A DNA stretch of 50,848 nucleotides from IMG/VR virus record IMGVR_UViG_3300045988_066011. One strand, 5' to 3'. The position numbers were made by a program, and so were the translations under genes. The DNA comes from a virus. Under the pieces are notes generated by a model. The model saw only the letters and a list, made by a program, of their open reading frames with translations, made no database searches and was not told the origin of the DNA. Below, piece by piece: positions 1 through 50,848 of the stretch. Position 1 is the stretch's first letter. Every line of letters starts with the position of its first letter.

Positions 1-55
1 GATGCTATGTTTATCAAGTAACCACCAAAACACACAAATGTTAGAATATCAAGGA
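1..55. repeat. Terminal direct repeat, copy 1 (identical to 50794..50848)
   Basis: gatgctatgtttatcaagtaaccaccaaaacacacaaatgttagaatatcaagga occurs at both window ends. Confidence 0.95.
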
Positions 56-60
56 AATTT

Positions 61-90
61 AAGCCGGGGTTAATCCTCCGGCTTATTTTT
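61..90 (+). terminator. Rho-independent terminator, closing the rightward accessory operon across the circular junction
   Basis: Stem aagccgg (61-67) pairs with ccggctt (78-84), followed by a T run at 86-90. It overlaps the integrase stop codon. Confidence 0.5.
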
Positions 91-1800
91 ATATGTGAAT
101 GTATGAGAGATTCCGTTTCTGAATGTCACACGCTGAATTTTACCGGACGTGATAACAATGGAGTCTATTATCGAACCAAAGAAGGCTTTTAGAATTTCTG
201 CATCTACAGATTCGGCAAGGGAGGTAAAATACACGTACTGTCTGTCGTGTAGTTTCTGATTCAGGATAAAAGACGAAGCCTGCTGTATAAATTCACTATC
301 GCCCATGGTGTGCATCCATGGTTCTTGAGACATCATACCGATAGCATCGTTGATTTCATCCAGCTTGTCTGTTATCTGCTGTTTGCGGACAATATACTCG
401 CGCTCAGACATTGATTCATCACTGTAGAGATAGAGCTCATTGAGACGGTCAAGGGCGCGCTGCTGTTTCTTTTGCTCTGACTGTAGATGCTTTAGTTCCG
501 GATCTACTTTGAATTTTGGCTTAACGCGTTTGAACAGCATACCTGATTTGGAACAACAGGTGAGCATGTCATACATAGCCGACAATCCGTCGGAATCAAT
601 ACTGCATATGTCGGAGAATGTTGAGCCACGCAGTAGGTGCTGTTGCAAGTCCTCCGGAGAACGAACCAGTTTTATATCCTTGTGAGCATTAATGATATTC
701 AGGATATAGTTAATAATAAATTCGCCCACAACGACATCTGAAGTGTATTTGGCATGGCATGTTTTGGTCTTGCGGACATTGGGACATCCGTATTTAGAAG
801 GGCGATATCCGGAAGCGTGTAATTTGCCTGGAGATGATGTAAAAGCAGCACCGCACTCACCACACCACAGCAGGCCGGCAAATATATGCACATTTTTCTG
901 AACGTTGCTTCGTCCGGGAGACCTGCGGTACCGAGCATTATTAGTCAGTGTGAGCTGTATTTTGTCAAAACGTTCCGGATCAATCGAAGGTTTGTGGTGG
1001 TTTTCAACGATAACCCACTCTTTTTTATCCTTGACAGCTTTTCGACCAGGGATTTTGTAATAATTGTAGCGGTATACACCCTTGTACCACGGATTACGCA
1101 GTATAATCCAAACGGCTGTGGCACTCCATATATTACCGCCCCGGGTGAGGAATCCTGAGTCGTTCAGCTTGCGTGATGTATGGACTATGGATCCGGTTTT
1201 TTCGTAGGTATCAAAAATAAGCTGGACTATTTTTTGCTCAGTCTCATCAAAGGAAAAGGTCTGACTTTCTTTGTCATATGCATAGCCGAACGGAACACGT
1301 CCGCCATTCCAGATGCCGTTATTGGCTCTGTTAATCATTGTGGCTGTGACACGCTCAGACGTCATATTTCGCTCTAATTCTGCAAACACCAATATAATCT
1401 TAAGCATAGCTTCACCAATAGCTGTAGAGGTGTCAAATTGCTCGTTCTTAGACACGAACGTGACACCAAGATCCTTCAATTCTGCATACATATTCGCAAA
1501 GTCCAGAAGGTTCCTGGAGATTCGGTCGATCTTCCAAACAAGTAAGTGAGTAAAAAGCCCTTGCCGGATCTGGGACATCATTTTCTGATATGCCGGACGG
1601 TCGGTATTCTTTCCGGAATATCCAGCATCCTCAAAAATCACAAAGTCATCTGTATTCAGGATATACTTGCAGTAAGAAGTAAGATCCTGTTTCATCATCG
1701 GCAGTGAGTCCTTGTCTATCTGATAAACAGTAGACACACGAACGTATATTGCCACCCTGATGCGCTGATTTGAGCCATTCTCAGTATTTTCTCGTATCAT
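70..1800 (-). CDS. int: Large serine recombinase (integrase)
   Basis: 576 aa. N-terminal resolvase motif RVAIYVRVSTVYQ with the catalytic Ser, a recombinase domain, a Cys-rich zinc ribbon (CGECG...CPN) and a C-terminal coiled coil. RBS ggagg lies upstream. Confidence 0.9.
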   Translation of the reverse strand: MIRENTENGSNQRIRVAIYVRVSTVYQIDKDSLPMMKQDLTSYCKYILNTDDFVIFEDAGYSGKNTDRPAYQKMMSQIRQGLFTHLLVWKIDRISRNLLDFANMYAELKDLGVTFVSKNEQFDTSTAIGEAMLKIILVFAELERNMTSERVTATMINRANNGIWNGGRVPFGYAYDKESQTFSFDETEQKIVQLIFDTYEKTGSIVHTSRKLNDSGFLTRGGNIWSATAVWIILRNPWYKGVYRYNYYKIPGRKAVKDKKEWVIVENHHKPSIDPERFDKIQLTLTNNARYRRSPGRSNVQKNVHIFAGLLWCGECGAAFTSSPGKLHASGYRPSKYGCPNVRKTKTCHAKYTSDVVVGEFIINYILNIINAHKDIKLVRSPEDLQQHLLRGSTFSDICSIDSDGLSAMYDMLTCCSKSGMLFKRVKPKFKVDPELKHLQSEQKKQQRALDRLNELYLYSDESMSEREYIVRKQQITDKLDEINDAIGMMSQEPWMHTMGDSEFIQQASSFILNQKLHDRQYVYFTSLAESVDAEILKAFFGSIIDSIVITSGKIQRVTFRNGISHTFTYKNKPED

Positions 1801-1816
1801 CTAATAATTCCTCCAT

Positions 1817-1847
1817 ACAAAAAAGAAAAGCCCTATAGAGGGCTTTT
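1817..1847 (-). terminator. Hairpin terminator (symmetric, possibly bidirectional)
   Basis: aaaagccct (1826-1834) pairs with agggctttt (1839-1847) around a 4-nt loop. A T6 run follows on the minus strand. Confidence 0.5.
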
Positions 1848-2004
1848 ACATGTTCAAGGTAGGTATGTACTTGTTAAGTGCAGCCCATACGACGTTTTTA
1901 TCGTCCCTGCTTGCCACCTGATAACATGTTATAAGGCGCTGGAGCTCATCTACCTGCTCGCGCCTTGCTTGATCTTCGGCATCTACAGCATTCTTCTCTG
2001 ACAT
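1846..2004 (-). CDS. Small hypothetical protein (52 aa) between repressor and integrase; possible directionality or regulatory factor
   Basis: ATG preceded by GGAGGA (complement of 2011-2016). Translates MSEKNAVDAEDQARREQVDELQRL.... Not in the ORF track because it is under 60 aa. Confidence 0.4.
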   Translation of the reverse strand: MSEKNAVDAEDQARREQVDELQRLITCYQVASRDDKNVVWAALNKYIPTLNM

Positions 2005-2066
2005 AATAAATCCTCCGTTATTATTATTTTATAAACCAGCCTTATAGGCAAAGTATTCGTATGATA

Positions 2067-2408
2067 TTATGCTCTCTTGCGGTCAGCGTACTTCTCCGGA
2101 ATGGCCATATGAGTACGCAGAAAGTCTTTACACATATCCTGTTTATCGTCAGGAATATGCGAGATGATTTCTACCCACTCAGGATCGATGTCTATATGAT
2201 TACAAGCATCTGTTTTCTCAGCACCAGTAATAAGATAATCTAATGAAACATCTAAATAATTAGCAATATGATAAGCCATGTCAATATTGGGAATTGAACC
2301 ACTTTTCCACTTGCTAACGTTTCCGGAACTATAACCCAGCGCTTTTAAAACAGTTGTTGGGGTCGTTTTCTTTTCTTTACAAATCTTATAAATATTCTCG
2401 TAAAACAT
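2067..2408 (-). CDS. XRE-family HTH repressor (CI-like)
   Basis: MFYENIYKICKEKKTTPTTVLKALGYSSGNVSKWKSG is a typical HTH_3 sequence. Start chosen at the ATG after GGAGG (complement of 2413-2417). Divergent to the cro-like gene. Confidence 0.8.
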   Translation of the reverse strand: MFYENIYKICKEKKTTPTTVLKALGYSSGNVSKWKSGSIPNIDMAYHIANYLDVSLDYLITGAEKTDACNHIDIDPEWVEIISHIPDDKQDMCKDFLRTHMAIPEKYADRKRA

Positions 2409-2447
2409 AATACCTCCTAAAATAACGCACAAAAATAAAATTAATGC

Positions 2448-2476
2448 TTGACTAACGTACCACAGTGCGCTATACT
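2448..2476 (+). promoter_or_regulatory. Rightward early promoter, copy 1 (TTGACT-17-TATACT)
   Basis: ttgact aacgtaccacagtgcgc tatact, containing the conserved AGTGCGCT element. Confidence 0.6.
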
Positions 2477-2587
2477 GACAAACATAAACAACAAAACATT
2501 ATGATTTCGATTTTAAAAATCACAACAAAAAACATTATCTTTTATTTTACCAACAAATGTGCGGTAAGTAAAGAGGAAAGGAGCCGT

Positions 2588-2662
2588 ATGAAAAAATTAT
2601 CTCCATGGTGCAAAACAGCAAAAATCGCAATGGTCAAAAAAGATTTACATAATACCTCCTAA
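2588..2662 (+). pseudogene. Truncated cro-like gene fragment created by the duplication (24 codons)
   Basis: MKKLSPWCKTAKIAMVKKDL is identical to the start of the 2830 gene, then reads out of context to a stop. Confidence 0.5.
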
Positions 2663-2689
2663 AATAACGCACAAAAATAAAATTAATGC

Positions 2690-2718
2690 TTGACTAACGT
2701 ACCACAGTGCGCTATACT
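2690..2718 (+). promoter_or_regulatory. Rightward early promoter, copy 2 (TTGACT-17-TATACT)
   Basis: Identical to 2448..2476, shifted by 242 bp. Confidence 0.6.
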
Positions 2719-2829
2719 GACAAACATAAACAACAAAACATTATGATTTCGATTTTAAAAATCACAACAAAAAACATTATCTTTTATTTTACCAACAAAT
2801 GTGCGGTAAGTAAAGAGGAAAGGAGCCGT

Positions 2830-3033
2830 ATGAAAAAATTATCTCCATGGTGCAAAACAGCAAAAATCGCAATGGTCAAAAAAGATTTATCAGTGCAGGA
2901 GCTGTCGGACAATCTGGAGATGAACCGAAGCTATGTAAGTTCAATCATCAATGGAAGAGTCTACAGCCCACCGGCTGTGAAAAAAATCTCTGATTATTTA
3001 GGAATCAGTGACAGCGATTCATGTACTGTATAG
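2830..3033 (+). CDS. Cro-like HTH regulator (67 aa)
   Basis: RBS aaggag, then ATG. LSVQELSDNLEMNRSYVSSIINGR is an HTH. The longer track ORF from 2707 would span the promoter. Confidence 0.7.
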   Translation: MKKLSPWCKTAKIAMVKKDLSVQELSDNLEMNRSYVSSIINGRVYSPPAVKKISDYLGISDSDSCTV

Positions 3034-3063
3034 AAATTGTAACGCACGGAAGGACGTAAGAGA

Positions 3064-3567
3064 ATGGACAAAGAATGTATGAAAGACACCGCGAACATCT
3101 ACTTTTCATGTAGAAAAGAAGCAGCAACATACAATGACAAGCTGAATAGCAGAGAGGGAGCAGCAGAACTTCTCAATGTATCAGTATCAAGCCTGAGTAA
3201 TTATGAACTGGGGCTGACACCGGCACCGACAGATGTGGTTGTAAGGATGGCAGACCTGTATGGGGCACCGGAAATTGAAGCATGTTACTGCAAAAATGAT
3301 TGTCCGATCGGAAAGAGAAAGAACATCGCAACCAAAATAAGAGGAATTGAGCAGATTACATGCAGCCTTCTAAACCATACCGATGAGGACGGATTGCATA
3401 ACATCAAAAAGAGACTGCTTGAGATTGCCTCGGATGGGAAGCTGGATCCGGGAGAAGAAGGAATGCTCAAAGAAATAGTACAAGCACTTGATTCGCTGGA
3501 TGATGATATTACAGAGCTTAGGATGTATCTCAGAAAGTACGGAGGTGCCGCAAATGGAACTAATTGA
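3064..3567 (+). CDS. XRE-family HTH protein with C-terminal helical domain
   Basis: REGAAELLNVSVSSLSNYELGLTPAP is an HTH_3 motif. 167 aa. Confidence 0.65.
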   Translation: MDKECMKDTANIYFSCRKEAATYNDKLNSREGAAELLNVSVSSLSNYELGLTPAPTDVVVRMADLYGAPEIEACYCKNDCPIGKRKNIATKIRGIEQITCSLLNHTDEDGLHNIKKRLLEIASDGKLDPGEEGMLKEIVQALDSLDDDITELRMYLRKYGGAANGTN

Positions 3568-3706
3568 CAGGATAAGAAAGACACTTGAAAGAGATTACGG
3601 CATACATAATGACCGCGAGCTTATGGAAGCAATAGAAAAGCAGGAACCAATAGACATCGGTATTTTTGTTATGGGAAAGGAGCAGGCCAATGAAAAAGTT
3701 AGCTAA
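3554..3706 (+). CDS. Hypothetical small protein (50 aa)
   Basis: GGAGGTG RBS at 3541-3547, then ATG at 3554. MELIDRIRKTLERDYG.... Confidence 0.4.
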   Translation: MELIDRIRKTLERDYGIHNDRELMEAIEKQEPIDIGIFVMGKEQANEKVS

Positions 3707-3935
3707 ATTAGTAGTAATTATCATCCTGGCAGTGATATTACAGATTGCAGCCAACGAACACGCTTTGAATGAGAGAGGATATAAAGCAACCGGAGGAGAA
3801 GTACTTGTATTTCCGGTAACGCTATATCTGGGATATAAGGTTTTCCTGTCAGAGAATGAGGAAGAGGCTGACGAGAAAGAGTATAGAGAGGAGGAACACA
3901 GCTATGGCAAACATGTCAACAGAAGAGTATCTTAA
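3690..3935 (+). CDS. Small membrane protein (81 aa)
   Basis: MKKLAKLVVIIILAVILQIAA is an N-terminal TM helix; a second hydrophobic segment and an acidic tail follow. Confidence 0.4.
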   Translation: MKKLAKLVVIIILAVILQIAANEHALNERGYKATGGEVLVFPVTLYLGYKVFLSENEEEADEKEYREEEHSYGKHVNRRVS

Positions 3936-4854
3936 CCAGATACAACAGTCGCTTTTTAACGAGATGACCAAAAAGAAGGATGTATTACCTCCTGGATTCA
4001 ATCAGATGCGATTCGCCATGAACTGCGTAACAGTGATTCAGGATATGCTGAAAGAGCAAAAGAAGAGAGAGAAGCTTCAGAAAGTTTCTATCAACTCTAT
4101 AGTGATGTGCTTCATGAAGGGCGCATATCTTGGACTGGATTTTATGAATCAGGAGTGTTATGCAATCCCATATGACGCAGAGATGCAGTTTCAGACCGAC
4201 TACAAGGGCGAAATAAAGGTTTGTAAGCGGTTCAGTGATGATCCAATCAAGGATATATACGCAAAGGTGGTCAGAGAGGGTGATATGTACGATGAAGGAG
4301 TGCATGCAGGAGTGCAGCAGCTTGACTTCAAACCGGTACCGTTCTCAAACAAGCCGATTATCGGAGCTTTTGCAGTTGTGATATACAAGGATGGAACCAT
4401 CAAATATGACAGCATGAGCAAAGAAGAAATCATACACACGCGAGACACTTATTCTAAGGCAGTCAACAGTCAGGCGTGGAAGGAATCAACCGGAGAGATG
4501 TACAAAAAGACAGTAATACGACGTCTGAGCAAGCTGATAGACCTGAATCTTGATAAGGTTGAGCTGATTAAGGCATATGAGGAGGGCTCAGGCTTTGAAT
4601 TTGAAAATAGCACAAACAGAAAATCGGCCGAGCAGTTACCGGGAGCAGAAAAGGTCATTGACGTATTCGAGAACAAAAAAACAGAAGGAATCGAACAGAA
4701 GCCAGCAAAAGCCACAGTGGGAAGCTATATGGAAGCAGGCACTAAACGACCGGAACCGGTAGAAACTGAGGTTATACCACCACAGCAGAATACAGCACCA
4801 GACGAGCAATTTTTCATTCCACCAGAAATGGACAATGAAATGCCGTTTAATTAA
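3904..4854 (+). CDS. recT: RecT-family single-strand annealing recombinase
   Basis: GGAGGA RBS before ATG 3904. Motifs FAMNCV, GLDFMNQECYAIPYD and QFQTDYKGEIK are typical of RecT. Confidence 0.8.
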   Translation: MANMSTEEYLNQIQQSLFNEMTKKKDVLPPGFNQMRFAMNCVTVIQDMLKEQKKREKLQKVSINSIVMCFMKGAYLGLDFMNQECYAIPYDAEMQFQTDYKGEIKVCKRFSDDPIKDIYAKVVREGDMYDEGVHAGVQQLDFKPVPFSNKPIIGAFAVVIYKDGTIKYDSMSKEEIIHTRDTYSKAVNSQAWKESTGEMYKKTVIRRLSKLIDLNLDKVELIKAYEEGSGFEFENSTNRKSAEQLPGAEKVIDVFENKKTEGIEQKPAKATVGSYMEAGTKRPEPVETEVIPPQQNTAPDEQFFIPPEMDNEMPFN

Positions 4855-4879
4855 TAAATAAGCCGGGAGGAACAATAGC

Positions 4880-5833
4880 ATGGGTAAAACTAAAGGATTT
4901 GAGGTAGTAGTAAATCAGGTACCGGGTTCGATAACCTGGAACTTTGAGGAATTGAAGCAGAATGTATCGGACAAATTGTCTGTATACAGAAAAATGCAGT
5001 ACAGCGATGATAATATTACGGATGCGAAAAAAGACCTTGCATCGCTGAGAAAGCTGTCAAAGGCGGTCAATGATAAGAAAATTGACATCAAGAAAGAGTG
5101 TTTGAAGCCGTATGAAAACATCGAGAAACAGGCAAAAGAGCTTATAGCTCTGATAGACGAGCCTATCGGTGTTATCAGTGACCAAATACAGGAATATGAG
5201 ACAAGGCGCAAAGAGGCGGCAAGAAAAGCTATATATGAGTATATGGGTAAAGCCTTTGAAGAATTTGGCGAAGTTATCAAATCAAAGGCATCGGAGGCTG
5301 TATATGACACAAGATGGGAAAATGCCACAGCTAAAAAAACTGAATGGAAGAAAGCTATTGATGATACGGCGCAGAGTATCAGATCAGATCTCGAGGTTAT
5401 CAACGGAATAGAAGAAGAATTTACAAACTATGCTGTTGATGAGTACAAGAGAAACCTTAAGCTGTCAGATGCTATGACGAAAGTACAGGAAATGCGCAAG
5501 CAGAAAGAGGATATCATCAAGAGACAGAAGGAAGAGGCTAGGAGAGAAGAGGAACGCAGACGACAGGAGGAACTTCGAGAAGCAGAGCCAAAAGTCGTAC
5601 AGGAGCAGTCAGAAGCTCCAAAACAGGTATATGAGAAACCGGAGGTGATAGCACCACATGAAGATCATACTACACGGACATGCGCACATAATACGGTTAC
5701 AAATACCGCGCCGGATGGTGATAACATATACTCCATCCAGATTAAAGCGACACCTGAACAGTACAAAAAGGTAACTGAATATATCCATTTTGTAGGTGCT
5801 AAATATAGAGAGTGCGGTTGTAAGGAGGCTTGA
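4880..5833 (+). CDS. DUF1351-like protein (RecT-associated)
   Basis: The N-terminus (ITWNFEELKQNVSDKLSVYRKMQYSDDNITDAKKDLASLRKLSKAVNDKKIDIKKECLKPYE) matches the DUF1351 pattern. Charged coiled-coil centre. Confidence 0.6.
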   Translation: MGKTKGFEVVVNQVPGSITWNFEELKQNVSDKLSVYRKMQYSDDNITDAKKDLASLRKLSKAVNDKKIDIKKECLKPYENIEKQAKELIALIDEPIGVISDQIQEYETRRKEAARKAIYEYMGKAFEEFGEVIKSKASEAVYDTRWENATAKKTEWKKAIDDTAQSIRSDLEVINGIEEEFTNYAVDEYKRNLKLSDAMTKVQEMRKQKEDIIKRQKEEARREEERRRQEELREAEPKVVQEQSEAPKQVYEKPEVIAPHEDHTTRTCAHNTVTNTAPDGDNIYSIQIKATPEQYKKVTEYIHFVGAKYRECGCKEA

Positions 5834-5834
5834 A

Positions 5835-6632
5835 ATGGAACTGACAGCAGATAATTACTATTCAGACATAGCAAATTATGAATATATGAGTGTGTCACAG
5901 TTCAAAGATTTTGTCGGCACCTACGGCAGGGTAGGATGTGAAGCTCAGGCTATGGCTAAGATTCGTGGAGAATACGAACAGCCTAACCGCACAGCTCTAC
6001 TGGAGGGAAGCTATGTCGACTCATTCTATGAGGGCACTCTTGACAAATTCAAGGAAGAGCATCCGGAGTGCTTCAAGCGTGACGGAACATTAAGAAGCGA
6101 GTACATGAGGGCTGAAAGAGCCATAGAGCGAAGCCTGCGCGACCCTCTATTCCAAGCGTACATGAGCGGAGAGAAGCAGGTAATCATGACAGGCTTGCTT
6201 TTTGGAAGCAAGTGGAAAATCAAGATGGACAGCTATATTGAGGGAAAAGCAATCGTTGACCTGAAATACATGCAGTCGCTGACCAAGTTCGGATATGTGC
6301 CGGATATCGGATATCTCGATTTTGTTCGTTATTGGGGCTATGACATCCAGGGAGCGATATATCAGGAAATCGTATATCAGAACACCGGAAAGCGTTTACC
6401 GTTCTATATAGCAGGAATAAGCAAAGAAGAGGCTATAAACATCGAGGTAATATACATCCACGACAACTATTTGAAAGAGGCTATGAGCATTGTTGAACAC
6501 AATATGCCTCGAATACTGGAAGTGAAATATAACGGAGCTGAGCCGGACAGATGCGAGCAGTGCTTATATTGCAGAAATACAAAGGTACTGAAAGCACCTA
6601 TCGGTATTTCAGACCTGACAGCAACATTGTAA
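5835..6632 (+). CDS. PD-(D/E)XK exonuclease (RecE/Cas4-like, DUF3799-type), partner of RecT
   Basis: KMDSY...IVDLKY (D..DxK) and QGAIYQ (QxxxY), plus an N-terminal Cys and the C-terminal CEQCLYC cluster. RBS aaggagg before ATG 5835. Confidence 0.7.
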   Translation: MELTADNYYSDIANYEYMSVSQFKDFVGTYGRVGCEAQAMAKIRGEYEQPNRTALLEGSYVDSFYEGTLDKFKEEHPECFKRDGTLRSEYMRAERAIERSLRDPLFQAYMSGEKQVIMTGLLFGSKWKIKMDSYIEGKAIVDLKYMQSLTKFGYVPDIGYLDFVRYWGYDIQGAIYQEIVYQNTGKRLPFYIAGISKEEAINIEVIYIHDNYLKEAMSIVEHNMPRILEVKYNGAEPDRCEQCLYCRNTKVLKAPIGISDLTATL

Positions 6633-6647
6633 TTGGAGGTTGAGTAA

Positions 6648-7565
6648 ATGGCATGGATAACGGTAGATCAGAAGCTGATAGGTGGAAAACTGAGAAGCTT
6701 TGCAAAAAAATCAAATATCAGTCAGAACGAAGCTATCGGAATCCTGATTAGACTGTGGCTGTGGGCTGTTGACAATACCGACAGCCACGGAACAATCGTA
6801 GCAGCGGACACTGAGGATATAGAGGATGCGCTCCGCCCGGGGTTTGCTCCGGACAGACTGGAGGATATACCGGACATAGTAAGCAATCTGATAGACTGCG
6901 GATGGATAGACAGAGGCGACAGAGGGCTTTCGGTGCATGACTGGACAGACTGGAGAAGCTATTACATAGACTACATGAGCGGCCAAGACAGGAGAGAAAA
7001 GGACGCTGAGAGATCAAGGCAGTATCGAGCCCGGAAAGCGCAGCAGGAACAGGCGAAACAGCCGGAAGAAAGCTGTGATATACCGCATGAGGCATTTGAT
7101 AGTTGCAGGCAGAATCAACAGGAGACCGAGACGGAAAACAAGCCGGAACAACCCGAACCGGAACCGGAGCCAAAGAAAAAGGCAAAGAGAGCAATAGAAT
7201 ATACGCCGGAATTTGAGGAGTTCTGGGCTTCATATCCAAGGAAGGTCGAAAAGGAAAATGCCTTCAAGAAATACAAGACAAGGTTGAAAGAAGGGTATAC
7301 GGATGAACAGCTCACGCAGGCAGCAAAGAATTATAGAGCCACATGCGAGGCAGAACATACAGAAACCCGCTTTATCAAGCATCCAAAGACGTTTCTAAGC
7401 GACACAAAGCCGTTTATGGACTATCTGGAACATGATACACAGGAACGGCAGAATACAGCATATACGCAGTACACTCCATATGCATCAGAACCGGTCCGGA
7501 AGTTCGAGGATGGTGAGAATCCGTTTGCACGAGTGTTAGAAGAACGCAGGAGGAATGAGATATAA
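6648..7565 (+). CDS. Phage replisome organizer / DnaD-like replication initiation protein
   Basis: N-terminus (ISQNEAIGILIRLWLWAVDN) and C-terminal EFEEFWASYPRKVEKENAFKKY motif as seen in phage replication proteins. Sits directly upstream of the helicase loader. Confidence 0.55.
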   Translation: MAWITVDQKLIGGKLRSFAKKSNISQNEAIGILIRLWLWAVDNTDSHGTIVAADTEDIEDALRPGFAPDRLEDIPDIVSNLIDCGWIDRGDRGLSVHDWTDWRSYYIDYMSGQDRREKDAERSRQYRARKAQQEQAKQPEESCDIPHEAFDSCRQNQQETETENKPEQPEPEPEPKKKAKRAIEYTPEFEEFWASYPRKVEKENAFKKYKTRLKEGYTDEQLTQAAKNYRATCEAEHTETRFIKHPKTFLSDTKPFMDYLEHDTQERQNTAYTQYTPYASEPVRKFEDGENPFARVLEERRRNEI

Positions 7566-8407
7566 TGAGCAATTATTCGGGACTGTTACCGTTGAATTTT
7601 AAGCAGGATGATATTAATAAAATAAACCCGGAGGATAAGCTGGGTGAGGATGGACTGTATAGGTGTGGCAGATGTGGAGGCAAGAAGCAGTACAGAATTG
7701 AGCTTGGAACATTTCAGAAGGTTGTCCCATGCCTGTGTAAATGCAAGCGGGAGGAGAACGAGAAAATCAAGAAGGAGAACGAATACAAGGAACGTATGAT
7801 TGAGATTAACAGGCTCAAAGACGCATCCATGATGGCGAGCAAATACAAAACAGCTTCCTTCTCACGCTACAGAGACAGACCAGAGAACCGGAAGGCACAC
7901 AAGATAGCCTTAAACTATGTGGAGAAATTTGGTGAAATGAAAGCCAGCAATCAGGGCTTGATATTTTACGGCCCGGTTGGTACCGGAAAGAGCTACACAT
8001 CAGCCTGCATAGCAAATGCACTGATGGATAAGAATATACCGGTAATCATGACATCGTTTGTTAAAATCCTGCAGGACATCCAAGGCAACAGTAATGAAGC
8101 TAATTATATCCAGATACTCAACAGTGCATCACTACTCATCATTGATGATTTAGGCGCCGAGAGAAGTACAGACTACGCCCTTGAAAAGGTATACAACGTT
8201 ATAGACAGCCGTACAAGGGCAAATAAACCGATGATACTGACAACTAACCTGACACTGGAAGAAATGCTTTACAAGGCGGATATACGCTATAAGAGAGTAT
8301 ACGACAGGATATTTGAGACATGCTACCCGGTTGAGATATCCGGAACATCTTTCAGGGAGCAGGAAGCAGCGGAAAGGTTCGGACGGATGAAAGACTTGTT
8401 GGAGTAA
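7565..8407 (+). CDS. DnaC/IstB-like AAA+ helicase loader
   Basis: Walker A GPVGTGKS, Walker B LLIIDDLG, sensor LTTNL. N-terminal CxxC zinc module. Confidence 0.85.
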   Translation: MSNYSGLLPLNFKQDDINKINPEDKLGEDGLYRCGRCGGKKQYRIELGTFQKVVPCLCKCKREENEKIKKENEYKERMIEINRLKDASMMASKYKTASFSRYRDRPENRKAHKIALNYVEKFGEMKASNQGLIFYGPVGTGKSYTSACIANALMDKNIPVIMTSFVKILQDIQGNSNEANYIQILNSASLLIIDDLGAERSTDYALEKVYNVIDSRTRANKPMILTTNLTLEEMLYKADIRYKRVYDRIFETCYPVEISGTSFREQEAAERFGRMKDLLE

Positions 8408-8445
8408 TCCTGAAACTTATTTTATATCACGAGAGAGGCAAAAAA

Positions 8446-8871
8446 ATGCGAATTAATTTTACCGTAATGGGAGAGCCCAAAGGAAAAGGTAGGCCAAGAT
8501 TCTGCAGAAATACCGGACATGCTATTACGCCCAAGGACACCGTGAATTATGAAACACTGGTAAAGATGGAATATACGCAGGCATGTGGCGAGCAGATGTT
8601 TCCGGATGATGCAATGCTAGATATGAGGATAAAGGCATATTACAGCATACCTAAATCAGCATCCAAAAAAAGACACGCAGCTATGCTGAGCGGAGACATA
8701 AGACCGACTAAGAAGCCCGATATGGACAATGTAATCAAAATAATTGCGGATGCGCTTAACAAGATAGCTTACAGGGATGATACCCAGATAGTAGATTGTC
8801 AGGTGCGCAAATTTTACTCAGAAAAGCCACGAGTTGAAGTGATGATACAAACTATAGACAAATGCGATTGA
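8446..8871 (+). CDS. rusA: RusA-family Holliday junction resolvase
   Basis: GEPKGKGRPRF, KPDMDNVIKIIADALN, YRDDTQIV. Confidence 0.85.
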   Translation: MRINFTVMGEPKGKGRPRFCRNTGHAITPKDTVNYETLVKMEYTQACGEQMFPDDAMLDMRIKAYYSIPKSASKKRHAAMLSGDIRPTKKPDMDNVIKIIADALNKIAYRDDTQIVDCQVRKFYSEKPRVEVMIQTIDKCD

Positions 8872-8904
8872 AAGCCGGAATAAGGCAGATAGGAGGTAAT
8901 AAGC

Positions 8905-9498
8905 ATGGTAACAGCAACAAAGGATTATGAAGAACTTACACTTGACAGTGATGTATTTAGCAGTGCCAGGTCCAACTTTGATTTACTTATGCAGGAACTG
9001 CTTGAAAAGATGAAAACCGCTGAATCAGAAGAAGGAAGCATTACGCTGAAAGTAGACCTGACGCTGATAGAGGATTTGGTAGATAAGAGTGACGGAACGG
9101 TACGTGTAATCAGACGTCCGGTTATCAAGCATAAGGTAACAACATCGGTACCGCTTAAAAACTCACTGGATAGCAAAAATGATATCAGAATGGATTTACA
9201 GTGGGATGATGAACTGCAGAGATACGTGCTGAAGAACATCACCGGAGGAACACAGCGAAGCATTTTTGACCCGGATTTTGAAGATACACTTAAAAGCGAC
9301 GGTGATGAAGAACAGCGCGGAAACGCATTACCGGGTCCGAATAACGCTTTACCAGCCCCGGAGAGTAATGATGAGCCGATAGATACAGATTTTATCGACG
9401 TTCCGGATGAAGAGCCGGATATGGGCGCAGATGAAGCTGAGAGTGGCGATTACGATTATGATGAACCAACGAAAGAAGGCGAAGAAGATGAAGAGTAG
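8905..9498 (+). CDS. Hypothetical protein with extremely acidic C-terminus
   Basis: 197 aa, RBS aggagg. The tail is DTDFIDVPDEEPDMGADEAESGDYDYDEPTKEGEEDEE. Confidence 0.5.
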   Translation: MVTATKDYEELTLDSDVFSSARSNFDLLMQELLEKMKTAESEEGSITLKVDLTLIEDLVDKSDGTVRVIRRPVIKHKVTTSVPLKNSLDSKNDIRMDLQWDDELQRYVLKNITGGTQRSIFDPDFEDTLKSDGDEEQRGNALPGPNNALPAPESNDEPIDTDFIDVPDEEPDMGADEAESGDYDYDEPTKEGEEDEE

Positions 9499-9748
9499 CA
9501 GCAATTCGATTACACGTTGCTCAAGATGTGGAGCTCAGATAATGTTCCTGAGGATGAAATCTGGTAAATCAATGCCGGTCAACACCAACTTTGTAAACTA
9601 CAAGTGCGGAGGGAAAGACAGGATAGTGCTGAGAAATGGTAATGTGGTAGCCGGAACGGTTACGAACGACGCCGAACACGCTGACGGGTATGGTTACATA
9701 TCACATTTTGCTACATGTAAATACGCTAAACAATTCAGGCGGAAATAA
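9488..9748 (+). CDS. Zinc-ribbon hypothetical protein (86 aa)
   Basis: CSRCG...(H)FATC arrangement. Start overlaps the upstream stop by 11 nt. Confidence 0.4.
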   Translation: MKSSSNSITRCSRCGAQIMFLRMKSGKSMPVNTNFVNYKCGGKDRIVLRNGNVVAGTVTNDAEHADGYGYISHFATCKYAKQFRRK

Positions 9749-9853
9749 AAAATCCCCCGGCGCTTACGCAGACCAGGGAATCGTGTAAAAGAATGGTAAT
9801 TACATGATACCAAATAACAAAAAAATGTCAAGCAGAGCACCGGGAGGCATGAA

Positions 9854-10444
9854 ATGGGTAAAAGCAAACAGATAACCCTCAATCAAGAGGAATTGCGCAA
9901 GATATGTCAGAACGCTGTCGAAGATGGAGTCGCAAAATATATCAATCTTGAGGAACAGAAGAAAAAAGCGGAATGGAGAGGGTTACTATTCCGAACAAAG
10001 AAGCTACTAGAGAACTACACAAAGCTGAAAGACTATGCAGATCAGGCGATAGTAACGCTGGAACAAGCGGAGCAGGTCGATGAAACACTGATGAATATGG
10101 ATGTAATGACCAAATTTCACATTTTCGATGATGATAAGACGTTACATAGGCAGTACAGAGGAGTAAATGCAGTTAAGTTCATTATGGCACATGTAGACCG
10201 GATGTTAGGTGTATATAAGGAGAACTGCCTGAAATCACCACAGGAACCGGTGAAAAGAAGATGGTTTGTGATTTATTATATGTATCTCGATAGGGAGAAC
10301 GCAAAGAAATCCACCAAGGAAATTGCTGAACTCTACCAGACCGACATCAGCAATATACAGAAAGATGCAAAGGAAGCCAGGAACGAGCTTACAACACTGT
10401 TTTTTGGATTAGATGCAATGGTGTTGTATGAAATCAAGGACTAG
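9854..10444 (+). CDS. Putative ArpU/RinA/sigma-region-4-like late transcriptional regulator
   Basis: LLENYTKLKDY motif and C-terminal HTH-like STKEIAELYQTDISNIQKDAKEARNEL. Position is downstream of the replication genes. Confidence 0.35.
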   Translation: MGKSKQITLNQEELRKICQNAVEDGVAKYINLEEQKKKAEWRGLLFRTKKLLENYTKLKDYADQAIVTLEQAEQVDETLMNMDVMTKFHIFDDDKTLHRQYRGVNAVKFIMAHVDRMLGVYKENCLKSPQEPVKRRWFVIYYMYLDRENAKKSTKEIAELYQTDISNIQKDAKEARNELTTLFFGLDAMVLYEIKD

Positions 10445-10472
10445 CATAATGGCAATTTCCTTTTTATTTCTT

Positions 10473-10501
10473 TTGACCGTCATAATGACTAATGATATAG
10501 T
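10473..10501 (+). promoter_or_regulatory. Sigma-70-type promoter (TTGACC-17-TATAGT) for the accessory operon leader
   Basis: ttgacc gtcataatgactaatga tatagt. Confidence 0.5.
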
Positions 10502-10580
10502 GTAAATTGCAAAAAATGATACAGAATGACGAAAGAAGTTCTGTTGATTGATTGCAGGTGCTATGGAAGTGCTCTTTTTT

Positions 10581-10650
10581 CCCATGAATTTTCCCGGGGC
10601 AAGCCTTTTGCTATGGACTACCCATTGCCCCGGGTGTTCCTCCAAATGGG
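10581..10650 (+). ncRNA. Structured leader element (candidate riboswitch or attenuator)
   Basis: A 10-bp GC stem: cccggggcaa (10593-10602) pairs with ttgccccggg (10625-10634). It is enclosed by cccat (10581-85) pairing with atggg (10646-50). A second cccat at 10621 offers an alternative pairing. Confidence 0.3.
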
Positions 10651-10705
10651 AGAATAAAGAGAACAACGACAGTAGCTCAGACATTTTACAAAAACACTCC
10701 GATAG

Positions 10706-10736
10706 AAAGACCGCCGATTCCCTCAGCGGTCTTTTT
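10706..10736 (+). terminator. Rho-independent terminator inside the leader, 42 nt before the operon start codon
   Basis: aaagaccgc (10706-14) pairs with gcggtcttt (10726-34), with the T run continuing to 10736. Confidence 0.65.
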
Positions 10737-10778
10737 ATTATGCAATTAACAGTAATTGAGGGAGAGGAGAAATAAATC

Positions 10779-11408
10779 ATGGAGAAAAGAATTGAAGTAA
10801 TTGAAAATTTCCCGGTACAGAAAATCAAAAACGGCTTTGGCAATCCAAGGAAAATCAGAAAGAAAAAAGCCGAGGAGCTTGAACAGTCACTTGAAACGCT
10901 AGGCGATTTTGGACTGATCCTGTTGGATGAGAACGACAATATTATTGCCGGCAATCAGAGGGTTGAGCTCATGAAAAGGAACAACCCGGAAGCGACAGTG
11001 CTTGTCAAAAAACTGTACGGCTATACAGAAGCCGAGCTTAGGGCAATTAATATTAAAGACAACACACATGCCGGAGACTGGGACATGAATCTTTTGTCAG
11101 AATGGACAGCAGACCTGACGTTAGACCTTGGCATAGATGCTAAGGAAAAAGGCCCGAAAAATAAAAACCTTGATGCGATGGAACATCTAAGGTATGAGAA
11201 ATACGATTATGTAATGATTGTATGCAGAAATGAGGTGGACTATCTCAATTTAATCAGGGATTTAGGCCTTGAGGGAAAGAAAACCATAGTAACACCGACC
11301 AGAAAGATTAAAGCGCGCTCCATATGGTATGACGATATCGTGATGAAGCCGGTTAGTAAAGAAAAAGAAGAGCACAAACAGGAAGGATGGGGCATAGATG
11401 GAGTATAA
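10779..11408 (+). CDS. ParB/Srx N-terminal-domain protein (stand-alone, 209 aa)
   Basis: GNPRK...LEQSLETLGDFGLILLDENDNIIAGNQR resembles the ParB-like nuclease domain found at the N-terminus of phage ParB-methylases. No methylase domain is present. Strong RBS gagggagaggag. Confidence 0.65.
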   Translation: MEKRIEVIENFPVQKIKNGFGNPRKIRKKKAEELEQSLETLGDFGLILLDENDNIIAGNQRVELMKRNNPEATVLVKKLYGYTEAELRAINIKDNTHAGDWDMNLLSEWTADLTLDLGIDAKEKGPKNKNLDAMEHLRYEKYDYVMIVCRNEVDYLNLIRDLGLEGKKTIVTPTRKIKARSIWYDDIVMKPVSKEKEEHKQEGWGIDGV

Positions 11409-12633
11409 GAAGCTGCAGAGAAAGAATTTAGCAGAAATAATGAGAAATAACTCGATGAGAGGCGTGTATTTGTTTAACGCTGACAGGTTCATACGCAATT
11501 TTACAGACCTGCAGAACGAGTTTAGACAGATATATCCTAACACCAGCATTGGATATTCGTACAAGACGAACTGGATGCCTGAGATAGGAAGTATAGTTCA
11601 CACACTTGGAGGATATGCAGAGGTTACATCTCCGATAGAAAAGGATATAGCAAGAAAAGCAGTAGGAGTATCAGAAAGAGAGATTATATATAACGGCATC
11701 ATACCTGATATATCAATGCTCGAAGTGGCACGCTTCAACGGCAAGGTTAATATAGAATCAGTAGATGCCCTCAGATTTTTCCTGAATAGTGCGGAAAAAG
11801 TTGACATAAAGGATCTGGAAGTGGGTATAAGAATACGCTACGAGGATAGCAGGTTTGGCATGAACGAAGTAGAAGCGTTGGGAGCAGCAAAAAGGCTCGG
11901 AAGAGAAGGGCACAAGCTTGCTGGAATACACTGCCATGTGGGAGGAAGCAGATCTCTCGATACCTGGAAGAAAAAAACACAGTATGTTTTAAGAATTGCA
12001 GAAAAGCTGGAAAAAGAACTTGGATATCCTTTGAAATATATTGATTTAGGCAGACATATGTATGGCCGAATGGTTCCGGAGCTGGCGGCTCAGTTCGGAG
12101 AAATCCCAACATTTAAGGATTATGCTGAAATAGTAGGAGCTGAGATGAATAACTATGCAGAGTCAAGAGGGACAATGCCGGAGCTGATTCTCGAACCGGG
12201 TACAGCACTGATAGCTGATGCAGTTACAGTTCTTGCAAGAATAGAAAATGTTAAAGAAATTCGAGACGGACTGGTTGCAACATTATCAGTGAGCTCTTAT
12301 GACTGTGGAATGATAGCTGATTACAAAGATCTGCCGATTGAAAATATCACACGCGATGCAAATCACTCCAAAACCACAATATGCGGATATACTTGCATGG
12401 AGGAGGATTTTATCAGCAGAAATGCTCATATATATCCTCGTATTGGTGACATAGTGCATATTCAGAACTGCGGAGCCTATTCGCTGTCGATGAAAGGAAA
12501 CTTTATCTACGAACCGTTACCGGTGTTAAAGGTAAACGACAGATATGAAGTGACCGGAATGGCAAAATATACTACAAAATTAAGAGATATAATAGCAAAT
12601 TACACAACAGGAGGGGTAAAATGCCTAAATTAA
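11398..12633 (+). CDS. Fold-type III PLP-dependent decarboxylase (Orn/DAP/Arg decarboxylase family)
   Basis: YSYKTN (PLP lysine), GIHCHVGG, EPGTALIADA, CGYTCMEEDF, GAYSLSM. Start overlaps the upstream stop. Confidence 0.85.
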   Translation: MEYKKLQRKNLAEIMRNNSMRGVYLFNADRFIRNFTDLQNEFRQIYPNTSIGYSYKTNWMPEIGSIVHTLGGYAEVTSPIEKDIARKAVGVSEREIIYNGIIPDISMLEVARFNGKVNIESVDALRFFLNSAEKVDIKDLEVGIRIRYEDSRFGMNEVEALGAAKRLGREGHKLAGIHCHVGGSRSLDTWKKKTQYVLRIAEKLEKELGYPLKYIDLGRHMYGRMVPELAAQFGEIPTFKDYAEIVGAEMNNYAESRGTMPELILEPGTALIADAVTVLARIENVKEIRDGLVATLSVSSYDCGMIADYKDLPIENITRDANHSKTTICGYTCMEEDFISRNAHIYPRIGDIVHIQNCGAYSLSMKGNFIYEPLPVLKVNDRYEVTGMAKYTTKLRDIIANYTTGGVKCLN

Positions 12634-13688
12634 CAGTACTAATTACAGGATGCTCGAAGCATTCAAAAGAAATTGTTGACGCCTTGACACAAAATGATGA
12701 TGGTGTCGAGGTTGATGTTGTAGCTGTAAACATGGATAAAAACAAACTGCTGAGACACGGAACCAGATACCAATATGTAGCCCCGCCGATTACGGATGAG
12801 GGCTATATTCCGTTTTTAAAGCGAGTTTGTGAAGAAACCAATACAAACATCATCATACCGTATATTACGGCTGAATTAGAGCTTATGGCAAAGCACAAGC
12901 AGGAATTTGAAGAGATGGGAGTGCATGTATCTGTCTCAGGCGAGGAATCAATCAAACTCCTGAATGATAAAATAGCTTTTGGCATGGAGTACGAGAAGTA
13001 TATGCCGAAACAGTACATTTGCGATAATCTGGTAATGGCGGAAAATTCATATTCAGAGCTGATGAGAAAAGGACGGAAGGTTTGCTGTAAGATATCCGGT
13101 AAATGCGGAGGAACAGGATTCTGCATTATAGACAACCAAAAAGCATATGACATTAATTTGTACAACAGATGCGGAATTAACCGCTATATATCATACAGCG
13201 ACTTTGAAAAGATTGTCGCTATGGGACATGAGGTGATAGTGCAGGAATATACACCCGGAATCGACTATAGCGTTTGTGTTCTTGCTGACCACGGAGAAGT
13301 GATAAGCATGGTTGGATATGTAGGATATGATATGGAATATGGAGCCGTGGTAAATGGTGAGATTGCGTCAAACCGAAAAGCGTTCGGGATTGTTCATAAA
13401 ATATGCGAAGAAACAAATCTGGACGGTAATGCATGTTTTGACTTCATCCTGAAGAAAACCGACAGGGAGAGCTCACTCGATGATTTTGATAAGGCTGAAC
13501 CGGTGCTGCTGGAGTGTAATCCAAGGATTAACGCTTCGATAGGCTTTGCCTGGAAAGCGGGGGTAAATCTTGTATACATGAGGTGCAAGCAGCTTATTGG
13601 AACTCTGGACAAAGAGAAATCAAAGAATATGGTCCCTAAATGGGGATTGAAGATGCAGAAATACTATGAAGCCGAGTATTACATTTAA
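12621..13688 (+). CDS. ATP-grasp ligase
   Basis: Rossmann-like N-terminus (VLITGCS), LNDKIAF, CCKISGKCGGTGFCII, VIVQEYTPGIDYSV, LLECNPRINAS. RBS aggagggg; overlaps the upstream stop by 13 nt. Confidence 0.8.
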   Translation: MPKLTVLITGCSKHSKEIVDALTQNDDGVEVDVVAVNMDKNKLLRHGTRYQYVAPPITDEGYIPFLKRVCEETNTNIIIPYITAELELMAKHKQEFEEMGVHVSVSGEESIKLLNDKIAFGMEYEKYMPKQYICDNLVMAENSYSELMRKGRKVCCKISGKCGGTGFCIIDNQKAYDINLYNRCGINRYISYSDFEKIVAMGHEVIVQEYTPGIDYSVCVLADHGEVISMVGYVGYDMEYGAVVNGEIASNRKAFGIVHKICEETNLDGNACFDFILKKTDRESSLDDFDKAEPVLLECNPRINASIGFAWKAGVNLVYMRCKQLIGTLDKEKSKNMVPKWGLKMQKYYEAEYYI

Positions 13689-14391
13689 TATTTACGTCAT
13701 GTCATACATGAGACCTCATGCCATTATGACAAAAAATGTATTTGAATATTGCACTTATGTGGTGAGAGAGGAAGAAGAACAGCAGTACCGAGATGCAGGA
13801 TGCGACAAATTGCTCGTTATACCACATGGAAAAGTGCATGATTTTATGTCTACGTTCTACTGGATCATTGAGAACACACCGGAAGATGTTATCTGCATAG
13901 TGGATGATGATGTAAAAGAAATGCTTTACAGGATGGATTATAAAGCCCCGATAAGGTTCACCAACGGTGAGCTGGACAGGGAGACAGCGACAGCAGAGTG
14001 CGAGAGGATAGCCCAGGTATTATATGACCTGGATTTAGGACTCGCATATGACAATCCACAGCCGGCACCATATGTATATCACCAGGAATGGCAGTTTAAG
14101 GCTATGCCGGGACATATACGCTGGGTGAATAAAAAAGCTTTCAAAGCCAAATACAACGAAAAAGACCCTGCAACCAGTGATATAGATATGGCAATGCAGG
14201 AGTTATTGCTTAACAGAGTTATCCTCCAGCCGGTTTACTATTGCACACAGGCAACGATGGACACCAACGATGGATACGCAGAGCCCCGGTCGGTTCATGA
14301 ATCAATACAATACGCCATGATGAATAAGTGGGGCCAGTACTACGATTACGACTTCAAGAAGAACACGGCTCACATTAATGTACAAAGATAA
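13666..14391 (+). CDS. Hypothetical protein with GT-A-like DxD motif (possible glycosyl or other transferase)
   Basis: VICIVDDDVKEM follows a predicted beta strand. 241 aa; overlaps the ATP-grasp stop by 23 nt. The functional call is tentative. Confidence 0.3.
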   Translation: MKPSITFNIYVMSYMRPHAIMTKNVFEYCTYVVREEEEQQYRDAGCDKLLVIPHGKVHDFMSTFYWIIENTPEDVICIVDDDVKEMLYRMDYKAPIRFTNGELDRETATAECERIAQVLYDLDLGLAYDNPQPAPYVYHQEWQFKAMPGHIRWVNKKAFKAKYNEKDPATSDIDMAMQELLLNRVILQPVYYCTQATMDTNDGYAEPRSVHESIQYAMMNKWGQYYDYDFKKNTAHINVQR

Positions 14392-14535
14392 CAAATGTGC
14401 GGAGCTTAAAAGTACATCACATTCGTGCTATTGCTGAAAATGAATTAAATGTTTGAGAACGCTTGTTCGATGTACCTGATGGCGGTAACATAAAGTCAAG
14501 AAAGAACAACACCAAACATCAGGAGGATTAAAAGG

Positions 14536-15255
14536 ATGGGCTATAACATTAAAACACCAAACGGATATGATTTATTCGAGATGAGTTCAATGATTCAGAA
14601 GGCTATAAGAAGATGCGATATTCCACATGCAGCATACGCGGCAAACGAGCTCGGAGGAAAATTTCGCAAATACCTCTGGAAGAGATTATTAACAGTATCG
14701 GCTGAGGATTGCTACGGAATAATGACTAAGGAAATCATAGCATTACAGCAGGCAGACGAGCTGGTAAACCAGAAAGCTAAGATAGGAGAGACAAACGACC
14801 TATTCATAGCAAAGGCAGTTATCTTACTGTGCATGGCGAGGAAAAACAGGGATGCAGATTACGTAGCCTGCAATTTCATGTGGGGAGACAGAAACCTGAC
14901 GGATGAAGAATTTGACGAGTTTGTTGATTATCAGCAGGTAGAGAGTCTTAGGATGAGAGACGCAAGAGACATTCCGGGATATGTGTACGATGTCCATACA
15001 TGGAAAGGAAAGAGAGCCGGAAAGACAGAACTTGATATGTACCATGATGAGCAGGAAGCACTGGAGCCAAGGCAGATGAATTTATTTGACTACGGCGACT
15101 GGGGCGGATATTTCGACCATGAGAGAAGAAACGGCGGACTGGACAGAAAGACAGAGCAGAGATTGCCGGAGTTCCAGAGAGGCAAAGAGACAGATCCGAC
15201 ACATAACGGATGTGAGTGGACACCTAGAACGTATGAAAAGTACAGAATGAAATAA
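14536..15255 (+). CDS. Stand-alone MgsA/RarA C-terminal-domain-like protein
   Basis: YDLFEMSSMIQKAIRRCDIPHAAYAANEL...KRLLTVSAEDCYG...AKAVILLCMARKNRDADY...DIPGYVYDVHT aligns by eye to the MgsA_C pattern (YDxISAxxKSxRGSDxDAAxY...RRLxxxASEDIG...AxxYLAxAPKSNAxY...VPxHLRN). No AAA+ domain is present. Confidence 0.5.
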   Translation: MGYNIKTPNGYDLFEMSSMIQKAIRRCDIPHAAYAANELGGKFRKYLWKRLLTVSAEDCYGIMTKEIIALQQADELVNQKAKIGETNDLFIAKAVILLCMARKNRDADYVACNFMWGDRNLTDEEFDEFVDYQQVESLRMRDARDIPGYVYDVHTWKGKRAGKTELDMYHDEQEALEPRQMNLFDYGDWGGYFDHERRNGGLDRKTEQRLPEFQRGKETDPTHNGCEWTPRTYEKYRMK

Positions 15256-15268
15256 GGAGGCGGAGACC

Positions 15269-15499
15269 ATGACAAAGAAAACCGATATTGTTAGAGAGAC
15301 TATAAAGGCCGGGGATATGAAAAAAGCACTGAGGATAGCAAAAGATTTCAGAATCAATGTGACAAAAGAGCAAAGAGAAAAGATGTCGAGAGCGTATGAG
15401 TGTATGGTTCATCCGGACTTCTACAAACAAATCGGTACCGATGTCATGGGAGCAATCAACACAGGAAAACAGACATTGGCACTGTTATATGGCGAATAA
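15269..15499 (+). CDS. Hypothetical protein (76 aa)
   Basis: RBS aggagg upstream; helical, basic. Confidence 0.5.
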   Translation: MTKKTDIVRETIKAGDMKKALRIAKDFRINVTKEQREKMSRAYECMVHPDFYKQIGTDVMGAINTGKQTLALLYGE

Positions 15500-15603
15500 G
15501 CCACATTAAACTACATAGACAATAAAAATATAAAGAGAGTCCATAGAAAGCCGATATGAGGTGGATATGGGCTCTCTTGACGTTATAGAAGAGAGGTGGA
15601 GGT

Positions 15604-17433
15604 GTGGCGAATGAGCAAAACCTAGTACAGAACAGACCCCGAGCCGAAGCCGAAGCCCTAAGCAGAAAAGGCGGAGTTGCATCGGGGGCGGCGAGACGAA
15701 AAAAAAGAGACCTGAGACAATCGATGCGCACCATTCTGGAGCTGGATATATCGCCCAAACAGGAAGAACAATTACAGAAGCTAGGAATAGACCCAAGCGG
15801 TTGGACTTTGGGAGACGTAGTTAATATTATGGCAGTACAGACAGCCATGAAAGGTAATGTAGCAGCTATGGCATACTGCAGAGATACAGCCGGCTACAAT
15901 CCGGAACTACAGCTCAAAGAGGCTCAGTTTGAGTATGAAAAGAAACAGAAGTCAGGAGAGGGCGTTGAGATTGAGGATGTATCGGAGATTATAGAGAAGA
16001 TATGGGGCTACGAGCGGTGGCTCTCGATGCTCAACGATGGTATACCGGTCCTGCTGACCAAACAGATACCGTATCACTTTGCGGATAAGCATTTGGAATA
16101 CATCAGAAAATGCCAAGACAATATGTACAACATTCTGGAAGGGGCTGTACGTTCCGGAAAGACCGTTGACCATATTATGGCATTTGCAAAAGAACTATGT
16201 GACACTCCAGATAAGTTTCACTTGGCTACCGGATCCACAATGGCCAATGCTAAACTGAATATAGGTGACGCGAACGGGTTTGGACTTGAGCATATTTTTC
16301 GCGGACAATGCAGATGGACTTCTTACAAGGATAATGATGCCTTGGCTATAAGAGGTCCTTATACTAACTTCAAGGAGAAGATAGTTATTTTCGCCGGTGG
16401 CGGTTCATCAGCAAGCTTTCAGAAAATCCGTGGTAACTCTTATGGTATGTGGATAGCAACAGAGATTAACCTGCACCATGACAAAACTATCAAAGAGGCT
16501 TTCAACCGTACTATAGCGTCTCAGAGGCGTAAAATATTTTGGGATTTAAACCCTGAACACCCGAAAGCCCCGATATACGTTAATTACATTGATAAGTACG
16601 CGGAGAAAGCAGAAAAAGGAATCCTAAAAGGCGGTTACAATTACGCCCACATGACAATCTTTGATAATATCAACATCACACCCGACAGACTGGAAGAAAT
16701 CATAAGCCAGTATGATCCGGACAGCATATGGTACATCAGGGACATCCTGGGGCAGAGAACTATTGCAGACGGACTTATTTACACCAGACTTGCAACAGCA
16801 ATAGCATCTAAGGTTAATGAGTTCAGAATACCTAAAGAAAAAGCTATAACGATGGCTAAAAAGGGCGAAATATTCCACATCCATGTAGGAGTTGATTTTG
16901 GTGGTAATGGCTCCGGGCATGCTCTTATAGCAGTCGGAGAAACGCAGGGATATGAAAAGCTCATAGCATTAAAGTCACGCAGGTATGTAGAGGGCGAGCT
17001 AGATCCTGATACCGGCGAGAAAATACTTGACGTTGACCCCAAAAAGCTGAATGAGCTGTTTATACGCTTCATAGAAGCTGTTATTGATGAATACGGATAT
17101 ATTACCAAGATATACGCAGACTCAGCCGAACAGGTGCTGATAAGAGGATTTAAGACAGCGTTACAGAAAAGCGGTCATGGAGACATCAAGATTGTAAACG
17201 CTCTCAAGTCAAAGATTACTGGCAGAATTTTTGCTACAACGTCACTTGCAGCACAGGAGAGACTGTTGATAACTGAGGACTGTAATTCACTCGAGCAGGC
17301 ATTGAGCATGGCGGTATGGAATCCTAAGAGCCTGGAACTGGAGAGAGTAGATGATGGCACAAGTGATATAGACTCACTGGATGCGTTCGAGTATACATTC
17401 GAGCGAGACATCAAGAAATATATCAAGATATAG
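15604..17433 (+). CDS. terL: Terminase large subunit (PBSX/Terminase_3-like) with ~110-aa basic N-terminal extension
   Basis: Walker A GAVRSGKT, later nuclease-domain acidic motifs (VGVDFGG, YADSAE). GTG start. The N-terminus (KGNVAAMAYCRDTAGYNPE) is reminiscent of small-terminase tails. Confidence 0.85.
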   Translation: MANEQNLVQNRPRAEAEALSRKGGVASGAARRKKRDLRQSMRTILELDISPKQEEQLQKLGIDPSGWTLGDVVNIMAVQTAMKGNVAAMAYCRDTAGYNPELQLKEAQFEYEKKQKSGEGVEIEDVSEIIEKIWGYERWLSMLNDGIPVLLTKQIPYHFADKHLEYIRKCQDNMYNILEGAVRSGKTVDHIMAFAKELCDTPDKFHLATGSTMANAKLNIGDANGFGLEHIFRGQCRWTSYKDNDALAIRGPYTNFKEKIVIFAGGGSSASFQKIRGNSYGMWIATEINLHHDKTIKEAFNRTIASQRRKIFWDLNPEHPKAPIYVNYIDKYAEKAEKGILKGGYNYAHMTIFDNINITPDRLEEIISQYDPDSIWYIRDILGQRTIADGLIYTRLATAIASKVNEFRIPKEKAITMAKKGEIFHIHVGVDFGGNGSGHALIAVGETQGYEKLIALKSRRYVEGELDPDTGEKILDVDPKKLNELFIRFIEAVIDEYGYITKIYADSAEQVLIRGFKTALQKSGHGDIKIVNALKSKITGRIFATTSLAAQERLLITEDCNSLEQALSMAVWNPKSLELERVDDGTSDIDSLDAFEYTFERDIKKYIKI

Positions 17434-17446
17434 GAGGTGCAAACAT

Positions 17447-18898
17447 GTGATAGCGGATTTTATAAGAAAGGTGGTGGGAAAGTTGTTCCCTAAGCAAAAT
17501 TTAGAGAAAAAACTAGGTATACAGATAGCAACATCCGGAGTCATGGATAATGCTATCACTATTTGGTTAGAGATGTATGAGAATCAAGCGCCTTGGATAG
17601 GTGGCAAGGAAGATACAAAGTCCATGAACCTACCGGCAAGCATATCTGAGGAGTTCGCGAGACTGACTCTGACAGAATTTAAGCTGAGCTTGGAAGGAAG
17701 CCAGAGGGCAGATTTTTTGAACAAACAGCTGCAGATGTTTCTAAAACACCTGACACCGATCATGGAAATGTGGTGCGCATTAGGTGGAGTTGCTATAAAG
17801 CCGTATGTGTCCGGTAGCGACCCAGTAACAGGAAAACCGGATAAGATTATTATAGATGTTGTTGATGCAAATAGATTCTACCCGACAGCATTTCGCGATA
17901 AAGACATTACAGGAGCTGTTTTTATTGAGACCAAAAGGGTGGGCGATTACATGTACACCAGGCTCGAACATCATAATTTGGAAGATGGCGGCTATAGAGT
18001 TATCAATAAGGCGTACAGCTCAGAACGGTTAAACACCATGACAACAGAAGATGATCAGATAAGCGCCGAGCATCCGTTCATGCAGGAAATATCACTAGAT
18101 ACAGTTGATGAATGGGCCGGACTGGAACCGGAAACATTTATTGAGGGCATCGACAAGCCCTTATTTGTTTACATCAAGATGCCAAAGGGCAATAACATAG
18201 ACCCACACTCACCACTGGGAGCTTCGGTATATTCTCGAGCTGTTGAAGCGATACAGGGAGCAGACGAGCAGTACACACGTATCAAATGGGAATATGCTTC
18301 AAAAGAGACAGCCATTGATGCGGCGGACGATTTGTTTGACATCGACCGTGACGGTAAGCCAAAACTACCACGTGGACGCGAACGACTTTATCGAACATAC
18401 GACTTTGAAGGAAAGAGCACAGATGGATTTTTTAACGTGTTCAGCCCGGAAATAAGAGATACAGCTCTGTATCATGGACTACAGGAACAGCTCAGGCATA
18501 TAGAGTTCCTTGTGGGACTTGCATATGGTACCATATCAAACCCCGAAAGTGTCGAGAAAACAGCAACAGAAATCAAGACATCAAAGCAAAGGTCATATAA
18601 CACGGTAAGCCGTATGCAAGAAGCATGGGACGATGGCCTGGGAACTTTGATAGAGATCATGGGAACCTTGTGTGACCTGTATCAGATAGTACCGCCGGGG
18701 GACATAGAGAAAACATGCTACTGGGGCGATGCAATATTGGAAGATACAGATGTGGAGTATCAGAGACGATGGTCTATGGTCCTTGCCGGAAAAATGAAGA
18801 TAGAAATGTTCTATGCATGGTATTTTGGATGCACGGAAGAAGAAGCAAAAAAATATTTACCGGAGGCAGAGCCACAGAACTACCCACCGGAAGAATAG
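17447..18898 (+). CDS. Portal protein (SPP1 Gp6-like)
   Basis: GTG start 9 nt after AGGAGG. 483 aa. Position after TerL; N-terminal MDNAITIWLEMYENQAPW is typical of this portal family. Confidence 0.8.
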   Translation: MIADFIRKVVGKLFPKQNLEKKLGIQIATSGVMDNAITIWLEMYENQAPWIGGKEDTKSMNLPASISEEFARLTLTEFKLSLEGSQRADFLNKQLQMFLKHLTPIMEMWCALGGVAIKPYVSGSDPVTGKPDKIIIDVVDANRFYPTAFRDKDITGAVFIETKRVGDYMYTRLEHHNLEDGGYRVINKAYSSERLNTMTTEDDQISAEHPFMQEISLDTVDEWAGLEPETFIEGIDKPLFVYIKMPKGNNIDPHSPLGASVYSRAVEAIQGADEQYTRIKWEYASKETAIDAADDLFDIDRDGKPKLPRGRERLYRTYDFEGKSTDGFFNVFSPEIRDTALYHGLQEQLRHIEFLVGLAYGTISNPESVEKTATEIKTSKQRSYNTVSRMQEAWDDGLGTLIEIMGTLCDLYQIVPPGDIEKTCYWGDAILEDTDVEYQRRWSMVLAGKMKIEMFYAWYFGCTEEEAKKYLPEAEPQNYPPEE

Positions 18899-18908
18899 GA
18901 GGCGCACT

Positions 18909-19061
18909 ATGGCACATTATTATGAGCAGGCAAGGGAGCCTACTTTTTTTATTCATGAGTGTCCTGACTGCGATGAAAATCCAAAGGGGTGCACAGAAGA
19001 GATAAAAAGCTCATGCCCTTTTTATCATATTCGCAATCCTGACTCAGAGGAAACATGCTGA
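18909..19061 (+). CDS. Small Cys-rich hypothetical protein (50 aa)
   Basis: RBS aggagg. HECPDCDENPKGC...SCPF. Confidence 0.35.
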   Translation: MAHYYEQAREPTFFIHECPDCDENPKGCTEEIKSSCPFYHIRNPDSEETC

Positions 19062-20284
19062 CACCGGAATATCTGGCGTCCTGCACTGATTATCTCCTAG
19101 GCATGTATGACGCCTTGAACCAGGTGTTAGCGGAAGATATAGCTCGCAGGATAGTAAAGACCGGGAAAATGACTGATAGTGCTAAATGGCAGGTTAAACA
19201 GCTCAGAGAGAATGGAGAACTCATGCAGGACATTGTGAAAGATGTTGCAAGAATATCCGGAAAATCTGAAGCCGAGGTAAAAAGAATCTTTCAAGACTCA
19301 GCTCGCAAAGGAGTTAGATATGACGCACAGCCTCTGTTGAAGGCCGGGTATGATATCGACCTGAAACTATCACCGGCTATGAATCAGGTGCTAGAAGCTG
19401 CAATAGCAAAGACCAACGGCGATATTAAGAATCTTACAATGACTACCGGTTCAACTGTAGGAGGGGCTTATTTAGAGGCTACGAATAAAGCCTACATGAA
19501 AGTAACATCAGGAGGATTTTCATACTATGAGGCAATCAGACAGGCTATCAAAGAATCTGCACAGGACGGAAGCTACGTACTCTATGGAAAAGGACATCAT
19601 TCACAACTTGATGTTGCAATAAGACGTTCGGTCCTGACAGGAGTAAACCAGACAGCAGGCAAGCTCACAGAGCTTTATGCCGAGGATATGGATGTCGAAT
19701 ACTACGAAACGACAGCACATGTCGGAGCTAGACCTTCACATGCTGAATGGCAAGGCAGAGTATTCAAGATTCACGGCTCGTCCCCGGATTATCCCAATTT
19801 TGAGGAATCAACAGGATATGGGACAGGAGCAGGGCTATGCGGCTGGAATTGTAGACACAGCTTCTACCCATTTTGGCCAGGCATATCAAAGCCGGGATAT
19901 TCAAAAGAAACTCTTGCGGATTATGACAAAGCTAAGTATGAATACAACGGCAATATGCTCACTGATTACGAATGCAGTCAGATACAAAGAACTATAGAGC
20001 GTGATATTCGCTCGATTAAGCGTATTTTAGCAAGTTACGATGCTGCAATCAAAGAAACTACCAACTCAGAATTAGAAAGTTGTATTAGGGATGATTTCGC
20101 AGCTGAGAGCGTAAAGCTTAAGTCCAAGGAGAAAGAGCTCAAGAAATTCTGCAAGGACACAAGCAGAGATTACGAGAGTAACAGAACTCAAGTTATTGCA
20201 TACAAGGATAGCAGCGGAAAGATAGTCAACTTTGGAAGGTCTACAGCCCAAAAGGCTGTATGGGCGAATAAAAAATCAAATTAG
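19055..20284 (+). CDS. Minor capsid / head morphogenesis protein (SPP1 gp7 / Mu F-like)
   Basis: ETTAHVGARPSHAEWQGRVF and GWNCRHSFYPF motifs. Position after portal. Confidence 0.8.
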   Translation: MLTPEYLASCTDYLLGMYDALNQVLAEDIARRIVKTGKMTDSAKWQVKQLRENGELMQDIVKDVARISGKSEAEVKRIFQDSARKGVRYDAQPLLKAGYDIDLKLSPAMNQVLEAAIAKTNGDIKNLTMTTGSTVGGAYLEATNKAYMKVTSGGFSYYEAIRQAIKESAQDGSYVLYGKGHHSQLDVAIRRSVLTGVNQTAGKLTELYAEDMDVEYYETTAHVGARPSHAEWQGRVFKIHGSSPDYPNFEESTGYGTGAGLCGWNCRHSFYPFWPGISKPGYSKETLADYDKAKYEYNGNMLTDYECSQIQRTIERDIRSIKRILASYDAAIKETTNSELESCIRDDFAAESVKLKSKEKELKKFCKDTSRDYESNRTQVIAYKDSSGKIVNFGRSTAQKAVWANKKSN

Positions 20285-20294
20285 GAGGTCAACT

Positions 20295-20564
20295 ATGATT
20301 ATTACAGGAATGGCTCACTTCGAGAGTGTAGCACAGAAGAAACTCGTTGAATGGTACCACAAGAACAGACCGGAGGTTCAGATCGACCTTGGAAATGTAT
20401 TCGTGGTATGGTCATGCAAAACACTCCAGAATTACAAGTGTCTTGCATCTACGACTATCAGTGGAGATGGCATCTATGCTGAGTACACCTACAACGGTGA
20501 CAAGCAGGAACTTTATGAGGATGTATACGGTAAAATAACAAATACATGTCATACAGAAGAATAG
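20295..20564 (+). CDS. Hypothetical protein (89 aa)
   Basis: RBS aggagg before ATG 20295. Confidence 0.5.
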   Translation: MIITGMAHFESVAQKKLVEWYHKNRPEVQIDLGNVFVVWSCKTLQNYKCLASTTISGDGIYAEYTYNGDKQELYEDVYGKITNTCHTEE

Positions 20565-20577
20565 GAGGTAGTGAATT

Positions 20578-21033
20578 ATGAATTTCAAAGAAGCGTTTAA
20601 AGGAATGAAATCAGGACTCGCGGTAAAATTACCGTCATGGTCTGGATACTGGTGGTGGGATGAAGAAGCTCAGACGATTGTCATGTACACCAAAGATGGC
20701 GATTGTCTGGACATTAGAGAAACACAGAGAGTGGAGTATACGATTCAGAACATTCTTTCAGATGAGTGGATTTATGCTGATGGTCGAAACTGTCCGATTC
20801 TGGGTGGCGAGGCTACATTCTCATTTGGAGACGCAATTAAGTATCTGAAACGTGGCATGAAAGTAGCAAGAAAAGGATGGAATGGGAAGAAGCAGTACAT
20901 CCAGCTCGCTACAGGAATTTCTTACAAGACAGCGGATGGAGATATCGTAAACTGCGAACATGATGCTATCGGAAACATGGCTATCGCATTTTGCGGAACA
21001 TCTGGAGTTCAGTGCAGATTAAGCGTTCTCTAA
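20578..21033 (+). CDS. Tandem DUF2829-like protein (Tad2-family candidate)
   Basis: Residues 1-68: FKEAFKGMKSG...ILSDEWIYA. Residues ~80-151: FSFGDAIKYLKRGMKVARKGWNGKKQYIQL. Both fit the DUF2829 pattern (FxEAlxalKxGkkvxRxgW...D.LAxDW). Confidence 0.5.
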   Translation: MNFKEAFKGMKSGLAVKLPSWSGYWWWDEEAQTIVMYTKDGDCLDIRETQRVEYTIQNILSDEWIYADGRNCPILGGEATFSFGDAIKYLKRGMKVARKGWNGKKQYIQLATGISYKTADGDIVNCEHDAIGNMAIAFCGTSGVQCRLSVL

Positions 21034-21042
21034 AGAGAGGAG

Positions 21043-21330
21043 GTGGAAACAATGAGGTACAGAAAGAAACCTGTCGAGGTTGAGGCGTTCTGCCTGACCG
21101 ATGAATCAGAACGGACAGCACCTGAATGGTTCGAGAGAGCTGTTCTGAACGAAACGGTCTGGATCGACCGGAGCTTGCAGGATGGACACGCCAAGATGTA
21201 TGGCTGTACGATCAAAACTCTGGAAGGGAAGATGCACGCCAAGGTTGGCGATTACATCATCCGGGGAGTGAACGGGGAGTTATATCCCTGCAAACCTGAC
21301 ATTTTCAAGAAAACGTATGAGAAGTGTTAG
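21043..21330 (+). CDS. Conserved phage hypothetical protein (95 aa)
   Basis: YRKKPVEVEAF...TLEGKMHAKVGDYIIRGVNGELYPCKPDIFKKTYE is a recurring phage small-barrel-like pattern. Confidence 0.5.
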   Translation: METMRYRKKPVEVEAFCLTDESERTAPEWFERAVLNETVWIDRSLQDGHAKMYGCTIKTLEGKMHAKVGDYIIRGVNGELYPCKPDIFKKTYEKC

Positions 21331-21497
21331 AAGGAGGTGGTCCTGCTATCTCCCATCCATGGGTGAAATGGTATTCGCCCCGTATAGGGCTGTAACACAT
21401 TAACCCTTACAATTTACCATTGAAGCACTTAAAACGTGTCCTGGGAACTCTCAGAAGTTCATAGACACCCTTTAAGACCACGAAAACAAATAGCAGT

Positions 21498-21536
21498 CAG
21501 CTGGTCCGTTGGTGGAACGCCTGGCTGTTGTTTTTT
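21498..21536 (+). terminator. Probable terminator after the accessory island
   Basis: cagctgg pairs with cctggctg (two G-U pairs), followed by ttgtttttt. Confidence 0.35.
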
Positions 21537-21667
21537 GCCCTGTGATATGGCATATAAACTGTCTCCTTCTCTTGCGTGCGGAGATATAAACGCACGATAG
21601 CAATGCCGGAGTGAACCGGAATTTAAACTAAATCAGCGAAAAATCAAATATCAGGAGGTAAGTAGAC

Positions 21668-22345
21668 ATGGCTTACGAATTTTTAAAGGCACTCTTTGGT
21701 GAACCAAAAGAGGGAGAAGAACCAAAAGCAATGACATATGCAGAACTGGAAAAGGCTATCGATGCAGATAAGAACATCAAGGTAGTTGACCTCTCTGGCG
21801 GAGATTATGTATCAAAGAGCAAATTTGACTCGAGGGAAACTGAGCTCGAAGGAGTTAAAAAACAGCTTGATACAGCTAATAAAACAATCAACTCGTTCAA
21901 AGATCAGGATATCGAGGGCATCAAAAAAAGCGTGTCTGATTGGGAAAAAAAGTACAACACAGATACACAGCAACTTAAAGACCAGCTTGCAGCAGAACAG
22001 AGAGCTCACGCTGAGGAGATGTTCATGACCGGATATCACTTCACGTCAAAGCCGGCACGAGAGGGCGTCTTAAATGCATTTAAAAAGCAGGATTTCCAGA
22101 TGAAAGATGGAAAATTCGTCGGAGCAGACGATTACATGCAAAAGCTAATGGAAAATGACGATTACAAAGGAGCGTTTGTAACTGAGGAAGAACCGAAGCC
22201 GACTCCGGAAGATCATCCAGAGACTCCACCGATGCCGAGATTTGCAGCAGGCACAACAGGTACAGAGCAAATCAACGAAAATCCGTTTTTAAAAGCAGGA
22301 TTTGGAGCAGGTTTTACTCGAATTAGACAGCCAAAAGAGAATTAA
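21668..22345 (+). CDS. Scaffolding protein (phage GP20-like)
   Basis: Helical, charged. N-terminus (FLKALFGE...TYAELEKAI...VDLSGGDYVSKSKF) is typical of GP20 scaffold proteins. Precedes the capsid gene. Confidence 0.7.
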   Translation: MAYEFLKALFGEPKEGEEPKAMTYAELEKAIDADKNIKVVDLSGGDYVSKSKFDSRETELEGVKKQLDTANKTINSFKDQDIEGIKKSVSDWEKKYNTDTQQLKDQLAAEQRAHAEEMFMTGYHFTSKPAREGVLNAFKKQDFQMKDGKFVGADDYMQKLMENDDYKGAFVTEEEPKPTPEDHPETPPMPRFAAGTTGTEQINENPFLKAGFGAGFTRIRQPKEN

Positions 22346-22358
22346 GGAGGGTTAATTT

Positions 22359-23264
22359 ATGCCATTCACAAAATCACCACTCAACTACGCAACAGGTTAC
22401 CAGCAGGCATTGGAACAGCAGTTCCCTTATGTCTTATATTTTGGCAAGCTGTTTTCGACACCAAACAATGGTCGTTATAGATGGGTAGACTCATCTACTA
22501 TCAAGATTCCTACAATCGCTACAAGCGGTCGTGTTGATGGAGACAGAGACACCATCGGAACCAAAAAGCGCAATTTCAACAATTCATGGGAGACATTAAC
22601 GCTTGACAATCATCGTACATGGGGCACACTCGTACATCCTAGAGATATCGACGAGACAAACCAGGTTGCATCTATCGCTAACATCACTCAGGTGTTTAAC
22701 AACGAGCAGAAATTCCCAGAGATGAACGCATATTGCGTATCTAAAATATATGCGGACTGGACAGGAAAAGGCAAAACTGCCGACAAGACAGTTCTTACAG
22801 AAGAGAACGTGCTGCAGATTATAGATTCTATGATGTGTAAAATGGACGAGAAGAGAGTACCTAGAGCTGGACGTATCCTTTATGTTACACCTGATACAAG
22901 GGATAAAATCAACAATGCCAAGAGCATCTACAGGACACTCGATGTAACTACACCTCAGGCTATTAAGCGTGGAATCACAGCTATAGATGAGCTTGAAATC
23001 CCAGAATCAGTACCATCTGACATGATGAAAACTCTGTACGATTTCACCGAAGGATGGACCGTAGACACCTCAGCTAAGCAGATTAACATGTTCATGGTAC
23101 ATCCGCTTGCTGTTATTACACCTATTCATTACGAGTTTGCTCAGTTGGATCCACCTTCAGCAGGCTCAGAGGGCAAGTGGGATTACTTCGAGGAGTCATT
23201 CGAGGATGTATTCGCACTCCCTACAAAACTCGATGCAATAGATTTCAATATCACAGAAGCCTAA
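22359..23264 (+). CDS. Major capsid protein
   Basis: 301 aa, immediately after the scaffold, strong RBS aaggagg. N-terminus (PLNYATGYQQALEQQFPYVLYFGKL) is typical of SPP1-type capsid proteins. Confidence 0.8.
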   Translation: MPFTKSPLNYATGYQQALEQQFPYVLYFGKLFSTPNNGRYRWVDSSTIKIPTIATSGRVDGDRDTIGTKKRNFNNSWETLTLDNHRTWGTLVHPRDIDETNQVASIANITQVFNNEQKFPEMNAYCVSKIYADWTGKGKTADKTVLTEENVLQIIDSMMCKMDEKRVPRAGRILYVTPDTRDKINNAKSIYRTLDVTTPQAIKRGITAIDELEIPESVPSDMMKTLYDFTEGWTVDTSAKQINMFMVHPLAVITPIHYEFAQLDPPSAGSEGKWDYFEESFEDVFALPTKLDAIDFNITEA

Positions 23265-23314
23265 GGATCAAGCCTCACGTAGTGATACGTGGGGCATTTT
23301 AAGGAGGTAAAGCC

Positions 23315-23644
23315 ATGTTAAAGGCAAGAAAAGGCAATAGGGTGCTTAGAATCCCTGACGAAAAGAAAGCAGCATATATAGCTCTTGGATATACCATAAC
23401 AGATCTTGAAGGAAATATAATCCACGAGCATGTAGAGCCAACAGAGAAGTTAGCAGAGCTTGAGAAAGAAAATGAGGACTTAAAAGCTAAATTGGATGAG
23501 GCTGCCAAGTACGCGGAGAGCGCTGACAAAAAGATTGCAGAGCTTGAAAAAGAAAATGAGGACTTAAAAGCTGCAAATAAGCCTGCCAACGATGAATCAA
23601 AGACAAAGAAGGTTGCAAAAGCACCCTCTGACACGCAGAAATAG
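23315..23644 (+). CDS. Coiled-coil protein with internal 28-aa repeat (possible head decoration or accessory)
   Basis: AELEKENEDLKA occurs twice. A DNA repeat of ~33 bp occurs at 23453 and 23537. Confidence 0.5.
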   Translation: MLKARKGNRVLRIPDEKKAAYIALGYTITDLEGNIIHEHVEPTEKLAELEKENEDLKAKLDEAAKYAESADKKIAELEKENEDLKAANKPANDESKTKKVAKAPSDTQK

Positions 23645-23701
23645 CCGTTAAAGGCATTTTTATTGTATTAACCATAATTCCCCATAGGAGGTGAAGCTAA
23701 A

Positions 23702-24106
23702 ATGTCAGAAGAAGCAAATTTCAAGCCATATGCGGACTATGATTATTATGTGTCTATCGGTGGCCAACTGACTGAGGCTGAGTTCAATAAAAGCCTCATG
23801 TGGTCAACGGCCCTGCTGGACACAGCGACATTTCAAAGGCTAAAGAGCATGACAGATATACCGGACAGTGTAAAAAAAGCTTTATGCAGCACCATTGATA
23901 AGCACGCTCAATTCGTACACGCTCAAACCGGCACAATACAATCCGAATCCCTGGACGGTTGGTCGGTAACATACGCCAACAACAAACTGGAGGATTTAGA
24001 GAAGAATGCACTACGAGATATCAAGATATACCTAAGCGGAACCGGGCTGACATACAGAGGGAGGTCGAGCAAATATGATGTTCAATCAGGAAATCACTCT
24101 CTTTAA
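23702..24106 (+). CDS. Head-tail connector (gp6-like adaptor)
   Basis: Size and position after the capsid gene; helical N-terminus. Confidence 0.5.
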   Translation: MSEEANFKPYADYDYYVSIGGQLTEAEFNKSLMWSTALLDTATFQRLKSMTDIPDSVKKALCSTIDKHAQFVHAQTGTIQSESLDGWSVTYANNKLEDLEKNALRDIKIYLSGTGLTYRGRSSKYDVQSGNHSL

Positions 24107-24506
24107 TAAGCGAGTCAACAAAACTACTCGCAGGGAAGCCTATATTCCAACCCTGATACAGGGCGTGTCATTTATTGAGACAAAATCAGTGGGCGGAACT
24201 GATGATAGAGCGGATAACGACTCATGCACAATTAGAATACCTAAAAATGCAGTAATCCAAAGTGGCAGAACGTACCTAGAAGAACATCTTTACAAGCAGT
24301 TAAATGATTCTGATGCCATGAAATACTGGACAATCCAGCGAGACGCTTATATTGTGCGTGGAAACCACAGCGCAGAATTACTAATTGAGCCCTCAAAGAT
24401 AGAGAAACTAAAGAGAGACAGAAAGGTAATAACAGTCAGAACCTATGTTGATAATACAGAGCGTGGTTCAGACTATATTAAGCACTGGAGGATAGGCGGG
24501 GCATAA
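24075..24506 (+). CDS. Head closure / minor capsid component
   Basis: Position in the connector module; RBS gggagg. Confidence 0.45.
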   Translation: MMFNQEITLFNKRVNKTTRREAYIPTLIQGVSFIETKSVGGTDDRADNDSCTIRIPKNAVIQSGRTYLEEHLYKQLNDSDAMKYWTIQRDAYIVRGNHSAELLIEPSKIEKLKRDRKVITVRTYVDNTERGSDYIKHWRIGGA

Positions 24507-24889
24507 TGGCAGTACAGACAATAAGAACACCACAAGGAACAATCATTCAAGGTAAAAATGGTAAAGCGGAGCTAAAGTGGGATCCGTCATTTGCAAAAAA
24601 CAGAAAACAAGGATTTAGCCGGGTACAAAAATATGTTGACTCTGAGGTGCTACGATTGTGTAGCCCCAGAGTACCATTCAAAACAGGAATGTTAGAGAAA
24701 TCCGGAAAGCTTGGCACCAAAGTGGGAAGTGGAGTTGTTGAGTATATAGCTCCATATGCGCGTATGCAGTACTATGATACTGCTCAGACAAGACCATACG
24801 ACCCAAACCGAGGTGGAAAATGGTTCGAGAGAATGAAAGTTGTGGAAAAAAAGAACATACTTGATGGTGCAAAAAAGATTGGAGGATAG
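24506..24889 (+). CDS. Head-tail joining protein (HK97 gp10-like)
   Basis: ATGA overlap with the upstream gene. Size and position; YIAPYARMQYY motif. Confidence 0.5.
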   Translation: MAVQTIRTPQGTIIQGKNGKAELKWDPSFAKNRKQGFSRVQKYVDSEVLRLCSPRVPFKTGMLEKSGKLGTKVGSGVVEYIAPYARMQYYDTAQTRPYDPNRGGKWFERMKVVEKKNILDGAKKIGG

Positions 24890-24891
24890 AA

Positions 24892-25326
24892 ATGTCAGCA
24901 GATTCAATCATTGGGGGCATTACTGACTATATATCGGCCTGTCCTCTCTTAAAAGACGGTGTATTCAGGGTAGACGCACTAGGAAATGAGCCTTGCGAAT
25001 ACTGCATTGAAGTAGCACCGTTTGACCCGGTTGTACAAAGGTACATAGATGGAAGCGAATTAAGGCAATATCAGTTCAATTTCAGCAGCAGAGAATATTA
25101 TTCTATGGATAGAGCTGAGAACATCCAGAATAGCTCGTTTTACGAGAAATTTTCAGCATGGATAGAGTCACAGAATCTTAAAGAAATATATCCGGATTTA
25201 CCGGAAGGCTGTGAAGCTCAACAGATAGAGGCTCTATCGTCTGGGTATTTATTCGATGCGTCTATGGTAAATGCCCGGTATCAAATACAACTTAGACTTG
25301 TTTATTTCAAGGAGGTTTCAAAATGA
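24892..25326 (+). CDS. Tail completion protein
   Basis: Position immediately before the major tail gene. Confidence 0.45.
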   Translation: MSADSIIGGITDYISACPLLKDGVFRVDALGNEPCEYCIEVAPFDPVVQRYIDGSELRQYQFNFSSREYYSMDRAENIQNSSFYEKFSAWIESQNLKEIYPDLPEGCEAQQIEALSSGYLFDASMVNARYQIQLRLVYFKEVSK

Positions 25327-25811
25327 AAACAGTAATGAGACACCAGGTTGCCAACTATCTCAATGTTGGCACATCAGGAAAAGAAGAGTATGAGCTCATG
25401 GGAGCGGGTTTTACTTCGCTTGACGAGAGCCCGGGGGCTCAGACTGAATCAACAAAATATATCAATCAGACCAGCTCATCATCAAGCGTGACATCGTATG
25501 AGACATCGTTCGCATATGAGGCTGACCATATAGTGTCAGAGAAAGCTGTAGACGCGCTCTATCTGGTAGGACGTAACCACTACACAGGAGAAGAGGCAGA
25601 GTTTGATTTTGTTGTCGTTGAGCTTTGGAATAAAGCAGAGGCGGCTGACACCTACGAGGCGCGCAAGTTCAGGGTATCTTGTGAGGCGTCTGACTACGGC
25701 GGAGATAATAAACAGACTATTTCAGGTAATCTTAATGCTGTAGGAGATCCGGTGCTTGGAACATTCAACACCAAAACTAAAACATTCACTGAGGCTGTGG
25801 CTACTGCGTAA
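25323..25811 (+). CDS. Major tail (tube) protein
   Basis: 162 aa. N-terminus (VANYLNVGTSGKEEYELMGAGFTSLDESPGAQT) is typical of siphovirus tube proteins. Confidence 0.7.
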   Translation: MKTVMRHQVANYLNVGTSGKEEYELMGAGFTSLDESPGAQTESTKYINQTSSSSSVTSYETSFAYEADHIVSEKAVDALYLVGRNHYTGEEAEFDFVVVELWNKAEAADTYEARKFRVSCEASDYGGDNKQTISGNLNAVGDPVLGTFNTKTKTFTEAVATA

Positions 25812-25845
25812 GTAGCCCACTCTTTCATATTCAGGAGGTAACGAT

Positions 25846-26262
25846 ATGAGTAAATTAAACATTAATGGAGTTGACTTAGAACTTGATTTATTGGATGCAG
25901 ATGTAGTAGAGAAATTTGAAAAGCTTAATTCTCAGATTGTTGAGGACATCAAGAATCCTAATAATTATGCTGACAAATCAACAGCAGATTCCATGAGGTT
26001 CCAGTGCAGATTGATTGATAACTACTTCAACGAGCTTTTTGGAGCAGGAACATCTGAAAAGGTGTTCGGAGATAACAATAAACTTGACATCAGAATTGAT
26101 GCGTTTGGACAAGTTGCAGCGGAATCTAATCAGGCAAAGAGGTTTATGGACAGTGCAGTTGAAAAATACAACCCGGGAAGGGTTCAGAACAGACAGCAGA
26201 GGAGACAGGAGTTTAAAAAGAAACGAAAGAATAATAATTTTTCTGCCGTTGATAAAGATTAA
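25846..26262 (+). CDS. Tail assembly chaperone
   Basis: Position between the tube and tape measure genes; basic C-terminus. Confidence 0.5.
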   Translation: MSKLNINGVDLELDLLDADVVEKFEKLNSQIVEDIKNPNNYADKSTADSMRFQCRLIDNYFNELFGAGTSEKVFGDNNKLDIRIDAFGQVAAESNQAKRFMDSAVEKYNPGRVQNRQQRRQEFKKKRKNNNFSAVDKD

Positions 26263-26858
26263 TGAATATGCTCATAGACTTGCTTCCTGAGACTGTAGAA
26301 ATTGGAGGTGTGGATTATCGGATTAATTCTGATTTTCGCACCTCTATTTTGTTTGAGATGCTTGTGACAGATGAAGAATTGGAAGCGAAAGACAAAGTTA
26401 TCCCAGCACTTCGACTGTATTATCCGGAAATTCCACCAGATATCGGAGAGGCGGTTGATAAGATACTCTGGTTTTACAGATGCGGAAAAAAGAAGAAAAA
26501 AACATCGGAATCCGGCGAAGGAGCACCACCAGAGCCGGTGTATTCATTCGACTATGATGATGATTATATTTACGCAGCGTTCCTGGAGCAATACGGCATT
26601 GATTTACAGGATGTGGAGAATCTACACTGGTGGAAGTTCAGAGCCCTTTTTAAGGGGCTGAGGGACGATACAGAGTTCGTAAAGATAATGGGGTATAGAA
26701 GTATCAAGATATCAAACAGTATGAGCAAAGAACAACGTAAATTTTACAACGAAATGAAGCGAATACACGCGTTGCCACGCTCAGAAAAAGAAGAACAAAT
26801 GGAAGCAATGCTTCTTGAAGCCCTCCAGAATGGTGGAGACATCTCAGGATTGGTATAG
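26262..26858 (+). CDS. Phage Gp15-family protein (tail assembly associated)
   Basis: IGGVDYRINSDFRTSILFE...YIYAAFLEQYGIDL...HWWKFRALFKGL matches the Gp15 family pattern. Confidence 0.65.
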   Translation: MNMLIDLLPETVEIGGVDYRINSDFRTSILFEMLVTDEELEAKDKVIPALRLYYPEIPPDIGEAVDKILWFYRCGKKKKKTSESGEGAPPEPVYSFDYDDDYIYAAFLEQYGIDLQDVENLHWWKFRALFKGLRDDTEFVKIMGYRSIKISNSMSKEQRKFYNEMKRIHALPRSEKEEQMEAMLLEALQNGGDISGLV

Positions 26859-26868
26859 GAGGGTATGG

Positions 26869-27042
26869 ATGAATATAGACAGAACCAAATATGCACAGGT
26901 CCAGTGCCCTAAATGCGGGTACAGGATGCCTCTTTTTTATACGAATGAGGCAGAGTGCAACGGAGTACGAGTAGCCTGCAAGGGGCGAAAGTGCTCAAAT
27001 ATATTTGAAGTAAAAATAAAAAATGGAAAACAGATTAAGTAG
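26869..27042 (+). CDS. Small Com-like / zinc-ribbon protein (57 aa)
   Basis: CPKCGYRMP...(19 aa)...CKGRKCSNIFEV. RBS aggaggg 6 nt upstream. Confidence 0.4.
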   Translation: MNIDRTKYAQVQCPKCGYRMPLFYTNEAECNGVRVACKGRKCSNIFEVKIKNGKQIK

Positions 27043-27095
27043 AGCCATCATGAGCCGATAATCCATTGTTTGCCCGAAATGAGAGGTGATGAACA

Positions 27096-30000
27096 TTGGG
27101 CTATGATGGCACTCTTAAATTTGATACGTCGGTAGACTCCAGCGGGTTTCAAGCAGGCATCGACAAAATAGGAAAATTCGCATCTGGAGCATTAAAAGCC
27201 ACAGGGGCAATCATCGGAGGCGTATCCACAGCGGTAGCCGGAATCGGAACAGCTGCAGTTAAAACTGGTGCAGACTTTGAATCATCTATGTCAAACGTAG
27301 CAGCAATATCACAGGCAAGCGCAAAAGACATGGAAGCGTTGACCGAAAAGGCTAAGGAAATGGGAGCCAAAACGAAGTTCAGCGCAAAAGAATCAGCAGA
27401 TGCGTTTTCATATATGGCCATGGCTGGATGGAAAACCGGAGATATGCTTAACGGTATTGAAGGAATTATGAACCTTGCGGCAGCATCCGGAGAAGATTTA
27501 GCAACAACCAGCGATATTGTAACCGATGCACTGACAGCATTCGGATTAAAAGCATCAGACGCATCTCATTTTGCCGATATATTGGCACAAGCTTCATCAA
27601 ATTCCAATACTAACGTAGGAATGATGGGAGAGACTTTCAAGTACGTAGCACCGGTGGCTGGAGCACTGGGATTCTCGGCGGAGGATTGTGCAACAGCAAT
27701 CGGACTCATGGCAAATTCAGGTATCAAAGCAAGCCAAGCAGGTACATCACTGAGAAGCATCATAACAAGAATGGCTAAGCCGACTGATGATGTCCAAAAA
27801 GCAATGAGCCAATTAGGAATTTCCTTGACAAAAAGCGACGGTTCAATGAAGTCTCTGAATGAGATTATGCTTGACCTGCGCAAGGGATTCTCAGGACTTA
27901 CAGCAGACCAAAAAGCTCAAATGGCTGCCACACTCGGAGGACAGGAAGCAATGTCGGGATTGCTTGCTATTGTAAATTCCTCTGATGATGATTTTGATAA
28001 GCTGTCAAGCTCTATCAACTCCTGTGACGGAGCGGCAGAGAAAATGGCTGAGACCATGAATGACAATCTGAGCGGTCAGATAACAATCCTCAAATCAGGC
28101 CTTGAAGGGCTTGCTATCTCATTGTATGAGGAGATGGAGACACCGCTTATGGGTGTCGTAAAACAGGCTCAGGAGATGGTGCAGGAGCTACAGGATGCAT
28201 TCAACGATGGAGGACTTGATGCCGTTGTAAGTAAATTCGGCGAAGTAATGGCAGAAATAGTCCAGAAGGCAGCCGAAGCAGCCCCAGAGCTGATAGGAGT
28301 GGCGAAGAACCTTATAAGCTCTTTTGTAAGCTCTATTCTCAACAATAAAGAAGAAATAGCAAACGCAGGAGCTACATTAGTATCTGATCTAGTGGAAGCT
28401 CTTTTTTCAGTATCAGGGGAAATGTTGTCAGCAGGCATTGAATTATTCGCTCAGTTTCTGCAAGGAATGGTGACACATGCGCCTGAATTAGGAAAATCCT
28501 TTGCTGAGATGCTATCGTCAATAGGAAACTCAGTACAGGAAAACATGCCGTTGATTATACAGGCGGCAAAAGATTTTGTGGCAGGATTCAGCCAAGGACT
28601 GCAACAGGAGTTTCCGGGAGTTGGAGCTCTAATTGGTGGATTTCTGCAGGGATTCATTGGCACAGCAGGAGATATCATAGAGGGCATAGTTGATGTGCTG
28701 TCTGGCATCTTCGGAGTAATTGACTCTCAGGATCCGGCAACAATGGAAGCTGTCGGAGAGGCTATCGGAAAGATAGTAGCTGCAATAGTAGCACTAAAGG
28801 CAGCAAAAGAAGTGACAAGCTCAGTAAGTGGGCTCTTTAGCATCCTCAAGACATTTAAGGGAGGAGCAGACGGAATTGTGACAACCATCTCTAAGGTTGT
28901 GGAAGGCTTTGCACTTTGGAAAGGCGGGGCTGGAACAATTGGAGAAGTTATAGAGTTACAATTTCCGAAATTGGCAGCCTTTGGTGCAAAAATATCCGGT
29001 CTTGCCGGTACTGTTTCGTCAGTTGTATCTAAAATAGGCGGATTCATAAGTTCAGCGGCGACAACTGTCGGAGAGTTTTTCAGCACATTTGGAAGCACCA
29101 TAGCCGGTGTGGGTTCGATAATAGCCGGAGCAATTTTAGCAGTGACTAATTTTGTAGACATGTTCCGAAACGGCTTCAGCATAATTAAGGACATCCTGAT
29201 GGGAGTTGGAATTGCTTTAGCAGCGGTAGGAGCAGTCCTGATAGGTGCACCAGCAGCGGTAGCGGCAGCAGTAGCCGGAATTGTGTATGCAGTTGCAAAT
29301 CTTGTAATCTTGATAAAAGAGCATTTTGATGAGATAGTTGCATTCCTGCAAAGCCTTCCGGAGAAGATAGGCGAATTTATCAATTCGGTTGCCACGTGGT
29401 TTGAGCAATTACCGCAAAAGGCAGGAGAGGCTGTTAATGCGGTCAGAACGTGGTTTGAACAGCTACCCGGACAAATATATAACTTCCTGACTCAAATTAT
29501 CTCTAACATAGCAGAATGGGGCGCAAACATGCTACAGACTGCGAGCCAAGGAGCAAGCAACGTTATAACAACAGTTGTAACCTTCTTCAATCAGTTGCCA
29601 GACGAGATAGGACATGCCTTAGGCTACGTTATCGGCAAGATGATAGAGTTTGGACTAAATGCAATCAACTGGGTGACCACTGAGGTGCCTAAAATCATAG
29701 AGAATATAGTTACTTTTTTCTCTGAACTACCCGGCAAAGTATGGACATGGCTTTGTAATACAATCACCAACATCGTAAACTGGGGCATTGATATGTACCA
29801 GAAGGCCAGCCAATATGCTTCAAATGCGATAGATGCAGTTGTCAACTTCTTTACTACACTGCCAGGAAAAGTATGGACATGGCTGACTAACACGATATCA
29901 AAGATTGTAGCTTGGGGCTCAAGCATGGTTTCCAATGCGAAAACAGCAGCATCTAACACAATATCATCAGTTGTCAACTTTTTTGCTACTTTACCAGGAA

Positions 30001-30638
30001 AAGTGTGGACATGGTTAGGTGATACGGTTAATAAAGTTGCTTCATGGGGAGCAAACCTCAGATCTAAAGGTGCTGAGGCGGCCGGAAATCTTGTAGGAGC
30101 AGTAGTCAGCGGAGTCGGCAGTCTGCCGAGCCGAATGCTTGAAGTTGGAAAAAATATAGTTCATGGTGTTTGGAATGGAATATGCAATGCGGCCGGATGG
30201 TTCAAGAGCCAGGTTAGAAGCTTCTTCTCTGGAATTGTTGATGGAGTAAAAGATGCCCTTGGTATTCATTCTCCATCACGTGTGTTTGCTGATGAAGTCG
30301 GAAAATGGATTCCGCCCGGAATTGGTGAAGGAGTATCGGATCAGATGCCAAAACTGGAAAAGCAGACCGAATCGGAAATGCAGGAACTTGCAAAAAAAAT
30401 GCAGACAGCAGTAAATGTCGAGACCGGAAAGATTACACTTGATAAAAACGTAGAGCAGACGTACAAGGTTGACCAGGAAAACGGACAGTCTTTTGATGAT
30501 CGCAAGACAGAGGTGGTTATCGAAGGAGAAACACACGTACATGTTGATCTGGACGGCAAGGAGATTGCAGAAGTAACTACGCCGTACATCGATGAAAATC
30601 TCGGAAAGAGATATGATCTGGAGGAAAGAGGTGTATAA
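27096..30638 (+). CDS. Tail tape measure protein
   Basis: 1180 aa, TTG start after gagaggtg. TP901-type core (KFSAKESADAFSYMAMAGW...ATTSDIVTDALTAFGL), hydrophobic central segments, and 44-aa tandem repeats containing LPGKVWTW. Confidence 0.9.
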   Translation: MGYDGTLKFDTSVDSSGFQAGIDKIGKFASGALKATGAIIGGVSTAVAGIGTAAVKTGADFESSMSNVAAISQASAKDMEALTEKAKEMGAKTKFSAKESADAFSYMAMAGWKTGDMLNGIEGIMNLAAASGEDLATTSDIVTDALTAFGLKASDASHFADILAQASSNSNTNVGMMGETFKYVAPVAGALGFSAEDCATAIGLMANSGIKASQAGTSLRSIITRMAKPTDDVQKAMSQLGISLTKSDGSMKSLNEIMLDLRKGFSGLTADQKAQMAATLGGQEAMSGLLAIVNSSDDDFDKLSSSINSCDGAAEKMAETMNDNLSGQITILKSGLEGLAISLYEEMETPLMGVVKQAQEMVQELQDAFNDGGLDAVVSKFGEVMAEIVQKAAEAAPELIGVAKNLISSFVSSILNNKEEIANAGATLVSDLVEALFSVSGEMLSAGIELFAQFLQGMVTHAPELGKSFAEMLSSIGNSVQENMPLIIQAAKDFVAGFSQGLQQEFPGVGALIGGFLQGFIGTAGDIIEGIVDVLSGIFGVIDSQDPATMEAVGEAIGKIVAAIVALKAAKEVTSSVSGLFSILKTFKGGADGIVTTISKVVEGFALWKGGAGTIGEVIELQFPKLAAFGAKISGLAGTVSSVVSKIGGFISSAATTVGEFFSTFGSTIAGVGSIIAGAILAVTNFVDMFRNGFSIIKDILMGVGIALAAVGAVLIGAPAAVAAAVAGIVYAVANLVILIKEHFDEIVAFLQSLPEKIGEFINSVATWFEQLPQKAGEAVNAVRTWFEQLPGQIYNFLTQIISNIAEWGANMLQTASQGASNVITTVVTFFNQLPDEIGHALGYVIGKMIEFGLNAINWVTTEVPKIIENIVTFFSELPGKVWTWLCNTITNIVNWGIDMYQKASQYASNAIDAVVNFFTTLPGKVWTWLTNTISKIVAWGSSMVSNAKTAASNTISSVVNFFATLPGKVWTWLGDTVNKVASWGANLRSKGAEAAGNLVGAVVSGVGSLPSRMLEVGKNIVHGVWNGICNAAGWFKSQVRSFFSGIVDGVKDALGIHSPSRVFADEVGKWIPPGIGEGVSDQMPKLEKQTESEMQELAKKMQTAVNVETGKITLDKNVEQTYKVDQENGQSFDDRKTEVVIEGETHVHVDLDGKEIAEVTTPYIDENLGKRYDLEERGV

Positions 30639-30639
30639 C

Positions 30640-31344
30640 ATGACAGGAGTTAAATTTGGTGAATATCACACTTATGACGAGTGGCGGTTGAGACTGACTA
30701 AAATTACAATTGGATTGCCAGAACCTAAGACGGTGCTGATTGAAATCCCGGGAGGGGACGGAGTTCTTGATCTGAGCGAGTCCCTGACTGGGAAAATGCA
30801 GTATAACACAAGAAAACTGGAGTTTGAGTTTGATGCAAGGGATCGCAAGTATGCTGACTGGCTGGATCTGATAAGTAATATCGCCGGGAAGATACACGGA
30901 AAAAGAATGAGGATCACATTGGATACAGATCCTTGTTATTACTACGATGGAACGATAGAGATATCTACATCGAAGTCGAATGAAGTGTCAGCGAAAGTTG
31001 TGATATCTGCAAATTGCCAGCCGTATAAAATGGAATTATCCGGAAGTCTTGAAGATTGGATATGGGATACGTTCAGCTTTGAAACTGGAATAATACGAGA
31101 GTATGGAAATATCGCAGTAGATGGCAAATTAGAGTTTGTCATATGCGGAAACCAGAAAGAGGTTGTGCCTATATTCTATGTGGAAGAAGCTAACGGATTA
31201 AAGGTCGAGTTTGAGAAAACAACGTATGACCTTAAAAATGGTGAAAATAAGCTGCTTGAAATTATCATCAAAGCTGGTGAAAACAAGCTGACCTTTACTG
31301 GGAAAGGGAAAGTATCTATTGACTACAGAGGAGGGATGATCTGA
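30640..31344 (+). CDS. Distal tail protein (Dit)
   Basis: FGEYHTYDEWRLRL...IPGGDGVLDLSE...LEFEF is typical of the siphovirus tail-component family. Confidence 0.7.
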   Translation: MTGVKFGEYHTYDEWRLRLTKITIGLPEPKTVLIEIPGGDGVLDLSESLTGKMQYNTRKLEFEFDARDRKYADWLDLISNIAGKIHGKRMRITLDTDPCYYYDGTIEISTSKSNEVSAKVVISANCQPYKMELSGSLEDWIWDTFSFETGIIREYGNIAVDGKLEFVICGNQKEVVPIFYVEEANGLKVEFEKTTYDLKNGENKLLEIIIKAGENKLTFTGKGKVSIDYRGGMI

Positions 31345-32765
31345 TGTATACAGTTTATGCGGATGGAGAAATCATATACTCTCCTCTTCTTGCTGCTAAT
31401 GATGGGTATGCGTTTGTATCCGCAAAAGTAATAAGAGAGCTTAACAAAGCTGGTTCATTCCGGTTTACAATGCCGCCGAATAATGTGGCGTATGGAAAAA
31501 TTAATAAATTGGCTACGATTATATCAGTAGTATCGTCTGATAATCCTATGTATGTTTTAAAGAATGCTGATAAGACGAGCGAAGGCCCAGCAACTTCCAT
31601 ACCAACTACTGTTATATATGGTGGAGCAACCGTAGATCCAGCAACGGGAAAAATTACACTTGCAAGTCCATTAAATAGAGAGGGCTCGTCGAGTTCAGAG
31701 ATATGTTCAAATTATAAACAATATCCATATTTTTATGGAGATTTGAAAGATGGAACTGAGGATTCTACGGTATACAGATTCACATCTGCAAGTTACACGG
31801 TATCAACGGGAAGCATAACATTCAGAATGTATTCCTACACCTATTATAGCCAAACATTTGAAAAATCGGTTCAGTCTAAAGAGCTGTTTCATGGAAGGCT
31901 ACTGAATACGGAAAAGGATTTCTATAAGCGGCAGAAAGCAGTGTGTGAGGGAGAACTTGCGTATTTAGTTGATTCCATTCAACGCCCATACGATTATGCC
32001 GGAGATCTGCCAGGGTTGTTCAAGCAATATATAAATAATCATAATGAGCAAGTGGATGAAGAAAAAAAGTTTGCGATTGGAGAAATCACAGTTACCGATT
32101 CAAATAATTACGTCCATTATAGTTCGACTGTCTATCCGGACACTTTGAACGAGATCAAGGAAAAGCTTATCAACACGCATGGAGGATATCTTAGAACAAG
32201 GATATCAGAAAGCAAGAAATACATTGATTATGTGACAAAGCCAGGTAAGACAAATTCTCAGGTTATTGAGTTCGGAACCAATCTACTTGATATTACCGAA
32301 TATATAACAGCAGAGAATGTTTTTACCGTGCTGATACCGCTTGGAGAAAGGCAGAAAGATTCTTCCGGAAATGAAACTGGCAGGTTGACCATAGCAGAAG
32401 TAAACGATGGAAAAGATTACATCGAAAGTGAAACAGGAATTAAGTTGTTCGGTAGGATTACAAAGACTCATGAGTGGGATGATGTTACAGATGCAAACAA
32501 TCTACTCAAAAAAGGAAAAGTATACCTTGATGATGGGATTTCAATGTCAGTTTCACTCAAAGTTAAAGCTGTAGACTTGCATCTGATCAATGTAAACACA
32601 GAGATCATATCTGAAGGGGATGAAGTAAGAGTTGTATCCCCTCCGCATGGCATAGACACCTATTTTCTGTGCACAAAAATAGAAATTGATTTACTGACGC
32701 CGGATAATTCAGTGTATGAATTCGGCGTTTCTTTTTCCACGTTAACCGGAAAACTTAATAAGTAA
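31344..32765 (+). CDS. Tail-associated protein (Tal / prophage tail endopeptidase-family N-terminus)
   Basis: ATGA overlap with Dit. The N-terminus (YADGEIIYSPLLAANDGYAFVSAKVIRELNKAGSFRFTMP) is typical. Confidence 0.6.
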   Translation: MYTVYADGEIIYSPLLAANDGYAFVSAKVIRELNKAGSFRFTMPPNNVAYGKINKLATIISVVSSDNPMYVLKNADKTSEGPATSIPTTVIYGGATVDPATGKITLASPLNREGSSSSEICSNYKQYPYFYGDLKDGTEDSTVYRFTSASYTVSTGSITFRMYSYTYYSQTFEKSVQSKELFHGRLLNTEKDFYKRQKAVCEGELAYLVDSIQRPYDYAGDLPGLFKQYINNHNEQVDEEKKFAIGEITVTDSNNYVHYSSTVYPDTLNEIKEKLINTHGGYLRTRISESKKYIDYVTKPGKTNSQVIEFGTNLLDITEYITAENVFTVLIPLGERQKDSSGNETGRLTIAEVNDGKDYIESETGIKLFGRITKTHEWDDVTDANNLLKKGKVYLDDGISMSVSLKVKAVDLHLINVNTEIISEGDEVRVVSPPHGIDTYFLCTKIEIDLLTPDNSVYEFGVSFSTLTGKLNK

Positions 32766-32775
32766 GGAGGATAAG

Positions 32776-34098
32776 ATGACAGATATAACAGAATTGTTGA
32801 GGAATATAAAAACGAAAGTGTATGGCAAGGATGTTCGGCAGGCCATTCATGATGCGATACAGCAGTGCTACCTGGATGGGAGAGTAGGCGCTATTGATAT
32901 GGTTGCGAGGAATCAGATCAGCAATCTAGTGGCAGAAAACAATGATACATCAGGTAATAGCGAGTTGACTGATATTCGAGTTGGAGTGGACGGAACGAGA
33001 TATGGGTCTGCCGGCGAAGCTGTACGAAAACAGGTTGGCTCAATCAAAACTAGCCAGAAAGAGATTCGTGAACAGGTACCGATTCTTACAGGGCACATGA
33101 ATTCAGCAAGGAAAAGAATGACTGAGGATAAAGCAGATATGCGATTTTTCTCGTATGGATCAATCAGCAGCTCTGGCGAGATAATCGATTCACAAAAAGA
33201 AATTGTGTCGGTATTGTACAGCAGACACAAGAACGAGAGCATCACTCCGCCAGATGGGTATGAAATGAGAATTGCCTCATACTATTCGAGCAACGGTTCC
33301 TTAAACAGTATTGAAAATTGGACATCTAACACCACAATGTATAGCGCTGACAACGATTTTTTTATAGATAGAGTGTCCTTCCGAAGAAAAGACGGTGGGG
33401 ATATTTCTCTTACAGATTTGGAGGATGCTGTCTATACATCGATTGCTGATTTGAAGATATTCTATAACATTGCCGTTGCATTAGCTAGCTTGAAGAAAGA
33501 ACTGGAGGCAAAAATTACATCTGTAAGCAACAAAGTGGCTGCTGTACAAAGCGATTTAGATGCAGCACCGAACGATATCGTAAATCTACATGTTTGGGAA
33601 AAATTCAGTTCCAATCTGACTCCAAATCTGGCCGCAGAAAAAGCACTGAGTCTTGGGACTTGGCCAGCGGGTACTGCAGGAATGAAACCCGATTTTACAA
33701 TCAGTTACAGTGATGAAATAGGAAAAGCCGGAGGTGAGATTGTTCTAGCAGATCCGGTAAGGTCTTTTCATGTAACGAATTCTAGTGACTACAAAAAGTT
33801 AGATTTCTTAAGAGGCAAATATGTGAAAAAAGCTTCAGCGAGTGATGGGATTTTTAAAGTTGCTACTAATGCAACATTTACCGTAACAACGGAAAAGAAC
33901 ACGATTGAAATGTATGTTATGAAGTGTAGCGGTGCACAACATGTAGATTCCGTTGGATACACAGCAAGCTATGGACATGTAACGTCTGCAGACAGAAATG
34001 AATATCCGTCTGTCGGATTGCAAGATGGGTTCCGGTATGAATACAAGGGCACCATCGGACAGGCACTATCTAAAATTGAAAAAATAAACAGTAATTAA
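32776..34098 (+). CDS. Tail fibre / receptor-binding protein candidate
   Basis: N-terminus (VYGKDVRQAIHDAIQQCY...ELTDIRVGVDGTRYGSAGEAVRKQ) is common in Firmicutes phage baseplate and fibre proteins. Confidence 0.45.
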   Translation: MTDITELLRNIKTKVYGKDVRQAIHDAIQQCYLDGRVGAIDMVARNQISNLVAENNDTSGNSELTDIRVGVDGTRYGSAGEAVRKQVGSIKTSQKEIREQVPILTGHMNSARKRMTEDKADMRFFSYGSISSSGEIIDSQKEIVSVLYSRHKNESITPPDGYEMRIASYYSSNGSLNSIENWTSNTTMYSADNDFFIDRVSFRRKDGGDISLTDLEDAVYTSIADLKIFYNIAVALASLKKELEAKITSVSNKVAAVQSDLDAAPNDIVNLHVWEKFSSNLTPNLAAEKALSLGTWPAGTAGMKPDFTISYSDEIGKAGGEIVLADPVRSFHVTNSSDYKKLDFLRGKYVKKASASDGIFKVATNATFTVTTEKNTIEMYVMKCSGAQHVDSVGYTASYGHVTSADRNEYPSVGLQDGFRYEYKGTIGQALSKIEKINSN

Positions 34099-34114
34099 AG
34101 AGAAGGAGAGCAAC

Positions 34115-34615
34115 ATGAAAAACAGAAGTAAATTATTAGCAGTAGTTTGTGCAACAGTATTATCCATGTCTTGCGTGACACCCGCATTTGCGTGTACGCC
34201 AAAGCTTAACCCACCATCTGTGAAGATTCCAGATATCAATTTCGAGCCCGATGGTGCTTTAAAAGACGCAATCGACAACGCCGTAAAAAACTGGCTTGAG
34301 AAATGCGTCCTCGCTACTCCGGTGGTGAAATATGCATCTTACTACAAGAGATCGAGGTATTTTAACTATGCAGTTTTTTCAGCAAATTGGAACAAAGTAG
34401 AAAATGCTACGTCTTATAAAGTTAAAGTTACAAAAGCAGATGGATCTTACAAAGAATTTGATACAACGTATACATCATTTTATGCAATGAATTATACAGA
34501 TGAATTTTTTGCTGATGGAATGGATGATGCGACTGTAATGGTAAGAGCATACGGTGAAAATGGAACATTTAGTTTGTGGTCTAAAACAACCACTATTACT
34601 AGATTTAGATACTAG
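34115..34615 (+). CDS. Secreted Fn3-like protein (signal peptide)
   Basis: MKNRSKLLAVVCATVLSMSCVTPAFA is a signal peptide. WNKVENATSYKVKV is Fn3-like. Confidence 0.5.
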   Translation: MKNRSKLLAVVCATVLSMSCVTPAFACTPKLNPPSVKIPDINFEPDGALKDAIDNAVKNWLEKCVLATPVVKYASYYKRSRYFNYAVFSANWNKVENATSYKVKVTKADGSYKEFDTTYTSFYAMNYTDEFFADGMDDATVMVRAYGENGTFSLWSKTTTITRFRY

Positions 34616-34627
34616 GAGGGGGATAGC

Positions 34628-34933
34628 ATGATAAGAGGAACAACACCTAAGTTAGAGTTTATATTGCCATTTGACACATCACTGATTGCAGAGATGTATG
34701 TCACGATAGCACAAGGCGAAAAAACGGTGTTGGAAAAAACCTTGTCGGATTGCAGTTGTTCCGGAACATCCGTATCACTGACTCTGACACAAGAGGACAC
34801 GCTGAGATTGCAGCAACAGCCGCACTCACGGGCTGAGATGCAAATAAGAGTGCGGACTACAGCCGGAGAGGCTCTTGCATCCGACATCATGAGAGTATAT
34901 GTTGGCAGGATCCTGAAAGAAGGAGTGATTTGA
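34628..34933 (+). CDS. Hypothetical virion-module protein
   Basis: RBS aggaggg; 101 aa. Confidence 0.45.
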   Translation: MIRGTTPKLEFILPFDTSLIAEMYVTIAQGEKTVLEKTLSDCSCSGTSVSLTLTQEDTLRLQQQPHSRAEMQIRVRTTAGEALASDIMRVYVGRILKEGVI

Positions 34934-35190
34934 TGCGATTCGATGTAACTTTTCGCGAGCTTGATAAAAAGCAGATCAAGGTTGACTTTGAGCACTTCCA
35001 GATTGTATCCGACCATGCCGGAGTGGAGTACTACAAGGGCGATTACACGGTCACGCCAAAAATCGAAAAACAAGAGCTTGCGACACGCCAAAAGTTTCTG
35101 GCAGAAAATGTAAAAATCAAAGAAATTCCATTCTTCGAGGTGTCAAATCTTGAAGGTGGACAGACTGTATTTATTGGAAAGGAATTGTAA
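34930..35190 (+). CDS. Hypothetical virion-module protein
   Basis: ATGA overlap with the upstream gene; 86 aa. Confidence 0.45.
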   Translation: MMRFDVTFRELDKKQIKVDFEHFQIVSDHAGVEYYKGDYTVTPKIEKQELATRQKFLAENVKIKEIPFFEVSNLEGGQTVFIGKEL

Positions 35191-35193
35191 AAT

Positions 35194-35769
35194 ATGAGTA
35201 TTAATAAAGTAGTATATGGTGGAAAGACATTGATTGACTTAACAGGCGATACTGTGACTGCGGATAAGCTGTTAAGCGGTATCACGGCACATGGAAAAGA
35301 CGGAGAATTGGTCACAGGAACGTGCACGTTTGACGTAGATTCTAATGATGCCACTGTCGCAGTTGCGGAGATTTTAAAAGGCAAAACCGCCTACGCAAGA
35401 GGTACAAAGCTTGTCGGCACGATGCCGAATAATGGAGCTGTGACAGGATCTATCAAGACTCTGACAGACAGCTATGTGATTGCACAGGGCTACCATGATG
35501 GCTCTGGAAAGGTTGGGATTGATGCCACAGAAAAGAAGAAACTGACCGCTAATAATATCCGAGAGGGTGTGACCATCCTCGGAGTAAAAGGTACAATGAG
35601 CGGTAGTGAGGGAGTAAAGGCACAGGCTAAGACGGTCACTCCGTCAAGTGTACCGCAGACCATTATGCCGGATGCTGGATATACGCATCTGTCGCAGGTT
35701 ACAGTCGAAAAGATTCCTTACGTGGAGTCAGAAAACTCTGCCGGTGGAACTACAGTAACGATTGGTTAG
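35194..35769 (+). CDS. Tail fibre-like protein, paralog A
   Basis: Shares the N-terminal module (NKVxYxGKxLxDLTxDTVTADKLxSG) and the C-terminal module (GKTAY..G.KL.G.M.NNGAV...GYH.GSGKV...ILGV.G) with the next gene. Confidence 0.5.
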   Translation: MSINKVVYGGKTLIDLTGDTVTADKLLSGITAHGKDGELVTGTCTFDVDSNDATVAVAEILKGKTAYARGTKLVGTMPNNGAVTGSIKTLTDSYVIAQGYHDGSGKVGIDATEKKKLTANNIREGVTILGVKGTMSGSEGVKAQAKTVTPSSVPQTIMPDAGYTHLSQVTVEKIPYVESENSAGGTTVTIG

Positions 35770-35781
35770 GGGTAATTGAGT

Positions 35782-36939
35782 ATGACTGTAAATAAAGTGG
35801 AATATGCTGGTAAGGTATTACTTGATTTGACGGAGGACACGGTTACCGCAGACAAATTGATAAGTGGTGCGATTGCTCACGATAAAACTGGTGCAAAAAT
35901 TGTTGGTACGCTTGAGGATGTCGGTGATGGTAAATATATCTGGAAAAAGCATATTGGAAAGGTGTGGGACATTACACGCACACATCTCGGAACAACAGCA
36001 CCATCTGATTATTCGGGTTTTGTATATGGTTACTATATTGCAACAGATGATGGATATTTTCTGCTGAAAGGAAAAGAAGCTGTATTAGGTGACGGACTTA
36101 GTTATATCAAAGGAAAAGGTGCAGAAACACATCCTAAATCTGTGTATCAATTATCTAATACATATTCATATCCATCCGGATTTACGAAAAATTATTATAA
36201 ATTAGATATCGGTAATACCTATACAGAAGGAAAAGGAAGCTTCATTGGATATGTTTCTTCGGATGATTCAAGTGCTTATCCCGATGACGGGCTGAAAGAT
36301 GGTTACTATTATGTCAAGATTCAGGAAGGAACTTCTTCAGGAACAGATACATCAGATGCTACCGCTACTGCTTCAGATATTTTAACAGGCAAAACAGCAT
36401 ATGAAAAAGACGGAAAACTGACAGGTTCTATGCTGAACAATGGCGCGGTCGACAAATCTATCAGCAATAAATCGGAAAGCTATACAATCCCACAAGGATA
36501 TCACAATGGGTCAGGGAAAGTTGCTATCAGTGAGTCAGAACAGGCAAAGATTATTGCTTCCAATATCAAGAAAGGTGTTTCTATTCTTGGTGTGACGGGC
36601 TCATATGAAGCAACTGCATCAGGTGGCAATAACAACTGTGAAGCGTATCTTGTAGACGTATCAAACCCAACAGTATCTTTTAAGACAACATCTGGTGCAA
36701 TCAAAGCGTACGGTTACGCTTACGAGACTACAAAATCTCAGTGGGGTGGTTCGACTAATACAACCATGTATGCTTTCAATGGCACAAACTATTATAAATC
36801 AGCATTTTACGGTTCACCAACCGCAACAAACATCACACTTGGTATTTCTGGAGGAAAACTGACAGGTTTGCCGTCAGGATTAAGTGGTGGAACATTATTA
36901 GTTGTAAGAAAAACAGAACCGGAGCAGTCCGAAGAATAG
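35782..36939 (+). CDS. Tail fibre-like protein, paralog B (longer)
   Basis: Same modules as 35194..35769 plus insertions. An alternative TTG start lies at 35776. Confidence 0.5.
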   Translation: MTVNKVEYAGKVLLDLTEDTVTADKLISGAIAHDKTGAKIVGTLEDVGDGKYIWKKHIGKVWDITRTHLGTTAPSDYSGFVYGYYIATDDGYFLLKGKEAVLGDGLSYIKGKGAETHPKSVYQLSNTYSYPSGFTKNYYKLDIGNTYTEGKGSFIGYVSSDDSSAYPDDGLKDGYYYVKIQEGTSSGTDTSDATATASDILTGKTAYEKDGKLTGSMLNNGAVDKSISNKSESYTIPQGYHNGSGKVAISESEQAKIIASNIKKGVSILGVTGSYEATASGGNNNCEAYLVDVSNPTVSFKTTSGAIKAYGYAYETTKSQWGGSTNTTMYAFNGTNYYKSAFYGSPTATNITLGISGGKLTGLPSGLSGGTLLVVRKTEPEQSEE

Positions 36940-36952
36940 AGAGAATTTCAGC

Positions 36953-37258
36953 TTGACAGAAAAAGATCAGCTGAATCTTTTTGGAAAGAAAATGCAGTTG
37001 TTAGCTGGAGCGGAAAAGCTGGAGTATCACGAGGACGGTGAGCCGTGTAAATACTTCACAGCAGAGGACATGCAAAAAATCATAGAGAAAGCCATGTTCT
37101 GGGTATCGTACAATACCACATACTGCAATGCGCTCAATATGATGATTAAAGCAGCGACAAGCGCAGAGGAAGTAGAAAAGATGTCGTGGGGAATGGAAAT
37201 ACCGGAAGAGTTCCAGAATGAGGTATTGAAAGACTACATGAAGAAAATGGTTTTATAG
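36953..37258 (+). CDS. Hypothetical protein
   Basis: TTG start in the track; 101 aa. Confidence 0.35.
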   Translation: MTEKDQLNLFGKKMQLLAGAEKLEYHEDGEPCKYFTAEDMQKIIEKAMFWVSYNTTYCNALNMMIKAATSAEEVEKMSWGMEIPEEFQNEVLKDYMKKMVL

Positions 37259-37273
37259 ACCCGGAGGTGAGTT

Positions 37274-37711
37274 ATGCTTAGATTTCTAAAATATACGCTT
37301 CTGTTTATCACAGGAGCAGTATTATATTACGCAGTAGAGGTAGCCTTTAGGGGCTACTCATTTTTTTCTATGGCGGTATGTGGAGGAATATGCTTCATAT
37401 TATGTGACTTAATCAACGAGAAAACGAGGAGATGTATGCCTCTGGTCCTGCAGATGCTTATAGCCTCGTTGGAAATAACATTGATTGAATTTATAGCAGG
37501 GGTGATTCTGAATATATGCCTGGGACTTGACATGTGGGATTACTCAAACATGCCCGGAAACGTACTAGGGCAGATATGCCCCGAATTTAGCCTGATATGG
37601 TATTTTATGTCGTTCATCGGTATTTATCTAGGAGACCTGATTAGATGGGCTCTATTTGGCGAAGAAAAGCCTCATTACCACATTTTCGGAAAGAAGAAGG
37701 GCGAAAAATGA
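37274..37711 (+). CDS. Multi-pass membrane protein (DUF1113 / 'ABC-transporter type IV'-like), putative holin-like
   Basis: Four hydrophobic helices. Motifs FRGYSF..MAVCGGICF and LDMWDYS. RBS ggaggtg. Sits in the lysis region. Confidence 0.5.
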   Translation: MLRFLKYTLLFITGAVLYYAVEVAFRGYSFFSMAVCGGICFILCDLINEKTRRCMPLVLQMLIASLEITLIEFIAGVILNICLGLDMWDYSNMPGNVLGQICPEFSLIWYFMSFIGIYLGDLIRWALFGEEKPHYHIFGKKKGEK

Positions 37712-37932
37712 CAAAGTTGCAGATTGTCTCTAAACTGTGGTCCGTTATATATGATCTTGTATTCTTAATCAAGGGGACTCCGACAAAAGAACTGCCAGAG
37801 ATTGAAAAAGAGCTTGATTGCTTGGAATACGAGTGTAGAAAATACGCAGATGCAGATGATATAGAGCTTGAAATAATCAGGCAGAACAACGAAACAAGCC
37901 ACCGAATACGCGCAGAGCCTTTGGAATTTTAA
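37708..37932 (+). CDS. Hypothetical protein (74 aa)
   Basis: ATGA overlap with the upstream gene. Confidence 0.4.
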   Translation: MTKLQIVSKLWSVIYDLVFLIKGTPTKELPEIEKELDCLEYECRKYADADDIELEIIRQNNETSHRIRAEPLEF

Positions 37933-37989
37933 AGAAATTGTTTAAAAATCTAAAGAATATGCTTAAAAATCCACGGAAGGAGCATAATC

Positions 37990-38346
37990 ATGGAATTATT
38001 ACTTGCTGCCGGAATACCGTCTGCAATAACAGCTTTCTGTTTTTGGATAATCGAGAAAAAAATTCAGGAGAGGACAGCTCAGGAGCAACAGGAGAGGACA
38101 AAGAGGCAAGAAGAGCTTGACAAGAAAGAGAAGAACCGGGAACAGCTTCAGTACAAGATGCTTAAGGCTATAGATGGCTCGCTCGCACTGTCAGAGGCAA
38201 TAGCCAAGGCAGTACAGAGAATACCGGATGCTAAATGCAACGGTGACATGCATTCGGCTCTTGACTATGAAAAAGATGCAAAGCATGACCTGGAGAACTT
38301 TCTAAACATGCAGGCTGTAGACCACATAACAGGTGGCGCACGTTAA
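37990..38346 (+). CDS. N-terminally anchored coiled-coil membrane protein (holin or lysis regulator candidate)
   Basis: MELLLAAGIPSAITAFCFWII is a TM helix, followed by a charged coiled coil. RBS aaggag. Confidence 0.4.
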   Translation: MELLLAAGIPSAITAFCFWIIEKKIQERTAQEQQERTKRQEELDKKEKNREQLQYKMLKAIDGSLALSEAIAKAVQRIPDAKCNGDMHSALDYEKDAKHDLENFLNMQAVDHITGGAR

Positions 38347-38416
38347 AGTACTTATATAGGCTTATATAGGTGCTTAAATATTCTACATGAACAAATACAC
38401 ATAAAATTGATTTAAA

Positions 38417-38456
38417 AGCCATATGAAGGCAGATACGCAGTCATATGGCTGTTTTA
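38417..38456 (+). terminator. Rho-independent terminator
   Basis: agccatatga (38417-26) pairs with tcatatggct (38441-50), then gtttt. Confidence 0.55.
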
Positions 38457-38486
38457 ATGTAAAGCAAATACAGGAGGTAAACAATT

Positions 38487-38855
38487 ATGGATTCACTCGC
38501 TTACATTTTTTACCAGATACCAATACCGGTAATCTGTGCAGTATTCGTTATACTGATTGCAATCGTTATCGTCTATGAGATCCAGTGTGCAAAGCTGGAA
38601 GGACTGGACAAGCTCAGAGAAAAGGCATATGAGCTGATTCTGGACGCAGAACACATGTATACGGAATCCGGACAGGGATATTATAAGCTGTTGTATGTGT
38701 GGCATAAACTGAAAGAACAGTTACCGGGCTGGATGCGACTGTTTATGACGGATGATATGCTGATGGATTTAATTGATGAGTGGTTTAGGGCGGTGAAAGA
38801 CCTGCTTGACGATGGAAAAATAAATAATTCGTCAAAGAATAAACCCAAAAAGTAA
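38487..38855 (+). CDS. N-terminal TM protein (122 aa), lysis-region hypothetical
   Basis: IPIPVICAVFVILIAIVIVY is a TM helix. RBS aggagg. Confidence 0.4.
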   Translation: MDSLAYIFYQIPIPVICAVFVILIAIVIVYEIQCAKLEGLDKLREKAYELILDAEHMYTESGQGYYKLLYVWHKLKEQLPGWMRLFMTDDMLMDLIDEWFRAVKDLLDDGKINNSSKNKPKK

Positions 38856-38889
38856 TTAAAGCCAATTAAAGCTCAGAAAGGAGAAAAGC

Positions 38890-39903
38890 ATGAGTTTAAT
38901 ATCAAATTGTGGACACAATGAAAGCGGAAGACTGACCGGTGGTAAACCGGGAGACCAGACAGGCGGTGAGTGGGCTCTGATACCATGGTATAGCAGACCT
39001 TGGAACGTAGTATTAAGGCACCCGGATCCGAAGGTAAGGGCAAAGCTGTCAGAACTGGCAAAGAAAGCTGCTAAGAACAATCTTGTAGGTTACTGCCAGA
39101 CACACCGTGGAACATACTGGACTCACCTGAAAGCGAGCCATTATGACCCATCACAGATAACGATAGCGTGCGAGGCCGACTGCTCGTCAGGAGTTTTGTC
39201 GAATATAAGGGCTGTAGGATATCTCTTGAATATATCATCATTCAAGAATGTATCACTTGTAAGCACCAGCAGTATGCGTAAAACGCTCAAAGCGCTGGGA
39301 TTTGAGGCTCTGACGGATAGTAAATACCTTACAGGCCCGAATTGGCTCCTGGAGGGCGATATATTGCTCTACGAGGGGCATCACACGGCAACCAACTGCG
39401 AGAATGGTTCTGCAACCGGAAAAAAGCACCCTGCATCATCTGGAACATCATCCGGATCCGGAAGCTCAGGCTCAGCGTGCAAGGCAAATGTAAAACTTGG
39501 TCAGGAATGGCTCAACTGCAATTATGGCAATACACTTGTAAAATACCGTGGAGCAAAGCTGGTAACAGATGGAGATTACGGTACAAAATCAAGGGCAGGA
39601 GCACTTGCAGTGTGGAAGTATCTTGTCAACAAGAAGTTCGGCGCCGCGCTGACTCCATCGAACACAGCCTTTGGTGAATCCTGCAAAAAGATAGCAGGCA
39701 AGGCACTTGTTAAAAACGGCACGCAGGGAACCTTCACATACCTGTGTCAGTTCATTCTGGCAGCAAAGGGATATTACAGCGGAAGAATGGACGCTGTATG
39801 TGGAATCAATCTAAGTGTGGCAATTACTGCCTACCAGAGGTCCGAAGGACTTCCACCTGATGGCGAGTGTGGAGCTGACACATGGTACAGCTTATTCAAT
39901 TAA
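38890..39903 (+). CDS. Endolysin: N-terminal peptidoglycan hydrolase domain, Ser/Gly linker, two PG_binding_1 repeats
   Basis: GGKPGDQTGGEW catalytic-domain motif, SSGTSSGSGSSGS linker, and DGDYGTKSR and LPPDGECGADTWYSLF PG-binding motifs. Confidence 0.85.
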   Translation: MSLISNCGHNESGRLTGGKPGDQTGGEWALIPWYSRPWNVVLRHPDPKVRAKLSELAKKAAKNNLVGYCQTHRGTYWTHLKASHYDPSQITIACEADCSSGVLSNIRAVGYLLNISSFKNVSLVSTSSMRKTLKALGFEALTDSKYLTGPNWLLEGDILLYEGHHTATNCENGSATGKKHPASSGTSSGSGSSGSACKANVKLGQEWLNCNYGNTLVKYRGAKLVTDGDYGTKSRAGALAVWKYLVNKKFGAALTPSNTAFGESCKKIAGKALVKNGTQGTFTYLCQFILAAKGYYSGRMDAVCGINLSVAITAYQRSEGLPPDGECGADTWYSLFN

Positions 39904-39966
39904 GCAGCTCAGACAAATGTAACTTATAAACCAAATTACCTACCGACTTTTTTATATCACGAAAAT

Positions 39967-40002
39967 GCCCCGAGGATTATTGACGTCCCCGGGGCTATTT
40001 TT
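39967..40002 (+). terminator. Rho-independent terminator of the late operon
   Basis: gccccg-gg pairs with cc-ccggggc (8 bp, one bulge), followed by tattttt. Confidence 0.7.
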
Positions 40003-40278
40003 ATTGCTAAAATGTGATACATAAAATAATGCTTCTGTCAATAGAAATACTGCACAAAATATCAGAGCATTAGTTGGGTAAAATTTCAAATCGGTGTGAA
40101 AAAAGATTTTTCGATATAACTATCATCTGAGGCACAAAAGGCTGGATTAAGCAAATTACGCAGTCTCATGCAGGCGAGTATATCAAGCCGGAAACAGTAA
40201 AAGTAATTATCAACAGTGCGCTGTGGAAAATGTGTATAACTCATTATAGTGCGCTGATACACCAAGAAAAATTATTTG

Positions 40279-40395
40279 TAACGTGACGAATCACGTGACG
40301 AATTATGAAAACATCACGTGACGAATCACGTGACGAATTGCAAAAACATCACGTGACGAATCACGTGACGAATCACGAAAACGTCACGTGACGCT
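40279..40395 (+). repeat. Iteron array: seven full 12-mers TCACGTGACGAA (one starts TA, one ends CT), arranged as pairs with 35-bp phasing
   Basis: Copies at 40279, 40291, 40314, 40326, 40349, 40361 and 40384, plus a partial copy at 40373. Confidence 0.9.
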
Positions 40396-40468
40396 AATTA
40401 ACAAAATGTTATATCCCTTGAAAAATAAGGGGTTACAGCGATTTTTACATCAAGCGGAAAAGTGCTTT

Positions 40469-40502
40469 AAATGTTATCAAATCGGCTCAAAATGTTATCA
40501 AA
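40469..40502 (+). repeat. Two 13-bp direct repeats AAATGTTATCAAA spaced 21 bp apart
   Basis: 40469-40481 and 40490-40502. A partial third copy (aaaatgttat) lies at 40403-40412. Confidence 0.8.
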
Positions 40503-40518
40503 ATGCCTGCGAACACAC

Positions 40519-40573
40519 ATATATATTATTATATTTTAGTTATTAGTTATATATAATTAATATATATAATATA
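40519..40573. other. 55-bp ~96% A+T block (candidate DNA unwinding element), followed by a polypyrimidine tract at 40574-40602
   Basis: atatatattattatattttagttattagttatatataattaatatatataatata. Confidence 0.6.
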
Positions 40574-40620
40574 CTTCTTTTCTTTGGTTCTTTCTTTTCT
40601 TCAAAAAATCAAAATTCACA

Positions 40621-40649
40621 TTGCCTAAACTTGAAACGCGGTATATAAT
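40621..40649 (+). promoter_or_regulatory. Orphan promoter TTGCCT-17-TATAAT
   Basis: ttgcct aaacttgaaacgcggta tataat. No ORF follows it. Confidence 0.5.
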
Positions 40650-40655
40650 CAAATC

Positions 40656-40862
40656 ACATTGAAGGGTACCCGGTGATGAGAAGGGTACAGTCCTTCAATC
40701 CCCCATTAATTTAAAAAGCATAGTTAAGCTCTTTTTGTATTCCTAAATCACATTGGAAGCACAGAAACGAGCTAAAAGCATCCGCATATCAAATTATCTC
40801 CGTTTGCTAAATATGCGGAAAGCCCAGAAATAAGAGACATTAAGCGTGTCTCTTATTTTTTT
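40656..40862 (+). ncRNA. Candidate ~200-nt small RNA
   Basis: It has its own promoter. A 14-bp interrupted hairpin: attgaagg/gtaccc (40658-71) pairs with gggtac/ccttcaat (40683-99). A second hairpin is ccgcatat/atatgcgg. The strong terminator lies at 40829-62. No ORF longer than 12 codons. Confidence 0.35.
40829..40862 (+). terminator. Rho-independent terminator
   Basis: aataagagac pairs with gtctcttatt (10 bp), followed by T5+. Confidence 0.8.
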
Positions 40863-40884
40863 GAAAAAACTTGCAATACATCTA

Positions 40885-40913
40885 TTGACAGATTTACTTT
40901 AGTGCGCTATATT
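40885..40913 (+). promoter_or_regulatory. Promoter TTGACA-17-TATATT with AGTGCGCT element
   Basis: ttgaca gatttactttagtgcgc tatatt. The downstream aacaacaaaaca is shared with the cro promoter 5' UTR. Confidence 0.65.
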
Positions 40914-40966
40914 AAAGTCAACAACAAAACAAACACACGAACGGAAAACAAACGGAGGCAAACACC

Positions 40967-41167
40967 ATGAAATACAAAATCAGCTACAGAATTAACGAGT
41001 ACTTAATAAACAGAAATTATGAGATGCTCATCGGAGACAATGACCATAGAATAATCACCGGAGAAAATGAGGATGATGCAGTTTCAAAATTAAGAAATAT
41101 GCTCAATATCAAAGATACAGCATCAAAGATGTATGAAATAGAAATCTTGGACATTGAGGAAAGATAG
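40967..41167 (+). CDS. Hypothetical protein (66 aa)
   Basis: RBS acggagg. First gene after the promoter. Confidence 0.5.
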   Translation: MKYKISYRINEYLINRNYEMLIGDNDHRIITGENEDDAVSKLRNMLNIKDTASKMYEIEILDIEER

Positions 41168-41179
41168 GGAGAAATAAAG

Positions 41180-41407
41180 ATGGTAAAAGCAGAGCAGGAC
41201 GCAAAGAACCTTATAGCAACACTGGACATTAAAAGAATATTAGATATGTTCGAAATGACAGAGACCATGGACGATCCGTCTGTTTCAATCATGAGAGGCT
41301 GGTACATGGATGAGATAGAAAAGAGATATCCGCGAGAGTTTGATAAATGGCTTGATACAGACGATATGGCAATATCAACACTCAGAAAGCTTATTTTCGC
41401 ACAATAA
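41180..41407 (+). CDS. Hypothetical protein (75 aa)
   Basis: ORF with upstream gggag. Confidence 0.5.
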   Translation: MVKAEQDAKNLIATLDIKRILDMFEMTETMDDPSVSIMRGWYMDEIEKRYPREFDKWLDTDDMAISTLRKLIFAQ

Positions 41408-41430
41408 CAGACATTTAAGGAGGAAGAGGC

Positions 41431-41913
41431 ATGGCAGCAACAATTATTCAATTTCCGCAGACACACAGTAACGCATATTTCAACCTGAAAGGCATTCTTG
41501 AGATAGCCACAAGCAATGAAGCTATTGCCGAGTATGCCGAGATAGCTCAGGCTATTGACGAAAAAGGCGGTTTCAGACCGGGCGAGACAGATGAACTGGC
41601 TGAGTTAATCAGAACTAAGAGAATTGAAAATGCAGCACCGGTTCCAAAGCCTGCATTACAGCCAACTAAACCCGGATTGTATTGTTACACTCCGGAGATG
41701 GGAGAGGCTAAACCGGAGTGCGAAATTGAGGCATTAAGAAGCTATTACGGCAAGCACTACACCATATACACCGCACTTGAACTGAAGGGCAGAGGAATCA
41801 AAACCGATGGAGTCAAAGCTCCGGATGGGAGAAACAGATATGTTGTAACAAACAGAGCTTTTGACATGCTCTGTGAAAAATACACAATATCACAGGAACT
41901 GCTACTTGATTAA
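41431..41913 (+). CDS. Hypothetical protein (160 aa)
   Basis: RBS aaggagg. Confidence 0.5.
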   Translation: MAATIIQFPQTHSNAYFNLKGILEIATSNEAIAEYAEIAQAIDEKGGFRPGETDELAELIRTKRIENAAPVPKPALQPTKPGLYCYTPEMGEAKPECEIEALRSYYGKHYTIYTALELKGRGIKTDGVKAPDGRNRYVVTNRAFDMLCEKYTISQELLLD

Positions 41914-41957
41914 CTGACACCGGCCGGAGGCGGTATAACCTCCGGAGAAAGGAAAAA

Positions 41958-42119
41958 GTGAAAATTCAGATATTCGAGGTATACAAGAGCGTAAACAATA
42001 AAGACTGGTACCGAGTAGGAGGAACGCCGTTCCCACAACTGGCTCTGGAAGTTATGAGGAACCTGGAGAAGCACGGTATTTATGCGAAAATCGTATCAAA
42101 AATGGAAAAACCGAGCTAG
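41958..42119 (+). CDS. Hypothetical small protein (53 aa, GTG start)
   Basis: VKIQIFEVYKSVNNKDWYRVGG.... A-rich RBS-like ggagaaagg upstream. Not in the track. Confidence 0.3.
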   Translation: MKIQIFEVYKSVNNKDWYRVGGTPFPQLALEVMRNLEKHGIYAKIVSKMEKPS

Positions 42120-42130
42120 GAGGTGATTGT

Positions 42131-42415
42131 ATGTGGAATTATCCGGATGAGGATGCGTTTTGGGAAAGCAGGCGCGTGGAGATGGAAAGCATGTTTTATG
42201 GCACCGAAAATGAGCCAGAAGAAAAAAGCATATATGTCGATGAAGAGCTGGACGAATTGGAAGCGGAATATGGCTGTTCCATGGATGAACTGCCGGAAGG
42301 CGATTTGATGGACATTGTATTTAAAATCACCGGTGAGGTCCCGACAGAGGCGAGGTACAATGCAAGATTATACGAGATAGAATACATGACAGAAAGTGAG
42401 GCAGGAACATGGTAG
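42131..42415 (+). CDS. Acidic hypothetical protein (94 aa)
   Basis: RBS taggagg; D/E-rich. Confidence 0.5.
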   Translation: MWNYPDEDAFWESRRVEMESMFYGTENEPEEKSIYVDEELDELEAEYGCSMDELPEGDLMDIVFKITGEVPTEARYNARLYEIEYMTESEAGTW

Positions 42416-42801
42416 ATAAAAAGAAAAAATGGAAGGAAATACAGGGCTTTTGCAAGGAATACATAAAACTGCATGGATATCCCCCAACAGTGCGAGAGAT
42501 AGCTGATGGCGTTGATTTAAGGTCCACAGGCTCGGTAAATAGCTACATGATAGAAATGTACAACAACGGCATGTTAATATCAGAGCCGGGAAAATACGGA
42601 ATCCCACGAGCTTTTAGAATCCCCGGGATGCATATATCGTTCGATGAGGATGAAATACCGGTTGTGACCGAAAAAACAGAAAAAACAGTAACGTTCAAGT
42701 GTAGAAACTGCGGAAGAGAGCGGTGTATACCGAGCTACTGGAAACCGAAATACTGCGAGGTTTGCGGTAGTAAATTCGACTGGAAGGGAGATGTAGACTG
42801 A
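42409..42801 (+). CDS. LexA-type winged-HTH DNA-binding domain fused to a C-terminal zinc ribbon (no S24 peptidase domain)
   Basis: IQGFCKEYIKLHGYPPTVREIADGVDLRSTGSVNSYMIEMYNNGML matches the LexA_DNA_bind pattern. The C-terminus is CRNCG...CEVCG. Confidence 0.6.
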   Translation: MVDKKKKWKEIQGFCKEYIKLHGYPPTVREIADGVDLRSTGSVNSYMIEMYNNGMLISEPGKYGIPRAFRIPGMHISFDEDEIPVVTEKTEKTVTFKCRNCGRERCIPSYWKPKYCEVCGSKFDWKGDVD

Positions 42802-42986
42802 TGGCACTATATATGGCGGTCACTGCTGATAAATACGAACTGCCCCTAATGGTATCAAACAACGGCAGAGAGATGGTTGATATATACGGCATCAAATACG
42901 AGAACCTGATGTCGCAGATTAGCAAAAAGTGTTCCGGAAAGAAGCAGGGTGTAAAATTCGTTAAAGTTCAAGAGGAGGAAGAGTAA
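42801..42986 (+). CDS. Hypothetical protein (61 aa)
   Basis: ATGA overlap with the upstream gene. Confidence 0.45.
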   Translation: MALYMAVTADKYELPLMVSNNGREMVDIYGIKYENLMSQISKKCSGKKQGVKFVKVQEEEE

Positions 42987-42988
42987 TT

Positions 42989-43348
42989 ATGAGGTCTCAG
43001 AATGGCTCAGGACGCATTGAAAATGTAATCTTGAGGAAAAGATTAAAGAGAAGGACAAAAAGCCTGGAAAAGCAGAATAAGCGTATTAAACGCAGAGAGA
43101 ACGAAAACAGACGATTAAAAAAGAGACTGCTGAGAACCGGATCGGAGCTAAACGATGTGGTGAGCAGGCTTGCCACCAGCTATTGCCCGTACTGCGAAGA
43201 ATATAATATGTTCTGTTGGGAGCCGGAATGGGGATTAACATCTTATTGCCCTAAATGTGGAGCAAGAATAATGCTATGTGAGAAATGCAGCAAGAATGGA
43301 GGCAACTGCGACTACGACTTGAAAACTGATTTGTGCTCAGAAATGTAA
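42989..43348 (+). CDS. Basic coiled-coil plus zinc-ribbon hypothetical protein
   Basis: KRLKRRTKSLEKQNKRIKRRENENRRLKKR, then CPYC...CPKC...CEKC. Confidence 0.45.
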   Translation: MRSQNGSGRIENVILRKRLKRRTKSLEKQNKRIKRRENENRRLKKRLLRTGSELNDVVSRLATSYCPYCEEYNMFCWEPEWGLTSYCPKCGARIMLCEKCSKNGGNCDYDLKTDLCSEM

Positions 43349-43356
43349 TACATGTA

Positions 43357-43385
43357 TTGACGAAAGTAACGCACCGTAGTAATAT
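43357..43385 (+). promoter_or_regulatory. Promoter TTGACG-17-TAATAT
   Basis: ttgacg aaagtaacgcaccgtag taatat, directly upstream of the HTH gene. Confidence 0.5.
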
Positions 43386-43409
43386 AAAAACGCTAGGAGG
43401 TGCGTAGAT

Positions 43410-43724
43410 TTGGATGTAATGCAATATGTCAAGAGGGTTATGACAGAAGAAAAAATAACTCAATCGCAGCTGGCTTCAAAAACCGAATGGAGTAGGCAGA
43501 GAGTGTTTGCTATTCTACAAAACAATAACTCGAATTATAACTCAGTCAAAAAAATATTAAATGCGCTCGGCAGAGATTTAAAGATATCCAGGAAAGACGG
43601 AAAAGAGATTGATTTCGACGTTGATAAATTATATTCAACCATAGAAAAGACGGCACCTCTTTTTGGAAAACTTGAAAAAATATTAAACACAATGGGGTAT
43701 GAAATCGAAATCATAAAGCTATGA
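43410..43724 (+). CDS. Small HTH (XRE-like) regulator
   Basis: ITQSQLASKTEWSRQRVFAILQN is an HTH. TTG start 9 nt after AGGAGG; an in-frame ATG lies at 43419. Confidence 0.55.
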   Translation: MDVMQYVKRVMTEEKITQSQLASKTEWSRQRVFAILQNNNSNYNSVKKILNALGRDLKISRKDGKEIDFDVDKLYSTIEKTAPLFGKLEKILNTMGYEIEIIKL

Positions 43725-43853
43725 AAGCCCAGAAATAAGAGACATTAAGCGTGTCTCTTATTTTTTTGAAAAAACTTGCAATACATCTATTGACAGATTT
43801 ACTTTAGTGCGCTATATTAAAGTCAACAACAAAACAAACACACGAACGGAAAA
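43723..43853 (+). repeat. 131-bp terminator-plus-promoter cassette, copy B
   Basis: Identical to 40818..40948. Terminator at 43734-43767; promoter TTGACA at 43790-95 and TATATT at 43813-18. Confidence 0.9.
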
Positions 43854-43865
43854 GAGGAAAAAGAT

Positions 43866-44066
43866 ATGATGAACTTTAAAAACGAATGGTATGGAAGAAT
43901 AGAAGATCTGGAAGCGGATATAAAAGATGAAGGGTACGACATCCTGGAATCAAACAGAGAGTACATCACTTTTGAAGATCCTGATTCTGATGAGGATACA
44001 CAGTATGTGGCATACCTCGCAGGAACCGAAAGCACAATAGTTGTAGAAAGAATTGAGGAGGTATAA
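43866..44066 (+). CDS. Acidic hypothetical protein (66 aa)
   Basis: First ORF after promoter copy B. Confidence 0.5.
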   Translation: MMNFKNEWYGRIEDLEADIKDEGYDILESNREYITFEDPDSDEDTQYVAYLAGTESTIVVERIEEV

Positions 44067-44068
44067 CC

Positions 44069-44305
44069 ATGACAAAATTTGAAGTTGGAAAGACATACTT
44101 ACACACATTAGACACAGGAGCAGGAATGAGATTCAGAATTGACGCCAGAACTGAGAAGATGGCAACGGTAACGATTCATCCGGGCGGAGGACGCTACGAG
44201 AAAACAAGACGCAGAAGAATTTATGATTGCGGATGTATGGAGTACATCGAAATCATGGACACAATAATCGTTGATTCAGACACACCGGAAGCAAAGGAGG
44301 ACTAA
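44069..44305 (+). CDS. Hypothetical protein (78 aa)
   Basis: RBS ggagg. Confidence 0.5.
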   Translation: MTKFEVGKTYLHTLDTGAGMRFRIDARTEKMATVTIHPGGGRYEKTRRRRIYDCGCMEYIEIMDTIIVDSDTPEAKED

Positions 44306-44309
44306 AGCG

Positions 44310-44726
44310 ATGATGAAAGACGAGTTTGAGAAGCTGATAGGTAAAACAGTCGGCGACGATGATTATGACATAATCGAAAATGTTTACACATGGCATCCAA
44401 GCATCGGAAATGTAAACGGAAAACAGCAGATAGCAAGTATTTATCAGCAATTCGGAATGCCGATTATTATCAGCATGAATGAGGCAGCTGAGTTTGCAAA
44501 GAAGCTCAACGGTGAAAAACTGAAGCTGGAGGCACAGCTTAGAGATATAGCCAAAAGACTCGAGGCAGTGACAGCCGGCAATCTTGAGGAAGAGAGATGC
44601 AGGAAGGATGCCGAAGATTTATTTACCAAATGCCAAAGCCCCAGCGACTGGCAGATGGCGGTTGACTACATGGAGAGCAAATACGACAAGACATTAGTTA
44701 AAAAAGTCAGAAAGGAGTGCAAGTAA
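44310..44726 (+). CDS. Hypothetical protein (138 aa)
   Basis: RBS aaggagg before ATG 44310. Confidence 0.5.
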   Translation: MMKDEFEKLIGKTVGDDDYDIIENVYTWHPSIGNVNGKQQIASIYQQFGMPIIISMNEAAEFAKKLNGEKLKLEAQLRDIAKRLEAVTAGNLEEERCRKDAEDLFTKCQSPSDWQMAVDYMESKYDKTLVKKVRKECK

Positions 44727-44896
44727 TGGCTGACAGAACAAATCACAGGCTTAACTGCCTGATAGAAAAAGAAATTCGCATGTGGGACGGAACGGTACAC
44801 GGGGCTACCGTCCAGAACATGTACGAGAACGGATCAGATTACGAGAGTATCTGCGATGTAATGAATGTGGACTATGAGGATTATAAGGAGGATTAA
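44726..44896 (+). CDS. Hypothetical small protein (56 aa)
   Basis: The ATG overlaps the upstream TAA (taATGg). MADRTNHRLNCLIEKEIRMWDG.... Not in the track. Confidence 0.35.
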   Translation: MADRTNHRLNCLIEKEIRMWDGTVHGATVQNMYENGSDYESICDVMNVDYEDYKED

Positions 44897-44898
44897 CC

Positions 44899-45825
44899 AT
44901 GGAGAGACAGTATGTAACAATCAATGAGGAATCAGCAAGAATAGCACACAGCCTGATGTCGATGTCGGACTATCAGGAAGGAAGCAAAACAGCTTCATAC
45001 AGAGCACAGGTCAATGAGGCTTACGACCTGGCAGAGAAAGCTATTAAAAAAAGAGGTGAGAGGTTCGAGAAGAGAGCCCGGATTCTGGCAGACAGATACG
45101 CAAGGAATTTAGGCAAATATTACAACGAGGATGCAAGAATAGGCTGTATGTGTCCGTCAGTGCTGATATCAGGTGCCGCCAATTTCCCGGTCAGGAAGAA
45201 AGAAAGACAGGTTGCAGCATGGGACAAAAACCAGGAGTATTACAAGTACTGCGATAAAATCCTGAGTCAGCTCGAAAGACTCATGACATGCTCAGAGGTT
45301 ATCAAGTGTGATGACGAAAACGCTATTGAAGCCCTCAAAGAGAAAATTGAAGCCAAAGAGGAAAGCCAGGAAAGAATGAAAGAGGTAAATAAATACTGGC
45401 GCAAAAACGGCACCATGACTGGATGCGGCTTTCTGACAGATGAACAGATTGAGAAGATAAACAGCTCGATGGCGGAAGATACATGGAGATTGAGCGGGGT
45501 TCCATTCGGTTCATACCACTTACAGAACAATCTTGCAAATATAAAGCGATTAAAGGGCAGGCTTGAAGAATTACAGAACACCAAAGAGAAGGGCAGTTCT
45601 GAGGCTGATTACGGCGAGTTTAAGGTGATTGAGAACACGGACATAATGAGAATCCAGATTATGTTTGACGGAAAGCCGGAAGAAGCTGTTAGGAACGTTC
45701 TCAAGGCTAATGGTTTCCGATGGGCTCCATCTCAGGGAGCATGGCAGAGACAGCTCACATCCAATGGGAAGTATGCACTGAGAAGAGTTATCGAAGAACT
45801 GGGAGTTGAGGTGCAGGCGTCATGA
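44899..45825 (+). CDS. DUF3560-domain protein
   Basis: The C-terminus (RIQIMFDGKPEEAVRNVLKANGFRWAPSQGAWQRQLT) matches the DUF3560 pattern known from conjugative elements and phages. Confidence 0.6.
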   Translation: MERQYVTINEESARIAHSLMSMSDYQEGSKTASYRAQVNEAYDLAEKAIKKRGERFEKRARILADRYARNLGKYYNEDARIGCMCPSVLISGAANFPVRKKERQVAAWDKNQEYYKYCDKILSQLERLMTCSEVIKCDDENAIEALKEKIEAKEESQERMKEVNKYWRKNGTMTGCGFLTDEQIEKINSSMAEDTWRLSGVPFGSYHLQNNLANIKRLKGRLEELQNTKEKGSSEADYGEFKVIENTDIMRIQIMFDGKPEEAVRNVLKANGFRWAPSQGAWQRQLTSNGKYALRRVIEELGVEVQAS

Positions 45826-46025
45826 CGGTAAGAGGAGCGGCAAATGGAAGCTATTCCAGATACAACCAGAAGTACAACATAGGCTTCATCAATAGCGATG
45901 GAATGGAGGACGAAACACAGTTCGAGAGCGTGAAAACGCTCAAAGAGCTGTCGGATCTATTCCGGGACTTTTGCAAAGAGAACGGATTCAAGACAAATAC
46001 AGTTACATATGTGGAGGCAGTGTGA
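45822..46025 (+). CDS. Hypothetical protein (67 aa)
   Basis: ATGA overlap with the upstream gene. Confidence 0.45.
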   Translation: MTVRGAANGSYSRYNQKYNIGFINSDGMEDETQFESVKTLKELSDLFRDFCKENGFKTNTVTYVEAV

Positions 46026-46027
46026 TT

Positions 46028-46303
46028 ATGGCAAAGAAAATTCAGAATAAGAGATACCTGGTAAACAGAGCAGTTTACAAGGCTGTAAAAAAGTACGATC
46101 ATCAGCAGTTTGAGAACTTTTGCACCGATATTTATAAAAGTGGATGGGAGGACGGAAAGGCTTCTGTAAATGCCCTGGACGTGAAGGACATTGAAGCAGT
46201 AATCAGATCCGTAAAAGGGATCGGAGAGGCTCGGATCGGTAAGATCATGGAGGCAATCAATGAAAAATTCGATGAAAACGCCGGATCAGAAGAAACGGAG
46301 TAA
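46028..46303 (+). CDS. Hypothetical protein with HhH-like motif (91 aa)
   Basis: GGAGG lies 10 nt upstream of ATG 46028. VKGIGEARIGKI. Confidence 0.45.
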   Translation: MAKKIQNKRYLVNRAVYKAVKKYDHQQFENFCTDIYKSGWEDGKASVNALDVKDIEAVIRSVKGIGEARIGKIMEAINEKFDENAGSEETE

Positions 46304-46853
46304 ACAGTTAGGAAAAGAGATCCGGGACAGCCGGAAGAGGCATGAAGATCTTAGAGTACACGGTGGATCCGATCCCTTCTGGTCGGATGGGGTAAACATG
46401 AATTTATGCAGGAGTCACGTCATGTACTTCCGGAAGCAAGTGGAGACAGAGCTGGATCCGGAAAATTATCCGGAGGAGTATTTTCTGGAAATCCCAGCTG
46501 AGGTAAGCGTCCATTATATGGCAGATCCGGACGGGATCCGGAGCAGGTCAACAGCTGCACTGGAGGTTCTGAAAGAAAATCAGGACTTCCAGTACCTGAG
46601 AAGTAAGCTCAGCGGAGACCTGGACAAAGAAACCAGCCAGTGCATGAACCCAGTACGCTATGTCCTGGAAATGGAAGATGCGATCCGGAGGGACGATCTG
46701 GTGGTAATGCGAAGATGCCAGGATCCGGAATATTACGTCAAATATTTGAGAGAAAGTCGGAAAAAGCTGGACGAAATTCTAGGATCGCCAATTTTGGAAC
46801 CGAAGCTCCGGGAAGGGCAGCTGACAATATGGGATTTTATAGGAGGGCAATAG
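46260..46853 (+). CDS. Hypothetical protein (197 aa) translationally coupled to the MazF-like gene
   Basis: GGAGG lies 6 nt upstream. The stop is 1 nt before the next ATG. Confidence 0.45.
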   Translation: MKNSMKTPDQKKRSKQLGKEIRDSRKRHEDLRVHGGSDPFWSDGVNMNLCRSHVMYFRKQVETELDPENYPEEYFLEIPAEVSVHYMADPDGIRSRSTAALEVLKENQDFQYLRSKLSGDLDKETSQCMNPVRYVLEMEDAIRRDDLVVMRRCQDPEYYVKYLRESRKKLDEILGSPILEPKLREGQLTIWDFIGGQ

Positions 46854-46854
46854 T

Positions 46855-47435
46855 ATGCACACAGAAAATGAGTATCACAGAGGAGAGATCTTTTTTATCA
46901 ATGAGGGCGAAAGCTCCGGAAGCGAACAGGGGGGGCGAGACCTGGAATCATAGTAAGTAATGATGTTGGAAATAAACACGCTCCGATCGTGGAAGTAGTG
47001 TACCTGACATCCAGGGAGAAAAAACTGATGCCGACACACGTTAGGATCAAGAGCAGTCCGATCCCTTCCATAGCGTTATGTGAGCAGATCGAGACGGTAT
47101 ATAAAAAGCGGATCGGAAAATATCTTGCAAAAGCCACGATGGATGAAATGAAACAGATTGACAAGGCACTTGCTGTCAGTATCGGGCTTGGTGGAAATAT
47201 GAAGATGTCCGACTACGTGAGAGAGTGGGCGGAGGCGTTCAAAGAGCCGGATCCAGATCCGATCGAAGAAAAAGCGATGCAGATCCTGGAAACAGCGAAA
47301 CCAGTTTCAATCCAGATACCGGAACGCCTTTTTGACAAAGAGAGGATCAAAGAGCTGGAAAAAGATTTGATCCGAGCGGAAGCGGAGCGTGATGTATTCC
47401 AGAAACTGTATAAAGAACAGTTAGCAATCAGTTAA
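46855..47435 (+). pseudogene. PemK/MazF-family toxin gene interrupted by a frameshift in a G7 run; carries a ~75-aa C-terminal extension
   Basis: Frame 1 reads MHTENEYHRGEIFFINEGESSGSEQGG, then a stop at 46951. The next frame reads ARPGIIVSNDVGNKHAPIVEVVYLTS...MPTHVRI...CEQIETVYKKRIG...DKALAVSIGL. The G run is at 46929-46935. Confidence 0.7.
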
Positions 47436-47451
47436 ATGTGAGGTAAAGGAT

Positions 47452-47670
47452 ATGAAAAGAATCAAGCGCATGATATTTAAGCATTTTAACTGTATTCCCT
47501 GGTTCATTGTGGGAATACAGATCCTGGTAGACGGGGAAATCAGCCGCTGGCAGTATGCGATGTGCTGGATCTGCACCCTGGTAATGATCTGGATGTACGC
47601 ACCAAATAGAGCACAAACGAAGGGAGGTGGGAAAGTTGCTGACATTGACGATCGAAAAAAAGTGGTTTGA
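47452..47670 (+). CDS. Small membrane protein (72 aa)
   Basis: Two hydrophobic helices; RBS gaggtaaagga. Confidence 0.4.
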   Translation: MKRIKRMIFKHFNCIPWFIVGIQILVDGEISRWQYAMCWICTLVMIWMYAPNRAQTKGGGKVADIDDRKKVV

Positions 47671-47980
47671 TATGATCCTGAGCGGAGAAAAGACAGAGGA
47701 GTACCGAGAATTGAAACGGTACTATGATTCCAGATTCAGAAATGCTGCTATGCTGAAAAATCAGGAATATCAGGCAAGCGTTTCCGAGTTCCGGAACCTG
47801 GCTGCAACAGTGGATCAGGATATCGGAACCGTGAGGTTTCGGAATGGCTATACCACGGATGCTCCGTGTTTCCTGGCAGATTGCAAATTGACAGTCGGGG
47901 AAGGAAAACCGGAGTGGGGAGCTGTTCCTGGGACAGAGTATTATATTAAAAAAATGAAAAACGTAAGAAGGAAGGAGTAA
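47636..47980 (+). CDS. ASCH-domain protein
   Basis: LTLTIEKKWFDMILSGEKTEEYRE is a typical ASCH N-terminus. TTG start 8 nt after GGAGG; the track uses GTG 47627. Confidence 0.6.
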   Translation: MLTLTIEKKWFDMILSGEKTEEYRELKRYYDSRFRNAAMLKNQEYQASVSEFRNLAATVDQDIGTVRFRNGYTTDAPCFLADCKLTVGEGKPEWGAVPGTEYYIKKMKNVRRKE

Positions 47981-48127
47981 TGACAGAAGCCTTGGTAGAC
48001 CAAGGTTGACCGCCTAAAGGTGAAGAAAGGCGAGAACAAAAGGAATTTAATTTGCGGTGCCATGCGGCACTATGGGGAGCCGTAATTCCTTATCCACGGA
48101 CACAGAGCAATCTGTTAAGTGGTTGTC

Positions 48128-48865
48128 ATGAAAAAACTAAAAGTGTGCTGGATCTCAGCAGGAATTTCAAGTTTTATGGCAGGATATCTTGCAGGAGATG
48201 TTGATGAATGGATTTATATTGACATTGAGGATCAGCACGAAGATAGTATCAGATTTATTAAAGATTGTGAAAAAGCGATTGGGAAAGAGATTAAAATACT
48301 AAAATCAAAAGAGTACAGATGCGTAGAGGACTGCATAAAAGTGTTTGGAGGCTTCAAAGACGCCAGAAATAATTTTGCGCCTTGCACAAATTGGCTCAAA
48401 AAAAGAGTTAGGAAGGAGTGGGAATATTACAATCGAGATTATGAGTTAACGTATGTCTGGGGATTCGATTTGAAAGAAAAGAACCGGGCAGACAGGACAG
48501 TGGAATATAATCCGCAAGCAAAGCATGAGTTTCCGCTCATTGAAAAGAAACTTTCAAAAGAGGAGGTTCATGGATTGTTCGAGAGAACATTTGATTTCGC
48601 AAGACCGTGGATGTACGAACATGGTTATCCAAATAATAACTGCGTGGGTTGCGTCAAGGGCGGAATGGGGTATTGGAACCGGATCAGGAAAGATTTCCCG
48701 GAGGTTTTCGAAAGCAGAGCCAAGTTAGAACGGATGGTAGGACATTCTATGCTAAGAGATAGAAAAGGAGCTGTATACCTGGACGAACTAAGCCCTGACC
48801 GTGGAGACATGAACACAGAAGTGTTTCCAGATTGCGGAATCATGTGCTACCTGGCCCAGAAATAA
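48128..48865 (+). CDS. PAPS-reductase-like adenine nucleotide alpha-hydrolase (PP-loop) family protein
   Basis: VCWISAGISSF (degenerate SGGxDS loop), APCTNWLKKR, GFDLKEKNRADR, YEHGYPNNNCVGC. No obvious SD; an alternative GTG start lies at 48119. Confidence 0.55.
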   Translation: MKKLKVCWISAGISSFMAGYLAGDVDEWIYIDIEDQHEDSIRFIKDCEKAIGKEIKILKSKEYRCVEDCIKVFGGFKDARNNFAPCTNWLKKRVRKEWEYYNRDYELTYVWGFDLKEKNRADRTVEYNPQAKHEFPLIEKKLSKEEVHGLFERTFDFARPWMYEHGYPNNNCVGCVKGGMGYWNRIRKDFPEVFESRAKLERMVGHSMLRDRKGAVYLDELSPDRGDMNTEVFPDCGIMCYLAQK

Positions 48866-49008
48866 AAAAGAAAGGAAAATACAATAATGAGGAGTGAAAA
48901 AGACGATCAGGAACAGCTGGAATACCTGAGAGAATGGAAGGCAAAACACTCAGGAAGAGCAAAAGAAGAAAATGCAATCAAGAGAATTTGCAAGAAAGGT
49001 AGAAAATT

Positions 49009-49479
49009 ATGGACGGAAAAATTTTTAAGATAAGCGGTTACCTGGTGGATCCGAATGGAGAAAATGAAGCAGTCTGGATATGGGAGGAATTGAAGCATTT
49101 GAACGACACGTTCGGACAGCATGTACACGTCAAAGAGGCTGATATACTGGACTGGACAGATGAAAATCCGTTGAACTATGAAAATTGTGATCTGGCGGAG
49201 TGCGAGAAGTATTTCCACGACAAATACCCAGTAAGAGAAGATCGAAGTGTGGAGGTTGGAAAAACCTACAGACATTTCAAAGGGAAAATTGTTGAAGTGA
49301 TAGCGATCAGCCAAGACACGGAATCTCCAGGACAATACTACGTGGTCTATAAATGCGAGGACGGAGCTATCTGGAGTAGACCTTATGGAATGTTTGTCGG
49401 TAAGGTAGACCGGAAGAAATACCCGGATGCAGACCAGGAGTACAGATTCGAGGAGGTGCAGAATGGACATCAGAAATAA
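49009..49479 (+). CDS. DUF1653-domain protein with N-terminal extension
   Basis: GKTYRHFKGKIVEVIAISQDTESPGQYYVVYKCEDGAIWSRPYGMF matches the DUF1653 pattern. Confidence 0.6.
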   Translation: MDGKIFKISGYLVDPNGENEAVWIWEELKHLNDTFGQHVHVKEADILDWTDENPLNYENCDLAECEKYFHDKYPVREDRSVEVGKTYRHFKGKIVEVIAISQDTESPGQYYVVYKCEDGAIWSRPYGMFVGKVDRKKYPDADQEYRFEEVQNGHQK

Positions 49480-50143
49480 AAATGAGTTGAGGAGGCGTAT
49501 TGACGCCTTCCTCCATGAGTATACGCATGAAGAATATATCATCAATGAGGAGTTCTGCAAGGACACAATGCGGATGATGGCAGATTTCATCGGACATGTG
49601 AACGGAAGAATGGACAGCGAGCGAAAAAGGCTCACAGAGGCAAGAAGGAAGCTCAAAGAGGCATTATGGGAGAATAAAGTTCTGCATGAATACAATTACA
49701 ATGGATCTTCCGGAATCTGCCGGGCAAAACTTATGGGAGATATGTCTGGAACGTGGCACATTGGAAACGTAGTGTGCGTGGAAAATGGCAAATCATTCAT
49801 GCTGATGCAGGATGGCTATTCAGAGGAAAACGGGTATCTGATTCTCCGGGCAATGGAAGTGATCCCGGAAACTATCCAGAGATTCGCTTGCATGGAAGAT
49901 ATGACCGGAGAAAGGCTGTTTGAGGGAGATGTGATCTATAATCCGGAGCACAAAACCGTCCGGATGGAGATCTGCTACGGTAAATACGCTGCATACTGTC
50001 CGAACGATCAGGAATATATGGAAACTGTCGGCTTTTATATGGTGTCGAACACCACAGACGATGCAATGCCGCTCGGTCCGACAAAGAAATACGCACTTTT
50101 GTTGGGAAATGTGGTAGACAACCCGGAGATCAAGGTGGTATAA
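49463..50143 (+). CDS. YopX-domain protein
   Basis: GGAGG before ATG 49463. ERLFEGDVIY...LLLGNVVDNPE is typical of YopX. Confidence 0.6.
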   Translation: MDIRNKNELRRRIDAFLHEYTHEEYIINEEFCKDTMRMMADFIGHVNGRMDSERKRLTEARRKLKEALWENKVLHEYNYNGSSGICRAKLMGDMSGTWHIGNVVCVENGKSFMLMQDGYSEENGYLILRAMEVIPETIQRFACMEDMTGERLFEGDVIYNPEHKTVRMEICYGKYAAYCPNDQEYMETVGFYMVSNTTDDAMPLGPTKKYALLLGNVVDNPEIKVV

Positions 50144-50180
50144 TCTCAGTCAGGATGCACCGGAAAGGAAAGAAAAGAAA

Positions 50181-50747
50181 ATGAGTAAAAGAATTTTAGC
50201 AGCAATGTTATCATGTATGCTGGTTGCAGGAATGACCGGATGCGGTTTTTCAGATGGAGTGAAAGACGGTATGAAGGATGCCCAGAAGCAGGAGAGTGCG
50301 ACCGATTCCGAGAAAAATGATAGCAAAAAGGCTGAAAATGAGAACGAAACAGCTAAAAATGATACGGAAAACCAGGAAAATGTATCAGAATCAGAGGAAA
50401 GTGAGACAGGAAATCCACTTCTGGATACAGAGGTAACCGTAGGCGATGTAATGAACGGAACCAAGACGGACAAGCTAGGCGAATATGCCTATATCACAGT
50501 GCCTCTGGAGACAATGAAGAAAGTTACAATGGAGCAGTACGATGAATTTTGCGATCAGAAAGTCCAGGATAGCGGCTACAACTGGGTTACGATCGACTTT
50601 GGTAACGGATCCGGATTGCAGTTCCAGGGAAGTACACCAGCAGTAGCAACCTACGGCACACTGGATAATGAGGAGTGCATCGAGGAATCAAAAGGAACCG
50701 TAATGATGACTGGAGAGAACACATATGAGTATTCCGAGAACCAGTAA
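50181..50747 (+). CDS. Lipoprotein (188 aa)
   Basis: Signal peptide with lipobox LVAGMTGC, an acidic low-complexity linker, and a C-terminal globular part. It is the last gene before the junction and integrase. Confidence 0.7.
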   Translation: MSKRILAAMLSCMLVAGMTGCGFSDGVKDGMKDAQKQESATDSEKNDSKKAENENETAKNDTENQENVSESEESETGNPLLDTEVTVGDVMNGTKTDKLGEYAYITVPLETMKKVTMEQYDEFCDQKVQDSGYNWVTIDFGNGSGLQFQGSTPAVATYGTLDNEECIEESKGTVMMTGENTYEYSENQ

Positions 50748-50793
50748 AACACCAACAAATGTTAGAAATGGTGGTACACCCGTAATCATACGG

Positions 50794-50848
50794 GATGCTA
50801 TGTTTATCAAGTAACCACCAAAACACACAAATGTTAGAATATCAAGGA
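50794..50848. repeat. Terminal direct repeat, copy 2 (identical to 1..55)
   Basis: Exact 55-bp identity with the window start. Confidence 0.95.

Follow-up and report, generated by a model that had tools for sequence, protein, structure and literature searches.

The window, by which we mean the whole viral stretch of 50,848 nucleotides (IMG/VR record IMGVR_UViG_3300045988_066011), carries a cassette of five genes on one strand:

ORF1, 10779..11408, + strand: 209 aa, phage ParB/Srx-like protein
ORF2, 11398..12633, + strand: 411 aa, predicted fold-type III PLP-dependent decarboxylase
ORF3, 12621..13688, + strand: 355 aa, predicted ATP-grasp ligase of the PRK12767 / PylC-like / ATPgrasp_Ter type
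ORF4, 13666..14391, + strand: 241 aa, GT-A-fold nucleotide-sugar transferase of the phage TAGT structural clade
ORF5, 14536..15255, + strand: 239 aa, all-helical, MgsA/RarA C-terminal-like protein

The stop-to-start overlaps of ORF1/2, 2/3 and 3/4 are 11, 13 and 23 nt, and the same overlaps are found in independent gene calls of a related contig. Shine-Dalgarno sequences precede ORF1, ORF2 and ORF3, and that of ORF4 is weak. ORF5 follows ORF4 after a gap of 144 nt and has a strong Shine-Dalgarno sequence upstream. A preliminary description of this DNA had proposed an operon of four overlapping genes. Its coordinates, + strand and quoted motifs (GNPRK and IIAGNQR in ORF1, VDDDV in ORF4) were found as claimed, and its enzyme classes for ORF1-ORF4 are essentially right by Pfam, PHROG and an AF2 model. 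The operon holds for ORF1-ORF4, but its extent was drawn too short, for ORF5, an obligate companion, was left out. The five proteins are all soluble and lack signal peptides and transmembrane segments, which speaks for a role in DNA modification. They are acidic (pI 5.2-6.7), and none of the five has a recognisable DNA-binding domain, which counts against it.

ORF1 has an N-terminal domain of the nucleotide-binding type (residues ~1-110) that holds GNPRK and AGNQR, followed by a variable linker and, as family conservation indicates, a conserved C-terminal domain (residues ~134-185). Profile searches of Pfam and the PDB returned no match for ORF1; it matched PHROG 620 (5e-20) and PHROG 498, a DNA methyltransferase N-terminus (6e-18). 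Pfam finds ParB_N in 19 of 67 distant relatives and a fused N6/N4 DNA methylase (N6_N4_Mtase) in 5. A full-length homologue is gp92 of Microbacterium phage Smarties (hhalign 97.7%, E 2e-12). These sequence relationships identify the N-terminal domain as the ParB/Srx module known in phages as a fusion partner of DNA methyltransferases. No helix-turn-helix DNA-binding domain is recognisable in ORF1, and its architecture of nucleotide-binding domain, variable linker and conserved C-terminal domain without a helix-turn-helix agrees with that of published 5mYOX-activating ParB proteins.

ORF5 is a homologue of the C-terminal part of the replication-associated ATPases MgsA/RarA and has no AAA+ module. 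It matches PHROG 16866 (1e-42) and, weakly, Pfam MgsA_C, and its sole fold matches (2r9g, 3bge, 3pvs) are all MgsA C-terminal fragments. The family alignment contains many invariant polar residues, and ORF5 is 44% identical to Smarties gp95 (hhalign 100%, E 2e-43).

The AF2 model of ORF4 (pLDDT 91, pTM 0.88) has a GT-A fold, and DDD80-82, SDxD171-174 and QE178-179 are invariant in the family alignment. GT-A folds serve many kinds of acceptor. The best BFVD matches of the model are TAGT-domain phage proteins and beta-glucosyl-HMC-alpha-glucosyltransferase (TM 0.66-0.78, E 1e-9 to 1e-14), while GT-A enzymes in the PDB reach a TM of only about 0.5. The only sequence families matched by ORF4 or its relatives are PHROG 842 (7e-5 for ORF4) and TAGT (PF20691), where the relatives P0038 and P0096 exceed the Pfam cut-off. 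Thus ORF4 shares the GT-A subfold (TM about 0.7) and a DxD-type motif with TAGT and the T2/T6 enzyme, but its identity to them is about 10-19%, it falls below every Pfam threshold itself, and the TAGT sequence match of its family is confined to the N-terminal half. By its model, ORF4 has its nearest kin by far in phage DNA glycosyltransferases (TAGT, T-even beta-alpha-GT), and no cellular GT-A enzyme comes near them.

ORF2 exceeds the cut-off of Pfam Orn_Arg_deC_N (2e-15), and its nearest solved relatives are N-citrylornithine decarboxylase 7kh2 (5e-23), DAP decarboxylases and BtrK. It had been credited with every hallmark of fold-type III decarboxylases; the PLP lysine and the SRFG, EPG, C-x-E-x-D and GAY motifs are indeed conserved in 43 family members, but the Gly-rich phosphate loop is degenerate (DLGRHMYG). 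Orthology to LysA (NCBIfam lysA 1e-29, far under the cut-off), to FslC (3e-23, 82 bits against a cut-off of 500) and to BtrK, though the last is among its nearest solved relatives, was rejected. ORF2 is closest to decarboxylases of side-chain-conjugated amino acids. ORF3 scores above the Pfam cut-offs for PylC-like_N (2e-12), ATPgrasp_Ter (6e-11) and ATP-grasp_3 (3e-8), and matches NCBIfam PRK12767 ('carbamoyl-phosphate-synthase-like') at 1e-24. Its ATP/Mg motifs are conserved in the family, and it is a predicted amide (or ester) ligase of the ATP-grasp type. The earlier idea that ORF3 ligates and ORF2 then decarboxylates gains support. In FslA/FslC (rhizoferrin) and BtrJ/BtrK (butirosin), a fold-III PLP decarboxylase likewise acts on an amino acid with its side chain already conjugated, and the butirosin ligase is, like ORF3, an ATP-grasp enzyme. 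ORF3 belongs to another ATP-grasp subfamily, however, no carrier protein or NIS synthetase is present, and the setting here is a phage late operon with a glycosyltransferase and a ParB-like gene.

The search for the same synteny in other phages that the preliminary description had called for gave about 200 related loci, whose core is the ParB-like gene, the glycosyltransferase and ORF5. Among the 86 glycosyltransferase loci with adequate flanks, ORF5 is present in 86, the ParB-like gene in 85, ORF3 in 77 and ORF2 in 76. Clustering the glycosyltransferases at 80% identity gave 31 lineages in which the trio co-occurred. It is arranged in at least 10 different gene orders, and the phage backbones around it are unrelated and differ in terminase, portal and capsid. 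Recurrence in 31 lineages on unrelated backbones shows that the gene clustering is far beyond chance. Sampling that starts from ORF5 gives the same co-occurrence, and the trio is present in distant form in cultured Microbacterium phages, where the match of the glycosyltransferase (E 0.027) is not significant. A ParB-like gene and ORF5 without an adjacent GT-like gene occur in none of the ~130 adequately flanked loci across the sampling. As exceptions without the glycosyltransferase, L084 was rejected as a decayed module and L184 and L188 as divergent trios.

Many gut-bacterial viruses carry such a cassette directly ahead of their DNA-packaging genes. Its placement between replication or regulator genes and the terminase is constant, and DNA methyltransferase-like genes or ArdA adjoin it in some loci. 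The ATP-grasp/decarboxylase pair is found in ~90% of the first locus sample, and elsewhere other sugar enzymes stand instead. The interchangeable sets comprise ATP-grasp plus decarboxylase, GNAT, UDP-galactopyranose mutase, PIG-L deacetylase, WbqC, PglD-like, CapE/DegT and a UDP-glucose-dehydrogenase-like gene. There is published precedent for a phage-encoded UDP-galactopyranose mutase supplying DNA glycosylation; accessory enzymes of these kinds are otherwise typical of polysaccharide or small-molecule pathways, which counts against DNA modification. What stays constant and defines the cassette is the glycosyltransferase with the ParB-like protein and ORF5, whereas the ATP-grasp/decarboxylase pair is an exchangeable tailoring module. 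Therefore any adduct would be glycan-based, with the amino acid or amine on the sugar, and the earlier proposal of an amino-acid or polyamine adduct directly on the base is revised to a sugar-attached one.

Pfam and PHROG scans that covered nearly every sizeable ORF of the window bore out the earlier statement that hydroxymethylase, TET, DpdA and methyltransferase are all absent, and in these scans we also found no 5mYOX, thymidylate-synthase homologue or kinase/AADT. Neither the Pfam-annotated related loci nor the annotated Smarties genome contains a TET/5mYOX, thymidylate-synthase homologue, C5-MTase or kinase/AADT. As none of these is detectable, the hydroxyl acceptor is missing, and to our knowledge every characterised DNA glycosyltransferase uses one. 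The absence of a known acceptor-generating enzyme counts against the modification of DNA.

The closest known systems are the phage 5mYOX (TET/JBP) DNA-hypermodification clusters, whose DNA-modifying enzyme has a ParB-like activator and whose most frequent co-occurring domains are ParB and glycosyltransferase (Pyle et al. 10.1101/2023.12.21.572611; O'Toole et al. 10.1101/2025.08.14.668559, PMC13229309; Burke et al. PMC8256090). The cassette resembles them in a ParB/Srx-like protein without a helix-turn-helix that adjoins modifying enzymes, in a TAGT-clade GT-A enzyme, in the nearby terminase, in GNAT and sugar-modifying accessory genes, and in the proposed overall logic of a ParB-assisted enzyme on polymer DNA. 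Unlike them, it has no 5mYOX, C5-MTase or ThyS homologue, so that the 5hmC/5hmU acceptor is missing, and it has the obligate ORF5 and the ATP-grasp/fold-III decarboxylase pair, neither of which is described for those clusters; the words 'ATP-grasp' and 'decarboxylase' are absent from the texts of the cited papers. Similarly, the acceptor of the T-even enzyme is glucosyl-5hmC, which this phage makes by no known route. In thymidine hypermodification, which employs 5-HMUDK kinase, AADT/aGPT-Pplase and a PLP decarboxylase or radical SAM enzyme, an amino acid is added to a DNA substituent after replication and trimmed by a PLP-dependent enzyme to an amine, as proposed here; but those pathways need 5-hmdU (dUMP hydroxymethylase), a P-loop kinase and AADT, none of which is in this phage, involve no sugar, and use decarboxylase families different from that of ORF2 (PMC8989533). 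In DpdA/DpdB (PMC10164549) and DndB a ParB-like NTPase is the obligatory helper of a DNA-modifying transferase, yet the DpdA/DpdB chemistry, base exchange with preQ0, is unrelated and no DpdA/TGT homologue is found here. What is new in the cassette is the lack of a 5mYOX or ThyS enzyme together with ATP-grasp/PLP-decarboxylase tailoring. Its standing as a candidate for an undescribed nucleic-acid modification is supported. The combination of ParB with a TAGT-type glycosyltransferase has precedent, being a signature of the published 5mYOX clusters.

We argue that the cassette could, with the help of its ParB-like protein, modify phage DNA after replication with a glycan that bears a decarboxylated amino acid, and give this reading a probability of about 0.5. 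The glycosyltransferase is 50-69% identical across Bacillota and Bacteroidota prophages and a Treponema MAG, which points to a universal acceptor.

It is unlikely, by comparison, that the product of the enzymes in lytic growth is a free small molecule, for instance a polyamine glycoside or an amino-sugar or uronic-acid amide, which would be assembled by mycothiol/bacillithiol- or butirosin-like logic and could act as a counter-defence metabolite, signal or protectant. Mycothiol and bacillithiol are made by a glycosyltransferase, a PIG-L-family deacetylase, an ATP-dependent amino-acid ligase and a GNAT, and the cassette variants with PIG-L, ATP-grasp/WbqC and GNAT would mirror, by analogy, that order of glycosylation, de-N-acetylation, aminoacylation and N-acetylation. 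ATP-grasp and fold-III decarboxylase pairs also work on small conjugates (FslC, BtrK), the cassette proteins are all soluble and acidic, and the enzyme generating a DNA acceptor was not found. Compared with mycothiol and bacillithiol synthesis, the glycosyltransferase of the cassette is a GT-A rather than a GT-B, the ligase is ATP-grasp rather than Cys-tRNA-synthetase-like, and the version in the window has no deacetylase or GNAT. On the free-metabolite reading the ParB/Srx protein would be a small-molecule kinase or NTPase that does not act on DNA; the fold does take in small-molecule phosphotransferases, such as sulfiredoxin and archaeal serine kinase, but the relatives of ORF1 are ParB_N proteins and DNA methyltransferase fusions, not kinases, and the phosphotransfer role once suggested for it found no support in our analysis. 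Moreover, ORF4 is specifically nearest to DNA glycosyltransferases, ORF5 is kin to a replication-associated protein domain, and the position before the terminase is fixed. The chemistry differs greatly among close phages, which fits a surface recognised by an enemy better than one useful metabolite.

Still less probable is that the glycosyltransferase acts on a protein or a cell-envelope polymer, be it virion proteins, as happens in mycobacteriophages, or a host factor, or, as with the prophage enzyme TarP, a precursor of teichoic acid or polysaccharide, with the remaining enzymes tailoring that glycan. Virion glycosylation is known in phages, published phage DNA GT-A enzymes are similar to TarP, and surface-polysaccharide loci typically contain Glf, PglD-like, WbqC, CapE/DegT, UGDH-like and PRK12767-type ATP-grasp proteins. 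Yet a single family at 50-69% identity spans Gram-positive, Gram-negative and spirochaete hosts and unrelated capsid/tail modules, which leaves no evident envelope or virion acceptor in common. The cassette encodes no membrane protein, flippase or signal peptide, and it lies in the lytic operon beside the terminase rather than close to the integrase in a lysogenic-conversion locus. This reading would also give no reason for the obligate partners, the ParB-like and MgsA-C-like proteins.

That the ParB-like protein and ORF5 form a conserved packaging or regulatory pair, with the sugar genes as unrelated inserted cargo, is the least likely explanation: between gut and Microbacterium phages ORF5 (E 2e-43) and the ParB-like protein (2e-12) are conserved far more strongly than the glycosyltransferase (0.027), ParB-like genes are common beside phage terminase genes and 144 nt separate ORF4 from ORF5, but the pair never occurs without a GT-like neighbour in the ~130 loci, several gene orders have the ParB-like gene in the midst of the sugar enzymes, and ORF1-ORF4 overlap stop-to-start.

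Returning to DNA glycan modification, the cassette would be expressed late and place a tailored sugar onto the phage's own DNA after replication, just before packaging. ORF1 may associate with DNA and help the modifying enzyme as its activator or clamp, in the way that published ParB-like proteins help phage thymine dioxygenases, and ORF5 could be an adaptor alongside it. ORF4, with its GT-A fold and catalytic motifs, would then move a sugar from a nucleotide-sugar donor to a putative nucleobase-linked acceptor. From its family, ORF3 may couple an amino acid to the sugar via a side-chain amide or ester, the likely substrates being an Orn/Lys/DAP- or Glu-type amino acid and a carboxylate- or amine-bearing sugar. 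Finally, because its closest relatives FslC and BtrK decarboxylate conjugated amino acids, we infer that ORF2 would strip the free alpha-carboxylate to leave an amine-terminated, cationic appendage. The predicted decoration is most likely a sugar-amine group of an undescribed kind on the viral DNA. Elsewhere this core is joined to other donor-making or tailoring enzymes, which would produce chemically diverse glycans; if true, such diversity would be expected where restriction and type IV systems drive an arms race.

The window is a temperate siphovirus-like prophage that carries a serine integrase at its left end, early genes for repressors, RecT, an exonuclease, a replication initiator, a DnaC-like loader and RusA, and then the late operon. 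The four overlapping ORFs described in the preliminary description are located exactly where it had placed them, with overlaps of 11, 13 and 23 nt. Good Shine-Dalgarno sequences precede ORF1, ORF2 and ORF3, and identical overlaps are seen in the gene calls on a related contig; promoter and terminator scans gave results no better than chance. The extent of the unit had to be revised. It is larger than reported, as a fifth gene (ORF5) belongs to it, and its core is not the four-gene set but a trio of the ParB-like gene, the glycosyltransferase and ORF5. The genes are as follows.

70-1800, serine integrase, left end of the window
10779-11408 (+), ORF1, ParB/Srx-like protein
11398-12633 (+), ORF2, fold-type III PLP decarboxylase
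12621-13688 (+), ORF3, ATP-grasp ligase
13666-14391 (+), ORF4, predicted GT-A glycosyltransferase
14536-15255 (+), ORF5, MgsA_C-like protein

Related loci were gathered through the glycosyltransferase family (80 viral loci, 34 genome loci and several contigs) and analysed by protein clustering and by tblastn, the latter independent of gene calling. In the 86 loci of this glycosyltransferase-based sample that have adequate flanks, ORF5 is always present (86/86) and the ParB-like gene is missing only once (85/86), with the ATP-grasp gene found in 77 and the decarboxylase gene in 76. The variable companions, their identities confirmed, are GNAT (53 loci), UDP-galactopyranose mutase (32), PIG-L de-N-acetylase (11), WbqC (5) and a PglD-like acyltransferase (3). 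Dereplication at 80% identity leaves 31 glycosyltransferase lineages with at least ten gene orders; the trio is kept in all of them, and all lie just upstream of terminase genes, which are of several unrelated types. Sampling from the ORF5 side gave 47 further loci with flanks, and the ParB-like gene and the glycosyltransferase were seen directly in 39 of these. Eight loci that appeared to carry ORF5 only were found to have a divergent ParB_N-like gene and a glycosyltransferase-like gene with a DDD motif immediately upstream. In one variant, the glycosyltransferase lies beside a CapE-like UDP-GlcNAc 4,6-dehydratase (2e-115) and a DegT-family aminotransferase (5e-79). The genome hosts, represented by MAGs or isolates, are Oscillospiraceae, Lachnospiraceae, Faecalibacterium, Ruminococcus, Bacteroides, Parabacteroides, Prevotella, Muribaculaceae and a Treponema, with glycosyltransferases 46-69% identical. 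All proteins of the cassette are soluble.

In ORF1, a variable linker joins a nucleotide-binding-type domain (NBD) to a conserved C-terminal domain (CTD) of small size. It matches the ParB-like PHROG 620 (5e-20) and also the N-terminus of a DNA-methyltransferase PHROG; Pfam and PDB profiles gave no match, and in the PDB neither the single sequence nor the family profile had a match. An exhaustive HMMER search yielded about 1,500 representative relatives. Among 67 distant relatives, ParB_N (PF02195) was detected in 19 (best 2e-10) and a fused N6/N4 DNA methylase in five, so that the ParB membership of ORF1 is shown through its relatives and not by a direct Pfam or PDB match. A weak ParB_N match also occurs in one related locus, L123. 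The NPRK and AGNQR motifs are invariant or nearly so across the family, and the N-terminal domain of ORF1 carries the NPR...G-x-x-R motifs of the ParB/Srx superfamily. Because of the PHROG matches and the relatives with ParB_N or a fused methylase, we conclude that ORF1 has the ParB/Srx domain found joined to DNA-modifying enzymes in phages. It does not fit a ParB of chromosome or plasmid partition: it has only 209 aa, no HTH DNA-binding domain was detected in its centre, and no ParA partner was detected.

For ORF4 itself, no Pfam match was obtained at E≤0.1. For the TET-associated glycosyltransferase family (TAGT, PF20691; gathering threshold 27.5 bits), two of its relatives exceed the threshold, P0038 with 29.9 bits and P0096 with 29.7 bits, and P0010 (23.7 bits) and P0064 (18.9 bits) fall below it; these matches span only positions 2-100 of the 205 in the profile. 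An AF2 model of ORF4 built with 36 homologues has a pLDDT of 91, and its structural match to TAGT covers the whole protein. Compared with the PDB, the model resembles a generic GT-A fold (TM ∼0.5). Among predicted viral structures (BFVD), it is matched best by proteins with TAGT domains and by the beta-glucosyl-HMC-alpha-glucosyltransferase of T-even phages (TM 0.66-0.78, E down to 1e-14). The TAGT family includes the enzyme that adds a second glucose to glucosyl-5hmC in T6-like phages. The modelled fold places ORF4 within the structural classes of phage DNA glycosyltransferases (GT-A/TAGT or GT-B).

ORF5 is all-helical and has many invariant polar residues. Its sequence motifs, a Pfam match to MgsA_C that falls below the cut-off (15.6 versus 27 bits) and its only foldseek matches (2r9g, 3bge and 3pvs) point to the domain at the C-terminus of the MgsA/RarA replication-associated ATPases without the AAA+ module. 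No P-loop is found in ORF5, and the possibility that it is a full member of MgsA/RarA is ruled out. Since there is no P-loop or ATPase module, the label 'AAA-ATPase' given to its homologues in Microbacterium phages is misleading. In two loci, L084 (6760-7845) and L126 (3657-6500), ORF5 is internally duplicated (∼367 aa) and the glycosyltransferase, ATP-grasp and decarboxylase genes are fragmented or decayed. These broken cassettes could reflect genuine decay, or gene calls interrupted by stop-codon reassignment. L084 is not an instance of ORF5 without the module, as tblastn finds decayed fragments of the decarboxylase and the glycosyltransferase.

The two remaining enzymes are largely as they had been described. 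ORF2, which had been called a fold-type III decarboxylase, matches Orn_Arg_deC_N at 2e-15 (57.3 bits, cut-off 23.4) and falls just short for the C-domain (21.7 bits, cut-off 23); the catalytic motifs of this class (YSYK56TN, SRFG, EPG, C-x-E-x-D and GAY) are kept in 43 relatives, with a degenerate Gly-rich loop. Among solved structures, it is closest to N-citrylornithine decarboxylase (5e-23), DAP decarboxylases and BtrK. It is not an orthologue of LysA, FslC or BtrK, as it scores 103 bits against a cut-off of 298 for lysA and 82 against 500 for FslC, and it forms a subfamily of its own. The assignment of ORF3 as an ATP-grasp ligase is supported by three Pfam ATP-grasp models above cut-off, including PylC-like_N and ATPgrasp_Ter, by the NCBIfam model PRK12767 ('carbamoyl-phosphate-synthase-like', 1e-24), and by the K...GG.G and E.NPR motifs for ATP/Mg binding, which are kept in the family. 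A further candidate, gene c430 of locus L074, is unsupported as a divergent ATP-grasp protein (E 0.4).

Nucleotide searches and tblastn with ORF3 and ORF4 against 50,697 deposited phages found nothing, and tblastn with ORF2 found only distant decarboxylase matches. As the ORF4 family has no member among these phages, there is no cultured representative of the family proper. Homologues of ORF5 and ORF1 do occur in cultured lytic Cluster EC Microbacterium phages, and in phage Smarties (L202) they form the following block.

49945-52788, preceded by a sigma factor, in order: ParB-like gp92, glycosyltransferase gp93, UDP-glucose-dehydrogenase-like gp94, ORF5 homologue gp95

The block lies at the genome end, which is beside the terminase given that the genome is circularly permuted. 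The product gp95 is an unambiguous homologue of ORF5 (hhalign E 2e-43), and the homology of gp92 to ORF1 extends along the entire protein (E 2e-12). The glycosyltransferase gp93 has the same size as ORF4 and the two DDD motifs are aligned, at an E-value that is not significant (0.027). About 60 other records of Cluster EC and Arthrobacter phages have a ParB-like gene, a glycosyltransferase, a UDP-glucose-dehydrogenase-like gene and an ORF5 homologue. Just upstream of the Smarties block is gp90 (425 aa), for which no PDB relatives were detected.

Several genes around the cassette deserve description. Immediately upstream of it is a gene for a 196-aa protein of PHROG 1558, listed there as function unknown (9854-10444, +), which adjoins the ParB-like gene in 17 loci. 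Its C-terminus resembles sigma-factor region 4 by eye, and the annotated RNA-polymerase sigma factor of Smarties occupies the same slot, with the ParB-like gene following it directly. A sigma-dependent late operon may begin with the cassette. An ORF of 197 aa (8905-9498, +), located between RusA and the late regulator, has no family match and is kept in 12 related loci; its C-terminal third is extremely acidic (D/E-rich). Given this tail and the lack of an HxD...H motif, it was rejected as a hidden dioxygenase, hydroxymethylase or methyltransferase; it may instead interact with SSB or mimic DNA. In the head-morphogenesis region, an ORF of 151 aa (20578-21033, +) encodes a domain resembling Tad2 (Thoeris anti-defence 2; Pfam 6e-14), which suggests that the prophage also encodes a counter-defence protein against Thoeris. 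The region from ∼40000 to 50848, which comes after the endolysin (38890-39903) and a break of low GC at ∼40-41 kb, appears to be a satellite or second mobile element, with genes for a YopX-like protein and the following.

42409-42801, LexA-like repressor
44899-45825, primase (PHROG 19458, 2e-84)
46989-47435, PemK/MazF-like fragment
48119-48865, PAPS-reductase-like PP-loop protein (PHROG 424, 4e-30)

Phage PAPS-reductase-like proteins are suspected nucleic-acid modifiers, and locus L188 has a similar gene near the trio.

Phages are known to encode clusters for post-replicative hypermodification, in which a TET/JBP-type dioxygenase (5mYOX) makes 5hmC or 5hmU that is then glycosylated by GT-A or GT-B enzymes (Pyle et al., bioRxiv 10.1101/2023.12.21.572611; O'Toole et al., bioRxiv 10.1101/2025.08.14.668559, PMC13229309; Burke et al., PMC8256090). 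In this work, the commonest neighbours of phage 5mYOX genes are glycosyltransferases (31%), ParB (27%) and terminase (19%), and the associated ParBs, described as activators of the modifying enzyme, have the same reduced layout as ORF1, an NBD and a CTD with no DNA-binding domain. The same authors found that 65% of glycosyltransferase-containing contigs have no 5mYOX or thymidylate-synthase homologue (ThyS) nearby, and treated them as less obviously DNA-related. Our cassette shares with the 5mYOX clusters the ParB-like partner of reduced layout, the TAGT-type glycosyltransferase and the terminase-proximal site, the first two of which are hallmarks of such systems, but has no dioxygenase. It is best filed as a variant of the ParB/glycosyltransferase type of phage DNA hypermodification, set apart by the absence of 5mYOX and ThyS, by its obligate MgsA-C-like partner and by the ATP-grasp/PLP-decarboxylase branch. 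The Glf accessory gene has a precedent in a phage-encoded UDP-galactopyranose mutase proposed to feed DNA glycosylation. In our literature search, no paper tied phage DNA modification to an ATP-grasp ligase, a fold-III decarboxylase, WbqC, an MgsA-C-like protein or this set of genes. The cassette is a genuine finding, widely distributed and so far uncharacterised.

Our preferred reading, to which we give a probability of about 0.5, is that the trio adds sugar to phage DNA once it has been replicated and before it is packaged. In this scheme ORF5 would be an adaptor, and ORF1 would associate with DNA as an activator or a clamp. In the variant of the window, the ATP-grasp ligase could aminoacylate the sugar, and ORF2 could then decarboxylate the amino acid and leave an amine, by analogy with FslC and BtrK, both of which act as decarboxylases on amino acids that are conjugated. 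In the Microbacterium version, the UGDH-like gene would make a uronic-acid sugar; that its carboxylate is amidated in some lineages is an attractive guess. More speculatively, the variants with PIG-L may use an amino sugar instead. Donor and tailoring enzymes that are swapped around a constant core are what we would expect of a surface diversified under restriction or type IV systems. In some trio phages, C5-cytosine-methyltransferase-like genes (motif I DLFCGAGG, motif IV variant ECTNFS) or DUF4942/N6-methylase-like genes lie within a few kb of the cassette (L062, 4397-6229; L184, 11955-13466; upstream genes of L086, L087 and L125), with no dioxygenase alongside, and L123 carries ArdA near the cassette. 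Such neighbours, present in a few loci, fit a cassette lying in a 'DNA-modification slot'.

The main weakness of reading the cassette as DNA-modifying is the absent acceptor-generating enzyme. To our knowledge, every characterised phage DNA glycosylation begins from 5hmC, 5hmU or 5hoC, made by a TET/JBP dioxygenase or a ThyS homologue. The preliminary description had seen no hydroxymethylase, TET, DpdA or methyltransferase in the window, and the scans agree: Pfam and PHROG searches of nearly all ORFs of at least 140 aa, in the early, structural and right-arm regions, detected no TET/JBP dioxygenase, ThyS homologue, DNA methyltransferase, DpdA, kinase or AADT. The thymidine-hypermodification set (dUMP hydroxymethylase, P-loop 5-HMUDK kinase, AADT/aGPT-Pplase) is likewise missing from the window. 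No 5mYOX, ThyS homologue, DpdA, kinase or AADT was found in the Pfam-annotated related loci or is annotated in Smarties. The trio also has no recurrent neighbour that is conserved, unannotated and a candidate for this role, though a very divergent 5mYOX can escape Pfam. The cassette contains none of the acceptor-creating enzymes of the 5mYOX/ThyS DNA glycosylation clusters (a 5mYOX with or without a C5-MTase, or a ThyS-like enzyme). Strictly anaerobic hosts might have accounted for the loss of an oxygen-dependent 5mYOX; this explanation is weakened by the aerobic Microbacterium phages, which bear the trio and also have no annotated 5mYOX.

It is conceivable, if on balance unlikely, that the trio glycosylates a canonical base or another native group of DNA (an exocyclic amine or the phosphate) directly, and that the ATP-grasp/PLP pair then extends the sugar with a decarboxylated amino acid. 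Direct glycosylation would need no prior hydroxymethylation or hydroxylation, and therefore neither oxygen nor folate. That the product is instead a free metabolite is rather unlikely. We consider a protein or envelope glycan to be doubtful, because envelope or virion acceptors are made less likely by the range of phyla, by the solubility of the proteins and by virion modules that are unrelated. A merely syntenic association of the genes is improbable.

The cassette gives a context to two orphan families, PHROG 16866 (MgsA-C-like) and the HTH-less phage ParBs, and the question can be tested directly in cultured Cluster EC Microbacterium phages, which carry the trio in distant form. Though lacking a starter enzyme, it is kept in dozens of gut-prophage lineages across phyla. 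If it acts on DNA, it would imply a new acceptor chemistry or an unrecognised activation of DNA, and would give ATP-grasp ligases and fold-III decarboxylases their first role in DNA hypermodification, with consequences for sequencing bias, for evasion of restriction and CRISPR, and for the engineering of gut phages. If glycosylation is direct, it would be a new entry into DNA hypermodification, spread widely among the temperate phages that infect anaerobic gut bacteria, and the aminoacyl- or polyamine-type glycan would be a new class of DNA adduct, with a chemistry that is categorically new.
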